Notes under the pieces: generated by a model
Seen by the model: only the letters and a program-made list of their open reading frames with translations
The model's database searches: none
What the model was told of the DNA's origin: nothing
From: a bacterium
GTDB taxonomy: Bacteria > Bacillota_I > Bacilli_A > RF39 > UBA660
NCBI GenBank assembly: GCA_044432745.1
Contig: JAWXUH010000006.1
Location: forward strand, 1,375 to 65,374
Reading direction: 5' to 3'
DNA length: 64,000 nucleotides
In this document: piece after piece, positions 1 to 64,000 of the stretch
Layout: every line of letters begins with the position of its first letter
Position numbering within the stretch: the first letter of the stretch is position 1
Translations under genes and position numbers: made by a program

Positions 1-543
1 TTCGCTAAAAGATACTTCAAAAAGTGAAGATGTTTCTACATCTGTTCCAAAAAATTGAGTAGTAGTATTAGATATAGCACTAATAGAAGGTCTACCTTCT
101 AAATCTCTAGTTTCATGTTGGATAGTAATATCACTTTCAAAAAGTTTACCAGCATTAATATTTTGATTAGTCTCAAGGTTCATAAAGAATAATACAAAAG
201 TCCATTCTTGAACTGTTGGTGCAGTACCATCAGTAACTATTTCATATTCTACTGATACTGGATAAATTTCCTGCGCAGTAGTAATATCAAAACCTTTAAC
301 ACCATCTGATGTAGTAACGTATTCTAAACCTTCGATAGAAGTTACTTCATTACCAAGTGGATCAAAAACTTGTAGTACTAATTCAGGAGTTTCATCATCT
401 CCAGTAGAGTAAACAAACTCATTGTCTACAATTCTATAATATATACTATAAAAATCTGTATACTCTTCTCCTGGAAGTGGAGTAGTGGTATAAAAAAATG
501 TAAAATTATAGAAAAAGTAATAAAAATAAGCATAATCTAACAT
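1..543 (-). CDS. Partial hypothetical protein. The N-terminus is in the window and the C-terminus runs off the window start. The N-terminus is aromatic-rich (MLDYAYFYYFFYNF...).
   Basis: Reverse-strand reading frame from ATG (revcomp of 541-543) is open to the window edge. There is an in-frame TAA stop upstream of the ATG. No good SD. It is divergent from the promoter of the 651 gene. Confidence 0.3.
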   Translation of the reverse strand, partial: MLDYAYFYYFFYNFTFFYTTTPLPGEEYTDFYSIYYRIVDNEFVYSTGDDETPELVLQVFDPLGNEVTSIEGLEYVTTSDGVKGFDITTAQEIYPVSVEYEIVTDGTAPTVQEWTFVLFFMNLETNQNINAGKLFESDITIQHETRDLEGRPSISAISNTTTQFFGTDVETSSLFEVSFSE

Positions 544-590
544 ATAAAAATAGGGTAGAGATATGCTTATTTTTATGCTAAATGTTCTCC

Positions 591-619
591 TTTACATATC
601 TTTGTTTTTTTTATATAAT
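591..619 (+). promoter_or_regulatory. Sigma-A-type promoter for the WG-repeat gene trio: -35 TTTACA (591-596), 17-nt spacer, -10 TATAAT (614-619).
   Basis: Hexamers and spacing read directly. Located ~30 nt upstream of the RBS GAGGT and the ATG at 651. Confidence 0.5.
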
Positions 620-650
620 TAGTAGTAAGGTATAGAAATGAGGTTAAAAT

Positions 651-2633
651 ATGGAAGTAATAGATTTAAATGAGGAAGTAACCGAAGAAGTTGTTCCTAA
701 TGAAGAAGTTGAAGAAGTAGTAGAAAAGAAGGTTAAAAAGAAAAAGAAAAACCCTTTAATAAAAATTAAAGAGTGGTTTGAAGAACTAAGTAAAAAGAAT
801 AAAATTATATTCTGCGTTTGTTTATCTCTTCTTTTAATAGCTATAATTGTACTTATTGTAGCTTTAACAGGTGATAAGGAAGATGAAAAAGCAGTAGAGG
901 AAGAAGAAATAGTAATTCTTTCTATGGGGAATTATAAATACATAGATGGAACATTATTTTTCTATGATGAAGAAGATACAGAACTAGGTTCTTATGTATG
1001 CGAAGTTAAAGATGAATCTAAATGTTCTCTTGCTATAAGTTCTATAGATACAACACTAGATTTAGTTGTATCTATATATGAAGATGAAACATCAGTTGAT
1101 TATTATATGCCAATATATGAAAATCATGTTTTCATTAGAGATAATGATGCTATATATCTATATAACATAGATACAAATGAAGTAGATGAAGAATATCTTA
1201 ATGTTTATAAAGCATACTCAACGTATGCTATAACTGAAGATGAAAGTGGTAACTTCTATCTTCTAGATTTAGCTAAAGGATACGATATAATCAGTGATGG
1301 TAATTACGATTATATCGGAAGTAATCAATTAAATGATTACTTCTCATATTCAGATAACGGATCATACGGTATTATGGATAATACTGGTGAAGTTATAGTT
1401 AGTAAAGTAGATGGTACTATTACTAACTATAACGATGATGTTATAGTTGTTAAAGGATCAACTAATTCTTTAATTAATTATAAAAATGAAACTAAAGTTT
1501 CATCATTTGATGAAGTTAAACTATATGATGATTATGTATTTGTTATTATAGATGGATTTATTTATACTTATGATCTTGTATTTAATAAAATAAACGAAGT
1601 AGGTGTACCAATAGATGTTGATTCATATACTGATTATGATATATATAACGAAGGCGGAAAAATTACTGATAGTATAAGAGCTATCTCTTATACTAACTCT
1701 AATGAAAAAACATTAGTTATAAATAAAGTATCTTTTAATACTTATGAAGCAGTAGTAAATAGTAACTATGATTATATAAGTTATCTTGATGGAACTATAT
1801 ATACATATAGTGATAAAAATAAAAATAATATAACAGGTACTTATGATTGTAATGTTAAAAATAACATTACAACTACATCAGATACTTATACATCTTGTTA
1901 TATAGCTTCTCACAGTAGTTTAATGGATAGTTCCATTAAAACTACTGGAGTACTACCTATTGTTCATTCTAAGTATATTTTTGTATATGATACACAAACA
2001 TTATCACTTCATGATAATATTGTGTTATATGATATACAAAAAGAAGAAGAACTTGCATCTTATACAAACATAGAAGTATTATCATCTTCTACATATGAAA
2101 AGAATGTTACTAACTATTCAAGTGGTGACTTTGTTATATATGCATCTAATTCAGATGGATTATATGGTATAACTTCTTTATCTAAAACATCAGCTAGTAT
2201 TATAATAGATTTTAAATATGAATCTATTAGTACTTTAGATGGTTACTATGTAGCAGTAGATGAAAATGGTTATAGATTCTTATTTACTTCAAGTGGAAGT
2301 ATGATTAGTAGTTCATCTTCTAAACTTGAACATGATATAATTGGATATTCAAATGGTTATATTATTGCAAGTGTATCAGGTGCATACCAACTTTATAACG
2401 CTAGTGGAACATCTGTAAGTGATGTTTATGATCAAATATTTATGAGTACTACTAGATATGCTGTAATAGGTAATAAATCAGTAGATGTTTATTCATATAC
2501 TGATCAATCTTCAGTTTTATATACTACTGAAGTAGATTATAATTTTGATTATCTTACAATAGATGAAGATAACAATACTATTACAACATATGATACAAGT
2601 GGTAATGTTATTGAAACACATGAATTAGGATAG
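651..2633 (+). CDS. Membrane-anchored protein with an N-terminal acidic/Lys-rich segment, one TM helix and many YG/WG-type beta repeats (WG-repeat-like). First of three tandem paralogs.
   Basis: 660-aa ORF with RBS gaggt 8 nt upstream. TM helix IIFCVCLSLLLIAIIVLIVAL. Recurring G(L/S)YG(I/L)... repeat modules. Shares a F/LYD(E/G)(E/D)(D/N)xLGxYxC motif and D(G/N)D(A/T/L)xYLYN with the next two ORFs. Confidence 0.75.
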   Translation: MEVIDLNEEVTEEVVPNEEVEEVVEKKVKKKKKNPLIKIKEWFEELSKKNKIIFCVCLSLLLIAIIVLIVALTGDKEDEKAVEEEEIVILSMGNYKYIDGTLFFYDEEDTELGSYVCEVKDESKCSLAISSIDTTLDLVVSIYEDETSVDYYMPIYENHVFIRDNDAIYLYNIDTNEVDEEYLNVYKAYSTYAITEDESGNFYLLDLAKGYDIISDGNYDYIGSNQLNDYFSYSDNGSYGIMDNTGEVIVSKVDGTITNYNDDVIVVKGSTNSLINYKNETKVSSFDEVKLYDDYVFVIIDGFIYTYDLVFNKINEVGVPIDVDSYTDYDIYNEGGKITDSIRAISYTNSNEKTLVINKVSFNTYEAVVNSNYDYISYLDGTIYTYSDKNKNNITGTYDCNVKNNITTTSDTYTSCYIASHSSLMDSSIKTTGVLPIVHSKYIFVYDTQTLSLHDNIVLYDIQKEEELASYTNIEVLSSSTYEKNVTNYSSGDFVIYASNSDGLYGITSLSKTSASIIIDFKYESISTLDGYYVAVDENGYRFLFTSSGSMISSSSSKLEHDIIGYSNGYIIASVSGAYQLYNASGTSVSDVYDQIFMSTTRYAVIGNKSVDVYSYTDQSSVLYTTEVDYNFDYLTIDEDNNTITTYDTSGNVIETHELG

Positions 2634-2646
2634 GAGAGAAGTAAAT

Positions 2647-3537
2647 ATGAAAAAAAATAGACCAACTTATTATTTTATGGTTGCATGTTTTGCTATATTT
2701 TCAATATTATCTATATATGGACACTTTGCTATAAAAGGTGAAAAGGATTCTTTAATTAATCATAATAATGAATTCTATTACTTAGGTGAATTATATTTCT
2801 ATGATGGTTCTAATAACTTACTTGGTACTTATACTTGTAAAACTGAAAATTGTGGATATGCTCCTAGTACTAAAGAAACTAATATATCTAATTATTATGA
2901 AAAAGGAGAAGTATACAATCTAGGTATGCTTGAAGGTTATACTTTCATTGAAGATGGAGATACAGTATATCTATATAATTATTTAAATTCTACTGAAATG
3001 ATAGATTATGATGCAATTAAATTTTATAACGCTTATATAAATGAAGGTTATATATTTGTAAAATATCAAGGTAAGTGGGGTACATTTAACATACAGAATA
3101 TGTCAAATGTAATAACAGCTATATACGATGATCTATCTCTTGCACCTAATCTAAATGGTCTTTTATTATCTGGTACTCATATACTTGCTAGTCAAAGTGG
3201 AGTTAACTTTATAATAGATCAAGAAGGTAATACTTTAACTAAGAAATATTATGACTCTATTATAGATTATAATAGCAGATATATATTTTTAGAATCAGAT
3301 GTTATATACGTTAATGATTATGAAGGTGCTGAACTTCTTAGTTACCTTGATATAACTTCAATGTACAGATCTGCTAATTATTATGGATTTGTATCTGATG
3401 GAATGTTACATATGTATAATAATTTATATAATGATGAAGCTTTAGAAGTTATAGATATTGAAGGATATTCAAATATATCAATTGTTGAAACAGGTGGAGG
3501 ATACGAAGTTCATTCAAACGGCGAAGTAATAGAATAA
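2647..3537 (+). CDS. Membrane-anchored WG-repeat-like protein, paralog 2 of 3 (296 aa).
   Basis: RBS ggagag. N-terminal TM segment. Motifs LYFYDGSNNLLGTYTCKTENCGYA, DGDTVYLYN and QGKWGTFN (WG repeat). Confidence 0.75.
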   Translation: MKKNRPTYYFMVACFAIFSILSIYGHFAIKGEKDSLINHNNEFYYLGELYFYDGSNNLLGTYTCKTENCGYAPSTKETNISNYYEKGEVYNLGMLEGYTFIEDGDTVYLYNYLNSTEMIDYDAIKFYNAYINEGYIFVKYQGKWGTFNIQNMSNVITAIYDDLSLAPNLNGLLLSGTHILASQSGVNFIIDQEGNTLTKKYYDSIIDYNSRYIFLESDVIYVNDYEGAELLSYLDITSMYRSANYYGFVSDGMLHMYNNLYNDEALEVIDIEGYSNISIVETGGGYEVHSNGEVIE

Positions 3538-3551
3538 AAAGGAAAAAAATT

Positions 3552-4922
3552 ATGATAAGAAAAATATTGTTATGTATTATATTTGTACTTATATGCACTG
3601 CTACATACTTACTTGTATCTGTTAATAATTTTAAAGTAGATGATTTAAAATTACACTATAGTGTTTACTTAGATGGAGAATTATCTTTATATGATGGAGA
3701 AGATAACTTATTAGGTAATTATACATGCACAGGAAGTAAGGAAACTTGCTTCCTGGCATATTCATACCAAGAGAGTAAACTTGATATAGAAAGATATGTT
3801 TATGAGGATATGAAGTCTATTGAAATGACTTTACCTATAAATGGTGGTGCATTTATACATGATGGGGATTTAGTTTATTATGTAGATTTAAGTAATGGTT
3901 CTGTATTAAAAGAATATAGAGACGTTAAATATCTAAATAATGATTATATAGCTTTGAAAGATACTGATGGTAATGTAAGTTTAGCAGAACTAAGTTCTTC
4001 AAAACTTACATATATTACAGAATCTATTTATACATATGTAGGTTCTACTAGTTATTCTAATAATTTCTTAGTAGAAGAGGGGGAAACTCAATATCTTATC
4101 AATTCTTCAGGTAATGAAGTAAGTACTAAGTTTAGTGGTAGTATTATAAATTATAATGATGATTTTATAATTGTTAAAGAAAATAACTTACATTATATTT
4201 ATAATTATAGTGGAGATAAAACTCTTCTTAATGGTTATACTTTTGCAAGACTTGATAAAAAATATATTTATGTAGTATCTAATAATTTATTAGTTATTTA
4301 CGATGTTAGTTTTAATAGAATAAATGATGAACCTATTAATTTAGGTACTGTTAATAACTGGGATACTTATAATATCTATAGTGATAGTCGTGAATATATA
4401 GATACTTCCGCAGTATTTACTAGTAGTAATAACTACTATGAAATAGTTATTACTACTAATACTGAAGAAAATACTGTTAAAATTGATAGTGATTTTACAG
4501 ATTATTATAGCTTTTCAAATAACTCTATATACTTTTACGAAGATCTTTATAAAGAAAATTTAAGAAGTAAATATGATTGTAGTGATAGTAAATGTAAATT
4601 CTTAGAATCAAGTAAACTTATAACACAAATAACAGAGGAATACTCTGATACATTTATAGATAATAGATATGTTGTTATAAATGATGAAGTAGGTTTTGTT
4701 TATGACATAAATTCAAAAGAGAAATCCTTTGAAATAATATCATTTCAAAGAATTTCTGAAAATGATATGTTATATACAAATAAAGATGGATTATATGGTT
4801 TGATATCTTTTGAAGATGGTGTTACGTCTTTAGCAGATGCTATATATGAGTCTGTTGTAGTTAACGATAATAAAATGATACTTAAGAGTAATAATAATTC
4901 TTATGAATATATTATAGAATAA
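3552..4922 (+). CDS. Membrane-anchored WG-repeat-like protein, paralog 3 of 3 (456 aa).
   Basis: RBS aaaagga. TM helix near the N-terminus. LYDGEDNLLGNYTC and DGDLVYYVD motifs. DGLYGLISFEDGV repeat near the C-terminus. Confidence 0.75.
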   Translation: MIRKILLCIIFVLICTATYLLVSVNNFKVDDLKLHYSVYLDGELSLYDGEDNLLGNYTCTGSKETCFLAYSYQESKLDIERYVYEDMKSIEMTLPINGGAFIHDGDLVYYVDLSNGSVLKEYRDVKYLNNDYIALKDTDGNVSLAELSSSKLTYITESIYTYVGSTSYSNNFLVEEGETQYLINSSGNEVSTKFSGSIINYNDDFIIVKENNLHYIYNYSGDKTLLNGYTFARLDKKYIYVVSNNLLVIYDVSFNRINDEPINLGTVNNWDTYNIYSDSREYIDTSAVFTSSNNYYEIVITTNTEENTVKIDSDFTDYYSFSNNSIYFYEDLYKENLRSKYDCSDSKCKFLESSKLITQITEEYSDTFIDNRYVVINDEVGFVYDINSKEKSFEIISFQRISENDMLYTNKDGLYGLISFEDGVTSLADAIYESVVVNDNKMILKSNNNSYEYIIE

Positions 4923-4938
4923 GAAACATTTATATAAA

Positions 4939-4975
4939 CTATTAATAAAGTAATTTATTAATAGTTTTTTTATGA
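4939..4975 (+). terminator. Rho-independent terminator after the WG-repeat trio.
   Basis: Inverted repeat ctattaataaa...tttattaatag followed by a T-run. Confidence 0.55.
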
Positions 4976-5082
4976 AAATAAAATATAAAAAATACCAAAT
5001 TTCATATTTAGTATTAATTAATGAATTATAAAATATATTATGTTATAGTTATTTTGCGAACGCTCAAAGAAGGAGTATTTAA

Positions 5083-5949
5083 ATGAAATTAACACTACCA
5101 TTACTAAGGTATGATTGTGTATTTAAACATATATTTAAATCAAATAAAAAAGGATTAATTTATATGATAAACGGAGTAACAGGAAGTAATTATAGAGAAG
5201 AGGATATAGAATTAATAGATAATGAAATAATTGGAAATACAATAGATAATAAGTATTCAACTATAGATTTATATGTTAAAGATAGATTAACAGGAGAAAA
5301 GGTATTAATAGAAATGCAAAATATAATACATGCTAATTTTGCAGAAAGAAGACATTACTTAAATAACAAAAGTTTTAATTCACAATTTATCAAAGGTGGG
5401 AATTTTAAAGTAAACAAAAGCATATCTATATTTATATTAGGATCTACAAGTGATAGTTATCCGAAGTCTTTGATAAATTATCATAAATATGATAAGATAG
5501 CTTTAGAAATTGAAAAGAGTAATGAGTTAATAAAAGATGAAGTATTAATAGATGAATTTATTGTTAATTTGAAACTTTTAGGAACAGATAATAGATTAGA
5601 TGATAAACTAGTTGAATTTTTCTCTCTTTTTAATCTAAAAGGACATGAGGAGCTAAAAAGTATGAGTGATAAAGATGAACTATATAAAGATATTTATGAA
5701 AGTGTAAAAGAAATAACAGAAGAATCAATAATAACAGAAGATTTAGCAATAAGAGAATATAATCAGCATATGTATGATGCAAGAGAACAAGGAATTGAAC
5801 AAGGAATTGAACAAGGAATTGAGCAAGGAATTGAACAAACTAAAGTAATATTAGCTCAAAAATTATTAGATATATTAGACGATGAAACTATAAGTTTAAA
5901 AATCGGACTACCTATAGAAGAAGTAAAAGAAATGAGAAAAAACAATTAA
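5083..5949 (+). CDS. Rpn/YhgA-like PD-(D/E)xK nuclease family protein (recombination-promoting nuclease / putative transposase family). The C-terminus carries (EQGI)n repeats.
   Basis: RBS gaaggag. N-terminal YDxVFKHIF motif. TIDLYVKD...GEKVLIEMQ PD-(D/E)xK-like core. C-terminal EQGIEQGIEQGIEQGIEQ is typical of Rpn-family tails. Confidence 0.65.
   Translation: MKLTLPLLRYDCVFKHIFKSNKKGLIYMINGVTGSNYREEDIELIDNEIIGNTIDNKYSTIDLYVKDRLTGEKVLIEMQNIIHANFAERRHYLNNKSFNSQFIKGGNFKVNKSISIFILGSTSDSYPKSLINYHKYDKIALEIEKSNELIKDEVLIDEFIVNLKLLGTDNRLDDKLVEFFSLFNLKGHEELKSMSDKDELYKDIYESVKEITEESIITEDLAIREYNQHMYDAREQGIEQGIEQGIEQGIEQTKVILAQKLLDILDDETISLKIGLPIEEVKEMRKNN
5785..5838 (+). repeat. 12-bp tandem repeat (gaacaaggaatt) x4.5, encoding EQGI units. 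An identical block recurs at 6181-6234.
   Basis: Read directly. One unit has an a->g change (gagcaa). Confidence 0.9.
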
Positions 5950-6057
5950 ACTACAAAATTTAAAATACTAGTAGTTTAGATTTAAGATGTAGACAAATTT
6001 GCATATATAATATATATTTGTTGTTTTAATCTAAAAGGACATGAGGAGCTAAAAAGT

Positions 6058-6345
6058 ATGAGTGATAAAGATGAACTATATAAAGATATTTATGAAAGTG
6101 TAAAAGAAATAACAGAAGAATCAATAATAACAGAAGATTTAGCAATAAGAGAATATAATCAGCATATGTATGATGCAAGAGAACAAGGAATTGAACAAGG
6201 AATTGAACAAGGAATTGAGCAAGGAATTGAACAAACTAAAGTAATATTAGCTCAAAAATTATTAGATATATTAGACGATGAAACTATAAGTTTAAAAATC
6301 GGACTACCTATAGAAGAAGTAAAAGAAATGAGAAAAAATAATTAA
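6058..6345 (+). pseudogene. Duplicated 3' fragment of the Rpn-like gene (95-aa ORF from an internal Met), probably a non-functional remnant.
   Basis: The protein is identical to the last 95 aa of the 5083-5949 product. It lacks the nuclease core. Confidence 0.6.
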
Positions 6346-6358
6346 ATTATAAAACAAA

Positions 6359-6400
6359 AAAGAATGTTAGCAATATAACTTGTTAACATTCTTTTTTTTA
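6359..6400 (+). terminator. Rho-independent terminator after the duplicated fragment.
   Basis: agaatgtta...taacattct stem followed by a T-run. Confidence 0.5.
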
Positions 6401-6481
6401 AAAAATAGAAACTAAAATTTTATTTTCTATTTGACTTATATAGTATGTATAACTTATAATAATTAGGAGAGGATAAATATT

Positions 6482-8332
6482 ATGGGATTAGAAGGATTTA
6501 GTGATAAAAAAAAAATTGTGAAAGAATTAGGTGATGATATTGAAGGTATCAATGAAGTTAAAATTCGTCCTAAATCTTTATATGCTAGCGCTATTAGAGA
6601 GCTTGTAGCAACATATTTAACATATGAATATTTACCTTTAACAAACCTTCAAAAAATACAAGATGATCTATCTTTATCGGGAATATATCCTACTATGACT
6701 GAGATAGAAAAAGACGTAATGAGTTTACTTTCTAAAAAAAGGCATGGTGAATCCGATTCAAGTTTTTTATCAAAAATTATATATATGGATTTTAATCCAT
6801 CATTTGATGCATCAATTTCTCAAAGTAATAGAAGAAAAACATCATCTAATCTTAGTATAGAAGAAATTACAAAAAAAAATATAGACCTTTTAGAAGGAAT
6901 TAAGACGCAAGAACATAAAAATGAGGATGATGTAACGATAAAAGCTCATGAAATGAAAGAAATGTTAGAAAAAGAAAAAAATGATAGATTTCTAGAGGCT
7001 TTAGAAAAACTTAAAGGAGTTTTATCTACAAAAGTTAGAATGTATTATGAGGATATCGTACTTGAAAAATATAATGAAGATAATAGAAGAGATTTAGAAG
7101 AACTTGAAATATCTCGTAAAAACGTTTATTCTGTTACAGTAGATAATACAGAAGCATACGTTGATGAACATACTAAATTGTATATTAAATATTTAAATAG
7201 TAATAAAATACGTGAAGATTTCAAAAAACGATGTGTTATAAATACTGTAGAAAATAAACAAGAAGACAAAGAAATTAGTTACGATAAAATTATTAAGAAG
7301 AATACTAATGAAGAGGAAACATTATTTAATGTATATTTAGAATATTGCAGTAATTTTCCTGGTGCTATTGATCTAATTCCTGTTGAATATAGATCTAGAG
7401 TTCAAACAAGAATAGAATATGAAAATGAAATAAAAAAAGGGTTAGGTTTAGAAGTAATAACAACTGAAAATAACATAAAAGAGGAAATTGTTTCTGATAG
7501 TTTAGAATTAGATAATACATTAGATTTTTCTGATTTTGATTCTTTGCTTGTATATGATAGTTCTGAAATAGAACATTTTGATTTTGATTTATCTCATGTT
7601 GAAGAACAACCTACATTCAATGTATCAGAAGGAGTAAACGGTTATTTAAATAAATTCCATAATGAGTTTCATGAAAGTAATAAAGATAACATTAACGTAG
7701 TAAAAGACGAAGTTGTAGAACAACCTACATTCAATGTATCAGAAGGAGTAAACGGTTATTTAAATAAATTCCATAACGAGTTTCATGAAAGTAATAAAGA
7801 TAACATTAACGTAGTTAAAGATGAAGTTGTAGAGCAACCTACGTTCAATGTATCAGAAGGAGTAAATGGTTATTTAAATAAATTCCATAATGAGTTTCAC
7901 GAAAGTAATAAAGATAACATTAATGTAGTAAAAGAGGAAGTTGTAGAACAACCTACATTCAATGTATCAGAAGGAGTAAATGATTATTTAAATAAATTCC
8001 ATAAAGATAGTGTTGATAATGTTAATGTAGTTACATCTGAAAAACAAAATACAGTTGTTAAAGATAACGAAGTATCTAATATTGTTGAATCTACAACAGA
8101 TGAACAAACCGAAAAGAAAACTATATTGATAAATGGTATTATAAAAGCTAAAGCTTATATAGGAGAATTTTCTTCTGTAAAAGTAGGAGAGTATGATGCT
8201 ATGGTAAAAATGATGGCAGAAGAAAAACATAAATTAACTAAATGTTCTTTAGAAGAGTTACAAGAACTTTATAATTCAAAATATAAAAATGTTACTGCGA
8301 AAGATATTCCAGTAGATAGTTACAATAAATAA
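6482..8332 (+). CDS. Hypothetical acidic protein (616 aa) with four 38-aa tandem repeats (VVEQPTFNVSEGVNGYLNKFHNEFHESNKDNINVVKDE).
   Basis: RBS aggagagg. The internal 114-bp repeats are in frame. No recognisable catalytic motif. Confidence 0.75.
   Translation: MGLEGFSDKKKIVKELGDDIEGINEVKIRPKSLYASAIRELVATYLTYEYLPLTNLQKIQDDLSLSGIYPTMTEIEKDVMSLLSKKRHGESDSSFLSKIIYMDFNPSFDASISQSNRRKTSSNLSIEEITKKNIDLLEGIKTQEHKNEDDVTIKAHEMKEMLEKEKNDRFLEALEKLKGVLSTKVRMYYEDIVLEKYNEDNRRDLEELEISRKNVYSVTVDNTEAYVDEHTKLYIKYLNSNKIREDFKKRCVINTVENKQEDKEISYDKIIKKNTNEEETLFNVYLEYCSNFPGAIDLIPVEYRSRVQTRIEYENEIKKGLGLEVITTENNIKEEIVSDSLELDNTLDFSDFDSLLVYDSSEIEHFDFDLSHVEEQPTFNVSEGVNGYLNKFHNEFHESNKDNINVVKDEVVEQPTFNVSEGVNGYLNKFHNEFHESNKDNINVVKDEVVEQPTFNVSEGVNGYLNKFHNEFHESNKDNINVVKEEVVEQPTFNVSEGVNDYLNKFHKDSVDNVNVVTSEKQNTVVKDNEVSNIVESTTDEQTEKKTILINGIIKAKAYIGEFSSVKVGEYDAMVKMMAEEKHKLTKCSLEELQELYNSKYKNVTAKDIPVDSYNK
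7604..8060 (+). repeat. 114-bp tandem repeat x4 (unit starts 7604, 7718, 7832, 7946) inside the 6482-8332 CDS. Copies differ mainly at synonymous positions.
   Basis: Period counted directly. Differences such as aatgag/aacgag and gtaaaagacgaa/gttaaagatgaa are silent. Confidence 0.85.
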
Positions 8333-8368
8333 AAAAATGATAACAAATATTTGTTATCATTTCTTTTT

Positions 8369-8554
8369 TTATTGGTCGAAATTTTTTCTGAAGTTAGGTC
8401 TGTTATTATTTTGATCAGCTTTTTTCTTGTCTCTACATTCCTTACATCTTACAGGTTCATTAGTGAACCCTCTTTCTTTATAAAATTCTTGTTCTCCAGC
8501 AGTAAATGTAAATTCTTTTTTACACTCCTTACAAACGATAGTTTTATCTTCCAT
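8369..8554 (-). CDS. Small zinc-ribbon protein (CxxC...CxxC), a conserved Firmicutes family.
   Basis: MEDKTIVCKECKKEFTFTAGEQEFYKERGFTNEPVRCKECRDKK, with RBS ggaggt on the reverse strand. The overlapping + ORF 8351-8590 is rejected. Confidence 0.75.
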   Translation of the reverse strand: MEDKTIVCKECKKEFTFTAGEQEFYKERGFTNEPVRCKECRDKKKADQNNNRPNFRKNFDQ

Positions 8555-8768
8555 GAGTACCTCCTATATCTGGTTTATTATTATCAATAATCTTTAAAGG
8601 AAATAGTAATAAAAAATAAACTTGAATTTAATATATCACGAAATAATAGTAAATGCAATATGCAAAAAAAAATCTTGCTATAATTTATATTATTTTGTCT
8701 TAAAATGTGATAAAAAGGTATCTTTTTTTAAATTTTTTTGTTATACTATATAATAGATGAGGTGTATT

Positions 8769-9581
8769 ATGGATAACTATTTTGTTAATCAAGCTGTAGA
8801 AAAAGCTTTTAGCGATTATGTAATTTCAAGAAATCATAAAAATGGTATTATACATAATTCTTTTTTAGTTATTACTATAAGAGGATTAATATCCATATAT
8901 GGCGAAACTGAAATAATGAATGCATATAATAGTAGAGATGAAGAACAGTTTAGAAGTATATTACTTAAATATAAATTTAGTATTATGAAATTAAATAAAT
9001 TCTTTTCTGACTTAGATACTTTTTATTATAATGATCAACAAGGTATTATTCCTAATACAATCTTTGTAGTTATACAAAGATTTATGATAGATATGCTTAT
9101 GATGAAGAAAATAAATTATGAAGTATCTGAAATGGAAATGGAGTATTTTAAAAACTTTTTATATTTTCCTAGTAGTAGTAATCCACTTTTAATTAGTTAT
9201 AATTTTCTTCATTCAAGAAACAATTTTGAAATTGTTAATTATTATGCAGATCAAGATAAATTATATGTAAAAATATCTTATAATGAACCTAAAATTTTAC
9301 TAGCTCCAGAGGCTTATAAAATAATTGATAAAAATTATACAGATGTGTGTTTGCTTACTGCAGAGGATGTTAAGTTAATAAATGAAGAAGTTTATAAGAC
9401 TCTAGCAGTAGATAAAAAATCTACAAATTTTGAATATTTATATGATTTGGCTTTATATAATTATTATAATCAAAAAATGAAACTTACTTCAGGAAATGGT
9501 TATATAGATATTTTACTTATTATGGGAATGTTATCAACAGTTGTAATGACTTTTATGATAGTAACATTCTTAATTTTGTAG
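8769..9581 (+). CDS. Hypothetical protein with a C-terminal transmembrane anchor.
   Basis: ORF 8757-9581. Preferred start is the ATG at 8769, after gatgaggtg. C-terminal helix ILLIMGMLSTVVMTFMIVTFLIL. Confidence 0.55.
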   Translation: MDNYFVNQAVEKAFSDYVISRNHKNGIIHNSFLVITIRGLISIYGETEIMNAYNSRDEEQFRSILLKYKFSIMKLNKFFSDLDTFYYNDQQGIIPNTIFVVIQRFMIDMLMMKKINYEVSEMEMEYFKNFLYFPSSSNPLLISYNFLHSRNNFEIVNYYADQDKLYVKISYNEPKILLAPEAYKIIDKNYTDVCLLTAEDVKLINEEVYKTLAVDKKSTNFEYLYDLALYNYYNQKMKLTSGNGYIDILLIMGMLSTVVMTFMIVTFLIL

Positions 9582-9588
9582 GTTATAT

Positions 9589-9858
9589 ATGAATTTGTTG
9601 GGTGTTAAATATAGTGTTATAAAAGATGAATTTGATTGTTTAAAAAATGCAGAACTTGATGAATATGTAACAGATTTCTTTACTGAATTTGATTACATAG
9701 TAGGGGATTATGCTTACGATAAACTTCGTTTAAAAGGCTTTTATGATGATTCTAATAAAAAGAAAAAGAAATATAATAATATTAAGCATGTAGATGATTA
9801 TATCAAAAATAAATGTGCTTATGGTTGCAAGTATTTCGTAATAAAAAAAATTGATTAA
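9589..9858 (+). CDS. yutD: YutD-like (DUF1027) small protein.
   Basis: The YIVGDYAYDKLRLKGFY motif matches the YutD-family signature (IVGDWGYGQLRLKGFY). Confidence 0.55.
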   Translation: MNLLGVKYSVIKDEFDCLKNAELDEYVTDFFTEFDYIVGDYAYDKLRLKGFYDDSNKKKKKYNNIKHVDDYIKNKCAYGCKYFVIKKID

Positions 9859-9905
9859 AATTTTTTTTTATGATATACTTTATTAATAAGAATAAATAAG
9901 AGGAG

Positions 9906-10979
9906 ATGAAAATCGTGGGAAAAATAAAAATAAAATTAGCTTCTGGTACAGAAGAAGAAAAAAATGTACTTAATGCTTTTGTAGTAGGTGCAGATACGTT
10001 CGTTGTTTTAGATAACGAAACGGCAGGTTCAATGGGATTGCCTATTATATTGATATCAAAACTTGTTGATAATAAACTTACAAAAGTAGTTGATCAAACT
10101 GAATGGCAAAAAACAAAAGAATATTTAAAACTTATAATATCAAATGCGCAAATGGAATATGTAACAATTCCAGAAGAGGTAACTGCAGATGATGTTTATT
10201 ATACTCAGTTAACACTTCCTCAAGGTTCTTTTGACGCAATAAAAGCTAATTATGTTCCAGCAGTACCAGTTGCTGTTGCGACTCCAGCTGCAGCGCCAGT
10301 AGCTCCTGTTCAACCAGTGGTTGAAGCACCAGTTGCACCAGTTGCGCCGGTTGCTCCAGTAGCGGAAGTTCCAGTTGTGCCAGTAGCAGAACCTGTAGCT
10401 CCTGCAGTAGTAGAAGCACCAGTAGCTGAGCCGGTTGTACAAATAGTTACTGAAGAACCATTTGTTCCAACTGTAGAAATTACACCAGTAGCAGATGTTG
10501 TTGCTCCTGCAGAGGTAGCAGCTCCAGCTGTAGAAACTCCAGTAGTTCCAGAATTACCTGTTACTCCTGAAGTTCCAGTTCCGGTAGTAGAAGCACCAGC
10601 TCCTGCTGAGCCAGTAGTAGAAGCACCAGTTCCTGAACTTCCTGAAATATCAGCAGTTCCAGAAGTACCTGTTGTTCCAACTCCTGAAGTAGCAGCTCCA
10701 GTAGCTCCAGTTGCGCCAGTAGCAGAAATTCCTGTTGTTCCAGCAGCAGAACCTGTAGCAGAAATACCAGTAGCACCTGTAGTAGAAGCTCCAGTTGAGC
10801 CAGTAGCGCCTGCTCCGGTAATAGACGCTCCAGTTATGCCTGAAGTTCCAGTAGTAGAACCAGTGGTAGCAACTCCAGCAACAGCAAATGTTGACTATGC
10901 TGATTTAAAAGAAACGTTCATGAAATCATGTGAAAATATGTTTGATGCTTTAGTTAAACAATTACAAGAAAAAGAATAG
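9906..10979 (+). CDS. Hypothetical protein with a globular N-terminal domain, a long Pro/Ala/Val-rich low-complexity linker (GC-rich DNA) and a short C-terminal domain.
   Basis: 357-aa ORF. RBS aggag immediately abuts the ATG at 9906, so the in-frame GTG at 9915 is an alternative start. PVAPVAP-type repeats run from about nt 10250-10890. Confidence 0.65.
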
Positions 10980-11022
10980 GACTTATATTCTTTTTTTTTT
11001 CATATAATTTACTGTGATTTAA

Positions 11023-11940
11023 GTGAAAGAAACTATTGAATATAATTATAATATCGAGATTGATAAATTAGATGAATCTTTAGAAACTTATTCATTTAGG
11101 TATATAAATGAAATTTTTTTATTTTGTCCTTTTAAGAGAAATAAAAACGATATTAATGAATTAGTATCGTGTTCAAATGAACTTAAAAATTTAAATATAC
11201 CTTGTTTTGAAATGATGCAAGATAAAAATGGAAAAGAACTTGTAGTTGTAGATGGAGAAGAGTATGTATTATTAAAGATACTTAACACTTATTCAAACGA
11301 AGTAGATCTTATTGATATGATAGAAATATCTAAGAAGACTCGCGTAAGTGGTGAAAAGTTAGAAAAATATAAAAATAATTGGGGTGATCTTTGGAGTCAA
11401 AAAGTAGATTACTTTGAATATCAAGTTGCACAGTTAGGTCATGGTAAAGATATTATAATAGATTCTTTTAGTTATTTTATTGGATTAGCTGAAAATGCAA
11501 TTACTATGGTTAATAAATGTAATAAGAAATATGAATATGGTAAGGATGATAATGTATGTTTATCTCATAGAAGAATTTTTTCTCCTAATTACGTTCTTAA
11601 TTATCATAATCCTATTAGTTTTTTATTAGATTTAGAAGTTCGAGATTTTGCTGAATATATAAAGTCATCTTTTTATAATAATGAAAATGCAATTTTAGAG
11701 GTAGAAACTTATTTGAAAAGTAGAAGACTTTCTATATATAGTTATCAAATGTTCTATGCTAGACTTATTTTTCCTTCTACATATTTTGATTTGTATGAAA
11801 ATGCAATAAATGATAAATCTAAGGAAGAGGATATTATTCATATAATAAAATCTTGCAGTGAATATGAAAAGTTCTTAGCGGATGTTTTGGTAATAATTCG
11901 TAAATATGTAAATATAGAAGGTCTAACTTGGATTAATTAA
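11023..11940 (+). CDS. Hypothetical protein, possibly a CotS/YutH-like kinase-fold spore coat protein.
   Basis: GTG start with a weak SD. The HRRIFSPN...LLDLE segment loosely resembles the HxDxxxxN/IDxD kinase-like core. It lies beside the yutD-like gene, as yutH does in Bacillus. The functional call is weak. Confidence 0.4.
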   Translation: MKETIEYNYNIEIDKLDESLETYSFRYINEIFLFCPFKRNKNDINELVSCSNELKNLNIPCFEMMQDKNGKELVVVDGEEYVLLKILNTYSNEVDLIDMIEISKKTRVSGEKLEKYKNNWGDLWSQKVDYFEYQVAQLGHGKDIIIDSFSYFIGLAENAITMVNKCNKKYEYGKDDNVCLSHRRIFSPNYVLNYHNPISFLLDLEVRDFAEYIKSSFYNNENAILEVETYLKSRRLSIYSYQMFYARLIFPSTYFDLYENAINDKSKEEDIIHIIKSCSEYEKFLADVLVIIRKYVNIEGLTWIN

Positions 11941-11976
11941 TAATATTATGATATAATTTTTTTAAAGGAAAAAAAG

Positions 11977-12312
11977 ATGAAATATAAAAATAAAGATATT
12001 ATTAAGTGCCTTGTTGTTTCTTTAGAACATTACGGTTTCTATGTTAAAACTGAATATGGTGATAAAGGTCTTGTTCATATTTCTGAGATTTCTAACAAAT
12101 ATATATCAGATATTAATCAGTACGTAAAAAAAGGAGATGCTATATATTGTAAAATCTTAGAAAATAATGAAGATGTTCTTTTACTTTCTATAAAGAATAT
12201 AAATTATAAATGCTATACTAAATTTAATTTTAAATCAAATGTACTAGATTTTGAACCCCTAAAAAAAATGTTGCCTATATGGATAGAAGATAAAATAGGG
12301 GAATATAAATAA
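11977..12312 (+). CDS. S1 RNA-binding domain protein (YugI/GSP13-like).
   Basis: RBS aaagga. VHISEIS...Y.KKGD...K.L S1 fold pattern. Confidence 0.6.
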   Translation: MKYKNKDIIKCLVVSLEHYGFYVKTEYGDKGLVHISEISNKYISDINQYVKKGDAIYCKILENNEDVLLLSIKNINYKCYTKFNFKSNVLDFEPLKKMLPIWIEDKIGEYK

Positions 12313-12325
12313 ATTCATAAAACAA

Positions 12326-12352
12326 AAAAACAGTTTTTCAACTGTTTTTATT
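12326..12352. terminator. Bidirectional rho-independent terminator (aaaacagtt tttca aactgtttt) between the S1 gene and the tRNA cluster.
   Basis: Perfect 9-bp stem with T-runs on both sides. Confidence 0.6.
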
Positions 12353-12362
12353 TTTGCTTCAT

Positions 12363-12438
12363 TGGTGGCTCCAGCAAGAATCGAACTTGCGACACAAGGA
12401 TTTTCAGTCCTTTGCTCTACCGACTGAGCTATGAAGCC
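12363..12438 (-). tRNA. tRNA-Phe (GAA)
   Basis: The reverse complement folds as a cloverleaf with anticodon loop CTGAAAA. CCA is encoded. Confidence 0.9.
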
Positions 12439-12441
12439 AAA

Positions 12442-12517
12442 TGGCGGTTCCGACCGGGATCGAACCGGCGATCTTCTGCGTGACAGGCAGACGTGATAAC
12501 CGCTACACTACGGAACC
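12442..12517 (-). tRNA. tRNA-Asp (GTC)
   Basis: Revcomp GGTTCCGTAGTGTAGCGGTTATCACG...CTGTCAC anticodon loop. CCA is encoded. Confidence 0.9.
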
Positions 12518-12531
12518 ATCAAAATTTAAAT

Positions 12532-12609
<78 letters not shown>

Positions 12610-12623
12610 ATATAATTATCAAA

Positions 12624-12717
12624 ATGGCGGAGGAAAAGGGATTCGAACCCCTGCGCCAGTTTCCCGACCTGCTGGTTTTCAAGACCAGTCCCTTCAACCG
12701 GACTTGGGTATTCCTCC
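12624..12717 (-). tRNA. tRNA-Ser (TGA)
   Basis: Revcomp GGAGGAATACCCAAGTCCGG... with a long variable arm. Anticodon loop CTTGAAA. Confidence 0.9.
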
Positions 12718-12734
12718 GTTTTTGGTACAAATAA

Positions 12735-12763
12735 ATTATAGCAAACTATAAAAGTTATGTCAA
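12735..12763 (-). promoter_or_regulatory. Consensus sigma-A promoter for the tRNA cluster: -35 TTGACA, 17-nt spacer, -10 TATAAT.
   Basis: The reverse complement reads ttgacataacttttatagtttgctataat, ~15 nt upstream of the tRNA-Ser 5' end. Confidence 0.7.
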
Positions 12764-12887
12764 CATAATTATTAAAAAATGACTTTTTTTTAATAAATTC
12801 GCTATTTATAGCCATATTTTATTGAATTTTTTTGTTTTTTTTAGCAAAAAAATTGAAAATATGATAAAATTTTAAAAGGTGATTTAA

Positions 12888-14507
12888 ATGAATGAGAAAG
12901 AAATTTTTATTTTTGGTCATAGAAACCCAGATAGTGATAGTGTTTGTTCTGCAATTGCATTATCTTATTTAAAAAAACAACAAGGGCTTAATACTATACC
13001 AAAAATTTTAAGTGATATAAATAAGGAATCTAAATTCATATTGGATTATTTCAATATTAAGAAACCAGACTTTATAAACGACGTTAAAGTTAGAGTAAAG
13101 GATATAGCATATGAAACTAATGCATTGATCCACGAAGAAGAGTCTATTGATAGAGCTTTTGAGATAATGGCTAAATTTAATGTAACTGCTGTACCTTTAG
13201 TGGATAACAAATGTAAACTTACAGGTTATTTAACTTTAAAGGACATAGCTAAATATTTAGCAGTAGCTGATAGTGATTATATGGATACATCTCTTATTAA
13301 TATAATGAATTCACTTGATGCTAAAGTTGTAACTCATAGTGAAGAATATATTTCTGGTAATATTATTGTTGCTGGACTTGATACTGAAACTTTTTTAAGT
13401 GAAGTGGTTTTAAATGAATCTACTATATTAATATCAGGTTTTAGACGTAGAATTATAAAAAAAGCTATAGAATCAAATGTTAAACTTATTATAATTAGTT
13501 GTAATCAAAGAATTGATGATGATTTAAGGGAACTTGCAAAAGTTAATAATGTTTCTATTATTAAAACTAAGCTACTTACTTTTAATATAGCAAATAAAAT
13601 TCATTTATCTAATTTTGCAAAAACAATTAATGTTAATTTAAACCCAGTTGTTATGCATGAAGATGATTATTATTCAGATTTTATAGATAAATCTAATAAA
13701 GATAAACATTCTAATTATCCAGTACTAAATAAAAAGAATATATGTAAAGGTTTAATTAAAGCAAATGGTGAAAATGAATATGAAAAACAAGAAGTAATGC
13801 TAGTTGATCATAATACATTCTCACAATCAGCTGTAGGTCTTGAAGAAGCAGAAATACTTGAAATAGTTGATCATCATAATTTAGGTGCTCTTAATACGAT
13901 GTTACCAATTAGTTTTAGAAGTATGCCAGTAGGTTGTACATCTACAATTATATATATTATGTTTAAGGAAAGTAAAATAGAGATACCAAAAGAAATAGCT
14001 GGAATTATGTTATCTGCTATAATATCAGATACTTTATTATTTACTTCTCCAACTACAACTAATAAGGATAGAGAAGTAGCTGAAAAACTTGCTGTTATAG
14101 CTGAACTTGATATCCAATCTTATGGACAAGAATTACTTAAAGCTGCAAGTTCTATTGAAGGTATGAGTGTTAAAGATTTAGTGTATACTGATTATAAATC
14201 ATATACTTATAATGAAAAACAAGTTGGTATTAGTGTTATTACTACTATGGACTTTGATGCTGTAGTGCCTATGATGCCTGAAATTCAAACTTTACTTGAT
14301 ACTAAAATAGAAGTAGGGTATGATTTATCAGTTATGTTTGCTACTGATGTAGTTAAGAATGGTTCATATTTAATATATAATGAATCATCAGAAGAATTAT
14401 TAAAAGATGCTTTCAATCTTGAAGAAATATATCAAGGTATATTTATTTCAGGACTTGTATCTAGAAAGAAACAAATGCTTCCTAGAATATTTGAAAATTT
14501 AAAATAA
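12888..14507 (+). CDS. CBS-domain-containing family-II (DHH/DHHA2) inorganic pyrophosphatase-like protein.
   Basis: GHRNPDSDSVCSAIA N-motif, DHN, DHHNLG, an inserted CBS pair and a DHHA2 C-terminus (GIMLSAIISDTLLFTSPTTT). Confidence 0.75.
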   Translation: MNEKEIFIFGHRNPDSDSVCSAIALSYLKKQQGLNTIPKILSDINKESKFILDYFNIKKPDFINDVKVRVKDIAYETNALIHEEESIDRAFEIMAKFNVTAVPLVDNKCKLTGYLTLKDIAKYLAVADSDYMDTSLINIMNSLDAKVVTHSEEYISGNIIVAGLDTETFLSEVVLNESTILISGFRRRIIKKAIESNVKLIIISCNQRIDDDLRELAKVNNVSIIKTKLLTFNIANKIHLSNFAKTINVNLNPVVMHEDDYYSDFIDKSNKDKHSNYPVLNKKNICKGLIKANGENEYEKQEVMLVDHNTFSQSAVGLEEAEILEIVDHHNLGALNTMLPISFRSMPVGCTSTIIYIMFKESKIEIPKEIAGIMLSAIISDTLLFTSPTTTNKDREVAEKLAVIAELDIQSYGQELLKAASSIEGMSVKDLVYTDYKSYTYNEKQVGISVITTMDFDAVVPMMPEIQTLLDTKIEVGYDLSVMFATDVVKNGSYLIYNESSEELLKDAFNLEEIYQGIFISGLVSRKKQMLPRIFENLK

Positions 14508-14530
14508 TATTTTAAATTTTTTTTATGAAA

Positions 14531-14565
14531 AAAACCACTACATATAAAGTAGTGGTTTTATTTTA
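14531..14565. terminator. Bidirectional terminator between convergent genes.
   Basis: aaaccactac atataa gtagtggttt with flanking T/A runs. Confidence 0.6.
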
Positions 14566-14571
14566 AAAAAT

Positions 14572-15423
14572 TTATTTTTTTAAACGTTGTTTTGATCTAT
14601 TAATAGAATCTAAAGTTGGTTTAACAATATCACTATTACTCATATCTAGATTATAAGTAGTTAGAAAACTTTGTACTGAATTTTCTCCTGTTATAACAGT
14701 TTTAAAATCTTTTAATATTTCTTTTTGCACATATGGCGTAGAATTTCTATATATATAATATAAAAATAGAGCATACGTATTTCCAGTATAATAAATATCT
14801 GCTTTAATACCTTTATTAGTGTTTGCTACATTTAACCACCTGTTGGTTTCACAATTTAGAAACTCTTCTGAATCCTCATGTAAGTATAAATACTCTAAAA
14901 AAATACTTATAAATTCGTCATTCGTTGTATCTGCAACATTGTATATGTTCTTTGATGCTAACATATGGCCTAATTCATGTACATATGTTGATTGTAAATT
15001 GGATATACTTACTTTTGATAGTGTTACATCGTCAAAAAAATATTGCCCCTCATGAGTAGAAATAGAACGTACTCTTGATTCGTATAATACATCGGTAAAA
15101 AAAATATCTACATCAAATAAATTTACGACTTTATGAGAATTTGCTAAAAAATTAGTAACTTGATCTTCATTAAAAATATTTGAATTAATAAAGTTATCTT
15201 CTATTACTTCAAATTGTGATGGATAAAGATATTTTATATCGAAATTTAATTCTCCAAAATATTGTTTAAAAAATTCTTGTACTTCTTTTTTTAAATTTTC
15301 TTGATCTTCCTTAGTAGAGTAGGATGGTATTATGCATTCATTAGAATTATATTTATGTACTTTGTATAAATGCTTAAGTATTTTTCTACTATTTCTTTTA
15401 TAATAGTTGTATTTAAAAAACAT
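14572..15423 (-). CDS. Putative zinc metallopeptidase (HExxH), paralog A.
   Basis: HELGHMLASKN motif. RBS aggggg. Shares FLEYLY.HEDSE and YYT.N.Y...LYY.YRN with the upstream paralog. Confidence 0.65.
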   Translation of the reverse strand: MFFKYNYYKRNSRKILKHLYKVHKYNSNECIIPSYSTKEDQENLKKEVQEFFKQYFGELNFDIKYLYPSQFEVIEDNFINSNIFNEDQVTNFLANSHKVVNLFDVDIFFTDVLYESRVRSISTHEGQYFFDDVTLSKVSISNLQSTYVHELGHMLASKNIYNVADTTNDEFISIFLEYLYLHEDSEEFLNCETNRWLNVANTNKGIKADIYYTGNTYALFLYYIYRNSTPYVQKEILKDFKTVITGENSVQSFLTTYNLDMSNSDIVKPTLDSINRSKQRLKK

Positions 15424-15439
15424 ATATTTTACCCCCTAA

Positions 15440-15482
15440 AGATAATTTAATTGTAACACAAATGTAACAAAAAATCAATTGT
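15440..15482 (-). promoter_or_regulatory. Promoter of HExxH paralog A: -35 TTGATT, 17-nt spacer containing a direct repeat TGTTAC x2, extended -10 TGTGTTACAAT.
   Basis: Revcomp aattgattttttgttacatttgtgttacaat. A near-identical block lies upstream of paralog B. Confidence 0.5.
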
Positions 15483-15503
15483 TACATTGATTTTATAAAC
15501 TAT

Positions 15504-16403
15504 TTATCTTTTTCTTATATATTGTTTTGATCTATCTATAGATGATAATATTGGATTAAGTATATCATCGTTATAAAAATGTAGATTATATAATTGTCTA
15601 AAGTCTCTGATACTTCTTTTACCATTTAGAACTTGTTCTATGTTGTTTAACAAAATTCTTTTTTGAGATAAATTCATATTTCTATATAAATAATATAAAT
15701 ATACTGAATATATATTAGCTGTATAGTAGTAGTTATATTCCTTTGTATTTTTATTGAATTTACCGTATGTAATGTCACTCCATCTATTAGCTTCAGACTT
15801 ATAAAAAAATTCTGAATCTTCTTCCATAGATAAATATTCTAAAAAAACACTTAATAATTCTTCGTTTGGCTCATCAAATATATTAGCTTTCATATTATTT
15901 ACAAGAATATGTGTTAACTCATGAATATACCCTTGTTTTAAACCTGATAAATCTCTTAGTGATAATGTTATATCACCTAAGTAGTATGCAGCATCTATTG
16001 TCATATATCCATTAATGCTTGACGCTGAATGATGTTCATCCAATTTAACTTCTATATCATACATATTCATAGGTTTATAATTTCCTTTTAAGAATTCTCT
16101 TATAGTTTGATCATCTAAATCATCTTTGTTTTCAAATAACTCTTTCATTCTTTCAAAATCTTCTCTTACTATATATTTAGTGTTATGCTCTAAATTATTA
16201 AAATTCATAGAAAAGAATTCTTTTGTTTCTTCTTTGAAGTTCTCAATCTCACTTTGAGTAGCATCTATCAATCTTTTTTTAATAGTTAAATTATATTTTT
16301 GTAATGGTTTTAAATGTTTATATATTATATCACTGTTGTTTACAATTAATTTTTTTTTAAAAAACATATAGTCCTCCTCAAATCGGTTTTTGTATAGTAA
16401 CAC
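15504..16403 (-). CDS. Putative zinc metallopeptidase (HExxH), paralog B.
   Basis: HELTHILVNNM motif. RBS gaggagg. C-terminal SIDRSKQ motif is conserved with paralog A. Confidence 0.65.
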   Translation of the reverse strand: MLLYKNRFEEDYMFFKKKLIVNNSDIIYKHLKPLQKYNLTIKKRLIDATQSEIENFKEETKEFFSMNFNNLEHNTKYIVREDFERMKELFENKDDLDDQTIREFLKGNYKPMNMYDIEVKLDEHHSASSINGYMTIDAAYYLGDITLSLRDLSGLKQGYIHELTHILVNNMKANIFDEPNEELLSVFLEYLSMEEDSEFFYKSEANRWSDITYGKFNKNTKEYNYYYTANIYSVYLYYLYRNMNLSQKRILLNNIEQVLNGKRSIRDFRQLYNLHFYNDDILNPILSSIDRSKQYIRKR

Positions 16404-16440
16404 AAAAGTAACAAAAAATCAATTAATATTAACTAATATG
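16398..16440 (-). promoter_or_regulatory. Promoter of HExxH paralog B, with the same architecture (TTGATT, 17 nt, TGTGTTACTAT).
   Basis: Revcomp aattgattttttgttacttttgtgttactat. Confidence 0.5.
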
Positions 16441-16647
16441 TTCCAATTAATAGGAGATTATCTATATTTTTATTTTAATTTGAATATTTTTTAGTTATAT
16501 AACTATAATTATTTTTTTTTGTTTGAATATGTGTAATAGATATAGAAAGTATATATTTTTATTTAAGTGTAGCAATTGATGTAGTAGAGAATATGAGTAC
16601 ATAATTAAATGCATTATATGTACAGATTCACTAAATTTTTTGCAAAA

Positions 16648-16680
16648 AAAAAATTTGACAAGTCAAATTTTTATTTTATA
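16648..16680 (-). terminator. Rho-independent terminator downstream of tRNA-Met.
   Basis: Palindrome aaatttgac aa gtcaaattt followed by a T-run in tRNA orientation. Confidence 0.55.
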
Positions 16681-16684
16681 AAAT

Positions 16685-16761
16685 TGGTAGCGACGGAGGG
16701 ATTTGAACCCCCGACCTATCGGGTATGAACCGAGTGCTCTAGCCAGCTGAGCTACATCGCC
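16685..16761 (-). tRNA. Elongator tRNA-Met (CAT). A lysidine-modified Ile2 tRNA cannot be excluded from sequence alone.
   Basis: Revcomp GGCGATGTAGCTCAGCTGGCTAGAGC...TTCATAC loop, very similar to Bacillus elongator tRNA-Met. CCA is encoded. Confidence 0.8.
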
Positions 16762-16780
16762 ATAAATCAACAACAAAAAT

Positions 16781-16809
16781 ATTATAGCAAACTATTTTTT
16801 AAAAATCAA
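16781..16809 (-). promoter_or_regulatory. Sigma-A promoter for tRNA-Met: -35 TTGATT, 17-nt spacer, -10 TATAAT. It shares atagtttgcTATAAT with the tRNA-cluster promoter.
   Basis: Revcomp ttgatttttaaaaaatagtttgctataat. Confidence 0.6.
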
Positions 16810-16846
16810 GCTTGTACGATTAATTTCTATATGATATACTATATTT

Positions 16847-17575
16847 ATGGTGAATTTAATGAAAGAATATAAAAAAATATTAATAACTTTAGCGGTTGTT
16901 GTAGTATTTATTGTATTAATAATATTAGGATATTTGACTCTTACAAGAGATAATAGTGTTGATATATATAATGATGTTACAATATTCTCAAAAGAATATG
17001 AAAGTTTAAATGGAGAAGAGTTGTCTGGTAAATTACTTTTAGAAGTAGATATTAACGATGAGGCAGTGATATATGAAAAAACTATTTTAGAAATATTAGA
17101 TATCATGAACAATGAATCTGCTCTTATTTATTTTGGTTTTGGAACGTGTCCTTGGTGTAGAAATATGATTGAAGCTTTAGTTGATTCTTCGGTAAGTAAA
17201 AATGAACCGATATATTATGTTAATATATCAAGTGTTAGAAATACTTATACATATGAAGCTGGGAATGTAGTAGAAACAAAAGAGGGGGATGAATCTTATT
17301 ATGAAGTAGTAGAATTTTTATCTGATTCTTTGTCTGAATATTATGTTTATGATGAAGACGGAGAAAAATACGATACTAATACTAAGAGACTTTATGCTCC
17401 TACAGTAATTACTGTTAAAAATGGTAGTTTAGTTGATATTTCATTTGGTACTGTAGATGAAGTAGAAGATCCTTATATTAAGTTAACAGATGAAGAGTAT
17501 AGTGATTTGTTACTAGAATATAATAATATGATAAATGATTTACAAACTGAAATGTGTAGTTTAGAGAGTTGTTAA
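16847..17575 (+). CDS. Membrane-anchored thioredoxin-fold thiol-disulfide oxidoreductase (CPWC active site).
   Basis: N-terminal TM helix. GFGTCPWCRNM CxxC motif. The start could be the ATG at 16859. Confidence 0.6.
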   Translation: MVNLMKEYKKILITLAVVVVFIVLIILGYLTLTRDNSVDIYNDVTIFSKEYESLNGEELSGKLLLEVDINDEAVIYEKTILEILDIMNNESALIYFGFGTCPWCRNMIEALVDSSVSKNEPIYYVNISSVRNTYTYEAGNVVETKEGDESYYEVVEFLSDSLSEYYVYDEDGEKYDTNTKRLYAPTVITVKNGSLVDISFGTVDEVEDPYIKLTDEEYSDLLLEYNNMINDLQTEMCSLESC

Positions 17576-17592
17576 GAAATGGGGAATGAATA

Positions 17593-18471
17593 GTGGCTAG
17601 AAAAGAAAAAATTGTAATAAAAGAAGATCCTTTAATACCTACAGTAATAGGTGTTATAGATAATAAAACTGTTAGTATGATATATTTGGTTGTCCTTTTT
17701 GTGATACTTATTGGTTTTGTTTATTATCTACCAGAAATTGAAACTTATATGAAAAGTTTAACTGCAGGAGATGATTCTCAATACTTTGAAACAGCAGAAG
17801 ATGAAGATGAAATAGTTGATCCTAATTCTTACGTTGAAGGTATGAGTTTAACAAGTCCTCACGTTACCCTTAATAACATTCAACTTTCTACAAGGACATT
17901 ATCTTTTAATATATTAAATAATACAACAGAAGATGTAAGTTTATATAATTTAAACTATTATTTGGAAATATATGATGAAGAATCAAATTTAATTAATAGA
18001 ATAAATTTTGCTGATATGATGTTTGAAGCATCTAGCTCAACAGAGTTTGTTTATGAGTTAAAAGCATCTGATGTAAGCTATTTTAATTTTTCAGTTATAA
18101 ATACTAGTATGTATCCATCAGTTGTTTTAAATAAAGATAGTGAAGGTAATCAAAATTTAGTTTGTGTTAAAGATAATATAGTTTTAACTTATTATTTTAA
18201 TAGCAATTTATTAAATAAAGTTATTCAAATAGTTAATATGGATGATGAAGAATACGAATATTATACTGAAAATTTAGATAATTATACATATTACGCTGGT
18301 GTAAGTGCTTATATAGAAGAAGATGATGTTTCGTCAGAATTTTATTTAGGTATTGATTATACTAAATACGATAAAGATTCTTTAACTGAGTTTTATTTAG
18401 ATTTTGAAAATAATACTTCAGCTAAAATAATAAATTTTGATCTTGTTAGTAATGGATTTGACTGTAATTAG
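17593..18471 (+). CDS. Hypothetical membrane-anchored protein.
   Basis: GTG start. TM helix MIYLVVLFVILIGFVYYL. No recognisable motif. Confidence 0.5.
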   Translation: MARKEKIVIKEDPLIPTVIGVIDNKTVSMIYLVVLFVILIGFVYYLPEIETYMKSLTAGDDSQYFETAEDEDEIVDPNSYVEGMSLTSPHVTLNNIQLSTRTLSFNILNNTTEDVSLYNLNYYLEIYDEESNLINRINFADMMFEASSSTEFVYELKASDVSYFNFSVINTSMYPSVVLNKDSEGNQNLVCVKDNIVLTYYFNSNLLNKVIQIVNMDDEEYEYYTENLDNYTYYAGVSAYIEEDDVSSEFYLGIDYTKYDKDSLTEFYLDFENNTSAKIINFDLVSNGFDCN

Positions 18472-18537
18472 TCAAATTTTTTTGTTCTTTTGTCGATTTT
18501 GTATATTTTTTAAATATTATACTCTATACTGATATGG

Positions 18538-18870
18538 ATGGTGAATATAATGCTTGATTTTTCAAGGTATGATAGGTGCGTGGTAATAGATTTTAGAAAA
18601 AAAATATGTTTAAAGGATTCGAAGTCTGCTGATGCATTCTTATTTCCTTACTTGCTTAAATCTAAGGAGATGACAGTGATTGGTAATTTTGAAGAACTGG
18701 ATAACATTGATCATATCGGTTTTAATTTTTTATATAAATTAAGGTGGGTTGTTAAGATTACAGGAGGTAATCTGAGTTTGATTAATGTTCCTACTAATTT
18801 AAAGAAAGATATTAGCAAACTTCGTATTAAAATAAACAAGGATTTTGATATGAAAGAAAAGGTTATATGA
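18538..18870 (+). CDS. SpoIIAA-like STAS-domain protein (anti-sigma-factor antagonist-like), with His replacing the phosphorylatable Ser.
   Basis: Aligns to SpoIIAA over VxxFExLxxxDxxG...GG...L.N. DSSG becomes DHIG. Overlaps the sigma gene by ATGA. The start could be the ATG at 18550. Confidence 0.5.
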   Translation: MVNIMLDFSRYDRCVVIDFRKKICLKDSKSADAFLFPYLLKSKEMTVIGNFEELDNIDHIGFNFLYKLRWVVKITGGNLSLINVPTNLKKDISKLRIKINKDFDMKEKVI

Positions 18871-19514
18871 TAATTGATGAAGATATTGTTAATGAAAATA
18901 TGAAATTAATTTTTAAAATTGCTACTTATTTTTATGGAGTCGAGAGAGAGGATTTATTACAAGCAGGTAAACTAGGGCTTGTAAAAGCATTTAATAAATA
19001 CGATAGTAATTCAGGTGCTAAATTTAGTACATATGCTTATGAGTATATATACGGTGAAATGTACCAGGTTGCATGTCGTAAAACTTTAAAAATTAATAAA
19101 GATACTTTAAGGTTATATAAACTTATTGAAAAAATAAGATATGAAGATACACAAATATTAGGATACATACCAAATAACGAGTATATAGCTAGTAAACTAG
19201 AGATGGATATACAAACTATAGATTATGCATGTATGAGTGCTAATACACTTATTTCTATGGATGATGAGACATCATCATATAGAGATATGCATGAAGTTAT
19301 TTGTGATAACAATACTATTAATGTAGATGATAAAATATTACTGGAGGATTCTTTAGAGAAATTAACAAATGAAGAAAAAGATGTTATAAGAAAAAGATAC
19401 TACTTTGATAAAACTCAAAGTGAACTTGCAAGAGAGTTTAATATGTCTCAAGTTAAAATTTCTAGAATAGAGAAAAAAGGTCTAGAAAAAATGAGAGTTC
19501 TTATTTCAAAATAA
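18867..19514 (+). CDS. Compact SigF/SigG/SigB-type sigma-70 family factor (215 aa).
   Basis: Region 2 (KFSTYAYEYIYGEM) and region 4.2 (RYYFDKTQSELAREFNMSQVKISRIEKKGLEKMR) match the SigF/G/B group. Confidence 0.75.
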   Translation: MIIDEDIVNENMKLIFKIATYFYGVEREDLLQAGKLGLVKAFNKYDSNSGAKFSTYAYEYIYGEMYQVACRKTLKINKDTLRLYKLIEKIRYEDTQILGYIPNNEYIASKLEMDIQTIDYACMSANTLISMDDETSSYRDMHEVICDNNTINVDDKILLEDSLEKLTNEEKDVIRKRYYFDKTQSELAREFNMSQVKISRIEKKGLEKMRVLISK

Positions 19515-19517
19515 AAA

Positions 19518-19577
19518 AATCTCAAGTAAACTTTTCCCTATAAAATAGGGTAACTAAGTTTATTGTTGAGATTTTTT
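19518..19577. terminator. Bidirectional terminator between the sigma gene and the convergent gene.
   Basis: aaatctcaag...ttgagattttttt with an inner ccctataaaataggg stem. Confidence 0.5.
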
Positions 19578-20969
19578 TTAACGTCTTTTTTTATATATAT
19601 CATCTTCTAATTTAATATTTATTTGTTCAGATAATTTTCTTTCATTTTCTATTTTTTGATTTTCTATTTCTTGCACTACAATACCGCTAATACGATTTTG
19701 ATTTTCAAGTTCTAATTGTTCTATTCTTATAGAATCATACATTGCTAATATTTGCATTTTTTTAGCATGTTCTATTCTTGTTAATACAGGTAAATCAAAT
19801 TCTTTTAATTTTTCTTTAAATATAAATAAGTAAAAATTTCTAGATTCAGCTGATAAATTAAATTCTGTTAGTCTATGTTCTACATATGATACAACAAATT
19901 TTTTAGAAAGTTCATCGTTAGCATGTCTTTTTATTACAACATCCATTTCAGTTAAATTTGCTTCTTCTTCAGTAAATAAATTACTTAATGTTTTATAGTA
20001 TTCTTCAATTGTTTCTGTTGTTCCATTTACATAACCTGTATAACTATTAACTTGAAGTGTTTTGTTAATACCATATATATTAATATCAACATTAAAGTTT
20101 TCTGGTACATCAAAAGCAACATTAACTGGAACTTTAGCTGTTCTATATCTTGCATTTAAAACACTAAATAAGAAATTTTCTTCAGCAGCAGTTAATATAA
20201 AGTTTGTATTGTCTAATACTTTTTTAAATAGTATATCTGCTAAATATGGTAAATAATCTGTTGGAACAGATAATAAATTATTATTTTTAGCAATTTCTTT
20301 TGCAAAAGGCAAATTGTCTAAAACAACACTTTTGGCATTCTTATCTGCTGCTTCTTGAGCTAATTTCATTCTTTTTTCTGCCATCGTTCTAGTAGCAGAA
20401 TTAACAGTTGTTCTTTGTTTTAAATTTTCACTATTATTTTTAATATTAATAGATGTTGAATCAACTTCATTTGAAGTTACTCTTTCACTTACAATACTAC
20501 TTGGTTCTTGATTTACTTCATTTAAAACAACTTTTTCAGTTTTAATTTTACTTGTTTCTTCTAAAACAGTAGCTTCTTTTTGTGTACCATTCATATTTTG
20601 AACAACTTCATTTTCAACTATTTTTTCTATTTTAAATGTTGTTTGCACAGGTTCTTCAGTACCTAAACTTATAATACTGATATTTTCAGTAAGTTCAATT
20701 CCATTAGTACTATTTATACCCATTTCTTTATTTCTTTTTTCAATTTCAATAGCAACTTCTTTATATAAAGTTTCTATTAATTTTTTATCTGTTGAATAGA
20801 TTTTTCTTTCAGTTTCTAAAGTTATACTTATTTTATTTTCACTATTAATTTCTTGTTCAGTCGTTGTCATTTTATTTAACACTTCAGCAGTTTTACCAGA
20901 TCCAGTCATTCTAGATAATATTGAACTTGGTATTTTATTATTTTGAAATTCTTTTTTTTCGTCTTTCAT
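19578..20969 (-). CDS. Hypothetical protein (~463 aa).
   Basis: ORF 19578-21029. Preferred start is the ATG at 20969, with RBS aggggg (revcomp of 20972-20985). No recognisable domain. Confidence 0.55.
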   Translation of the reverse strand: MKDEKKEFQNNKIPSSILSRMTGSGKTAEVLNKMTTTEQEINSENKISITLETERKIYSTDKKLIETLYKEVAIEIEKRNKEMGINSTNGIELTENISIISLGTEEPVQTTFKIEKIVENEVVQNMNGTQKEATVLEETSKIKTEKVVLNEVNQEPSSIVSERVTSNEVDSTSINIKNNSENLKQRTTVNSATRTMAEKRMKLAQEAADKNAKSVVLDNLPFAKEIAKNNNLLSVPTDYLPYLADILFKKVLDNTNFILTAAEENFLFSVLNARYRTAKVPVNVAFDVPENFNVDINIYGINKTLQVNSYTGYVNGTTETIEEYYKTLSNLFTEEEANLTEMDVVIKRHANDELSKKFVVSYVEHRLTEFNLSAESRNFYLFIFKEKLKEFDLPVLTRIEHAKKMQILAMYDSIRIEQLELENQNRISGIVVQEIENQKIENERKLSEQINIKLEDDIYKKRR

Positions 20970-21130
20970 TTTATAACCCCCTAGAACGTAATATTTACAC
21001 ATTTCGCTCACTTGTAACATATAATACACTTTTTGTGTGAAAAAGTCAAGTTTTTCTTATAAATACTTAGTTTTATACTAAAGTTTGTATAATATTTTGA
21101 TTTCTTTTTCATAATATAATTGGTGATTGT

Positions 21131-21568
21131 ATGAATAACAAGGATTATAATATATTTTTAAAGAAATTTGCTCCTAAGGAAAATAGACTAAAAAATTGTA
21201 TAGTATCCTTTGTAGTAGGTGGTCTTATCGGTTTATCTTCTGAAGTTCTTGTTGTATTTTTGATGATTAATTTTGGTTTTTCTAGAATTTTATCTGGATC
21301 CATTATAAGTATATTAGTTGTATTTATTGCCTCTTTATTAACTGCTATGGGAGTATTTGATGATTATGTATCTAAACTTAAATGCGGCCTTATTATTCCT
21401 ACTACAGGATTTGCTCATAGTGTTACTTCTAGTGCACTTGATTATAAAAAAGATGGACTAATTACTGGACTTGGTTCAAATGTATTTAAATTAGCAGGTT
21501 CAGTACTTCTTTATGGAATTATTAGTTCTTTCTTACTTGTGATTGTGAGGGTGATTATTGGTGTCTAG
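21131..21568 (+). CDS. spoVAC: Stage V sporulation protein AC.
   Basis: LKNCIVSFVVGGLIG, TGFAHSV and GSNVFKLAGSVLLYGI match SpoVAC throughout. Confidence 0.85.
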   Translation: MNNKDYNIFLKKFAPKENRLKNCIVSFVVGGLIGLSSEVLVVFLMINFGFSRILSGSIISILVVFIASLLTAMGVFDDYVSKLKCGLIIPTTGFAHSVTSSALDYKKDGLITGLGSNVFKLAGSVLLYGIISSFLLVIVRVIIGV

Positions 21569-22535
21569 TTATATTTTTAAAAATGTATATATAAAAGATT
21601 ATTATACTATTGCAGGTCCTATGGAAAAGGATGGTAAAATAAAAAACTTTAATGAATATTTAGATGATTTTTATTTCGGTGAAAAAACTTTTGAACAAGC
21701 TGAAGTTAAAATGCAAAAAAATGTTGTTAAAAATTTAATAGTTAGAAATGATATAACTGAAAATGACGTAGATTTTTTAATAGGAGGGGATCTTATTAAT
21801 CAAATATCTATATCAAGTTATTCTCATAGAGCATTTGATTTTCCTTTTTTAGGAATATATTCTGCATGTTCTACTTTCATAGAAGCTCTTCTTATAGGAA
21901 GTATTTTTACCGAAAATTATAAACATAAAAATGTTATTTGTTTAACAAGTTCTCATAATTTAACTGCAGAAAGACAATTTAGATATCCCGTTGAATATGG
22001 TTCTCCTAAAGTACATACTTCTACGTTTACAGCTACTGCAGCTGCAGGGACTATTCTTACACATGAAAAAACAAATATAAAAATAGATAGTGCTACTATA
22101 GGAAGTGTTATTGACAAAGGTGTTAATGATGTTAATCACATGGGAGCTGTAATGGCCCCAGCAGCAGCTGATACACTTAATAAACATTTAAACAATTTAT
22201 CTAGAGATATTAGTTATTACGATGTTATTCTAACAGGAGATCTTGGTATTGTAGGTGCTAAAATATTTAAAGAATATACAAAAAAAGTATACAATATTAA
22301 TATTAAAAAAACTATGGATGCTGGTTCTGAAATTTTTTTAGATAGTCAAGATACTTACGCTGGTGGAAGTGGACCTGCTTGCATTCCTATAGTTTTTTTT
22401 AATAAAATACTTCAAAATAAAAAATATAAAAAAATTCTATTAGTAGGAACAGGATCTCTTCATTCTCCTTGTCTTATTAATCAACATAATACTATACCAG
22501 CTATTAGTCACGTAGTAAGTTTGGAGGTTGCTTAA
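21558..22535 (+). CDS. spoVAD: Stage V sporulation protein AD.
   Basis: TTG start after gagggtga. AGPMEKDG, GGDLINQ, SSHNLTAERQFRYPVEYG, MAPAAADT, LTGDLG and AGGSGPACIP all match SpoVAD. Confidence 0.85.
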   Translation: MVSSYIFKNVYIKDYYTIAGPMEKDGKIKNFNEYLDDFYFGEKTFEQAEVKMQKNVVKNLIVRNDITENDVDFLIGGDLINQISISSYSHRAFDFPFLGIYSACSTFIEALLIGSIFTENYKHKNVICLTSSHNLTAERQFRYPVEYGSPKVHTSTFTATAAAGTILTHEKTNIKIDSATIGSVIDKGVNDVNHMGAVMAPAAADTLNKHLNNLSRDISYYDVILTGDLGIVGAKIFKEYTKKVYNINIKKTMDAGSEIFLDSQDTYAGGSGPACIPIVFFNKILQNKKYKKILLVGTGSLHSPCLINQHNTIPAISHVVSLEVA

Positions 22536-22886
22536 ATGAACTATTTATATGCCTTTTTATTCACAGGATTCTTTTGTGCTCTTGGTCAAATAATACTTGA
22601 TAATACTAAATTTACTCCGGGTCATATAACTAGTTCATTTACAGTACTAGGTTCATTTATGTCTTTCTTTGGTATATATGACTTTTTTTCTATAAACTGT
22701 GGTGCTGGAGCCAACGTAGTTATTACAAATTTTGGAAATGCACTTTATCAAGGTGGTATAACAGGTTATAAACAGATGGGTTTTATAGGTATCTTTTCCG
22801 GTTTACTTCAAAATAGTAGTGCCATTATAGTTTCTACTATAGTTTTTGCCTTTATTCTTAGTATTTTCTTTAAACCTAGAGGATAA
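22536..22886 (+). CDS. spoVAEb: Stage V sporulation protein AEb.
   Basis: 116 aa. FTPGH, GAGANVVITNFGNAL and FFKPRG match SpoVAEb. RBS ggagg. Confidence 0.85.
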   Translation: MNYLYAFLFTGFFCALGQIILDNTKFTPGHITSSFTVLGSFMSFFGIYDFFSINCGAGANVVITNFGNALYQGGITGYKQMGFIGIFSGLLQNSSAIIVSTIVFAFILSIFFKPRG

Positions 22887-22889
22887 AAA

Positions 22890-22922
22890 AAGAAAAAAAT
22901 TTCTTATTTTTCTTTTTTTTTG
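22890..22922 (+). terminator. Rho-independent terminator after spoVAEb.
   Basis: agaaaaa aatttctta tttttct followed by a T-run. Confidence 0.5.
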
Positions 22923-22963
22923 ATATAATAAATAAAATATTATTAAAAAGGAGAGATTAATAT

Positions 22964-24334
22964 ATGGATATTGTACAAATTGATAAAAGTTATATAGATA
23001 AAAAAGTAACTATTTGTGGATGGATTAAAAATCATCGTAAACAAGCAAATTTCGGTTTTATCGCACTAGGAGATGGAACTTGTTTAAATAATTTACAAGT
23101 TGTATATGATAATAATTTAGATAATTTTGATGAAATTACAAAATTAAAAATAGGTTCTTCTATAGAAGTAGAAGGTATTATTAAAGAATCACTTGGAGCA
23201 GGTCAAGATATTGAATTATCACTTACTTCATATAAACTTTTAGGGGATTGTCCAGATGATTATCCACTTCAACCTAAGAGACATACTAATGAATTTTTAA
23301 GAAGTATTGCTTATCTTAGACCAAGAGGTAATTTATATAATGCAGTTTTTAGAATAAGATCAGTATCTGCTATGGCTATACATACTTATTTTAATAATAA
23401 TAACTATGTTTATGTTCATTCACCAATTATTACAACAGCTGATTGTGAGGGTAGTGATCAAATGTTTAAAATTTCTACATTTGATTTTGATAACTTACCA
23501 CTTGATGATAATAAAAATGTAGATACTACTAAAGATTTATTTGGTAAACAAGCATATATTACTGGTACTGGACAACTTCATGGTGAAACATTTGCTCATG
23601 CTTATAAAAAGATTTATACGTTTGGACCTACATTTAGAACTGAACATTCTAATACTAAAACTCATGCAAATGAATTTTGGATGATAGAGCCAGAAATTTG
23701 TTTCTGTGATTTAAATGAACTTATGAATATTGAGGAAGATATGCTTAAATTTATAGTTAAATATACTATGGATCATGCAATGGATGAATTAATATTCTTA
23801 GATAAATTTGTATCTAAAGGTTTACTTGATAAATTAAATAAATTATTAACTTCTGAATTTATTAAAATATCTCATAAAGAAGTAGTAGATCTTTTATTAA
23901 ACACAAATCAAAAATGGGAATTTACTCCTGGTTATGAAGAAGATATAGCTAAAGAACATGAAAAATTCTTAACTGAACACTTTAATAATCCAGTGTTTAT
24001 TACTAACTGGCCAAAAGATATTAAATCTTTCTATATGAAAGTTAATGATGATAATAAAACAGTAGCTGCAGTAGATTTAATTGTACCTGGAGCAGGTGAA
24101 TTAATGGGTGGTTCTCAAAGAGAAGAAAGATACGATGTTTTACTTTCTAGAATGAAAGATTGTGATATTTCTAGAGAAGAAGTAGAGTGGTATTTAAATC
24201 TTAGAAAATACGGAACAACTGTACATGCTGGATTTGGTATGGGATTTGAAAGACTTGTTATGTACTTAACTGGTGTAGAAAATATAAGAGATGTTATTCC
24301 TTATCCAAGAACTCCTGGTAGTTGTGAATTTTAA
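22964..24334 (+). CDS. asnS: Asparaginyl-tRNA synthetase.
   Basis: Class II aaRS motifs (FRTEHSNTKTHANEFWMIEPE, GGSQREER, GFGMGFERL). N-terminal OB fold. RBS aaggagag. Confidence 0.85.
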   Translation: MDIVQIDKSYIDKKVTICGWIKNHRKQANFGFIALGDGTCLNNLQVVYDNNLDNFDEITKLKIGSSIEVEGIIKESLGAGQDIELSLTSYKLLGDCPDDYPLQPKRHTNEFLRSIAYLRPRGNLYNAVFRIRSVSAMAIHTYFNNNNYVYVHSPIITTADCEGSDQMFKISTFDFDNLPLDDNKNVDTTKDLFGKQAYITGTGQLHGETFAHAYKKIYTFGPTFRTEHSNTKTHANEFWMIEPEICFCDLNELMNIEEDMLKFIVKYTMDHAMDELIFLDKFVSKGLLDKLNKLLTSEFIKISHKEVVDLLLNTNQKWEFTPGYEEDIAKEHEKFLTEHFNNPVFITNWPKDIKSFYMKVNDDNKTVAAVDLIVPGAGELMGGSQREERYDVLLSRMKDCDISREEVEWYLNLRKYGTTVHAGFGMGFERLVMYLTGVENIRDVIPYPRTPGSCEF

Positions 24335-24418
24335 AATATATCTATAAGATATATTTTTTTTAACAACTAAAAGTGACTTGAATTTCATTTTGTTCTATGA
24401 TAAACTATATTAAAGGAT

Positions 24419-25708
24419 ATGATAGATATGAAAATAAAAAGTGTAAAATTTAAACTTTGTTTTTTAATGGTGTTTTTATTAGGTATATTTAGTGCTTTGG
24501 GACTAAATTTAGTAGGTAATGCGTTTTTATTTAACGATGAAAGTATTGAAACTAGTTCTTCAAAATTAATTTCAATATTAGTACAAAATGAAAAAGGTGA
24601 ATACGAAACTTACGATTCTAATTCATTTCCAAGTGAAGGATATTCATTTAATTCACAATTAAGTTATTGTGTTAACGAATCTGAATTATCTTTTGATAGT
24701 TCATCTTCACTTGTAACTGTTAAAGCTAAAGGTTCTGATAATTGTTTTGCTTATTTTAGTTTAGGTGAATCTTGTGAATCAGGCGATTGTTTATATGGAG
24801 CTATCTTACTTAATGAAAAAGATGGTTTTGAAACAATATCAGATGCTACAAGTTATATAGAAAATAAAACTACTCCTAACTTTAATAATGTAGCTACTAC
24901 TGACGAAGGATTATTTGCAGTAGCAGATGATAATGGAACAAGTTATTATTACAGAGGAGCTGTAAATGATAACTGGGTAGAATTTGCAGGAATGTACTGG
25001 AGAATAGTACGTGTTGCAGGTGATGGTACAGTAAAATTAATATATGCAGGTAAAACAATAGGAGCAACAGAAGACAATACTCAAATATCTACTTCAGCAT
25101 TTAATAGTTCTTATGATTCTTATGAATATACAGGGTATGTTTATGCTGAAGATGAATTACATGGAACAACAACTGATAGTTTAATTAAAACTAATTTAGA
25201 TTCATGGTATAAAGATAATTTATCTAGCTATAGTAGTCATATTGCAGATACTAATTTCTGTGTTGATAGAACTGGTTACGTAGATGCAGAAAATTCAACT
25301 GTTTTAAATACACAAGACTTTACTGGTGAGGAAGATTATATATCATATGGTTCTAGATATAGATTATATTCTAATAATACTCCTGAACTTAAATGTACAA
25401 ACCAAAGTGATTTAGTTAGTTCTAAAGTTGGATTAATTTCACTAGACGAAGCAGCACTTGCTGGAGCAGTATGGAATACTACTAACACTGATTACTATTT
25501 ACATTCAGGTTCTTGGTACTGGACACTTTCTCCATATAACTTCTCAAGTGAGAATGCTTTTGTAGGAGTTATTAATGCATCTGGTTATTTAGATCAAAAT
25601 GATGTTAGTTTAACTACTGGTGGAGTACGTGCAGTAATCTCTTTAAAATCTAATACACCTATAAGTGGTGAAGGTACTGTTGATAATCCTTACAAGGTTT
25701 TATCTTAA
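24419..25708 (+). CDS. Secreted or membrane-anchored hypothetical protein with a C-terminal GGVRAVISLK...NPYKV motif.
   Basis: N-terminal hydrophobic signal-like segment (LCFLMVFLLGIFSALG). No catalytic motif recognised. Confidence 0.55.
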   Translation: MIDMKIKSVKFKLCFLMVFLLGIFSALGLNLVGNAFLFNDESIETSSSKLISILVQNEKGEYETYDSNSFPSEGYSFNSQLSYCVNESELSFDSSSSLVTVKAKGSDNCFAYFSLGESCESGDCLYGAILLNEKDGFETISDATSYIENKTTPNFNNVATTDEGLFAVADDNGTSYYYRGAVNDNWVEFAGMYWRIVRVAGDGTVKLIYAGKTIGATEDNTQISTSAFNSSYDSYEYTGYVYAEDELHGTTTDSLIKTNLDSWYKDNLSSYSSHIADTNFCVDRTGYVDAENSTVLNTQDFTGEEDYISYGSRYRLYSNNTPELKCTNQSDLVSSKVGLISLDEAALAGAVWNTTNTDYYLHSGSWYWTLSPYNFSSENAFVGVINASGYLDQNDVSLTTGGVRAVISLKSNTPISGEGTVDNPYKVLS

Positions 25709-25713
25709 TAAAA

Positions 25714-25750
25714 ACTAATATTTAGTATGTTTTTACTAAATATTTTTTTT
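25714..25750 (+). terminator. Rho-independent terminator.
   Basis: aatatttagta...tactaaatatt followed by a T-run. Confidence 0.5.
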
Positions 25751-25913
25751 ATCTAAAAACGTATTTTGATATGTAATAAACATATTGTTTTGTCTATTTT
25801 TGAAGAAGTATATACAATTTTTTCAAAAAATAGAATTTTTTTAGGTTAAAAAGTATTTTTTTGATTTAAAAAAAAAGCAAAATATGTTACAATTAATTAT
25901 AGGTGGAATAATG

Positions 25914-27626
25914 AGTAAAGAAACGTTTATATTATTAGCTGTTATATATTATGTTGTGTCAATTATTTTTATAGTTGTTCTTTTGATGTTATTTAATAAA
26001 AGAATAGAAAAAAGATATAAGAATCAAATTGACACTCTTGAACGTGGTAAAAATCTAATTATTTCTACATCTATATTATCAGAATTAAATAAGGTGGAAA
26101 CACTTGCTAATAATGATGATCTTAAAAATAAGTATGAAAGCTGGAAAGAAAGATTTAATGTTATTAAAGATAGCGATGTATCAAGATTATCAGATGAGAT
26201 AAATGATATTGAAGCTTTATTTTATGAGAAGAACTTTAAAGAATTAAAACTTATTTTACTTAATGCTGAAATAAACTTAAATTCTCTTAAAACTAAATCT
26301 GAATTATTACTTGAAGAAATAAAAGAAATTACTACTTCTGAGGAAAGAAATAGAACTAATATTACTAAACTTAAATCTGAGTTTAGAGATATAATGTCTA
26401 CTTATAAAAACGATGAATTTTCATACGAAATAATCAAAAAACCAATTGAAGCACAATTTGAAAGTACTGATAAGTTATTTAAAGTATTTGAAAATTTAAT
26501 GGAAAAAAATGAATATACTGAAGTAAATAAAGTAGTTAAAGTAATAGAAGACATAATAAAAAATTTAACTGTTATTATGGAGGAATCTAAAACTATTATA
26601 TCTTTAGGTACTACATTAATACCTAGAAAAATAGAAGAAGTTATGTACAATGAAAGTAAACTTGAAAAAGATGGATTTAATCTTGATTACTTAAATATTG
26701 AATATAATAAACAAGAAGCAGAGAAGAAAATAGTAGATGTATTTGAAAGATTACAATCTTTAAATATAAAAGATTCATTATTTGAATTTAAAACTATTCA
26801 TGATTATTTTGATTCGTTATTAAGCGATTTTGAAAAAGAAAAAATTGCTAAGAAACATTTTGAAGATTATACTAGATCAATTATACTTAAATGTTCTAAA
26901 CTTGAAAAAATAAATAACGAACTTCTTAAAAAAATAGATGATATTAAATATAGTTATGATTTAACTGATGATGAAGTCAGTATTGTGTATGTTATTAGAG
27001 AAAGTTTATTAGACGTTAGAAGCGATTATGATAAAGTAATTGAATCTCACAGAGCTAAGAGAGAGCCGTTTACTAAACTTACTAAAAAAATGGAAAATTT
27101 AAAAATTATTCTGGTTAAAACTGAAGAGAAACTTAATTTAGCTCTTAGAACTTTAGGATCTTTAAAAGAGGATGAAAAAAGAGCAAGAGAACAACTTGAA
27201 GAAATTAAAGTTATATTACAAAAAACAAAAGAGAAAGTACGTTCATATAAACTTCCTTTTATACCTAAAAATTATCATATTGAGTTAGCAGATGCTATGC
27301 AAGCTATAGAATATATGAATGAAGAACTTGATAGAAGACCAATTTCTATTAAGACTCTTAATACAAGAGTTGATACTGCAAGGGATTTAGTTTTAAAAGT
27401 ATATTCTACAGTTAACGAAACTATTAAAACCGCTAAGATGGCAGAATCTACTATTGTTTATGGTAATAGATATAGAGTTACTAATAAAGAAGTAGATTTG
27501 AATTTAACAAAAGCTGAGAATGCTTTTAATAAAGGAAATTTTAAATTAAGTTTAGAAAATGCAATTAATGCAATTAATATAGTAGAACCAGGAATACATA
27601 AAAAATTATTGGAGGAATATAAATGA
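25914..27626 (+). CDS. ezrA: Septation ring formation regulator EzrA (N-terminal TM helix plus long coiled coil).
   Basis: ORF 25884-27626. Preferred start is the ATG at 25914 after aggtgga. The TM helix plus SEERNRTNITKLKSEFRD segment resembles EzrA (SEEKSREEIEQVRERY). The gene sits upstream of the cysteine desulfurase-thiI pair, as in Bacillus. Confidence 0.65.
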   Translation, partial: SKETFILLAVIYYVVSIIFIVVLLMLFNKRIEKRYKNQIDTLERGKNLIISTSILSELNKVETLANNDDLKNKYESWKERFNVIKDSDVSRLSDEINDIEALFYEKNFKELKLILLNAEINLNSLKTKSELLLEEIKEITTSEERNRTNITKLKSEFRDIMSTYKNDEFSYEIIKKPIEAQFESTDKLFKVFENLMEKNEYTEVNKVVKVIEDIIKNLTVIMEESKTIISLGTTLIPRKIEEVMYNESKLEKDGFNLDYLNIEYNKQEAEKKIVDVFERLQSLNIKDSLFEFKTIHDYFDSLLSDFEKEKIAKKHFEDYTRSIILKCSKLEKINNELLKKIDDIKYSYDLTDDEVSIVYVIRESLLDVRSDYDKVIESHRAKREPFTKLTKKMENLKIILVKTEEKLNLALRTLGSLKEDEKRAREQLEEIKVILQKTKEKVRSYKLPFIPKNYHIELADAMQAIEYMNEELDRRPISIKTLNTRVDTARDLVLKVYSTVNETIKTAKMAESTIVYGNRYRVTNKEVDLNLTKAENAFNKGNFKLSLENAINAINIVEPGIHKKLLEEYK

Positions 27627-37751: not shown

Positions 37752-38558
37752 TTAAAAAGCTATTAAATTTAATCTATTTTTTATATTATTAGGGTATGAA
37801 GTTGTTATATATATATCTTTATTCTTAACATATTTACCATATTTATTATGAAATTCATTTAATTGCGTAGTGTTATTTATTAAAAATATATTTATGTTTT
37901 TATAATTTTTATTACTTGAATATATAATTTTATTTGATACAGATCCTTTTGTAATGTAATTTACCATATAACTTATCATATTTTCATTATCTAATTTATC
38001 TTTAAAAGACATTCTTAAAGATACATAATCATTTTTAAATAAGAAATTATATATATAATATATACTTTTAAAATAACATAATATATCTGTTTCTATGCAT
38101 GTATTATAATTTTTACTTATTATTAAATTTATAGGATGACTTGAAAGATGTATTATATTTTTATTTAAAGAACTATATTTATTTAATAAATTAATAAATA
38201 CTTTTATATTTTTTCTACTTCTCCATAAACAACTCTTTGTTTCTATTTTAATTTTTTTATCTCCAAGTTTAACTTTGTTATTTAATAAAAATACTAATAT
38301 AGACTCTAGGGTATCTATATCATGTAACTCTTTATAATATAATTTTTTTATCTTCATTTTATTTTTAAGTTTTTTATCGTGCATTACAACTGGTATGTTA
38401 TCTTTAGTAAAGTTAATATCCAGTTCAAAGCCATTACATATATTTAAAAACTCTTCGTTTTTAAATATTTCTTTTAAACTATCAAGTGAATTTTCTTTAC
38501 TTTGTGTCATTTTATATCCAAGTCTATGTGCTATAAGTTTATATTCATTTTCTTTCAT
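37752..38558 (-). CDS. Glycerophosphodiester phosphodiesterase-like (GDPD family) protein.
   Basis: LIAHRLGY...ELDINFTKDNIPVVMHD resembles the GDPD N-terminal HR...E/D...HD catalytic motifs. Confidence 0.45.
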   Translation of the reverse strand: MKENEYKLIAHRLGYKMTQSKENSLDSLKEIFKNEEFLNICNGFELDINFTKDNIPVVMHDKKLKNKMKIKKLYYKELHDIDTLESILVFLLNNKVKLGDKKIKIETKSCLWRSRKNIKVFINLLNKYSSLNKNIIHLSSHPINLIISKNYNTCIETDILCYFKSIYYIYNFLFKNDYVSLRMSFKDKLDNENMISYMVNYITKGSVSNKIIYSSNKNYKNINIFLINNTTQLNEFHNKYGKYVKNKDIYITTSYPNNIKNRLNLIAF

Positions 38559-38622
38559 ATATCAATTTTATGTTTTTTTAAAAAATTTATTTATGTTATA
38601 ATTTTTTTTAGGTGGTAATATT

Positions 38623-39141
38623 ATGGTTTCTAGAGAAGAATTAGTTAAAAAGATTGATTTATATTACGATAAATACAATATTCTAAAAACACTTGAATAT
38701 AGGAAAAATATGTATGAAATATTTTTTAATATATCTGGTTTTATGTATTTTTCAGTTTTATATACTATTTTTGATTATGTAAATAAAAATTCAGAAAATA
38801 AAGATGAAGTATTTAATTTATTAAACATTTATGGGTTATCTCCAAACTTTATATCTCTTATATCTATGGGTTTTATTTATTATTATTCAGCAGAGAAAAT
38901 AGATATTAGTGATAAGGGTATTAAGGAGATTATTGATCAAAGAATAGATATGTTTAATGAAGCTGAATTACTTAATTATTATGTATCTAAAATATTGACT
39001 ATTAATGAAATATCAGAAGTTCAATCTATTATGAATAAATTGTATGAACTAGGTTATCTTGATGAACTTTCTTTTACATCTTTATATAGTTTGATAGAAG
39101 AACTAGATAATAACAAAGGTTTTATTAGAAAAAAATATTGA
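38623..39141 (+). CDS. Hypothetical protein (172 aa).
   Basis: RBS aggtgg. Possible TM segment. Confidence 0.5.
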   Translation: MVSREELVKKIDLYYDKYNILKTLEYRKNMYEIFFNISGFMYFSVLYTIFDYVNKNSENKDEVFNLLNIYGLSPNFISLISMGFIYYYSAEKIDISDKGIKEIIDQRIDMFNEAELLNYYVSKILTINEISEVQSIMNKLYELGYLDELSFTSLYSLIEELDNNKGFIRKKY

Positions 39142-39203
39142 TATCTTGCTTTTTTTATATATTTTTGTTAACATATGTTTTATTAGAAAAGGGGGAATAT
39201 ATA

Positions 39204-39941
39204 ATGGATTTTCTATTAATATTTACATTACAAGTTGCTACTGTTCCAGCAGCACTTGGTATAAAAAAAGCTACAATTAATAATATTGTAAAATATTTTT
39301 ATAAAAAGGGTTTTAAAGTAAAAAAGGAAACAGAAAATATGTTTGATGACTACGTTAAGTCAAAAAATAAAAAAGAAGAAATAATATGTGATGTTTTACA
39401 ATATTTAACTTTACTTACACCTTGTATTAATATAGTTTTTTATACTAATAAATTTATAAAAAAACCTAAAGAAGTTTATAATACTATGATAGCTACTGGT
39501 GTAATAGAACCTTTATCAGTTGAGGAACAAAGTGAATATAAAAATATTAAAACTATTCAAGATAAAATGAATTATATTCAAAAGGTTTCTTTTAGACCTA
39601 TAAAGGATGTTAAAGATGTAAAAATACTTATGGTAGATAATGCACCTATGACTACTGATTTATATACGTTAGAGGACTTAAAAGAACTTAAAGCTATAAT
39701 AGAACAAGATTTTGTTATAGGTAATATGGATGAATCTAAAGTTGCTGTTTTTGTTAAAAATAGTGATGAAGATTATAGTCATATAAATTTATACTCAAGT
39801 GAAAAAAGTGAACTTCATAAATTTAATAAGATTACTGATGAAAATGATGAAACAACTGAATATGTTGTTTATGCTCAAAAAGAAAATGTTATAGAAGAAA
39901 ATGAAGAATTAGAAAAAGAAATTGTTAGAACTAGAAAATAA
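39204..39941 (+). CDS. Hypothetical protein (~245 aa).
   Basis: ORF 39138-39941. Preferred start is the ATG at 39204 after aagggggaa. Confidence 0.5.
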   Translation: MDFLLIFTLQVATVPAALGIKKATINNIVKYFYKKGFKVKKETENMFDDYVKSKNKKEEIICDVLQYLTLLTPCINIVFYTNKFIKKPKEVYNTMIATGVIEPLSVEEQSEYKNIKTIQDKMNYIQKVSFRPIKDVKDVKILMVDNAPMTTDLYTLEDLKELKAIIEQDFVIGNMDESKVAVFVKNSDEDYSHINLYSSEKSELHKFNKITDENDETTEYVVYAQKENVIEENEELEKEIVRTRK

Positions 39942-40001
39942 TTTCTTTTTATTTGCAATTATTAATACTACTATGATATTATGTTTTTAGGAGAGGTTTA
40001 T

Positions 40002-40532
40002 ATGGATAATTTTAAAAGAGAAGAATATTTAAGTTGGGATGATTATTTTATGAGTGTTAGTTTACTTGCATCACTTAGAAGTAAGGATCCATCAACTCAA
40101 GTTGGTGCTTGTATTGTAAGTAGTGATAATAGAATATTATCAACTGGTTATAACGGTGCTCCAACTGGTTATAGTGATGATGAATTTCCTTGGGGTAGAG
40201 AAAGTGAAAGTGCACTTGATAATAAGTACTTATTTGTAGTTCATGCAGAGAGAAATGCTGTATTAAATTATAGAGGTAGCATGAAGGATTTTGTTGGCGC
40301 TAAGATATATGTTAATTTATTTCCATGTAACGAATGTGCAAAAGAATTAGTTCAAACTGGAATTAAAGAAGTTGTATACGTATCTGATAAATATTCAGAT
40401 ACTGATGAAGTAAAAGCTTCGAAGATGATTTTTGATAAATGTGGTGTTATTTATAGAAAACATGAAAGTATTAATGTTGATTTAATAACAGAAAAAATTG
40501 AAGAAATCTATGGAAATGAGAAATCTAGATGA
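40002..40532 (+). CDS. dCMP deaminase (ComEB-like cytidine/deoxycytidylate deaminase).
   Basis: HAERNA...PCNECAK zinc-binding motifs. Start ATG at 40002 after aggagagg. Confidence 0.8.
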   Translation: MDNFKREEYLSWDDYFMSVSLLASLRSKDPSTQVGACIVSSDNRILSTGYNGAPTGYSDDEFPWGRESESALDNKYLFVVHAERNAVLNYRGSMKDFVGAKIYVNLFPCNECAKELVQTGIKEVVYVSDKYSDTDEVKASKMIFDKCGVIYRKHESINVDLITEKIEEIYGNEKSR

Positions 40533-40604
40533 TTTCTTTTTTTCATGAATAATAATAGTAATTATTAATAAAATTTATAATATACTTAATTAAGGAGTAA
40601 ATAT

Positions 40605-41741
40605 ATGAAAACTTTATTATCTAGAAAATTTGAATATGAATATAAGAATTATGTAAATATATTAAAAGAATATAAAATAGATACAGATTTAGAAAATAAA
40701 AATTTATTTGAAATATTATATTACGACGTTTCGTTATGTGAAAAAATAGATTTTTTAGAAAAAAATACTTTAAAACAAATATGTGATTTTATTTATAATG
40801 TATCAAATGAATTTAGTGATTGGAAAAGTCTTGTTGAGTATTTTTCTAGTTATAATTTTGTTATAAATAATAATAGGGAATATAATCTAATTAATGGTAA
40901 TTATGATTTAAATGAACTTTCCTTATCAGAAGAAGATATTTTTATAATAAAGGAACTTAGTAATTTATATAAACTTGCTTTATATGAACTTTGTTATCTT
41001 AAAAAAAATAAGGATTATTTATCTATACCATTAGATCATCTTATGAATGTTAAGAATAGTGCTTCCCTTAGTTTAAATCAAATTGTAAAAAGTGAAATTA
41101 TTAATTCATCGTATGGTAGAATTAATAATTTAACTTATACATTATTAAATGATTTAAAGGAAGAGAAGCTTCTTGAACTTCATACTAAATGTAGAGAATA
41201 TTCATTTTTAAGTATTAAAAATGGTATTTATAAAGCTCCAGAATCATATTGTCAAGTTTCTTCAAGTGCTAATCTATTTTTAGTAAGAAGTACTTTTAAA
41301 CTTAGTAATGAAGTAGGTAGTTTAGATATCGAAGAATCTAATATTTATAATTGTAATCTAATTTCTACATTATCACCAAATGTACCTGTATTTTCAGATA
41401 ATCATATAATAGTAGGGTATAGTGATATAGAAAGTGATCAAATATTATTTGTATCAAACACTGATATATCTTTAGGTACTGAAGATGAAATACCACTTTG
41501 TTGTTTATACGATATAAAAGAGTTAAATGAAAGAACATGTATTAATAATACATATAATGAAATTTTAATATCTTCAGTTGATAAATATGGTAATGAAATT
41601 AAACCTTCATATATAGTTCAAAGAGATGAGCTTGATGTTGATTCTCTTTCATATGCTAAAAGTATAGATAAACCAATTGTTAGAATGAGAACAAATAAAA
41701 AAACAAATGATTATAATATCTTATCAAATTTAAAAAACTAA
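40605..41741 (+). CDS. Divergent fourth member (P4) of the uncharacterised paralog family (378 aa).
   Basis: Shares the N-terminal architecture plus SSYGRINN, LLELHTKCREY, NELNERT, KPSYIVQR and KPIVRMRTNKK. It lacks the SVYP and PYDAYT motifs. Confidence 0.75.
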   Translation: MKTLLSRKFEYEYKNYVNILKEYKIDTDLENKNLFEILYYDVSLCEKIDFLEKNTLKQICDFIYNVSNEFSDWKSLVEYFSSYNFVINNNREYNLINGNYDLNELSLSEEDIFIIKELSNLYKLALYELCYLKKNKDYLSIPLDHLMNVKNSASLSLNQIVKSEIINSSYGRINNLTYTLLNDLKEEKLLELHTKCREYSFLSIKNGIYKAPESYCQVSSSANLFLVRSTFKLSNEVGSLDIEESNIYNCNLISTLSPNVPVFSDNHIIVGYSDIESDQILFVSNTDISLGTEDEIPLCCLYDIKELNERTCINNTYNEILISSVDKYGNEIKPSYIVQRDELDVDSLSYAKSIDKPIVRMRTNKKTNDYNILSNLKN

Positions 41742-41775
41742 AAAAAACTATTAAATTAATAGTTTTTTTTATGTT
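41742..41775. terminator. Bidirectional terminator (aaactattaa attaatagttt).
   Basis: Perfect palindrome with flanking T/A runs between convergent genes. Confidence 0.6.
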
Positions 41776-42636
41776 TTATTTTCTTGTTCTAGAAGTATTT
41801 TCTAAATAGTCCTCAAAGGTATTAATTTTAGTTTCATTTATTTTTTCTAAGTATTCTAAATAATACTCTATGAATTCTGATAACTTCATTTGATTTGATA
41901 AAAAAACTTTATAATAATCCTTAAAGTTTTTACCTTCTATATTACATGATTTTAGACATCCTTCTAAATCTTTATTATGTACAAAAAATAATCTATTTCC
42001 AAAATACATTTGTACTTTTTTAAAATCTTTATTCTTTTGTATATTAAATGAATCAGTATCTATAAATTTAAAAGTTTTATCATCTATGCAAAATAAAAAA
42101 TTATTGGCATGTAAATCACTAGCTTGAATATCTGCCTTAGTTAATCTTTTTAAATCTGCTTCAGCTTTAAGTATTGCTTGTTTATATTCTTCAATAGTTA
42201 AACCTTCACTAAGTGTATGTATACTACTATTATTTATGTATTCTGTTATATATCCTCTTAGTACTATTCTAGATGTAGCATTTAAATGATATATTAACTC
42301 TCTTGGAAAAACTATATTAGGCAAATTTAAAGATGCAAAATATTCCATTTTTTGCATATCAAAGTCATCTCTAAAAGTTTCTTTATATATTTTTGTTTTG
42401 TCATTATTAATATATATTGAACCATTGTCACCTGAGCTTAGATATGTTGAATATTCTTCTTTAATTGTACTATCTAGTGGTTTACTATATTCAAAAAAAT
42501 CTGCTTCAAATAATTTGATAACCTCTGGATCATTAATGCTTTTTTTATATAATATATTAAAATCATTAATAAAATTTATTCTATCTTGTCCTATTAATTT
42601 TTTTTCTTGTAATTCAATTAACTTATCTTTCATAAC
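41776..42636 (-). CDS. Kinase-fold protein (APH/CotS/choline-kinase-like).
   Basis: DLHANNFLF (HxDxxxxN-like catalytic loop) and FIDTDS (DFG-like). True start at MKDK, with RBS aaaggag. The first 24 codons of the listed ORF overlap the promoter. Confidence 0.55.
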   Translation of the reverse strand, partial: VMKDKLIELQEKKLIGQDRINFINDFNILYKKSINDPEVIKLFEADFFEYSKPLDSTIKEEYSTYLSSGDNGSIYINNDKTKIYKETFRDDFDMQKMEYFASLNLPNIVFPRELIYHLNATSRIVLRGYITEYINNSSIHTLSEGLTIEEYKQAILKAEADLKRLTKADIQASDLHANNFLFCIDDKTFKFIDTDSFNIQKNKDFKKVQMYFGNRLFFVHNKDLEGCLKSCNIEGKNFKDYYKVFLSNQMKLSEFIEYYLEYLEKINETKINTFEDYLENTSRTRK

Positions 42637-42781
42637 AAACTCCTTTTTTAATTCGTATATAGTAACACTATAAAATGAAAAAAACAACATAATTGTTACT
42701 TTTTTCATTTTTTTATAATAACTTATTTCATGTGTGTTATTATATATATATGAAAAGTATTTAGAAGGAGAAAATCTACAA

Positions 42782-44194
42782 ATGTTTAGTAAAATTAAAA
42801 AAATAAGTATTCCTCAAGGGGAAAATAATGAAGATATAGTAGGTAGTGGTGATAATTATATCTACTGTATTGATGGAGCAACTGGTCTTAGTAAGATAAA
42901 TATTATGGATAAAGACAGTGATGCTATGTGGTTTGTAAAAAAAACTGCTTCATTGTTAGATACATTACTAATAGATAATAACAAATCTTTAAGTGATATA
43001 TTAAAACAATGTATGAAAGATATCGAATCAGAAATATTATTAAGAAAAGAAGAACTTTTTTTAGATGATTATGATTATCCAAGTGCAGGTATAGCTATTG
43101 CTAGAATTGTTAATAAAGATAATCTAGAAATTTTAAGATTAGGTGATGTTCTTGTAAATATATTTGATAAAAATAATAATATAGTTAATATGCATGATGA
43201 TAAATTGCCTGAACTTGATGATTATGCTATTAATATGCAAGTTCAGTTAGCAAAAGAAAATAACATATCAGTAAGGGAAGCTCGTAATCTTATTAATGAT
43301 ATTTTACTTGTTAATAGAAAAAAAATGAATACAGAAGATGGTTATTTTATATTAGATCCATCAGGAAATGGAATTGATAAAGCTGATATTGAAGAATTTA
43401 ATATATCTAATTTAGACAGTATTTCTTTAATGAGTGATGGATATTACTGTATATCTGATACTTATAATATAGTAGATAGTTTTAAATCCCTTCATATGGA
43501 AATGAGACTAAATAAATTACAATCTTTATATGATAAAATGCACTCTATTCAAGAAGAAGATTTAGATTACAACAAGTATCCTAGATTTAAAATGAGAGAT
43601 GATTCAAGTGTAATATTTGCATCATTACGTGAACGCAGTATAGTATTTGCTAGTAATAATAAAGGTAAGATAAAAGAAATAACAGATATAATCAAGGGTG
43701 TTTATATTCTTTCTCTTGATGATCTTGGAGTTGATATAGATGTTTTAGAAGATCAAAATACTTTTGAAAAGAATGCGTTAAAAAAAGCTAAAGAAATATA
43801 TGATTTAGTAGGTATACCTGTTATTGCAGATGATTCTGGATTATGTATTAAAGAACTTGATAATTGGCCAGGAGTTATTACAGATAGATTCTTAGGTGAA
43901 GGTGCTACTACAGAAGAAAAGAATGATTATATAATAAATAAGGTTTCAAAATTAAAATCAAGAGAAGCTTATGTAAATTGTTCTCTTTGTTATTATGATG
44001 GTGAGCAAACTATAATTGTTTCTGAAAAAATAGAAGGTAATATTTCTTTAGAAAAAAGAGGTATAAATGGTTTTGGTTTTGATGAAATATTTGAACTACC
44101 AAATAAAAAAACTTTAGCAGAACTTACAATTGATGAAAAAAATGAATTAAGTTCTAGAAAAAAAGCAGCTATGTCATTATTACAAAAAATCTAA
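42782..44194 (+). CDS. Fusion protein: N-terminal PP2C-like (SpoIIE-type) phosphatase-like domain plus C-terminal RdgB/Ham1 non-canonical NTP pyrophosphatase.
   Basis: C-terminus IVFASNNKGKIKEI...ADDSGL...GFGFDEIF matches the Ham1/RdgB family. N-terminus has CIDGATG and LMSDGYY, resembling PP2C DGxGG/SDG motifs. ORF 42734-44194, with the start ATG at 42782 after aaggagaaa. Confidence 0.6.
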   Translation: MFSKIKKISIPQGENNEDIVGSGDNYIYCIDGATGLSKINIMDKDSDAMWFVKKTASLLDTLLIDNNKSLSDILKQCMKDIESEILLRKEELFLDDYDYPSAGIAIARIVNKDNLEILRLGDVLVNIFDKNNNIVNMHDDKLPELDDYAINMQVQLAKENNISVREARNLINDILLVNRKKMNTEDGYFILDPSGNGIDKADIEEFNISNLDSISLMSDGYYCISDTYNIVDSFKSLHMEMRLNKLQSLYDKMHSIQEEDLDYNKYPRFKMRDDSSVIFASLRERSIVFASNNKGKIKEITDIIKGVYILSLDDLGVDIDVLEDQNTFEKNALKKAKEIYDLVGIPVIADDSGLCIKELDNWPGVITDRFLGEGATTEEKNDYIINKVSKLKSREAYVNCSLCYYDGEQTIIVSEKIEGNISLEKRGINGFGFDEIFELPNKKTLAELTIDEKNELSSRKKAAMSLLQKI

Positions 44195-44197
44195 CAA

Positions 44198-44240
44198 AAA
44201 CTTAATTTCTTTAATATAAGAAATTAAGTTTTTATTTTAG
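44198..44240 (+). terminator. Rho-independent terminator.
   Basis: aaacttaatttctt...aagaaattaagttt followed by a T-run. Confidence 0.55.
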
Positions 44241-44362
44241 AATTTGACTTTGTTTTTTAGGAGTGTTAAACTAAAAGAGAAGATAAGATAATTATTTTAT
44301 AAGAAATATTCATAGTTAATTACTATATTTCTATAAATTTATAATTGATAAGGAGTATCACA

Positions 44363-44932
44363 ATGAAGAAGAAAATAAATTTTAAAGATGAATATAAATA
44401 TAGTATAGTTAGTCTTATTATACTTCTAATGTATGGTCTTGGTTTAGTATACGAAATTACTATCTTTAGCAATTGTACAGGAATTCTTGTTATAGTATAT
44501 TTTGCTTGGGTTTTTATAAGTTCTATATTAGAGAAGGTTAGTAAACAAGAAAAATTTAATTTGTTACTTAAAAATTTATTGATTTTTTATAATTTATTTA
44601 CTATTGTTACTATGTTAATTTTATCTAAAATTGGTTACGTTTTAGACTTGGTTTACCTAACAAAAGTAGAACATGGTTTTCAGGCTATGTATTCAATATT
44701 TTGTATGTATCAAATATTCATACCAGGTTTACTTGTAAATGGTATCTATTTTTTTCTAAAAAAGAAAAAAATACTTGGATCTATAATTATATTAATTTCA
44801 ATAATATTAAGTATTTTTGAACATAGTTCTATACTATTAATAGTAGGAATTCTTTTTCTACTAGTAGCTGTAAGGTTTTTTATACATTTACTTCATATCA
44901 ATTTACCTGATGAAGTTGAATTTTTAGAATAA
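44363..44932 (+). CDS. Polytopic membrane protein, hypothetical.
   Basis: ORF 44345-44932. Preferred start is the ATG at 44363 after aaggag. At least five hydrophobic helices. Confidence 0.55.
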   Translation: MKKKINFKDEYKYSIVSLIILLMYGLGLVYEITIFSNCTGILVIVYFAWVFISSILEKVSKQEKFNLLLKNLLIFYNLFTIVTMLILSKIGYVLDLVYLTKVEHGFQAMYSIFCMYQIFIPGLLVNGIYFFLKKKKILGSIIILISIILSIFEHSSILLIVGILFLLVAVRFFIHLLHINLPDEVEFLE

Positions 44933-45061
44933 TAAGTTAATAATTAACTTATTATTTTTTTTAAACTATATTAACTTGTACATTTTCTTAATTTCAATTG
45001 ACTTTACTATGAAAAAAATGTTATATTTTATATGATAATGGTAAGAAAGTAAGGTGTATAT

Positions 45062-45892
45062 ATGAAAAATAAAAATAAAGATTATCTAGTATGTATTGAT
45101 TCTGATGGTTGTGTAATAAATACAATGAATATAAAACATGAGAAATGTTTTGGGCCTTGTATTATAGAAGTATGGAATTTATATGAATATGAAGAATTGA
45201 TATTATCAAGATGGAATGACATTAATTTATATAGCAATACTAGAGGTATTAATCGTTTTAAAGGCATTGGTATGATTTTAAAAGAAATAGATACTTCGTA
45301 TAAAAAAATAGAAGATTTAGATAGTTATTTAAATTGGCTTAATGGCAATGAACAATTATCTAACGAAGATTTAATGAATTATATTGAAAATAATAGCGAT
45401 GAATGTTCTAAAAATGTACTTAAATGGTCTGATATGGTTAATAATAAAGTAGCTAGTTTAGATCCTTCTATGAAAGTTTCATTTGAAAAATGTGCAGAGG
45501 TTATTAAAAAAATAAAAACTTATGCAGATGTAGTAGTATTATCTGCTGCTAATAAAGCTGCTATTGAAAAAGAGTGGGAACACAACAATTTACTTCATTT
45601 AGTAGATGATATATACTCACAAGATATTGGTACAAAAGATTTTTGTATAAATGAACTTTTGAAGTTAGGGTATGATAAAAATAAAGTATTAAAAATGGGT
45701 GATGCTCCTGGTGATTTAGCAGCAGCTAAGAAAAATGGTGTTTATTTTTATCCAATTTTGTTTGATACACCAAATGAATCTTGGATTGAATTTGATGAAA
45801 TAGGTTTAAATAAGTTTATTAGTGATGATTACCAGTTATATGGAATTAAAAAAGAAGAAGAATTTAACAATCAATTTATTGGTAAGAATTAA
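45062..45892 (+). CDS. HAD-superfamily hydrolase.
   Basis: Motif I LVCIDSDGCVI. C-terminal KMGDAPGDLAAAKKNG (motifs III/IV). RBS aaggtg. Confidence 0.6.
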   Translation: MKNKNKDYLVCIDSDGCVINTMNIKHEKCFGPCIIEVWNLYEYEELILSRWNDINLYSNTRGINRFKGIGMILKEIDTSYKKIEDLDSYLNWLNGNEQLSNEDLMNYIENNSDECSKNVLKWSDMVNNKVASLDPSMKVSFEKCAEVIKKIKTYADVVVLSAANKAAIEKEWEHNNLLHLVDDIYSQDIGTKDFCINELLKLGYDKNKVLKMGDAPGDLAAAKKNGVYFYPILFDTPNESWIEFDEIGLNKFISDDYQLYGIKKEEEFNNQFIGKN

Positions 45893-46767
45893 TGAGTTTA
45901 ATAAAAACAATAAATGAACTTAAAAACGTATTTCCATCTATTGTAACTAATGAATTTATAAATACTATGCCTAGAAGAGAATTAACTGATTACGAAAAAT
46001 CTTTACCGTATTCTAAGTATTATTTTAAGGATATGGCAAAAATACCACAAGAAGATTTAGATATTGTTAACAAAGGTCCAGTAAATTCAAAAAGTGTAAT
46101 AGATATGCACAATATATCTAAATTATTTGATAAAGGATATTTAGAAATTGAAAATGGATATTGTTATATGAATGATGGAACAGGTTTTGCAGCTAGTAAA
46201 GTTTTTATGAAAGATGTAGAACTTGAGATGTTAGATTGGTGGTTTAATTGGCATCCTTTAGAAGATTTAAGATATGCTATTTGGTGTCCTGTTGCTCATA
46301 ATGGAACTAGTGTAAAAACCCCTAATGAGCATCTTGATTCAAGTGGAGTTGACTTAAAGGTAAGAAATTATAATAAGACTCACTATCCAGATGAAGGTTT
46401 TAATTTAAATGGACATGAAGTTTTAACTATTAATTTTAAAGATCCAAGTCAACTAGGTTTTGATATAAAAGATAATCATGTTTATCTTGCAAGTGTAACT
46501 CGTAGAGTATTATTTTTCAATTTACCAGTAGCAACATTTGTACACTGCGCAAGAAAAGTAGAAGGTGGAACTGAATTTAGAAGTAGGTATTACCAAAGTG
46601 TTTATATAAATAAAAAAGGTAAATTTAAAAAATCAATTATTAAGTTTCCAAAAAGTGTAGTAGAATCACTTGCTAGAAATAATTGTTTACATAGTTTAAC
46701 TGAATATAACAACTTAGCATCTATTTTACCAAGTTTGTATAAAGAAGAAAGAGGAGAAATAAAGTGA
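45892..46767 (+). CDS. Hypothetical protein, possibly a phloretin/DAPG-hydrolase (PhlG)-like fold. Function unassigned.
   Basis: 291 aa. WWFNWHPLEDLRYAIWCPVAH segment. Coupled to neighbours by ATGA and GTGA overlaps. Confidence 0.45.
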   Translation: MSLIKTINELKNVFPSIVTNEFINTMPRRELTDYEKSLPYSKYYFKDMAKIPQEDLDIVNKGPVNSKSVIDMHNISKLFDKGYLEIENGYCYMNDGTGFAASKVFMKDVELEMLDWWFNWHPLEDLRYAIWCPVAHNGTSVKTPNEHLDSSGVDLKVRNYNKTHYPDEGFNLNGHEVLTINFKDPSQLGFDIKDNHVYLASVTRRVLFFNLPVATFVHCARKVEGGTEFRSRYYQSVYINKKGKFKKSIIKFPKSVVESLARNNCLHSLTEYNNLASILPSLYKEERGEIK

Positions 46768-48239
46768 AAGAAAAAGATAATAAAAACGATGTTGAAAAAG
46801 ACATAGAAAAAGAAATAACTGAAGTTAGTGTAAAAAAGGCTAAATTATGGCAATTAGGATTATTTGCACTTAACAATTCGGCAACAAATGCATTTCATTT
46901 TTTCATGACATATATAGCATACTTTGCAAGTGGAGTTGGTGGAGTTGCTTTTGTTACTGCATCATACGTAATGACTGGTATGAGAGTCTTTGATGCATTT
47001 ACAGATCCTGTAATAGGATTTTTAATAGATAAGTTAAATTTAGGTAAGGCAGGTAAATTTAGACCTTGGATGTTATTAGGTAATGTTTTAATGACTATTG
47101 CTTTAATAATCCTAATATTTGGAATGACATCTGTTCCATCAAGTTTAAGTTTATTATTTTTTATAGTATGTTACTTCATATATATTTTAGGTTATACTTG
47201 CCAAACAGCTTGTACTAAAGCAGCACAAAGTTGCTTAACAAAAGATCCTAAACAAAGACCACTTATTTCAATGTTTGATTCACTATTTTCAATAATGTTA
47301 ATGGGTGGATATGGTATATATGTAACAAAGTTTTTAATACCTAAACATGGAGATTATAATGAAGCGTTATTTAATGAATTTGTAGTAGTAGCAATAGTAA
47401 TAGCATTTATATGTACTATACTTGCAATTATAAGTTTATGGAACGAAGATGTTGTTGCTCCAAGTAAGAAAGTTAAAAAAGAAAAAATTAAAATGTCTGA
47501 GTATGTAACTATTGTTAAGCATAATGATGCATTAAGAAAATTAATGCCAGCTGCTGCACTAGACAAATTAGCTGCTTTAGTAGCTAATAATCCGACAACA
47601 ACTTTAATATTGTTTGCTCTTATTATAGGGAATTATGAATTATCTGGAATGATGACATTCTTTATGTTACCTCCAATGATTGTTATTATATCTATAGGTA
47701 CAAAAATGTGTCAAAAACATGGTATGAGAAATGTTATATTATTCTCAAAATCAATATCTGTAATTATGTGTTCTATAATGTTCTTTATAATGATGTTTGC
47801 AGATATATCTTATATAAAAGAAGGAGGCGCTAACATTATGTTATATGTATTCTTATTCTTTTATATATGTGAAATGGCACTTAGATCATTTTGTACATCA
47901 ACATTTACTCCAATGATTGCAGATTGTATAGATTATGAACAATCAATTACTGGAAATGAGAATCCTGCAATGATTGGAACTATGTATTCTTTAGTAGATA
48001 AGTTTGTTTCAAGTTTATCTGCAACTGTAGCTGCACTTGCAGTAGCTGCAGTAGGTTTTAAAGAAGTTGCACCATCAGTTAATACTGAGCTTACAACTCC
48101 TTTATATATAGTAGGTATATTACTAGTATTATTACTTCCTATAATATCAAATGCATTTACAATTGTTCAAATGCTAATGTATCCATTAAGTAAAGAAAAA
48201 ATGGAAGAAATTCAATGTAAAATAAAGAAAGAGGTTTAA
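46764..48239 (+). CDS. GPH-family (glycoside-pentoside-hexuronide:cation symporter) MFS transporter, likely a glucuronide/hexuronide carrier.
   Basis: GTG start after agaggag. RVFDAFTDPVIGFLIDK signature. About 12 TM helices. Confidence 0.7.
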   Translation: MKEKDNKNDVEKDIEKEITEVSVKKAKLWQLGLFALNNSATNAFHFFMTYIAYFASGVGGVAFVTASYVMTGMRVFDAFTDPVIGFLIDKLNLGKAGKFRPWMLLGNVLMTIALIILIFGMTSVPSSLSLLFFIVCYFIYILGYTCQTACTKAAQSCLTKDPKQRPLISMFDSLFSIMLMGGYGIYVTKFLIPKHGDYNEALFNEFVVVAIVIAFICTILAIISLWNEDVVAPSKKVKKEKIKMSEYVTIVKHNDALRKLMPAAALDKLAALVANNPTTTLILFALIIGNYELSGMMTFFMLPPMIVIISIGTKMCQKHGMRNVILFSKSISVIMCSIMFFIMMFADISYIKEGGANIMLYVFLFFYICEMALRSFCTSTFTPMIADCIDYEQSITGNENPAMIGTMYSLVDKFVSSLSATVAALAVAAVGFKEVAPSVNTELTTPLYIVGILLVLLLPIISNAFTIVQMLMYPLSKEKMEEIQCKIKKEV

Positions 48240-48243
48240 ATAT

Positions 48244-49980
48244 ATGTTAGATTACAAAAAAGCTCCTTTTAATTTAGGAGACGAGGAAATAAAATGGGTA
48301 GAAGATACTTTTAAAGAACTGAATGATTTTCAAAAAGTAAACCAAGTTATCATTGATATGGCTTGGAGCCCAGAAGAAAAAGATTTGAAAAATGATGTTG
48401 CTAAACATAACTTTGGTGGTTATAGATATCATAATACAAGTGCAGAAAGTTTATTTAACCAAAATAGTATTATTCAAAAAGGTAAAATACCTGCATTAAT
48501 AGCAGCTAACGTTGAAGGTGGCGGAGACGGTGGTGTAAAAGGTGGAACTAAGATTGGTGATCCTGTTGCACTAGCTGCTACTGGAAATCCAGAAAATGCT
48601 TATTACATGGCATACTATGGTTGTAAAGAAGCTGCTGCGGTAGGATGCAACTGGACATTTTCTCCTATAGTTGATATTGATATTAACTGGAGAAATTGTA
48701 TTATTTCAAATAGATCTTTTGGTCAAGATACAGATACTGTACTAGAATTTTCTAAGGAATATTTAAGAGGTGCAAAAGACGCTGGAGTTGAATGTTGTAT
48801 GAAACATTTCCCAGGTGATGGTTGTGATGATAGAGATCAACATTTATGTGTTACTATAAACGATTTATCTACGAAAGATTGGGATAAAACATTTGGTAAA
48901 GTGTATAAAGGTATGATTGATGCAGGAGTATCTTCTATAATGGTAGGACATATGGTATTGCCATCTTATCAAAAGAAATTTAGACCTGAACTTAAAGATG
49001 AAGATTTAATGCCAGCAACACTTGCTCCAGAATTATTACAAGATTTACTTAGAGATCAATTAGGCTTTAATGGACTTGTTATTACAGATGCAACACATAT
49101 GCTAGGATTAACAGCAACTATTCCAAGAAGAGAATTTATGCCTGGTGTAATAATGGCTGGATGTGATATGGTACTGTTTATGAGAGATACTGATGAAGAT
49201 ATTAAATATATGATGGATGCTCTTGAAGATGGAAGATTAACTAGAGAAAGATTAGATGAAGCAGTAAAAAATGTTCTTGCTTATAAAGCAATGATGAAGT
49301 TGCCTAAAAAACAAAAAGATAATACTATTATGCCATCGGCTGATGCTAGATCTATAATAGGATGTATTGAACATAAAGAAAAAGCTAAACAAATATTAGA
49401 TGAATCTATTACTCTTGTAAAAAATACGAGAAAACAATTACCACTTGATCCTATAAAACATAAAAATGTAATTGTTTATTCTGCAACTACAGCAAGTGCC
49501 GTAGCTAAATTAGCAGGTAATGCACCTGTTGAAAAGAAATTGGTAGACGCACTTAATGCTAGAGGTTTTAATGCTGAATTATATAAATTAAATCCTTTAA
49601 AACTTGTAACTAGAAAAGGTCTTAATGGTAAGAAGTTATTAAGTGGTACACCGATAGAAGAATTTAATAAGAAATATGATGCATGTTTCTTAATATGTGA
49701 TGTTACAGGTTATTCAGAATCAAATGGAAGAAGTATTAAATGGAAAATTCCTATGGGACCAGAAATACCTTGGTATGTAACTGAGTTACCTACAGTGGTA
49801 ATTAGTACAGCGTGGCCATTTCATTTACATGATTTGCCTATGGTGCCTACATATATTAATACTTATAATTCATCAGAACTTGCAATAGAGATGACTGTTG
49901 ATAAAATTATAGGTAAATCAGAATTTAAAGGAGTTAGTCCAGTAGATGCATTCTGTGGTTCTTGGGATACAAAAAAATAA
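48244..49980 (+). CDS. Glycoside hydrolase family 3-like protein.
   Basis: KHFPGDG and GFNGLVITDA GH3 motifs. Confidence 0.65.
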   Translation: MLDYKKAPFNLGDEEIKWVEDTFKELNDFQKVNQVIIDMAWSPEEKDLKNDVAKHNFGGYRYHNTSAESLFNQNSIIQKGKIPALIAANVEGGGDGGVKGGTKIGDPVALAATGNPENAYYMAYYGCKEAAAVGCNWTFSPIVDIDINWRNCIISNRSFGQDTDTVLEFSKEYLRGAKDAGVECCMKHFPGDGCDDRDQHLCVTINDLSTKDWDKTFGKVYKGMIDAGVSSIMVGHMVLPSYQKKFRPELKDEDLMPATLAPELLQDLLRDQLGFNGLVITDATHMLGLTATIPRREFMPGVIMAGCDMVLFMRDTDEDIKYMMDALEDGRLTRERLDEAVKNVLAYKAMMKLPKKQKDNTIMPSADARSIIGCIEHKEKAKQILDESITLVKNTRKQLPLDPIKHKNVIVYSATTASAVAKLAGNAPVEKKLVDALNARGFNAELYKLNPLKLVTRKGLNGKKLLSGTPIEEFNKKYDACFLICDVTGYSESNGRSIKWKIPMGPEIPWYVTELPTVVISTAWPFHLHDLPMVPTYINTYNSSELAIEMTVDKIIGKSEFKGVSPVDAFCGSWDTKK

Positions 49981-50003
49981 TTAGACAGTAAGGAGAGATA
50001 AAA

Positions 50004-51047
50004 ATGAAAATGACATTTAGATGGTATGGCGATGATGATAAAGTTACTTTAGATAATATCAGACAAATACCTAATATGAGTGGAGTGGTTACAGCAGTAT
50101 ATTCAACTCCTGTTGGAGAAGTATGGAGTAATGAAGAAATACTTTCTCTTAAAGAAACAATAGAAGCTAAAAATTTAGAAATGGAAGTTATTGAAAGTGT
50201 TCCTGTACATGAAGATATTAAACTTGGTAGAGGAGATTACTTAAGATATATAGAAAATTATAAAGAAAATATTAGAAGACTTTCAAAAGCAGGAGTAAAA
50301 GTTATATGTTATAACTTTATGCCTGTCTTTGACTGGACTCGTAGTCAACTTGATAAAGAATTACCAGATGGTTCTAATGCACTTGTTTTTTATAAAGAAC
50401 AAGTAGATAAAATGGATCCAGTAAGTGGTGATTTATCTTTACCTGGTTGGGATTCAAGTTATACAAAAGAAGAAATGAACGAACTTATTTCTTCTTATAA
50501 AGAACTTGGAGAAGAGGGTCTTTGGAAAAATCTAGAATATTTCTTAAAAGAGATTATTCCAGTAGCAGTTTCTGAAGACGTAAAAATGGCTATACATCAG
50601 GATGATCCGCCTTGGAGTATATTTGGTATTCCTAGAATTATCGTTGATGAACCTAGTATAGATAGATTTTTAAATATAGTGAATGTAGAACATAATGGTT
50701 TAACTTTGTGTTCAGGTTCTCTTGGTTGTTCACCAAAAAATGATTATGCACATATGGTACGTAAATACGGTGCAATGGGTAGAATTCATTTTGCTCATTT
50801 AAGAAATATATTAATACTTGAAAACGGATTTGAAGAAGCAGCTCACTTTTCAAGTTGTGGTTCCCTTGATATGGTAGATATATTAAAAGCTTATCATGAA
50901 GTAGGTTACAAAGGATATATTAGACCAGATCATGGAAGAATGATTTGGGGAGAAACTGGTAGACCAGGATATGGTTTATATGATAGAGCACTAGGTGCAT
51001 CATACATAAACGGTATTTGGGAAACTTTAGACAAATTAAATAAATAA
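50004..51047 (+). CDS. uxuA: Mannonate dehydratase.
   Basis: [12 protein letters not shown]...VTAVYS N-terminus and overall length match UxuA. Confidence 0.8.
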
Positions 51048-51071
51048 ACTTAAATAAAAGGAGGATTAAAT

Positions 51072-52466
51072 ATGAAAAAATTTTTAGATAATGATTTTTT
51101 ACTTGAAAATGATGTTGCAAAAACTTTATTTCATGAATATGCAAAGGATATGCCTATTTATGATTATCATAATCATTTAAGCCCTAAAGAAATATATGAT
51201 GATGTTAAATTTGATAATATTTCTAAATTATGGCTTGGTGGTGATCATTATAAATGGAGAGTAATGCGTGCTAATGGTATAAGTGAAGATTTTATTACTG
51301 GAGATAAAAGTGATTATGAGAAGTTTTTAGCTTATGCTAAAACTGTTCCTTATACCTTGGGTAATCCTTTATACCACTGGACACATTTAGAGCTTCAAAG
51401 ATATTTTAATATCTTTGAAACTTTAGATGAAAAAAGTGCACAAAGTATTTATGATAGATGTAATGAATTGTTACAAACTGATGAATTTTCTGTTAGAAAT
51501 TTAATTAGAAAATCAAATGTTAAAGTACTTTGTACAACTGATGATCCTAAAGATAATTTAATGCATCATAAACTTTTAAAAGAAGTAGGATTTGAATGTA
51601 AAGTATTACCTTCCTTTAGACCAGATAACTTAATACATATAGAGAAACAAAGTTTTATACCATATTTAAATTCTTTAAATGAAATTGGTTATAATGTTCA
51701 TGAGTTTAACGATGTACTTGCTTTTTTGAAAAAGAGAATAGAGTACTTTAATGACGTTGGATGTAGAGTATCAGATCATGGACTTGATATGATAATGTAT
51801 CATGAATCTAATATAGAAGAAGTATCTGAGATATTTTTAAAAGCTAAAAATGGTATTGAACTTAGTGTGCTTGAGTTGAAAAAATACAAAGGATTCTTAC
51901 TTAATTATTTAGGTAAAGAATATAATAAAGTAAACTGGGTTATGCAATATCATATTGGTCCACTTAGAAATAATAATACTAGATTATTTAATCAAGTAGG
52001 ACCAGATACTGGATTTGACTCTATTAATGATGGTAGTGTAGCAGTTGATTTATCTAAATTATTAGATAGTATGGATGTAACAGATGAACTTCCTAAAACA
52101 GTTTTATATTGTTTAAATCCATCTGATAATGCCGTACTTGCTGCTATGGCTGGTAATTTTCAAGATGGTAAAACAATTGGTAAAATTCAATTTGGTTCTG
52201 CATGGTGGTTCCTTGATACTAAACAAGGTATTATCAAACAACTAGAAGATTTATCTTCAGTAGGATTATTATCTAGATTTATAGGTATGCTTACAGATTC
52301 TAGAAGTTTTGTATCTTTTCCAAGACATGAATACTTTAGAAGAATACTTTGTAATGAAATAGGTAAACTTGTAGAAAATGGAGAATATCCTCTTGATTAT
52401 GAAATATTAAAAGAAATAGTAGAAGGTATTTGTTTTAATAATATAAATAATTATATAAATAATTAG
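51072..52466 (+). CDS. uxaC: Glucuronate isomerase.
   Basis: DFLLENDVAKTLFHEYAKDMPIYDYHNHL matches the UxaC N-terminus. 464 aa. Confidence 0.85.
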   Translation: MKKFLDNDFLLENDVAKTLFHEYAKDMPIYDYHNHLSPKEIYDDVKFDNISKLWLGGDHYKWRVMRANGISEDFITGDKSDYEKFLAYAKTVPYTLGNPLYHWTHLELQRYFNIFETLDEKSAQSIYDRCNELLQTDEFSVRNLIRKSNVKVLCTTDDPKDNLMHHKLLKEVGFECKVLPSFRPDNLIHIEKQSFIPYLNSLNEIGYNVHEFNDVLAFLKKRIEYFNDVGCRVSDHGLDMIMYHESNIEEVSEIFLKAKNGIELSVLELKKYKGFLLNYLGKEYNKVNWVMQYHIGPLRNNNTRLFNQVGPDTGFDSINDGSVAVDLSKLLDSMDVTDELPKTVLYCLNPSDNAVLAAMAGNFQDGKTIGKIQFGSAWWFLDTKQGIIKQLEDLSSVGLLSRFIGMLTDSRSFVSFPRHEYFRRILCNEIGKLVENGEYPLDYEILKEIVEGICFNNINNYINN

Positions 52467-52481
52467 AAAGGTAAAACATAT

Positions 52482-54095
52482 ATGGATATGAATATAAAAT
52501 CACTAAGTGATAAAGAAAAATGGAATAAAATTGGGGTTGAAGTTCCTAAGTTTGATATAAATCAAACAGCTCTTAATACAGATGCTAGAGCAGAGTGGGT
52601 ACACTTTGGAGCTGGTAATATATTTAGAGGTTTTATCGCTAATATAAATCAAAGACTACTTAATAAAAATTTAGTAGATACAGGAATTGTTGCTGTAGAT
52701 ACATTTGATTTTGATATTATTGATAAAATATATAAACCTTTTGATAATTTAACAATGCTTGTTAGTTTGAATTCAGATGGTACTAATAAAAAAGAAATTA
52801 TGGCAGGTGTATCTAGAGCTTATAAAGGAAGTTCTCAGTATGATGATTATAATAAACTTATTGAAATATTTGAAAATGATAGTTTGAAAATGGTAAGTTT
52901 TACTATAACTGAAAAGGGTTATTCTTTAAAAAACATTACTGGAGAATATTTAGATGTTGTATCATCTGATATATCTAATGGACCTGATAGTCCTAAACAT
53001 GTTATATCTATAATAACTTCTCTTGTATATAAAAGATATTTATCTGCTAAAAAGAAACTTGCACTTTGTTCAATGGATAATTGTTCACATAATGGAGAAG
53101 TACTTAAGAAGTCAGTTATTAATATGGCAACTGAGTGGTTAAATAATAATTATGTAGAAGAAGATTTTATTACTTATTTAAATGATGAGAATTATATTAG
53201 TTTCCCTTGGAGTATGATTGATAAAATAACTCCTAGACCTGATGATTCTATATGTAGTGATTTAGAACAAAGTGGTCTTAATAATATGAAACCAATTGTT
53301 ACAAGTGTTAATACATATATAGCTCCTTTTGTTAATGCAGAAGTAGCCGAATATCTAGTTATTGAAAATAATTTTCCAAACGGATCTATTCCTCTTAATG
53401 AAGGTGGAGTTTATTTAACTGATAGAGATACTGTTAACAAAACAGAAACTATGAAAGTTACTACTTGTTTAAATCCACTTCATACAGCACTTGCTGTATA
53501 TGGTTGTCTTCTTGGTTATGATAGGATTTATAAAGAAATGAATGATCCTTTATTAAGTAATTTAGTTAAAAAAATAGGTTACGAAGAAGGTTTAAAAGTA
53601 GTAGTTGATCCTAAGATTATTTCTCCTAAAGAATTTATAGATGAAGTAATAAATGAAAGATTAACTAATCCTTTTATACCAGATGATCCTGCTAGAATAG
53701 CAACAGATACAAGTCAAAAAGTTGGTATTAGATTTGGTGAAACAATTAAATCTTATATAAAAAGTGAAGAACTTGATGTTCAAAACTTAGTATATATACC
53801 ACTAGCAATAGCAGGGTGGATGAGATATTTACTAGGTGTAGATGATAATGGAAATACATTATCACTTAGTCCAGATCCAATGCTTGATCAATTAACTTTA
53901 GTTTTATCTTCTATTAAACTTGGAGGAGAATACAATAATGAATTAACTAGCATTCTTACAAATGAAACAATTTTTGGAGTAAATTTAGTAGAGTGTGGTC
54001 TTTCTAATAAGATAGAAGAAATGTTTATTAAGATGATTGTAGGTAATAATGCAGTACATAATACACTTAATGAATACTTAGGTAAGGAGATATAA
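52482..54095 (+). CDS. uxuB: Fructuronate reductase / D-mannonate oxidoreductase (mannitol dehydrogenase family).
   Basis: FTITEKGY and AIAGWMRYLLGVDDNGN...DPMLDQL match UxuB (LTVTEKGY, GVAGWMRYTQGVDEQGN...DPMLAEF). Confidence 0.7.
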   Translation: MDMNIKSLSDKEKWNKIGVEVPKFDINQTALNTDARAEWVHFGAGNIFRGFIANINQRLLNKNLVDTGIVAVDTFDFDIIDKIYKPFDNLTMLVSLNSDGTNKKEIMAGVSRAYKGSSQYDDYNKLIEIFENDSLKMVSFTITEKGYSLKNITGEYLDVVSSDISNGPDSPKHVISIITSLVYKRYLSAKKKLALCSMDNCSHNGEVLKKSVINMATEWLNNNYVEEDFITYLNDENYISFPWSMIDKITPRPDDSICSDLEQSGLNNMKPIVTSVNTYIAPFVNAEVAEYLVIENNFPNGSIPLNEGGVYLTDRDTVNKTETMKVTTCLNPLHTALAVYGCLLGYDRIYKEMNDPLLSNLVKKIGYEEGLKVVVDPKIISPKEFIDEVINERLTNPFIPDDPARIATDTSQKVGIRFGETIKSYIKSEELDVQNLVYIPLAIAGWMRYLLGVDDNGNTLSLSPDPMLDQLTLVLSSIKLGGEYNNELTSILTNETIFGVNLVECGLSNKIEEMFIKMIVGNNAVHNTLNEYLGKEI

Positions 54096-54097
54096 AT

Positions 54098-55039
54098 ATG
54101 AATATAAAATTACCACCAATAGTACCTGTTGTATCTATTGAAAAGATAGATGATGCTCTTCATATTACAAAAGCACTTCTTGATGGAGGAATTTCTTGTA
54201 TTGAAGTTACTCTTAGAACGGATGATGCAATTGATGCTATTAAAATGATTAAAAATCATTATCCAGCTATGACTGTTGGTGCAGGAACTATTATTAATAT
54301 AGAACAAATAGATCTTGCTATAGATGCAGGAGCAGACTTCTTAGTTAGTCCGGGTTTAAATGTCAATGTAGTTAAATATGCACAAGAAAAAAATATAATC
54401 ATTTATCCAGGATGTACTAATTCATCTGATATAGAACTTGCTATAAGTCTTGGTGTTACAGATTTAAAATTCTTTCCTGCTGAATCATCAGGTGGAATAA
54501 ATATGATTAAATCTTTATGTGCACCATATGATATGATTAGATTTATGCCAACAGGTGGAATTACAAATGATAATATTAATGAATATTTAAAATTTGATAA
54601 AGTTATTGCTTGCGGAGGATCATTTTTAATAAATGAAGAAATATTAAGAAATAGAGATTATAAACAAATAACTATAAATTGTAAAAATACTCTTAAAAAT
54701 ATTTTAGATTTAGATGTTAAACATGTAGGTATAAATGTAAACAATAATGAAGATTGTTTTAGTATAGCTAATAATCTTGAAAATTTACTTTGTACTGAAA
54801 AGATTGAAACTGGTAATTCATATTTTATAGGAGATATAGAAATTTTAAAAGATTGTCCTTATAAAAAAGGATATATATCTTTAGAAACAAATAATCTTTA
54901 TAGAGCTATATCTTACTATGAATCAATGAATGTACATTTTAATTATTCTACTGCAACGTATAGTGATAGTAATAAATTATCTAGTATCTTTTTTGAAGAT
55001 GAAGTAGCTGGTTATGCTTACAAACTAATTCAAAAATAG
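54098..55039 (+). CDS. eda: KDPG/KHG aldolase (Eda) with an ~100-aa C-terminal extension.
   Basis: GISCIEVTLRT and KFFPAESSGG aldolase motifs. The C-terminal 100 aa have no counterpart in canonical Eda. Confidence 0.75.
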   Translation: MNIKLPPIVPVVSIEKIDDALHITKALLDGGISCIEVTLRTDDAIDAIKMIKNHYPAMTVGAGTIINIEQIDLAIDAGADFLVSPGLNVNVVKYAQEKNIIIYPGCTNSSDIELAISLGVTDLKFFPAESSGGINMIKSLCAPYDMIRFMPTGGITNDNINEYLKFDKVIACGGSFLINEEILRNRDYKQITINCKNTLKNILDLDVKHVGINVNNNEDCFSIANNLENLLCTEKIETGNSYFIGDIEILKDCPYKKGYISLETNNLYRAISYYESMNVHFNYSTATYSDSNKLSSIFFEDEVAGYAYKLIQK

Positions 55040-55066
55040 GAATTTTTTCCTATTTTTTTTGTTATA
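55040..55066 (+). terminator. Terminator after eda.
   Basis: aggaa tttt ttcct followed by a T-run. Confidence 0.5.
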
Positions 55067-55087
55067 ATGTAATAAAGGTGAATAGAT

Positions 55088-55873
55088 ATGGAAAAAAATA
55101 TAGAATTAACAGAAAGAAAAAAACAAGAAGTTATTAAAGTTTTAACTACAGAGATAAAATATAAAAAAAGAATAAAAAAAACAGAAGATGTCCATATATA
55201 TTTAGAAAATAATATTATATATTCAACTCAGTTATATAGAAATTCTTTTGATTGCGATATGACTGATTTTGCGTGTGGTTTTTATGAAATTTTATATAAG
55301 AAGATACTTAATGATAAAGGTATAAATAATATAATAAACAAAGAAAAATATTTTAGTAATAAGTCATTTGCAGGAGATACCATGAATAGTTTTAATACAG
55401 TAGCTATGTTAGTTTCAGAATATGGTAATTCAAAGGATACTTGTACATGTGAAAGTATATGGCCACAATATTTAAGAAAATATAAACATTCTTATCATTG
55501 TTTAGCAAATTTTTGGTTAGTACCAATGGTAGTTGGTAGAACTATATATTCTTTATCAAAGATTACTCCATCTAAAGATTATATGGATAGATTTTTATTA
55601 TATGTAAAAGAAAATATGTCTAAATACCAGGAAAGTTTTCCTTGTTATTTTTCTAATCTTGATTTTAATCAATTTGTAAGACTTAACTATTTAGAAGGAA
55701 GTTATGTTATAAATAATGATGTAAAAAAATTTAGTATCAACAATAAAAATGCAGAAGAAATAATTACTTCTATGAATGAACTTATTTTAAAGAGAGCTAT
55801 ATGTATAGCAAATTCAGATATAGCAAATGAACTTTGGAATTATTTTGACAAAATAGGTGTAATTAATGATTAG
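55088..55873 (+). CDS. Hypothetical protein (261 aa).
   Basis: RBS aaaggtga. Cys-rich. No motif recognised. Confidence 0.5.
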   Translation: MEKNIELTERKKQEVIKVLTTEIKYKKRIKKTEDVHIYLENNIIYSTQLYRNSFDCDMTDFACGFYEILYKKILNDKGINNIINKEKYFSNKSFAGDTMNSFNTVAMLVSEYGNSKDTCTCESIWPQYLRKYKHSYHCLANFWLVPMVVGRTIYSLSKITPSKDYMDRFLLYVKENMSKYQESFPCYFSNLDFNQFVRLNYLEGSYVINNDVKKFSINNKNAEEIITSMNELILKRAICIANSDIANELWNYFDKIGVIND

Positions 55874-55926
55874 ACTCTAATTACTTTTACTAAATCTTAT
55901 GTTATAATTTTATATAGAATAGTAGG

Positions 55927-56943
55927 GTGATTACTTTGTATAGAAATACTGAGACTTTAGCAACTAAAGATGATATAAAAAGAAATTTAAAACGTTTACT
56001 TTTTGAAAGAAAAGAGATAAATAAATTGTTAAAAAATAGTCAAGAAGATATTTTCTTATTAAAAGAAAAATTAAAACTTGATAAAAGTATAATAGAGTGT
56101 GCTGAGTTTTTAGAATTAAATGTAAAAGTTAAAGAGAATGATGAATTACATTCTTTAGATGTTGATTTAGTTAATAATATCCCTTCTAATACAGATTTAA
56201 AAGAAGAATTAAGTGAGTCTTCTATGTTTGATGATTCACTTAATAAGAAAGTAAAGACAACTCAAATTGATGCGATTATATCTGATCAATTTGATAAACT
56301 ACCTAAAAATATAGATGAACTAAAAAAGAGAATACCATCTTATTCATTGATTGCATTATTAAGTGGAGCAGCTATGGCAAACCCTGCTTTTACATCTGTA
56401 GTTGCACTAACTGTAGCAGCCGAATTTAAGGTATATAATACAACGTTTAAAAATAAAAAATCTACGTTATTTGGTATAAATAAAAAGAACTATGTAACTC
56501 AAAATGCTTTAACAACGTCTCATTTAATAAAAAATATGTTTAATGATAAAAAAAGTGAAACCTTTAGTGTTGAGCTTGTAAACCTTTTGTTAGATTTAGA
56601 AGAAAATCAAGAATATAATACAATATCACAATCTATTGTAAGAGCATCTCTTAGAAAATTACAAAAAGAAGGTTATATTACAAACTACATTGAAGAGTTA
56701 CATGAATTAAATGGTCTTGAAAGCAAACTAGTTCATGCTTCAATTAATCTTGGAATGGGTAATTATGATAATTTACTTAAAGAAAGTAAGAAATATAAAA
56801 TGAAGTTTACTAGAACGGAAAAAGAAATAGATCTAGATTTGATAAATCAATTTTTAAACAAACCAGGTAACGAAATTCCTCATGAAATTGAATATGATGG
56901 AGATAAAATAGATAAAGTTGTTTATGAACCTAAAACTAGATAA
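55927..56943 (+). CDS. Hypothetical coiled-coil protein with one internal hydrophobic segment.
   Basis: GTG start. SLIALLSGAAMANPAFTSVVALTVAA hydrophobic stretch. Confidence 0.5.
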   Translation: MITLYRNTETLATKDDIKRNLKRLLFERKEINKLLKNSQEDIFLLKEKLKLDKSIIECAEFLELNVKVKENDELHSLDVDLVNNIPSNTDLKEELSESSMFDDSLNKKVKTTQIDAIISDQFDKLPKNIDELKKRIPSYSLIALLSGAAMANPAFTSVVALTVAAEFKVYNTTFKNKKSTLFGINKKNYVTQNALTTSHLIKNMFNDKKSETFSVELVNLLLDLEENQEYNTISQSIVRASLRKLQKEGYITNYIEELHELNGLESKLVHASINLGMGNYDNLLKESKKYKMKFTRTEKEIDLDLINQFLNKPGNEIPHEIEYDGDKIDKVVYEPKTR

Positions 56944-56946
56944 TAA

Positions 56947-56985
56947 AAAATACAAAATAATTTTGTATTTTTTTCTTTTTATAAT
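56947..56985 (+). terminator. Rho-independent terminator.
   Basis: aaaatacaaaat aa ttttgtatttt followed by a T-run. Confidence 0.55.
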
Positions 56986-57084
56986 ATTACCAAATTTGAA
57001 AAAAATACATTTATGTTACTTTTTTCTTGATTTAAACAGATAAATTTAGTATAATATTCTAACTTGTAAAGGGGTTACAAAGAA

Positions 57085-64000: not shown

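What the first reader, a model, noticed from the sequence alone, without database searches (positions are those of the whole stretch)
5083..6345. Rpn-family PD-(D/E)xK nuclease gene with a recent 322-bp direct duplication of its own 3' end
The gene has the YDxVFK and D...E.Q hallmarks of the Rpn/YhgA recombination-promoting nuclease (transposase_31-like) family, plus the typical C-terminal (EQGI)n tail. Its last 322 bp (5628-5949) are repeated 396 bp downstream (6024-6345) with a single mismatch. This creates a 95-aa orphan ORF and two copies of the 12-bp microsatellite. Rpn proteins stimulate RecA-independent recombination, so the duplication may be a footprint of the element's own activity. 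It also marks a candidate boundary of mobile or accessory DNA beside the WG-repeat operon.
Basis: partly seen in the sequence, partly recalled or inferred. Interest (0 to 1): 0.6.

Follow-up and report, generated by a model that had tools for sequence, protein, structure and literature searches.

The report
Rpn toxin gene plus spare antitoxin copy
The duplication is real, but it is an ordinary example of a layout described in 2023: an Rpn nuclease (toxin) gene that carries its antitoxin as an internal gene-within-a-gene, followed by a second free-standing copy of that antitoxin gene.

Summary
Window 5628-5949 recurs at 6024-6345: 322 bp, offset 396, one synonymous mismatch (5943 C / 6339 T).

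The 288-aa gene (5083-5949) is a divergent Rpn-type PD-(D/E)xK nuclease. It passes Pfam PF12784, not PF04754, and falls below the TIGR01784 cutoff. It keeps counterparts of all five residues essential in E. coli RpnA and has four EQGI repeats.

The copy is not a random 3' fragment. It starts 34 nt upstream of an in-frame ATG (5662) that has a GAGGAG ribosome-binding site, and it ends at the stop codon. It therefore recreates exactly the 95-aa internal product.

Zhong et al. 2023 (PMC10400941) showed three things:
- RpnS, translated from such an internal start, is the antitoxin of full-length RpnL.
- The number of 4-aa repeats sets its specificity.
- Second downstream copies (rpnSs, e.g. ypaA after rpnE) arise repeatedly.

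I found the same layout in E. coli K-12 and in five of 80 unrelated metagenomic loci.

What is unusual here is the near-identity of the copies (99.7%, equal repeat number) and a 74-bp spacer. The function is inferred, not shown. I found no evidence for a mobile-DNA boundary. Verdict: new member of a known kind, low to moderate interest.

The parts
4936..4967 (+). Hairpin followed by a T-run; the likely terminator of the upstream three-gene operon. It marks the left edge of the rpn transcription unit.
   Evidence: minimum free energy -13.6 kcal/mol, z = -4.6.
5083..5949 (+). rpnL: a 288-aa Rpn-type PD-(D/E)xK nuclease, the putative toxin.
   Evidence: PF12784 E=1.1e-11, 45.3 bits against a gathering cutoff of 27.4. 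TIGR01784 matched end to end but scored 42.2 bits against a 52.1 cutoff. D11, D62, E77, Q79 and R89 are invariant or nearly invariant in 97 homologs. They align to the essential RpnA residues D11, D63, E82, Q84 and R94. AF2 pLDDT is 82.9.
5647..5664 (+). Internal translation start: GAGGAG (5647-5652), a 9-nt spacer, then the in-frame ATG 5662-5664 (Met194). This would start the internal rpnS ORF 5662-5949.
   Evidence: Read directly from the sequence. GAG is only 14% of Glu codons, and GAGGAG accounts for 3 of 134 Glu-Glu pairs. The same GAGGAG-9nt-ATG occurs at the equivalent place in the 38%-identical homolog gene in L008. Across the family, ATG codons upstream of the repeats carry a ribosome-binding site far more often (Fisher p=2.5e-5).
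5785..5838 (+). 12-bp repeat x4.5 encoding (EQGI)4; the hypervariable four-amino-acid repeat of Rpn C-terminal domains.
   Evidence: The repeat number ranges from about 2 to 10 among homologs.
5628..5949 (+). Repeat copy 1, the 3' end of rpnL. It holds the internal ribosome-binding site, the ATG, the whole RpnS coding part and the stop codon.
5950..6023 (+). 74-bp unique spacer. It has a weak hairpin (5947-5978) and promoter-like hexamers (TTAAGA-18-TATAAT at 5982-6011; TAGACA-17-TATATT at 5990-6018).
   Evidence: The promoter matches are not above chance in this AT-rich DNA, and the hairpin z-score is -0.6. No similarity to 5554-5627 or to anywhere else in the window.
6024..6345 (+). Repeat copy 2: 99.7% identical to copy 1, with one synonymous difference at 6339.
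6058..6345 (+). rpnSs: a free-standing 95-aa ORF identical to RpnL residues 194-288, with its own GAGGAG at 6043-6048. It is the putative second antitoxin copy.
   Evidence: TIGR01784 C-terminal part, E=3.9e-7. The AF2 model has pLDDT 89.9, with a long helix (3-68) and two short helices. ATG 6058 is the first start codon in the stop-to-stop frame.
6181..6234 (+). Second copy of the 12-bp x4.5 repeat, with the same repeat number as in rpnL.
6356..6397 (+). Strong 18-bp hairpin followed by T8; the likely terminator ending the rpnL-rpnSs unit.
   Evidence: minimum free energy -18.6 kcal/mol, z = -6.7, matched by 0 of 200 shuffles.

Best explanation
The locus is an Rpn toxin-antitoxin and candidate antiphage module in its 'rpnLS + rpnSs' form.

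- The 288-aa RpnL is a PD-(D/E)xK DNA endonuclease.
- Its C-terminal 95 residues would also be made on their own from an internal ribosome-binding site and ATG (5647-5664). That product, RpnS, binds RpnL through the long repeat-bearing helix and keeps the nuclease inactive.
- The 322-bp duplication placed a second, free-standing copy of exactly this RpnS unit (ribosome-binding site, ATG, ORF and stop codon) 74 bp downstream. It sits inside the same terminator-bounded transcription unit.
- Because both copies have the same four EQGI repeats, the extra copy is a cognate antitoxin. It would raise or uncouple the antitoxin supply.

Shown here: the sequence architecture, family membership, intact catalytic residues, the internal-start signals and their conservation, and recurrence of the same layout elsewhere.

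Inferred from E. coli and C. difficile experiments in PMC10400941: translation of RpnS and RpnSs, toxicity of RpnL, neutralisation by RpnS, and phage defence.
For: - Family: PF12784 passes its gathering cutoff. TIGR01784 matches end to end. 409 homologs were found, many named Rpn family by NCBI. All five residues essential in RpnA have aligned counterparts.
- Internal start: GAGGAG-9nt-ATG uses rare GAG codons. The same site is present in the 38%-identical homolog gene. Across 41 family genes, ATG codons in the 60 codons before the repeats carry a ribosome-binding site in 18/75 cases, against 4/119 in the nuclease domain (p=2.5e-5).
- The duplication starts 34 nt upstream of that ATG and ends at the stop codon. 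In E. coli rpnE/ypaA it starts 14 nt upstream of the internal ATG.
- The same long-gene-plus-short-downstream-copy layout occurs in L032, L034, L063, L085 and L086, whose GC ranges from 33% to 50%.
- Free-standing relatives are common: 86 of the best 150 representative hits are 130 aa or shorter and start with Met.
- The AF2 model of the 95-aa product is one long helix plus two short ones, as the RpnA-S crystal is described.
- Literature: RpnS is an antitoxin, repeat number sets its specificity, and rpnSs copies arise independently from the upstream gene.
- One strong terminator follows copy 2, and none lies between the copies.
Against: - No expression or activity data exist for this locus.
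- The TIGR01784 score is below NCBI's cutoff.
- The closest homolog is only 38% identical.
- Foldseek did not retrieve the RpnA-S structure 7TH0; only non-significant helix-turn-helix hits appeared.
- No Pfam model recognises the 95-aa product.
- In the paper the repeats start 8-20 residues after the RpnS Met. Here they start 41 residues after Met194. In this branch I found candidate starts 8-56 residues upstream of where the repeat/C-domain match begins.
- The neighbourhood is not a recognisable defence island.
- The sequence is from a MAG, so copy number is unverified.
Confidence: 0.72

Rival explanations
1. The copy is a neutral, very recent segmental duplication, or the decaying remnant of a second tandem rpn gene. 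On this view the downstream ORF is not expressed and has no role.
For: Identity of 99.7% fits a young event that has not yet been tested by selection. Promoter-like matches in the spacer are no more frequent than chance. E. coli K-12 annotates ypaA as a pseudogene. The paper describes tandem rpn arrays and their decay.
Against: The left boundary falls just upstream of the internal ribosome-binding site and ATG, and the right boundary falls at the stop codon. The spacer holds no trace of nuclease-domain sequence. The same capture of the C-terminal unit recurs independently in E. coli and in five metagenomic loci, whose short ORFs stay open at 85-93% identity. No terminator separates the copies, so read-through transcription would carry a translatable ORF with its own ribosome-binding site. 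RpnE-Ss (YpaA) was detected as a protein.
Confidence: 0.15
2. The duplication is an assembly artefact of the metagenome-assembled genome, and the real genome holds a single copy.
For: The source is a MAG. A 322-bp exact repeat is longer than typical assembly k-mers. Public k=31 contigs identical to the window are fragmented around this region.
Against: The 74-bp spacer is unique sequence, joined on one side to the repeat's end and on the other to its start. All four junctions are distinct. The single mismatch, 7 nt from the repeat end, is linked to different flanks. A single-copy genome cannot produce those junctions. The layout is also biologically common.
Confidence: 0.05
3. The duplication is a footprint of Rpn-driven, RecA-independent recombination and marks the edge of a mobile or accessory island.
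For: Rpn proteins stimulate RecA-independent recombination (PMC5350276). Zhong et al. speculate that RpnL may initiate the events that create downstream small copies. The layout is not a simple tandem duplication, because the spacer is unrelated to the 74 bp before copy 1. Public contigs from at least 6 samples stop exactly at 5048, 35 nt before the rpn ATG.
Against: No junction microhomology or flanking repeats of 10 nt or more were found. GC content equals that of the neighbours. No mobility genes lie nearby. The paper finds no evidence that rpn genes transpose. The mechanism that produced the duplication cannot be read from one sequence.
Confidence: 0.08

Closest known systems
E. coli rpnE-ypaA (rpnE-Ss) and rpnC-rpnC-Ss (Zhong et al., PNAS 2023, PMC10400941)
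   Same: A full-length rpn gene with an internal ribosome-binding site and ATG, followed on the same strand by a second copy of its own C-terminal coding part. The copy begins just upstream of the internal ribosome-binding site: 14 nt before the ATG in E. coli and 34 nt here. Both carry four-amino-acid repeats in the shared helix.
   Different: In E. coli K-12 the copy abuts the stop codon with no spacer, is only 84% identical and differs by one 12-bp repeat. RpnE there is annotated as an inactive nuclease-like protein. Here there is a 74-bp unrelated spacer, 99.7% identity, an equal repeat number and intact catalytic residues. The nuclease domain belongs to PF04754 in E. coli and PF12784 here.
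Clostridioides difficile Rpn, from which RpnS expression was shown in PMC10400941
   Same: A Gram-positive Rpn with a C-terminal four-amino-acid repeat. An RpnS product was lost when the predicted ribosome-binding site and internal start were mutated.
   Different: I could not retrieve its sequence, so relatedness to this protein was not measured. No downstream copy is described for it.
Metagenomic loci L032, L034, L063, L085, L086
   Same: A long rpn ORF followed 150-500 bp downstream by a short ORF that repeats its C-terminal domain.
   Different: Their copies are 85-93% identical, and four of the five pairs differ in repeat number. In L063 the tail is also replaced. The present pair is essentially identical.
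Conventional type II toxin-antitoxin pairs
   Same: A small protein neutralises a toxic enzyme by direct binding. The genes are adjacent and co-transcribed.
   Different: Here the antitoxin is a piece of the toxin itself. It is encoded twice: once inside the toxin gene and once downstream.

Membership tests
Rpn recombination-promoting nuclease family (COG5464; PF04754 / PF12784; TIGR01784) | PD-(D/E)xK nuclease domain recognised by a curated family model above its cutoff | tested here: met
   PF12784 PDDEXK_2 scored 45.3 bits against a cutoff of 27.4, E=1.1e-11, covering residues 9-213.
Rpn recombination-promoting nuclease family (COG5464; PF04754 / PF12784; TIGR01784) | NCBIfam TIGR01784 (Rpn family) score above the curated cutoff | tested here: not met
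   The score was 42.2 bits against a cutoff of 52.1, although the match runs end to end (11-283 on 3-272/273). This is a divergent member.
Rpn recombination-promoting nuclease family (COG5464; PF04754 / PF12784; TIGR01784) | Residues essential in RpnA (D11, D63, E82, Q84, R94; PMC5350276) | tested here: met
   D11, D62, E77, Q79 and R89 are present. They are invariant or at least 90% conserved in 97 homologs. The same motifs align to those of RpnA and RpnE.
Rpn recombination-promoting nuclease family (COG5464; PF04754 / PF12784; TIGR01784) | [quoted passage not shown] | tested here: met
   (EQGI)4 encoded by a 12-bp x4.5 repeat. Homologs carry about 2-10 (E/K)(Q/K)G(I/L) units. Variation within this species could not be tested.
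RpnL/RpnS gene-within-gene toxin-antitoxin (PMC10400941) | In-frame internal translation start with a ribosome-binding site upstream of the repeats | tested here: met
   At sequence level, GAGGAG-9nt-ATG(5662) uses rare codons. It is conserved in the L008 homolog and enriched across the family. Actual initiation was not testable.
RpnL/RpnS gene-within-gene toxin-antitoxin (PMC10400941) | RpnS fold: a three-helix unit with a long first helix (PDB 7TH0) | tested here: inconclusive
RpnL/RpnS gene-within-gene toxin-antitoxin (PMC10400941) | RpnL is toxic or a nuclease; RpnS binds and blocks it; the system protects against phage | not testable with these tools
   This needs experiments. The context gives no support: no PADLOC hits in the ten neighbouring proteins.
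rpnSs (second, downstream RpnS gene) | A short ORF directly downstream on the same strand, derived from the upstream gene's own C-terminal coding part, with its own ribosome-binding site and start codon | tested here: met
   ORF 6058-6345 lies 108 nt after the rpnL stop. It is 99.7% identical to 5662-5949 at the nucleotide level and 100% at the protein level. GAGGAG sits at 6043-6048.
DUF4351 (PF14261), the Pfam label of some free-standing RpnS proteins | Pfam PF14261 match | tested here: not met
   No hit at E<=1 for the 95-aa ORF. E. coli YpaA and four of the five metagenomic short ORFs scanned (L032's, cut by its contig end, was not) also had no hit, so this model does not cover the branch.

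The most novel reading that the evidence does not exclude
The two copies may be older than their identity suggests and may be kept identical by gene conversion or by selection for a matched repeat number. On this reading the free-standing antitoxin and the toxin's own C-terminus evolve in concert.

The hint is that similarity continues, with decay, for about 10 nt past the stop codon. That gives 4 differences in the last 17 nt against none in the first 315.

In 4 of 5 other loci, and in E. coli K-12, the pairs have drifted to different repeat numbers. By the published rule those copies would no longer be cognate. The direct repeat would also be a ready substrate for deletion or fusion events that swap or reset the C-terminal specificity module.
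Probability: 0.15. Interest if true: 0.45.

Novelty: new member of a known kind. Interest (0 to 1): 0.25.

Why it matters
Mainly as annotation. The 95-aa 'orphan' ORF should be called a free-standing RpnS-type antitoxin (rpnSs), and the internal start in the 288-aa gene should be noted. Neither should be read as a pseudogene fragment or a transposase relic.

The locus adds a very low-GC, unclassified spore-forming bacterium to the range of the rpnLS + rpnSs layout. It also provides a pair with identical sequence and identical repeat number. That is a clean natural case for asking whether a downstream copy acts as a cognate antitoxin dose, in contrast to the diverged, repeat-mismatched pairs seen elsewhere. 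It does not open a new question by itself.

Tried and rejected
- **Related genomes.** Two genome-contig scans, with the Rpn protein and with the nearby pyrophosphatase, found no relative. Presence or absence of the duplication in related species could therefore not be checked.
- **Exact-product look-ups.** Look-ups for the 288-aa and 95-aa proteins and for the 616-aa neighbour found nothing.
- **Neighbouring genes.** Look-ups of neighbouring proteins found public short-read contigs 100% identical to the window, but they stop at 5048 and at about 7951 and do not cover the locus.
- **Solved structures.** Searching the PDB by sequence with the protein and with a 97-sequence profile gave nothing relevant.
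- **Profile scan of the full family.** The alignment was too diverse for a collection scan. I replaced it with a C-terminal-domain alignment.
- **Supplements.** The supplementary files of the 2023 paper are not held.
- **PADLOC.** Only a weak hit of the C-terminal part to a 90-aa 'putative invertase' candidate model was found (E=9e-5). I treat it as a hint only.
- **Simple tandem duplication, rejected.** The spacer is unrelated to the 74 bp preceding copy 1, at about 35% identity, which is background.
- **Alternative internal start at Met230 (ATG 5770), considered and rejected.** It lacks a ribosome-binding site at a usable distance.
- **Second rpn in the window, rejected.** tblastn finds no other copy.

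Full report
**Observation**

Window 5628-5949 is repeated at 6024-6345: 322 bp at an offset of 396 bp, with a 74-bp unique spacer at 5950-6023. The only difference is 5943 C versus 6339 T. It is a synonymous Asn codon change, so the 95-aa ORF 6058-6345 is identical to residues 194-288 of the 288-aa product of 5083-5949.

Both copies contain the 12-bp unit GAACAAGGAATT x4.5, which encodes (EQGI)4. To the left of the repeat, identity drops at once to background. To the right, 7 of the next 10 bases still match (p about 0.014) before similarity is lost.

The spacer is unrelated to the 74 bp that precede copy 1 and to anything else in the window. This is therefore not a simple head-to-tail tandem duplication.

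**The gene**

The 288-aa protein passes Pfam PF12784 (PDDEXK_2; 45.3 bits against a cutoff of 27.4). It has no PF04754 (Transposase_31) hit. It matches NCBIfam TIGR01784, 'Rpn family recombination-promoting nuclease/putative transposase', end to end but below the curated cutoff (42.2 against 52.1 bits).

A search of about 5.8 billion proteins gave 409 relatives. The best is only 38% identical, and many are named Rpn family by NCBI.

In an alignment of 97 of these relatives, E77 and Q79 are invariant, and D11, F14, D62 and R89 are at least 90% conserved. The same motifs (hDxxFK, D, ExQ, R) line up with E. coli RpnA and RpnE. In RpnA, the changes D11A, D63A, E82A and Q84K abolished all three activities tested, and Q84A and R94A abolished the recombination activity (PMC5350276). 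The nuclease therefore looks intact.

The AF2 model (pLDDT 82.9) shows an alpha/beta core followed by a 43-residue helix that carries the repeats, then two short helices. Foldseek gives only weak, non-significant PD-(D/E)xK hits such as McrC, restriction enzymes and cap-snatching endonucleases.

**What the duplicated piece is**

The copy starts 34 nt upstream of an in-frame ATG (5662, Met194). A GAGGAG sequence lies 9 nt before that ATG. The copy ends at the stop codon.

GAG makes up only 14% of Glu codons in this 25%-GC window, and GAGGAG accounts for 3 of 134 Glu-Glu pairs. The closest homolog gene has the same GAGGAG-9nt-ATG at the equivalent position (L008; 24.8% GC; same sequencing project).

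I examined 41 family genes, most of them recovered from metagenomes. ATG codons in the 60 codons before the repeat region carry a ribosome-binding-site core in 18 of 75 cases. In the nuclease domain the figure is 4 of 119 (Fisher p = 2.5e-5). The duplication thus reproduces a complete translatable unit: ribosome-binding site, ATG, 95 codons and a stop codon. ATG 6058 is the first possible start in its frame.

**Known biology**

Zhong et al. (PNAS 2023, PMC10400941; commentary PMC10400984) reported the following:
- rpn genes are genes-within-genes. The C-terminal domain, RpnS, is translated separately from an internal start. It binds full-length RpnL and blocks its toxic endonuclease activity.
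[quoted passage not shown] The number must match for inhibition to occur.
- RpnS can also be encoded as a separate gene downstream. Examples are ypaA (rpnE-Ss) after rpnE and a copy after rpnC. Such copies arose independently from their own upstream genes.
- A plasmid-borne Rpn protects E. coli against some phages.

The authors also speculate that RpnL itself may trigger the recombination that creates the downstream copies.

**Comparison run here**

In E. coli K-12 the ypaA copy starts 14 nt before the internal ATG of rpnE and includes its AAGGAG site. It abuts the rpnE stop codon, is 84% identical overall and differs by one 12-bp unit.

I scanned metagenome contigs with an alignment of the C-terminal domain and kept 80 loci. 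I then screened them with HMMs of the nuclease and C-terminal domains. Five loci have a long rpn ORF followed by a short ORF that repeats its C-terminal part: L032, L034, L063, L085 and L086. Their GC ranges from 33% to 50%. Nucleotide identity between the copies is 85-93%, and four of the five pairs differ in repeat number.

An exhaustive search with the 95-aa ORF found 689 representative proteins at E<=0.001. Of the best 150, 86 are 130 aa or shorter and begin with Met. Free-standing proteins of this type are therefore common, although some of these may be fragments.

No Pfam model, DUF4351 included, recognises the 95-aa ORF. E. coli YpaA and the four metagenomic short ORFs I scanned (L034, L063, L085, L086) also lack a DUF4351 hit.

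The AF2 model of the 95-aa product (pLDDT 89.9) is one long helix (3-68) plus two short ones. That agrees with the published description of RpnA-S. Foldseek, however, did not retrieve 7TH0, so the fold test is inconclusive.

**Transcription unit**

A terminator-like hairpin closes the upstream operon at 4936-4967 (z = -4.6). A strong hairpin with a T8 run follows copy 2 at 6356-6397 (-18.6 kcal/mol, z = -6.7). Only a weak hairpin lies between the copies (z = -0.6).

The spacer has two promoter-like hexamer pairs, but such matches are no more frequent than chance in this AT-rich DNA. The simplest reading is a single rpnL-rpnSs transcript, possibly supplemented by a spacer promoter.

**Most likely mechanism**

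RpnL is a DNA endonuclease toxin held inactive by RpnS. RpnS would be made both from the internal start and from the downstream copy. Because the two copies have the same four repeats, the downstream product is a cognate antitoxin that raises or uncouples the antitoxin supply.

The architecture, the family signals and the recurrence of the layout are shown here. Translation, toxicity, inhibition and defence are inferred from the E. coli and C. difficile experiments.

One mismatch with the paper: there, the repeats begin 8-20 residues after the RpnS Met, whereas here they begin 41 residues after it. In this branch I found candidate starts 8-56 residues upstream of where the repeat/C-domain match begins.

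**Rival readings**

- A neutral young duplicate or a decayed second gene cannot be excluded. The boundaries, the recurrence and the open reading frames in older copies argue against it.
- An assembly artefact is unlikely. The window comes from an NCBI MAG labelled only 'bacterium', but the unique spacer, four distinct junctions and the flank-linked mismatch require at least two copies. Only reads can settle the copy number.
- The 'boundary of mobile DNA' idea has no support. GC content equals that of the neighbours, there are no flanking repeats, and there are no mobility or defence genes nearby.

One fact remains unexplained. Public short-read contigs 100% identical to the window, from at least six samples, all end exactly at 5048, which is 35 nt before the rpn start codon.

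**Verdict**

The interpretation needs updating. This is the published rpnLS + rpnSs arrangement in a divergent, very AT-rich, spore-former-like MAG (YutH and YutD homologs lie nearby).

Its distinctive points are near-perfect identity with an equal repeat number, and a 74-bp spacer of unknown origin. The decay of similarity just past the stop codon hints that the identity may be maintained by gene conversion rather than simply being recent. That rests on 10 bases.

Noticed in passing
window 5048 (contigs L009 = window 446-5048; L010 = window 2407-5048): Public short-read (Logan) contigs 100% identical to the window, seen in at least 6 samples, all end at exactly 5048, 35 nt upstream of the rpn ATG. 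No k-mer around this point is repeated within the window. This could be a strain polymorphism or the left edge of a variable rpn cassette.
   Followed up: partly
window 6482-8332, tandem repeat at 7598-8004: The 616-aa orphan ORF just downstream contains 3.6 copies of a 114-bp (38-aa) tandem repeat at 94% identity. It has no Pfam, NCBIfam or PADLOC hit. Public contigs break inside the repeat. Its only database match is the same MAG protein, R3Y13_04340.
   Followed up: partly
window 651-4922: Three co-oriented ORFs (660, 296 and 456 aa) upstream of rpn have no Pfam hit (the 660- and 456-aa ORFs also none in NCBIfam).
   Followed up: partly
window 9906-10979: This ORF has 41.6% GC in a 25%-GC window. 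Its middle part is a long Pro/Ala/Val/Glu-rich low-complexity stretch between ordinary N- and C-terminal ends.
   Followed up: partly
L008 2361-3275 (protein P0001): The closest homolog (38% identity) lies on a contig with 24.8% GC from the same sequencing project as the contigs identical to the window. It is probably a paralog in the same or a sister genome. It sits between a UvdE gene and a response regulator, has three repeats and the same internal GAGGAG-ATG, and has no downstream small copy.
   Followed up: partly
proteins P0019 (168 aa) and P0092 (329 aa): P0019 looks like an internal-deletion derivative of P0092. Its first 46 residues are near-identical (one mismatch) and are joined directly to the C-terminal ~120 residues, removing the nuclease core.
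   Followed up: no
window 12363-12717, 16685-16761 and 37596-37671: A cluster of four tRNA genes (Phe, Asp, Met, Ser) on the minus strand, plus single tRNA-Met and tRNA-Asn genes. YutH-like and YutD-like sporulation-associated genes lie nearby, which points to a spore-forming Firmicute.
   Followed up: no
L063 2145-2659: In this metagenomic rpnL + short-ORF pair, the two copies share 91% identity over 183 nt. They then have unrelated C-terminal tails and different repeat numbers, which suggests a mosaic or module swap rather than plain divergence.
   Followed up: no

Follow-up and report, generated by a model that had tools for sequence, protein, structure and literature searches.

The window, the whole 64-kb stretch of DNA analysed here, carries on its forward strand a gene for a SpoIIAA-like STAS protein of 106 aa (positions 18550–18870), followed directly by the gene for a compact SigF-type sigma factor of 215 aa (18867–19514). 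The stop codon of the former and the start codon of the latter share an ATGA tetranucleotide (ATG at 18867–18869, TGA at 18868–18870), and both this overlap and the two open reading frames agree with what the sequence-only reading had described as a 110-aa ORF joined to a 215-aa sigma gene. The STAS ORF (18538–18870) is open from position 18538, and its most likely start codon is the ATG at 18550, giving a product that begins MLDF, because this codon follows a putative ribosome-binding site read from the sequence, GGATGGTGA (18536–18544, forward strand), and agrees with the NCBI annotation (R3Y13_04425, 106 aa, identical to the product from 18550) and with the N-termini of the relatives. In the relatives, GGAAGGTGA or AGGTGA stands equally far from the STAS start codon.

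The kinship of the STAS protein with SpoIIAA is seen at the level of its family and its fold. Taken singly, the window protein matches the Pfam STAS model PF01740 weakly, at 20.9–21.1 bits (E = 3e-4) against a cut-off of 22.6, and scores 17.6 bits against TIGR00377, below the cut-off of 53.45; each of the 44 relatives in the alignment reaches E < 0.01 against PF01740, the best at 5.6e-15. The profile built from the family has SpoIIAA as its top match among STAS proteins, with E = 1.5e-13 to the crystal structures 1TH8 and 1AUZ, and finds RsbV far more weakly (E = 0.1). An AlphaFold2 model of the window protein (pLDDT 85.6, pTM 0.78), in which beta and alpha elements alternate, has SpoIIAA 1H4Y as its top Foldseek match in the PDB (TM 0.83), with RsbV 6M36 also among the top matches (TM 0.76), and the modelled chain is predicted to form the four-stranded beta-sheet packed by four helices that characterizes the STAS fold. 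Helix alpha1 carries a lineage-specific conserved motif, N-N-Y-L-x-P-x-L-L-K-H-K, and helix alpha2 is followed by a second one, N-K-G-K. The 120 family members listed are all about 110 aa long and consist of a single domain; none is joined to a ligand-binding or transporter domain. With the single window protein as the query, a word-indexed homologue search returned only the protein itself and an exhaustive search returned nine distant relatives; the family became visible only through a genome scan anchored on the sigma factor. Compared with its nearest relative, the STAS protein is 40% identical and the sigma factor 62%, indicating that the former diverges faster in the window's own sub-lineage. 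In some close pairs, the STAS protein is by far the better conserved of the two (98% vs 79%).

The site at which SpoIIAA is phosphorylated is altered in the window protein. The sequence-only reading had assigned a histidine to the phosphoserine position, which proves to be one residue off: within the D-H-I-G motif (18709–18720), the alignment places His opposite Ser57 and Ile (codon 18715–18717) opposite the phospho-acceptor Ser58. The wider point of that reading survives, as helix alpha2 does not begin with the phosphorylatable Ser or Thr (Ser58 of D-S-S-G in SpoIIAA). Among 77 distinct proteins of the lineage, the Ser58 column holds Ser in 34, Thr in 7, Ala in 8, Val in 8, Asp in 5, Pro in 3, Ile in 3 and other residues in the remainder, so that Ser or Thr occupies it in 41/77 (53%) and A, V, I, L, P, K, Q, C, D or E in 36/77. 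The replacements are scattered both inside and between sequence clusters, recurring within close clusters, and the flanking Asp and Gly that make up the D-x-x-G frame are conserved. Judged from this alignment, the acceptor residue is unconstrained in the lineage and is Ile in this organism. Free variation is not expected at a site that a kinase must phosphorylate, as in SpoIIAA and RsbV. Since Ser, Thr, Asp and Asn are good helix N-cap residues, the retention of Ser or Thr in this column may be structural.

The downstream protein is a sigma factor of the SigF/G/B group, as had been proposed. It matches the Pfam models Sigma70_r2 (5.7e-9), Sigma70_r4 (5.2e-13) and, weakly, Sigma70_r3 (8.7e-4); its best NCBIfam match is the SigB/F/G subfamily (123 bits, E = 1.2e-35, under the cut-off), and its best equivalog model is spore_sigF (TIGR02885), at 115.8 bits against a cut-off of 321.45. 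The other sporulation-sigma models score lower (SigG 75–87 bits, SigK 59–65 and SigB 57). Its nearest solved structure is sigma-F in 1L0O (chain C, E = 1.9e-23), ahead of all SigA and RpoD chains. The protein is indeed shorter than canonical SigF: the alignment shows that the N-terminal ~20–35 residues that precede region 2.1 are missing. An upstream extension is impossible, because the ORF begins at the first start codon past a stop. Members of the sigma family are 205–222 aa long, and the N-terminal segment is missing at all kinase-less loci.

Regulatory elements around the two genes were defined by alignment of upstream regions across the relatives, which was informative where a generic promoter and terminator scan was not: in this AT-rich DNA, the generic scan returned promoter-like sites at chance level and called zero terminators. 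A Spo0A-box-like element, TTTGTCGAT (18489–18497, forward strand; consensus of the relatives TTTGTCGAA), lies upstream of the operon promoter, and in 77 of 82 related loci (94%) the TGTCGAA box is found at a fixed spacing, about –72, relative to the STAS start, vs 3% of random 230-nt windows. By the known 0A-box consensus of Bacillus subtilis, Spo0A would bind this conserved box. Downstream of it, a –10-like element, CTATACT (18524–18530, forward strand; CTATATT in the relatives), belongs to a block of columns conserved in at least 80% of the 82 aligned upstream regions, and may belong to a promoter of either the sigma-A or the sigma-H type. At the other end of the operon, a long inverted repeat read from the sequence, AAAAAAATCTCAA...TTGAGATTTTTTTT (19513–19579), separates the sigma gene from a convergent 483-aa ORF on the minus strand (19578–21029) and is probably a bidirectional terminator, missed by the generic scan because its stem is AT-rich. 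The 483-aa ORF has zero matches in Pfam and NCBIfam; it is specific to this organism and stands outside the module.

Beyond this ORF lie spoVAC (21131–21568; SpoVAC_SpoVAEB E = 7.5e-25, TIGR02838 E = 6.4e-38), spoVAD (21558–22535; Pfam SpoVAD E = 4.9e-106) and spoVAEb (22536–22886; TIGR02839 E = 4.1e-30), all on the forward strand. The sequence-only reading had placed these three genes nearby, which is correct; they do not directly adjoin the sigma gene, as the 483-aa minus-strand ORF intervenes. In the relatives, spoVAC begins about 45 nt after the sigma gene, with no such ORF between. A forespore-type promoter resembling those of sigma-G and sigma-F, GTATA-N18-CATAATA (21087–21116, forward strand), precedes spoVAC, and 63 of 66 loci have the pattern G[CTA]ATA-N16-19-[CA]A[TC]A[ACT]TA in front of this gene, vs a background of 1%. 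The assignment of this promoter to a sigma factor follows the consensus sequences of B. subtilis and is accordingly putative.

Our comparison across relatives started from a scan of species-representative genomes anchored on the sigma factor, which gave 405 sigma relatives, and used 88 non-redundant related loci sampled in this way. These loci come from gut metagenome-assembled genomes that bear the labels Bacilli, Tenericutes or Mycoplasma sp. CAG:776 and probably belong to the order RF39; the names and gene content of these relatives make the same order probable for the window's genome. In 83 of the 88, the ORFs are intact and the STAS gene ends between –32 and +12 nt from the sigma start with nothing between them; spoVAC-AD-AEb is kept in about 65 of the 88, in the order STAS–sigma–(spoVAC-AD-AEb), and 18 have a dacF-like Peptidase_S11 gene upstream. 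No third gene is conserved beside the pair among the 88 loci. The spoIIA-type module without a kinase, put forward earlier for this single stretch, is therefore a conserved trait of a large lineage and not a local accident. A more distant locus (L093, sigma 36% identical) shows the canonical arrangement STAS–HATPase_c–sigma (240 aa)–spoVAC-AD-AEb–...–spoIIIA. Over 277 pairs, the median dN/dS is 0.15 for the STAS gene and 0.19 for the sigma gene, and by this measure the STAS gene is under purifying selection. The STAS gene is gone, with the same promoter, the sigma gene and spoVA kept, from L009, L097 and L098, whose sigma factors have 205 aa, and also from L012 and L024; these STAS-less loci represent several species and one whole clade. 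The STAS protein, having been lost in some lineages, is therefore dispensable in some backgrounds. In this sample, chosen through the sigma factor, no STAS gene was seen away from a sigma gene. One 325-aa protein (P0085) that looked like a natural STAS–sigma fusion of the Rosetta-stone kind was rejected as a gene-calling artefact of code 4, because its locus does not give the protein under code 11 and the Trp at the junction is the TGA stop codon of the STAS gene.

No gene lies between the STAS and sigma genes in the window, and the search for the SpoIIAB/RsbW kinase that the sequence-only reading had noted as absent at this place, covering the 64-kb window and 20 kb from each relative, bears out its absence there: no GHKL kinase was found at the locus or in the window. 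Pfam scans of the window ORFs that reach 90 aa, 57 in number, gave no HATPase_c match. The real SpoIIAB of L093, used as a query in phmmer and tblastn, found nothing in the window or in ~1.3 Mb of related loci, and 0 of the 88 related loci encode a homologue of SpoIIAB less than 10 kb away; approximate versions of the B. subtilis proteins SpoIIAB and RsbW, used as queries, likewise found no match in the window or the loci. As for the phosphatase, the window holds no SpoIIE-domain match; a weak PP2C_2-like match (42734–43640, E = 1.8e-4, below the cut-off) is fused to a Ham1 domain (42734–44194). We also considered a 292-aa membrane protein encoded upstream (17593–18471), with a weak Sigma_reg_N match (E = 0.014), as a replacement anti-sigma factor, and rejected it as part of the module because it is present only in the closest relative (L096) and is not among the conserved neighbours. 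A KEGG-orthology survey of RF39, RFN20 and ML615J-28 (Microb Genom 2024, PMC10868615) reported spoIIAB and spoIIE to be reduced or absent in genomes of the order RF39. The absences in that survey are KEGG-orthology calls in fast-evolving genomes; its main text mentions neither spoIIAA nor sigF, its supplement has no per-gene table for either, and it does not discuss a retained spoIIAA, the phosphorylation site, the truncated sigma factor or the promoters.

Taken together, these observations make it probable, in our judgement, that the pair is orthologous to the spoIIA (sigma-F) operon, and that spoIIAB has been deleted from it in this lineage of gut Bacilli with reduced genomes, leaving a shortened sigma-F and a STAS protein that works independently of phosphorylation. 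We assign orthology to spoIIA because the STAS profile and fold point to SpoIIAA, the sigma factor points to 1L0O, L093 retains the canonical order, and some relatives have a dacF-like gene upstream. In this account, the middle gene, which encodes the anti-sigma factor and SpoIIAA kinase in one, would have been deleted, the phosphorylation cycle of SpoIIAB kinase and SpoIIE phosphatase would have gone from the lineage, and the STAS protein would be doing a phosphorylation-independent job. The sequence-only reading had left open whether such a module works differently or is non-functional; the first is favoured and the second disfavoured, because of the dN/dS of 0.15, the translational coupling to the sigma gene and the conserved Spo0A-box promoter.

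The locus resembles the spoIIA system of B. subtilis and Geobacillus (1TH8, 1L0O, 1AUZ and 1H4Y) in its SpoIIAA fold and profile, its sigma-F match, the adjoining spoVA genes, the upstream Spo0A box and, in some relatives, the dacF-like gene upstream. It is distinct from that system in that SpoIIAB is lacking, Ser58 is replaced by Ile and is variable in the lineage, the sigma factor is without its N-terminal 20–35 residues, and the STAS protein has lineage-specific motifs in alpha1 and after alpha2; in addition, according to the literature, SpoIIE is reduced or absent in the probable order RF39 (PMC10868615). The RsbV–RsbW–sigma-B system (6M36) shares the STAS fold (TM 0.76) and the SigB/F/G sigma family, yet differs in the marginal profile match to RsbV (E = 0.1), in that no RsbW was found, and in the sporulation context, with spoVA and the Spo0A box in place of a stress response. 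MlaB and the STAS domains of SLC26/SulP proteins are phosphorylation-independent binding modules, but they come with transporter parts, match the profile marginally (E above 0.05) and stand in unrelated genomic contexts. A precedent is provided by RsfA/RsfB–UsfX–SigF of Mycobacterium tuberculosis (8IH8), in which STAS antagonists act without phosphorylation by the cognate anti-sigma factor and RsfA is redox-controlled. That system differs in keeping the GHKL-fold anti-sigma factor UsfX as the target of its STAS proteins, and no such partner was found at the window locus.

How the STAS protein would act is a narrower question. Our tentative proposal, which we regard as having somewhat less than an even chance, is that it targets sigma-F itself, holding or escorting it, because the two genes are strictly adjacent with overlapping start and stop codons, no third gene is conserved, and the sigma factor is altered in step. 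Translational coupling would keep STAS and sigma at roughly 1:1, the contact would be made through the face of helices alpha1 and alpha2 that is conserved specifically in this lineage, and sigma-F activity would be set by Spo0A-driven transcription and by release from the STAS protein, not by a partner switch between kinase and phosphatase. In the canonical system, to our knowledge, SpoIIAA does not bind sigma-F. A SpoIIAA-type STAS protein that, in a large clade of gut Bacilli, has come to regulate sigma-F directly and without phosphorylation, so that a two-protein module replaces the SpoIIAA/SpoIIAB/SpoIIE switch, would be an undescribed way of activating the forespore; we hold this wider claim to be possible and, on balance, doubtful.

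The explanation that we consider next most likely is that the STAS protein antagonizes an unrelated anti-sigma factor encoded elsewhere in the genome. It is unlikely, though to be taken seriously, that the protein is kept for a role apart from sigma-F, binding another protein or a small ligand, with adjacency a matter of operon inheritance and sigma-F governed by Spo0A transcription alone. STAS domains are versatile interaction modules, with MlaB and SLC26 among the structural matches; the STAS-less clades keep sigma gene, promoter and spoVA; and the close pairs in which the STAS protein is 98% and the sigma factor 79% identical indicate a constraint not simply tied to sigma. Such a role would leave unexplained the overlap of stop and start codons, or their spacing by no more than 12 nt, in nearly all loci, as well as the lack of any STAS gene apart from a sigma gene in the sigma-selected sample, and it sits poorly with 120 listed members that are all single-domain proteins of ~110 aa without ligand-binding or transporter partners.

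Less probable still is that the classical partner switch persists, with a relocated or diverged SpoIIAB-like kinase and a phosphatase elsewhere and the STAS protein antagonizing that kinase. This organism's variant, with Ile, would in that case be an antagonist that cannot be phosphorylated and is always active, comparable to SpoIIAA-S58A of B. subtilis. The Ser or Thr in 41/77 proteins, the conserved D-x-x-G frame around the acceptor, a search whose reach was 64 kb in this genome and 20 kb in each relative, and the weak PP2C_2-like domain at 42734–43640 (E = 1.8e-4, below the cut-off) would fit such a switch. The acceptor is, however, replaced in 36/77, repeatedly and inside close clusters, no HATPase_c match was found in the 88 loci or the window, the kinase gene sits between the STAS and sigma genes where the order is canonical (L093), and spoIIAB and spoIIE are reported to be reduced or absent in RF39 (PMC10868615). 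We give least credence, and very little, to a decaying sporulation remnant in a host-adapted, non-spore-forming lineage, with the STAS gene and perhaps the sigma gene heading for loss. Decay would account for the graded series from three genes (L093) through two (most loci) to sigma alone (L009, L097, L098, L012 and L024), and it fits the reduced genomes and the repeated losses of sporulation in related orders (PMC10868615). A machine-learning tool gave RF39 metagenome-assembled genomes a sporulation probability of 0% (PMC12536801), but since spoIIAB is among the nine genes which that study found in all predicted spore-formers, the prediction may be partly circular. Against decay stand the dN/dS values (0.15 for STAS, 0.19 for sigma), the intact ORFs in 83/88 loci, the Spo0A box and forespore promoter conserved in 94–95% of loci, and spoVAC-AD-AEb kept in ~65/88. 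The deletion of spoIIAB from a spoIIA operon whose STAS protein works without phosphorylation remains the reading that we prefer.

The SpoIIAB/SpoIIE phospho-switch is the textbook account of how sigma-F becomes active in the forespore only, and the SpoIIAA/SpoIIAB/SpoIIE switch is generally regarded as universal in endospore formers. Sporulation has, as far as we know, never been observed in these uncultured organisms. Here, a lineage of common gut bacteria keeps a sigF that is putatively under Spo0A control, a SpoIIAA-like protein under selection and spoVA genes with forespore-type promoters, having probably dropped the kinase and having freed the phosphorylation site. As far as we could find, a retained, phosphorylation-free SpoIIAA has not been described in the literature, the lack of spoIIAB and spoIIE in RF39 having already been noted by one 2024 survey (PMC10868615). 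Tools that judge the capacity to sporulate by spoIIAB, such as that of PMC12536801, will misclassify this lineage. If the lineage sporulates, compartment-specific activation of sigma-F would have to be achieved by other means, and what the first cell-fate decision of sporulation minimally requires becomes directly testable.

The STAS gene lies on the plus strand of the very AT-rich window (~25% G+C), and its start requires revision. The sequence-only reading described a STAS ORF of 110 aa; the ORF (18538-18870) and its ATGA overlap with the sigma ORF (18867-19514) stand, and the start most likely moves to the ATG at 18550, giving 106 aa, because this codon is favoured by the ribosome-binding site GGATGGTGA, by the NCBI annotation and by where related proteins begin. 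The protein is identical to NCBI R3Y13_04425, annotated at 106 aa. Identical NCBI MAG copies of the window proteins are found on nine independent contigs, and therefore the STAS-sigma arrangement is not an assembly artefact. The window ORF matches Pfam STAS weakly (E=3e-4, 20.9 bits, below the cut-off of 22.6) and scores 17.6 bits with TIGR00377. A family profile was built from 44 members, all of which (44/44) match Pfam STAS. Searched against solved structures, this profile ranks SpoIIAA first (1TH8 1.5e-13, 1TID 1.9e-13, 1AUZ 2.3e-12), with far weaker matches to non-SpoIIAA STAS proteins (TM1442 5e-7, RsbV 0.1, RsbS 0.2). In addition, AlphaFold2 modelled the window protein at pLDDT 85.6 and pTM 0.78, and the best Foldseek match of this model is unphosphorylated SpoIIAA (1H4Y, TM 0.83). 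The window carries a spoIIA operon, with its STAS gene orthologous to spoIIAA. The lineage has strongly conserved motifs of its own, which canonical SpoIIAA lacks; helix alpha1, for example, carries N-N-Y-L-x-P-x-L-L-K-H-K, and alpha2 is followed by N-K-G-K.

The residue facing the phospho-acceptor Ser58 differs from that first proposed. D-H-I-G (18709-18720) is aligned on D56-S57-S58-G59 of SpoIIAA both by hmmalign with B. subtilis SpoIIAA and by the match of the family profile to 1TH8, the Geobacillus SpoIIAA. The SpoIIAA and SigF reference sequences of B. subtilis are approximate; key alignments were cross-checked against PDB sequences. Ser58 is therefore aligned with Ile, and the His that had been assigned to the phospho-Ser position falls on Ser57. 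In the AlphaFold model, helix alpha2 begins at residue 55, so the Ile would sit at the helix N-terminus, like Ser58. Across 77 distinct lineage proteins, the Ser58 column contains S 34, A 8, V 8, T 7, D 5, P 3 and I 3, with rarer E 2, C 2, L 2, N 1, K 1 and Q 1. When B. subtilis SpoIIAA is counted with these 77 proteins, 75 of the 78 keep the flanking Asp and all keep the Gly. Within the largest of the clusters formed at 65% identity, replacements are scattered (S 23, T 6, D 3, E 2, P 2, C 1, N 1), and other clusters are fixed as V or A, indicating many independent substitutions. The Ser58 position is unconstrained in this lineage and free to vary.

The absence of spoIIAB between the two genes is borne out at the locus and within the 64-kb window, where none of the 57 ORFs that reach 90 aa has a HATPase_c/GHKL domain in a Pfam scan. 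No match to SpoIIAB of L093, a related locus, was found by phmmer or tblastn in the window or in ~1.3 Mb of loci (64 kb of the window's genome, 20 kb per relative), nor with approximate B. subtilis SpoIIAB and RsbW sequences as queries. A scan of species-representative genomes yields 405 relatives of the window sigma, the best 80 of which come from gut MAGs that carry names such as uncultured Bacilli, Tenericutes or Mycoplasma sp., including Mycoplasma sp. CAG:776, Candidatus Onthocola and Candidatus Caccenecus. In 83 of 88 non-redundant loci (local HMM) the distance between the STAS end and the start of sigma is -32 to +12 nt, never with a gene in between; spoVAC-AD-AEb lie directly 3' of sigma in ~65 of the 88, and no other conserved neighbour accompanies the pair and spoVA. 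The kinase-less pair is a lineage trait, kept across hundreds of species.

Three arrangements are observed, which together form a gradation of gene loss. L093, the locus of the more distant sigma relative P0090 (36% identity), has the canonical order STAS(100)-HATPase_c_2(139)-sigma(240)-spoVAC-AD-AEb, followed by spoIIIA genes; apart from the missing kinase, the window locus matches this synteny block. Most loci are in the two-gene state, including L091, of the 222-aa-sigma group, whose degenerate 97-aa STAS lacks the Gly of D-x-x-G. These separate, abundant compact sigmas (L091/L092, 5708-6669), whose clusters contain as many as 532 sequences, each have such a STAS-like protein 5', with no kinase and no adjoining spoVA, and the Spo0A box still upstream. 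In the sigma-only state (L012, L024 and the 205-aa-sigma clade L009, L097 and L098), spoIIAA and spoIIAB are both gone, with the same 0A-box promoter directly 5' of sigma and spoVAC-AD-AEb behind; the 205-aa clade has an extra deletion of ~10 aa between regions 3 and 4. P0085 (L094, 325 aa) was rejected as a STAS-sigma fusion, the gene caller having read the STAS stop TGA as Trp under code 4, a warning for annotation of these genomes.

The sigma ORF encodes a sigma-70 factor that falls in the SigB/F/G subfamily (TIGR02980, 123 bits). SigF is its best sporulation model (116 bits), with every NCBIfam score below its curated cut-off, and its best solved-structure match is 1L0O_C (E=1.9e-23), the sigma-F chain from the SpoIIAB:sigma-F complex. 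Consistent with the compact SigF-type factor recognized initially, its family comprises sigmas of 205-222 aa; the window sigma is a truncated sigma-F.

In 77 of 82 loci, versus 3% of random windows, a Spo0A-box consensus, TTTGTCGAA, precedes the STAS gene by ~72 nt; in relatives it is followed by TGTTTAAA and then the -10-like CTATATT. The window counterparts are TTTGTCGAT (18489-18497) and CTATACT (18524-18530). Upstream of spoVAC, G[T/C]ATA-N17/18-CATAATA is present in 63 of 66 loci versus 1% background (21087-21116 in the window), presumably a sigma-G/F-type forespore promoter, judged by B. subtilis consensus sequences. The proposed spoIIA-spoVA neighbourhood holds in that spoVAC, spoVAD and spoVAEb occur at 21131-22886, but they do not adjoin sigma: a 483-aa ORF (19578-21029, minus strand; no Pfam or NCBIfam family) intervenes. 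It converges with sigma, and a long inverted repeat (19513-19579) lies where the two meet. In relatives there are ~45 nt from sigma to spoVAC. Directly 5' of the operon, on the plus strand, are a thioredoxin-like membrane-anchored protein (16847-17575; PedC/BrcD-type match E=5.8e-9, below cut-off) and a 292-aa single-pass membrane-anchored protein (17593-18471; faint Sigma_reg_N match, E=0.014), conserved only in the closest relative, L096.

Elsewhere, a plus-strand 486-aa ORF (42734-44194) carries, in its N-terminal 300 aa, the sole PP2C-like sequence of the window (PP2C_2, E=1.8e-4, 21.5 bits, sub-threshold against a cut-off of 24), in an unusual fusion with a Ham1/RdgB ITPase domain that matches clearly (E=2.6e-52). 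Two minus-strand tandem paralogues (14572-15423 and 15504-16403; 36% identity, E=3e-55) have HExxH motifs (YVHELGHML/YIHELTHIL) and no family match, and are possibly an undescribed metalloprotease family. Plus-strand paralogues lacking a Pfam family include three tandem genes of ~390 aa (28823-29992, 30044-31234, 31247-32422; 38-42% identity), flanked by an IscS-like aminotransferase (27623-28747) and ThiI (32453-33628), and three adjoining large, distantly related ORFs (651-2633, 2647-3537, 3552-4922; 25-28% identity). A plus-strand hexuronate/sugar-acid utilisation cluster (45062-55039), with G+C of 0.28-0.32, above the rest of the window, encodes HAD, a DAPG-hydrolase-like protein, an MFS_2 transporter, GH3, UxuA, UxaC, a mannitol-dehydrogenase-type oxidoreductase and KDPG aldolase. 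The six tRNA genes (a cluster for Phe, Asp, Met and Ser at 12363-12717, and single genes for Met at 16685-16761 and Asn at 37596-37671) all use the minus strand, although protein genes are mostly on the plus strand. A plus-strand 259-aa ORF (61401-62180) weakly resembles HipA_2-like kinases (E=2.1e-5, sub-threshold) and adjoins a TPR protein on the opposite strand.

The gene pattern (spoIIAB missing, spoVAD present) is closer to RF39 than to RFN20 or ML615J-28 as described in PMC10868615, suggesting placement in RF39. That survey reports spoIIAB and spoIIE as reduced or absent in RF39; its main text mentions neither spoIIAA nor sigF, leaving the retained SpoIIAA-like gene and phospho-site undiscussed there. 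The sporulation predictor PMC12536801 counts spoIIAB among nine genes shared by every spore-former it predicts, and it gives RF39 a score of 0%.

The locus is a spoIIA orthologue without spoIIAB, combining a selected STAS gene, a variable phospho-acceptor and a truncated sigma-F with promoters of the Spo0A-box and forespore types that are both conserved. Decay of the module is highly improbable: median pairwise dN/dS is 0.15 for STAS and 0.19 for sigma over 277 comparisons (simple Nei-Gojobori estimate, saturation filter dS<2.5), STAS is the better conserved in several pairs, and both promoter signals are kept. The STAS gene is under selection. A kinase located elsewhere in the genome is improbable, and a STAS function having nothing to do with sigma is somewhat less so, though still unlikely. 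The sigma-only clades show that some backgrounds can do without STAS. Alternatively, STAS may target an unrelated anti-sigma encoded elsewhere. As the likeliest mechanism we tentatively favor direct action, in which STAS would hold or escort sigma-F in a 1:1 ratio, because the pair is strictly translationally coupled, no third gene is conserved, STAS has gained a new conserved surface and sigma has changed alongside. We infer that the kinase/phosphatase cycle is gone from the lineage and that the STAS protein works without phosphorylation, and the conserved signals argue for a sporulation programme that would still be working and Spo0A-initiated.

What the first reader, a model, noticed from the sequence alone, without database searches (positions are those of the whole stretch)
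41776..44194. Divergent pair: kinase-fold protein facing a PP2C-like::Ham1 (ITPase) fusion
The minus-strand gene has an HxDxxxxN-like loop (DLHANNFLF) and IDTDS, as in APH/CotS/choline-kinase folds. The divergently transcribed 470-aa protein has an unmistakable RdgB/Ham1 C-terminal half. Its ~290-aa N-terminal half carries CIDGATG and LMSDGYY, which are reminiscent of the PP2C/SpoIIE phosphatase DGxGG and SDG motifs. I do not know of a fusion of a PP2C-like module to a house-cleaning NTP pyrophosphatase. Together with the kinase it could form a small signalling or nucleotide-surveillance unit. It is also adjacent to paralog P4.
Basis: partly seen in the sequence, partly recalled or inferred. 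Interest (0 to 1): 0.6.

Follow-up and report, generated by a model that had tools for sequence, protein, structure and literature searches.

The report
One-off PP2C phosphatase–Ham1 fusion beside kinase
In one uncultured low-GC gut-type bacterium, a PP2C-type phosphatase has been welded directly onto the ordinary nucleotide-cleaning enzyme RdgB/Ham1 and sits next to a small protein-kinase-like gene, but neither the fusion nor the pairing occurs in any relative, so it looks like a lineage-specific curiosity, not a new conserved system.

Summary
The + strand gene (42782-44194, 470 aa) is a seamless fusion. Its C-terminal half is RdgB/Ham1 (Pfam E 2.6e-52). Its N-terminal ~283 aa is a PP2C-fold phosphatase domain (AF2 pLDDT 95; Foldseek hits only PPM phosphatases, E ~3e-9). 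All four metal-binding Asp motifs are intact (NED, DGATG, SDG, DD).

The divergent − strand gene (41776-42633, 285 aa) has a protein-kinase fold. Its catalytic residues K84, D173, N178 and D192 are intact. It lies nearer Hanks-type kinases and NleH/OspG than APH/CotS/choline kinases.

The interpretation as a functional unit has no comparative support:
- The PP2C-like domain belongs to a family of standalone ~280-aa proteins. I examined 53 loci from other organisms, and none has a Ham1 domain or this kinase family nearby. About 21 carry a TPR/membrane partner instead.
- None of 10 loci holding kinase relatives has a PP2C-like or Ham1 gene.
- The nearest Ham1 domains found are fused to many unrelated domains (DHH, HD_4, ASCH, GNAT, YkuD). 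This suggests opportunistic fusion in these AT-rich lineages.

Verdict: a real, apparently unique domain architecture built from known parts. Functional coupling is unproven. Interest is modest.

The parts
41776..42633 (-). Gene for a 285-aa minimal protein-kinase-fold protein (NCBI MFI3260960.1, 'hypothetical'). Residues ~60-285 form the kinase core. Residues 1-55 are a low-confidence helical extension shared only with its closest homolog, P0122.
   Evidence: ORF. AAGGAG ribosome-binding site before ATG 42633. The exhaustive HMMER search found 74 relatives. Alignment A3 has invariant K84 and D192 and near-invariant G68, D173 and N178. The profile hits PknB 4eqm (E 1.8e-7) and NleH1 (E 2.7e-7). 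AF2 pLDDT is 83.7 and Foldseek top hits are all protein kinases.
42058..42117 (-). Kinase catalytic segment: D173-L-H-A-N-N178 (42100-42117) and I-D192-T-D (D192 at 42058-42060). The β3 Lys K84 lies outside this span at 42382-42384.
   Evidence: Conserved columns of A3. Coordinates were checked by translation.
42634..42781 (.). 148-bp AT-rich divergent intergenic region that must hold both promoters. It contains an 18-nt imperfect palindrome at 42672-42711.
   Evidence: Sequence. Inverted repeat I3. The promoter scan found no more sites than shuffled sequence.
42782..43630 (+). PP2C-fold phosphatase domain (aa 1-283) of the fusion protein (NCBI MFI3260961.1). Motifs: NED (D18, 42833-42835), DGATG (D31, 42872-42874), GD (D122), SDG (D219, 43436-43438), YPRFK (aa 266-270) and DD (D273-D274, 43598-43603).
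   Evidence: 120 homologs, all standalone proteins of ~280 aa. Alignment A1 gives the invariant residues. The profile hits tPphA 2j82 with motifs aligned. AF2 pLDDT is 95.2. Foldseek hits Stp1, PstP and tPphA at E ~3e-9, probability 1.0.
43622..43645 (+). Fusion junction ...VIFASL-RER-SIVFASNN.... The linker is about 3 residues. There is no internal start codon or ribosome-binding site for a separate Ham1 product.
   Evidence: DNA and translation. Homologs of the PP2C-like domain end 2-8 residues after the DD motif's strand. Ham1 relatives begin with M(I/V)FASNNKGK.
43637..44194 (+). RdgB/Ham1 non-canonical purine NTP pyrophosphatase domain (aa 286-470). Motifs: SNNKGKIKE, TFEKNALKKA, DDSGL, PGVITDRF, GFGFDEIF and SSR (in place of SHR).
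   Evidence: Pfam PF01725 E 2.6e-52. NCBIfam PRK14822 E 1.1e-45 and TIGR00042 E 6e-41. PDB hits: S. aureus 4bnq E 3.6e-24 and E. coli RdgB 1k7k E 4e-22, aligned end to end.
40605..41741 (+). Neighbour only: 'paralog P4', 378 aa, no recognisable family. It is convergent with the kinase gene, with a 34-bp gap.
   Evidence: 33-38% identity to the ORFs at 28823-29992, 30044-31234 and 31247-32422. No Pfam, PADLOC, PHROGs or PDB-sequence match.

Best explanation
The + strand gene encodes a lineage-specific, end-to-end fusion of two independently functional enzymes.

- The C-terminal half is the housekeeping RdgB/Ham1 enzyme. It hydrolyses (d)ITP/XTP to the monophosphate plus pyrophosphate.
- The N-terminal half is an Mn2+/Mg2+-dependent PP2C-fold phosphatase. 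It belongs to an uncharacterised subfamily marked by NED, DGATG, GD, SDG and YPRFKxxDD motifs. This subfamily is otherwise always a standalone ~280-aa protein in Clostridia and relatives, and it often follows a TPR/membrane protein.
- The fusion most probably arose opportunistically. In these AT-rich lineages the rdgB gene is repeatedly found joined to whatever lies beside it. The fusion therefore need not create a new coupled activity.
- The divergently transcribed neighbour is an active-looking minimal Ser/Thr-type protein kinase from a rare family. It may supply phosphoprotein substrates for the PP2C half, as in ordinary bacterial kinase/PP2C pairs, but only adjacency argues for this.

Shown: the domain identities, the intact catalytic residues, that the fusion is real, and that the fusion and the pairing are not conserved. 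Inferred: the enzymatic activities, the opportunistic origin of the fusion, and any kinase-phosphatase coupling.
For: Domain identities:
- Ham1: Pfam E 2.6e-52 and full-length alignment to solved RdgB structures.
- PP2C: AF2 pLDDT 95.2 and exclusively PPM phosphatase matches.
- All 15 invariant and 13 near-invariant family residues are retained in the fused copy, including the four metal-ligand Asp motifs and the third-metal Asp of GD.
- Kinase: protein-kinase fold with K84/D173/N178/D192.

The fusion is real: the identical protein is on 9 contigs from several runs, and the junction is seamless with no internal start.

Not a conserved unit:
- All 119 other homologs of the N-terminal domain are standalone.
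- In the six-frame HMM census of 69 loci, only the window's own organism combines any two of the three families.
- The closest kinase homolog (45% identity) sits among nusB, xseAB, rpoZ, rpsI and obg.

Opportunistic fusion:
- The nearest Ham1 domains found (49-58% identity) are fused to DHH, ASCH, DUF5677, HD_4, GNAT, YkuD, an NrtR winged-helix domain, a 2-oxoacid_dh fragment or an unknown 285-aa domain, at either end.
- One 90%-identity cluster holds both fused (396 aa) and unfused (197 aa) forms.
- A dCMP deaminase 64% identical to the window's lies near another such Ham1 fusion. This suggests the Ham1 position is old and the N-terminal partners vary.
Against: - Retention of every conserved residue in both halves, and an almost linker-less junction, would also fit a selected, coupled bifunctional enzyme.
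- Several Ham1 fusion partners in relatives are nucleotide phosphoesterases (DHH, HD_4). That pattern may not be random.
- The apparent excess of fused Ham1 proteins is biased. Only the 8000 candidates sharing most words with a long AT-rich query were scored, so the true fraction of fused Ham1 genes is unknown.
- No relative shows PP2C-like and rdgB genes as adjacent separate genes. The simple 'lost stop codon between neighbours' route is therefore not documented.
- The window protein's own PP2C_2 score is below Pfam's cut-off.
- No activity has been measured.
Confidence: 0.6

Rival explanations
1. Cognate kinase/phosphatase module. The minimal kinase and the PP2C half form a reversible Ser/Thr phosphorylation switch sharing one divergent control region. 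The Ham1 half is either the regulated output (phospho-control of nucleotide sanitation) or a sensor. A toxin-antitoxin or defence-like logic, as in the KKP kinase-kinase-PP2C module, is one version of this.
For: - The two genes are adjacent and divergent across a 148-bp region.
- Both catalytic residue sets are intact.
- PP2C genes commonly lie next to Hanks-type kinases in bacteria (PMC12088040).
- A PF13672 phosphatase neutralises toxic kinases in KKP (PMC11341870).
- Ham1-like proteins can act as sensors in a defence system: the KomB chain appears among the PDB hits at E 4e-10. The role of KomB is from my own knowledge.
Against: - The two families do not co-occur in any of the 53 other PP2C-like loci or the 10 other kinase-family loci.
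- The closest kinase homolog is in a housekeeping locus without a phosphatase.
- The PP2C-like family's usual partner is a TPR/membrane protein, not a kinase.
- There are no PADLOC or PHROGs matches.
- The surrounding window is ordinary chromosome: ezrA, thiI, spoVAD, asnS and uronate catabolism genes.
- The Ham1 half resembles housekeeping RdgB far more than KomB (E 3.6e-24 against 4e-10).
- The layout (a divergent pair with a single kinase) differs from the KKP operon.
Confidence: 0.2
2. Coupled nucleotide-sanitising enzyme. The PP2C-fold half has been recruited to a small-molecule substrate and acts in series with Ham1. The reaction would be non-canonical NTP to NMP plus PPi, followed by NMP to nucleoside plus Pi, so that deaminated purine nucleotides are removed irreversibly.
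For: - The fusion is near linker-less.
- The closest Ham1 domains are also fused to nucleotide phosphoesterase domains, DHH and HD_4.
- The closest standalone PP2C-like relatives are flanked by HIT (L060, L051) or PHP phosphoesterase genes (L047, L048).
- The subfamily has no conserved basic residue at the position aligned with tPphA's Arg upstream of NED. That this Arg binds phosphate is from my own knowledge.
- The subfamily instead has invariant R179, R268 and K270 in the flap and in the loop beside the DD motif.
- A dCMP deaminase, a NUDIX protein and an HAD phosphatase lie nearby.
Against: - Every structural neighbour is a protein phosphatase.
- The family's widespread TPR/membrane partner points to protein-level signalling.
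- Ham1's other fusion partners include unrelated functions (YkuD, GNAT, DUF5677, a winged-helix domain), so fusion partners are not reliably informative.
- The HIT and PHP neighbours appear in only 2 loci each, among about 53.
- IMP and XMP are normal metabolites, so a dedicated second step has no obvious benefit (inference).
Confidence: 0.12
3. Artefact or decaying gene. The 470-aa ORF results from an assembly or sequencing error or a recent stop-codon loss, and one half is no longer functional.
For: - The architecture is a singleton cluster in 5.8 billion proteins.
- Some related Ham1 'fusions' contain only domain fragments: P0207 has a 2-oxoacid_dh tail and P0208 a truncated Ham1.
Against: - The identical 470-aa protein is found on 9 contigs from independent runs.
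- Both halves keep all family-conserved residues and full-length domain coverage.
- The N-terminal domain gives a confident AF2 model.
Confidence: 0.03

Closest known systems
Bacterial PPM/PP2C Ser/Thr phosphatases (tPphA, PstP, Stp1; Pfam PF13672 PP2C_2)
   Same: - The β-sandwich fold matches (Foldseek E ~3e-9, probability 1.0).
- The motifs align with tPphA: NED with NQD, DGATG with DGMGG, GD with GDS, and SDG with SDG.
- The DD motif before the last strand corresponds to motif 11.
   Different: - The window sequence scores below Pfam's gathering cut-off.
- No conserved basic residue upstream of NED.
- It has subfamily-specific invariant residues: R179, N183 and GY in the flap, and YPRFK just before the DD motif.
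- The usual genomic partner is a TPR/membrane protein rather than a kinase.
- Here alone, a Ham1 domain is attached at the C-terminus.
RdgB/Ham1/ITPA house-cleaning (d)ITP/XTP pyrophosphatases
   Same: Full-length domain match to the S. aureus, Coxiella and E. coli RdgB structures. The N/K/E, DDSGL and FG(F/Y)D motifs are conserved.
   Different: - It is fused to an N-terminal PP2C-fold domain.
- SHR is replaced by SSR, and FGYDP by FGFDE. Its closest relatives share both changes.
- Its scores fall just below the NCBIfam equivalog cut-offs.
Minimal or atypical protein kinases: NleH/OspG effector kinases, Pfam Kinase-PolyVal (PF18762), and Hanks-type kinases such as S. aureus PknB
   Same: - It has the Gly-rich loop, the β3 Lys, the DxxxxN catalytic loop and a DFG-equivalent Asp (IDTD).
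- The region after that Asp is short, with no recognisable activation-loop/APE segment.
- The family profile hits PknB (E 1.8e-7) and NleH1 (E 2.7e-7).
- 11 of 52 relatives touch Kinase-PolyVal and 2 touch OspG_kinase.
   Different: - The window protein itself matches no Pfam or NCBIfam model above noise.
- It is chromosomal, not in a phage, polyvalent protein or secretion-system context.
- No conserved αC Glu is evident.
- It has a 55-residue N-terminal helical extension.
- It is not close to APH, CotS or choline kinases.
Bacterial eSTK/eSTP gene pairs (PrkC-PrpC, PknB-PstP, Stk1-Stp1) and the prophage KKP kinase-kinase-PP2C toxin-antitoxin module (PMC11341870)
   Same: A kinase-fold gene lies next to a PF13672-type phosphatase gene.
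   Different: - The genes are divergent rather than in an operon.
- The pairing is not conserved in any relative.
- The kinase has no PASTA, FHA or CSD domains.
- The locus is not in a prophage.
- The phosphatase carries a Ham1 domain.

Membership tests
PPM/PP2C phosphatase superfamily | PP2C β-sandwich fold flanked by helices | tested here: met
   AF2 model pLDDT 95.2, pTM 0.92. The top 50 Foldseek PDB matches are all PPM phosphatases, E 3e-9 to 3e-6, probability 1.0.
PPM/PP2C phosphatase superfamily | Metal-coordinating Asp residues of motifs 1, 2, 8 and 11, plus the third-metal Asp | tested here: met
   D18 (NED), D31 (DGATG), D122 (GD), D219 (SDG) and D273/D274 are invariant in 57 sequences. 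The first four align with tPphA's NQD, DGMGG, GDS and SDG. The motif-11 assignment is by position before the last strand.
PPM/PP2C phosphatase superfamily | Conserved phosphate-binding Arg upstream of motif 1 | tested here: not met
   No conserved basic residue precedes NED in the family consensus (ISxPGxxxNED). tPphA has R at the aligned position.
Pfam PF13672 (PP2C_2) | Score at or above the curated gathering threshold (24 bits) | tested here: not met
   The window protein scores 19.6 bits, E 7e-4. Many family members carry a precomputed PF13672 assignment, so the family is a marginal or divergent branch of PP2C_2.
PPM/PP2C phosphatase superfamily | Mn2+/Mg2+-dependent phospho-Ser/Thr phosphatase activity | not testable with these tools
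   This needs a biochemical assay.
RdgB/Ham1 (PF01725; TIGR00042) | Full-length match to the family model above threshold | tested here: met
   PF01725 scores 177.9 bits against a cut-off of 22.5 and covers profile positions 1-185 of 186. The stricter equivalog TIGR00042 scores 139.8 against 145.35 and is just missed.
RdgB/Ham1 (PF01725; TIGR00042) | Catalytic and substrate-binding motifs (N/K/E near the N-terminus, DDSGL, FGYDP, SHR) | tested here: inconclusive
   SNNKGKIKE, DDSGL and GFGFDEIF are present. SHR is SSR, so the Arg is kept and the His is lost. The same substitutions occur in the nearest relatives. Their effect on activity is unknown.
Protein-kinase-like superfamily (Hanks-type and minimal kinases) | Bilobal kinase fold | tested here: met
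   AF2 pLDDT is 83.7 overall, with most of the core at 87-97 and a dip near residues 221-240. All top Foldseek matches in PDB and BFVD are protein kinases, probability 1.0.
Protein-kinase-like superfamily (Hanks-type and minimal kinases) | β3 Lys, catalytic-loop Asp and Asn, and metal-binding Asp | tested here: met
   K84 and D192 are invariant. D173 and N178 are at least 90% conserved in 52 sequences, and all four are present in the window protein.
   The window protein has no Pfam hit. Only 1 of 52 relatives hits Choline_kinase (E 0.004), against 11 for Kinase-PolyVal, 7 for ABC1, 2 for Pkinase and 2 for OspG. In PDB, spectinomycin phosphotransferase scores E 2.9e-4, against PknB and NleH1 at ~2e-7.
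Cognate eSTK/eSTP pair or KKP-type module | Conserved co-occurrence and operon organisation of kinase and PP2C genes | tested here: not met
   The genes are divergent, not co-directional. None of the 53 other PP2C-like loci or the 10 other kinase-family loci has both families. There is no PADLOC hit.

The most novel reading that the evidence does not exclude
The fusion is a selected bifunctional enzyme in which a PP2C-fold domain has been recruited to nucleotide metabolism. It could act in series with Ham1 on non-canonical nucleotides, or it could serve as a phospho-switch, driven by the neighbouring minimal kinase, that gates ITPase activity. Either way, it would be the first link between PP2C chemistry and nucleotide-pool sanitation.
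Probability: 0.12. Interest if true: 0.6.

Novelty: new variant of a known kind. Interest (0 to 1): 0.3.

Why it matters
If the two halves are functionally coupled, this would be an unusual use of the PP2C fold. It would also hint at how nucleotide house-cleaning can be regulated or extended.

Three by-products may be more useful than the fusion itself:
- An uncharacterised, well-conserved PP2C subfamily (DGATG/YPRFK) with a recurrent TPR-membrane partner.
- A rare family of minimal bacterial protein kinases.
- The observation that Ham1 domains in these AT-rich lineages are fused to many different partners.

As it stands, the fusion is a single-lineage event made of well-known enzymes. Its public annotation ('non-canonical purine NTP pyrophosphatase') only misses the N-terminal phosphatase domain.

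Tried and rejected
- **Single-sequence PDB searches.** Searches with either protein found nothing meaningful. Family profiles were needed.
- **Word-index homolog search for the kinase.** It found only the query itself. The exhaustive search was needed.
- **Conserved trio hypothesis.** I tested whether the window's 378-aa P4 equals the ~375-aa upstream partner of the PP2C-like genes, and whether the kinase equals the convergent 325-aa gene in Sinanaerobacter. Both were rejected: there is no similarity, and the partner-family HMM finds nothing in the window.
- **Defence-system or phage origin.** There are no PADLOC or PHROGs matches and no viral contigs with the PP2C-like family.
- **P0201 as a second PP2C::Ham1 fusion.** Its 54% query coverage suggested this. 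It was rejected because the extra alignment upstream of Ham1 is spurious and the N-terminal domain is unrelated.
- **Promoter and terminator scans.** They gave no more sites than shuffled sequence.
- **P1-P4 paralog family.** Its profile has no PDB sequence match.
- **Literature.** No paper in the held library links PP2C and Ham1 in bacteria.
Full report
**What is at the coordinates**

The window is ~24% GC. Between 41776 and 44194 lie two divergent ORFs.

The + strand ORF opens at GTG 42734. The ATG at 42782 is preceded by GAAGGAG and gives the 470-aa product that public gene callers also report (NCBI MFI3260961.1, 'non-canonical purine NTP pyrophosphatase').

The − strand ORF can be read from 42708 (310 aa). 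The ATG at 42633 has an AAGGAG ribosome-binding site and gives the 285-aa product called in public data ('hypothetical protein R3Y13_04550').

The two starts are separated by 148 bp of AT-rich DNA. The identical fusion protein is encoded on 9 contigs from several sequencing runs, so the fusion is not an assembly error.

**The fusion protein, C-terminal half**

Residues ~286-470 are a complete Ham1/RdgB domain.
- Pfam PF01725 scores E 2.6e-52 and covers positions 1-185 of 186.
- NCBIfam XTP/dITP diphosphatase models score up to E 1e-45.
- The domain aligns end to end with the solved S. aureus, Coxiella and E. coli RdgB structures (E 3.6e-24 to 4e-22).
- SNNKGKIKE, TFEKNALKKA, DDSGL, PGVITDRF and GFGFDEIF are all in place.
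- The usual SHR is SSR, a change shared with its nearest relatives.

I infer that it is an active (d)ITP/XTP pyrophosphatase. No second Ham1 gene is present in the 64-kb window.

**The fusion protein, N-terminal half**

On its own, the sequence gives only a sub-threshold PP2C_2 hit (19.6 bits against a cut-off of 24). It matches nothing in PDB by sequence.

A search of 5.8 billion proteins returned 120 relatives. Every one except the window protein itself is a standalone protein of mostly 263-312 aa, and many already carry PF13672.

In a 57-sequence alignment the invariant columns are D18 (NED), D31-G32-A33 (DGATG), P100, D122 (GD), R179, D219-G220 (SDG), D260, P267-R268-K270 (YPRFK) and D273-D274.

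The family profile hits the cyanobacterial PP2C tPphA (E ~1e-4). In that alignment NED matches NQD, DGATG matches DGMGG, GD matches GDS, and SDG matches SDG.

An AlphaFold2 model built on this alignment has pLDDT 95.2 and pTM 0.92. Its 50 best Foldseek matches in PDB are all PPM phosphatases, including Stp1, PstP, tPphA, PPM1K and ABI1 (E down to 2.7e-9, probability 1.0).

There are two differences from canonical PP2C:
- There is no conserved basic residue upstream of NED, where tPphA has an Arg.
- The subfamily has its own invariant residues in the flap (R179, N183, G187-Y188) and in the loop just before the DD motif (YPRFK). By topology these lie next to the catalytic centre (inference).

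**The junction**

The PP2C-like homologs end 2-8 residues after the strand that follows DD. Ham1 relatives start with M(I/V)FASNNKGK. In the window the sequence reads ...DDSSVIFASL-RER-SIVFASNNKGK, with no internal start codon or ribosome-binding site. This is an end-to-start join with about three linker residues.

**The kinase-like gene**

No Pfam model matches, and NCBIfam gives only a faint NleH hit. The word-index search found only the query itself.

An exhaustive HMMER scan of 1.84 billion cluster representatives found 74 relatives. One is 45% identical (P0122). The rest are ~225-245 aa and 19-27% identical to it in the alignment.

The alignment shows a Gly-rich loop (G68), an invariant Lys (K84, in IYK), the D173-x4-N178 catalytic loop and an invariant D192 (IDTD).

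Among the relatives, 11 of 52 touch Kinase-PolyVal, 7 touch ABC1, 2 touch Pkinase, 2 touch OspG_kinase and 1 touches Choline_kinase.

The family profile hits S. aureus PknB (E 1.8e-7), NleH1 (2.7e-7), PknG, NleH2, SteC and OspG. Spectinomycin phosphotransferase scores only 2.9e-4.

The AF2 model (pLDDT 83.7; most of the core from residue ~60 on scores 87-97, with a dip near residues 221-240; the N-terminal 55 residues are poorly predicted) matches eukaryotic-like protein kinases in PDB and BFVD.

It is thus a minimal protein-kinase-fold enzyme with a complete catalytic set. It is closer to Hanks-type and effector-type kinases than to APH, CotS or choline kinases.

**Is the pair, or the fusion, a conserved unit?**

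No. I collected these loci:
- 34 genome loci, 13 metagenome loci and several exact-match contigs that carry the PP2C-like family.
- 10 loci that carry the kinase family.
- 2 loci that carry the nearest Ham1 fusions.

A six-frame HMM census over all 69 loci found the PP2C-like family in 56, the kinase family in 13 and Ham1 in 5. The only loci holding more than one of the three are the three contigs from the window's own organism.

The PP2C-like family's recurrent neighbour is an upstream, often overlapping gene of ~370-450 aa. It has TPR motifs and apparent C-terminal membrane segments (inferred from hydrophobic stretches and weak Pfam hits). It is present in about 21 loci and absent from the window.

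The closest PP2C-like relatives (40-46% identity) have varied neighbours: HIT, PHP phosphoesterase and a transglutaminase-like gene.

The closest kinase relative sits among nusB, xseA, xseB, spoIVB, rpoZ, recX, rpsI, rplM and obg.

No PADLOC or PHROGs model matches either protein, and no viral contig carries the PP2C-like family.

The window itself is ordinary chromosome of a sporulating low-GC Bacillota-like organism. It carries ezrA, an iscS-like gene, thiI, spoVAD, asnS, a signal peptidase, NUDIX and dCMP deaminase genes, and a uronate catabolism operon.

**Where the fusion may come from**

Searching with the full-length protein found no second PP2C::Ham1 protein.

The nearest Ham1 domains found (49-58% identity, sharing the FASNNKGK, GFGFD and S(A/S)R hallmarks) are nearly all fused to something else:
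- DHH (P0196)
- ASCH (P0197, P0203-5)
- DUF5677 (P0198)
- HD_4 at the C-terminus (P0200, P0202)
- GNAT (P0206)
- a 2-oxoacid_dh fragment (P0207)
- an NrtR winged-helix domain with a truncated Ham1 (P0208)
- YkuD at the C-terminus (P0211)
- an unrecognised 285-aa domain (P0195, P0201)

One 90%-identity cluster contains both the 396-aa fused form and the 197-aa free form.

Near the P0201 fusion lies a dCMP deaminase 64% identical to the window's, as in the window.

I read this as rdgB being a frequent, labile fusion partner in these AT-rich lineages, with PP2C as one more partner.

There is a caveat. Only the 8000 candidates sharing most words with a long AT-rich query were scored. This favours long AT-rich proteins, so the fraction of fused Ham1 genes cannot be estimated from this search.

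**Mechanism and rivals**

Most likely (0.6), two independent activities are carried on one polypeptide by a lineage-specific fusion. These are Ham1 house-cleaning and a PP2C-type phosphatase with an unknown, probably phosphoprotein, substrate. Beside them is an active minimal kinase whose link to the phosphatase rests on adjacency alone.

The rivals are:
- A genuine kinase/phosphatase switch that controls or uses the Ham1 half (0.2). It has precedents in eSTK/eSTP pairs (PMC12088040) and in the KKP toxin-antitoxin module (PMC11341870). The complete lack of conserved co-occurrence contradicts it.
- A serial nucleotide-sanitising enzyme (0.12). The DHH and HD_4 fusions, the HIT and PHP neighbours and the unusual basic residues hint at it. 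The uniformly protein-phosphatase structural neighbours and the TPR-membrane partner weigh against it.
- An artefact or decaying gene (0.03). The nine identical contigs and the full conservation of both halves contradict it.

**Comparison with what is known, and novelty**

Each part belongs to a known superfamily. The membership table lists which defining features were met.

The PP2C::Ham1 architecture was not found in any other protein among the hits of two searches of the 5.8-billion-protein collection. A published survey of 3,573 PF13672 architectures mentions SpoIIE, zf-ribbon, Pkinase and PASTA but no pyrophosphatase. No paper in the held library links PP2C and Ham1 in bacteria.

It is therefore a new variant of known kinds, confined to one lineage. 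Interest is modest (0.3). The more reusable results are the uncharacterised DGATG/YPRFK PP2C subfamily with its TPR-membrane partner, the rare minimal kinase family, and the diversity of Ham1 fusions.

Noticed in passing
P0195-P0211; loci L064:7001-8437 and L065:4166-5764: The Ham1 domains most similar to the window's (49-58% identity) are almost all fused to other, unrelated domains at either end: DHH, ASCH, DUF5677, HD_4, GNAT, YkuD, an NrtR winged-helix domain, a 2-oxoacid_dh fragment and an unknown 285-aa domain. One 90%-identity cluster holds both fused and free forms. The search was biased towards long AT-rich proteins, so the frequency of fusion is unknown.
   Followed up: partly
L009:4895-6016, L007:3111-4247, L013:4865-6016, L035:105-1217 and about 17 more loci: The standalone PP2C-like (DGATG/YPRFK) genes are commonly preceded by an often overlapping gene for an uncharacterised ~370-450-aa protein. 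It has weak TPR hits and apparent C-terminal membrane segments. This looks like a conserved two-gene unit of unknown function, and the partner is absent from the window.
   Followed up: partly
window 28823-29992, 30044-31234, 31247-32422 and 40605-41741: A family of four paralogous ~380-395-aa proteins (33-42% identity) matches no Pfam, PADLOC, PHROGs or PDB-sequence model. Three sit in tandem between an iscS-like aminotransferase gene (27623-28747) and thiI (32453-33628). The fourth is convergent with the kinase gene.
   Followed up: partly
window 42672-42711: An 18-nt imperfect palindrome (AAAATGAAAAAAACAACA / TGTTACTTTTTTCATTTT, 89% complementary, 4-nt spacer) sits in the divergent intergenic region. 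It could be an operator, or chance in AT-rich DNA.
   Followed up: no
window 33869-36226 (− strand): A 459-aa protein with no family match lies next to a 309-aa AAA/TniB-like ATPase, on the opposite strand to most genes. GC skew is locally reversed (−0.26 at 34001-36000). This may be a transposon-like or inserted module.
   Followed up: no
L064:11406-11954 and window 39981-40532: A dCMP deaminase (64% identical between the two) lies 2-3 kb from the Ham1-fusion gene in both the window and the P0201 locus. This suggests an old linkage of rdgB and the deaminase gene in this group.
   Followed up: partly
L060:2323-2700, L051:3150-3488, L047:883-1659, L048:1292-2065: The closest standalone PP2C-like relatives are flanked by HIT-family genes (2 loci) or PHP-domain phosphoesterase genes (2 loci), both small-molecule phosphoesterase types. 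The sample is too small to call this an association.
   Followed up: partly
window 46764-55039: A co-directional sugar-acid catabolism cluster: an MFS_2 transporter, a GH3 glycosidase, UxuA, UxaC, a mannitol-dehydrogenase-family oxidoreductase and KDPG aldolase. It is ordinary, and it shows that the surrounding region is chromosomal housekeeping DNA.
   Followed up: no
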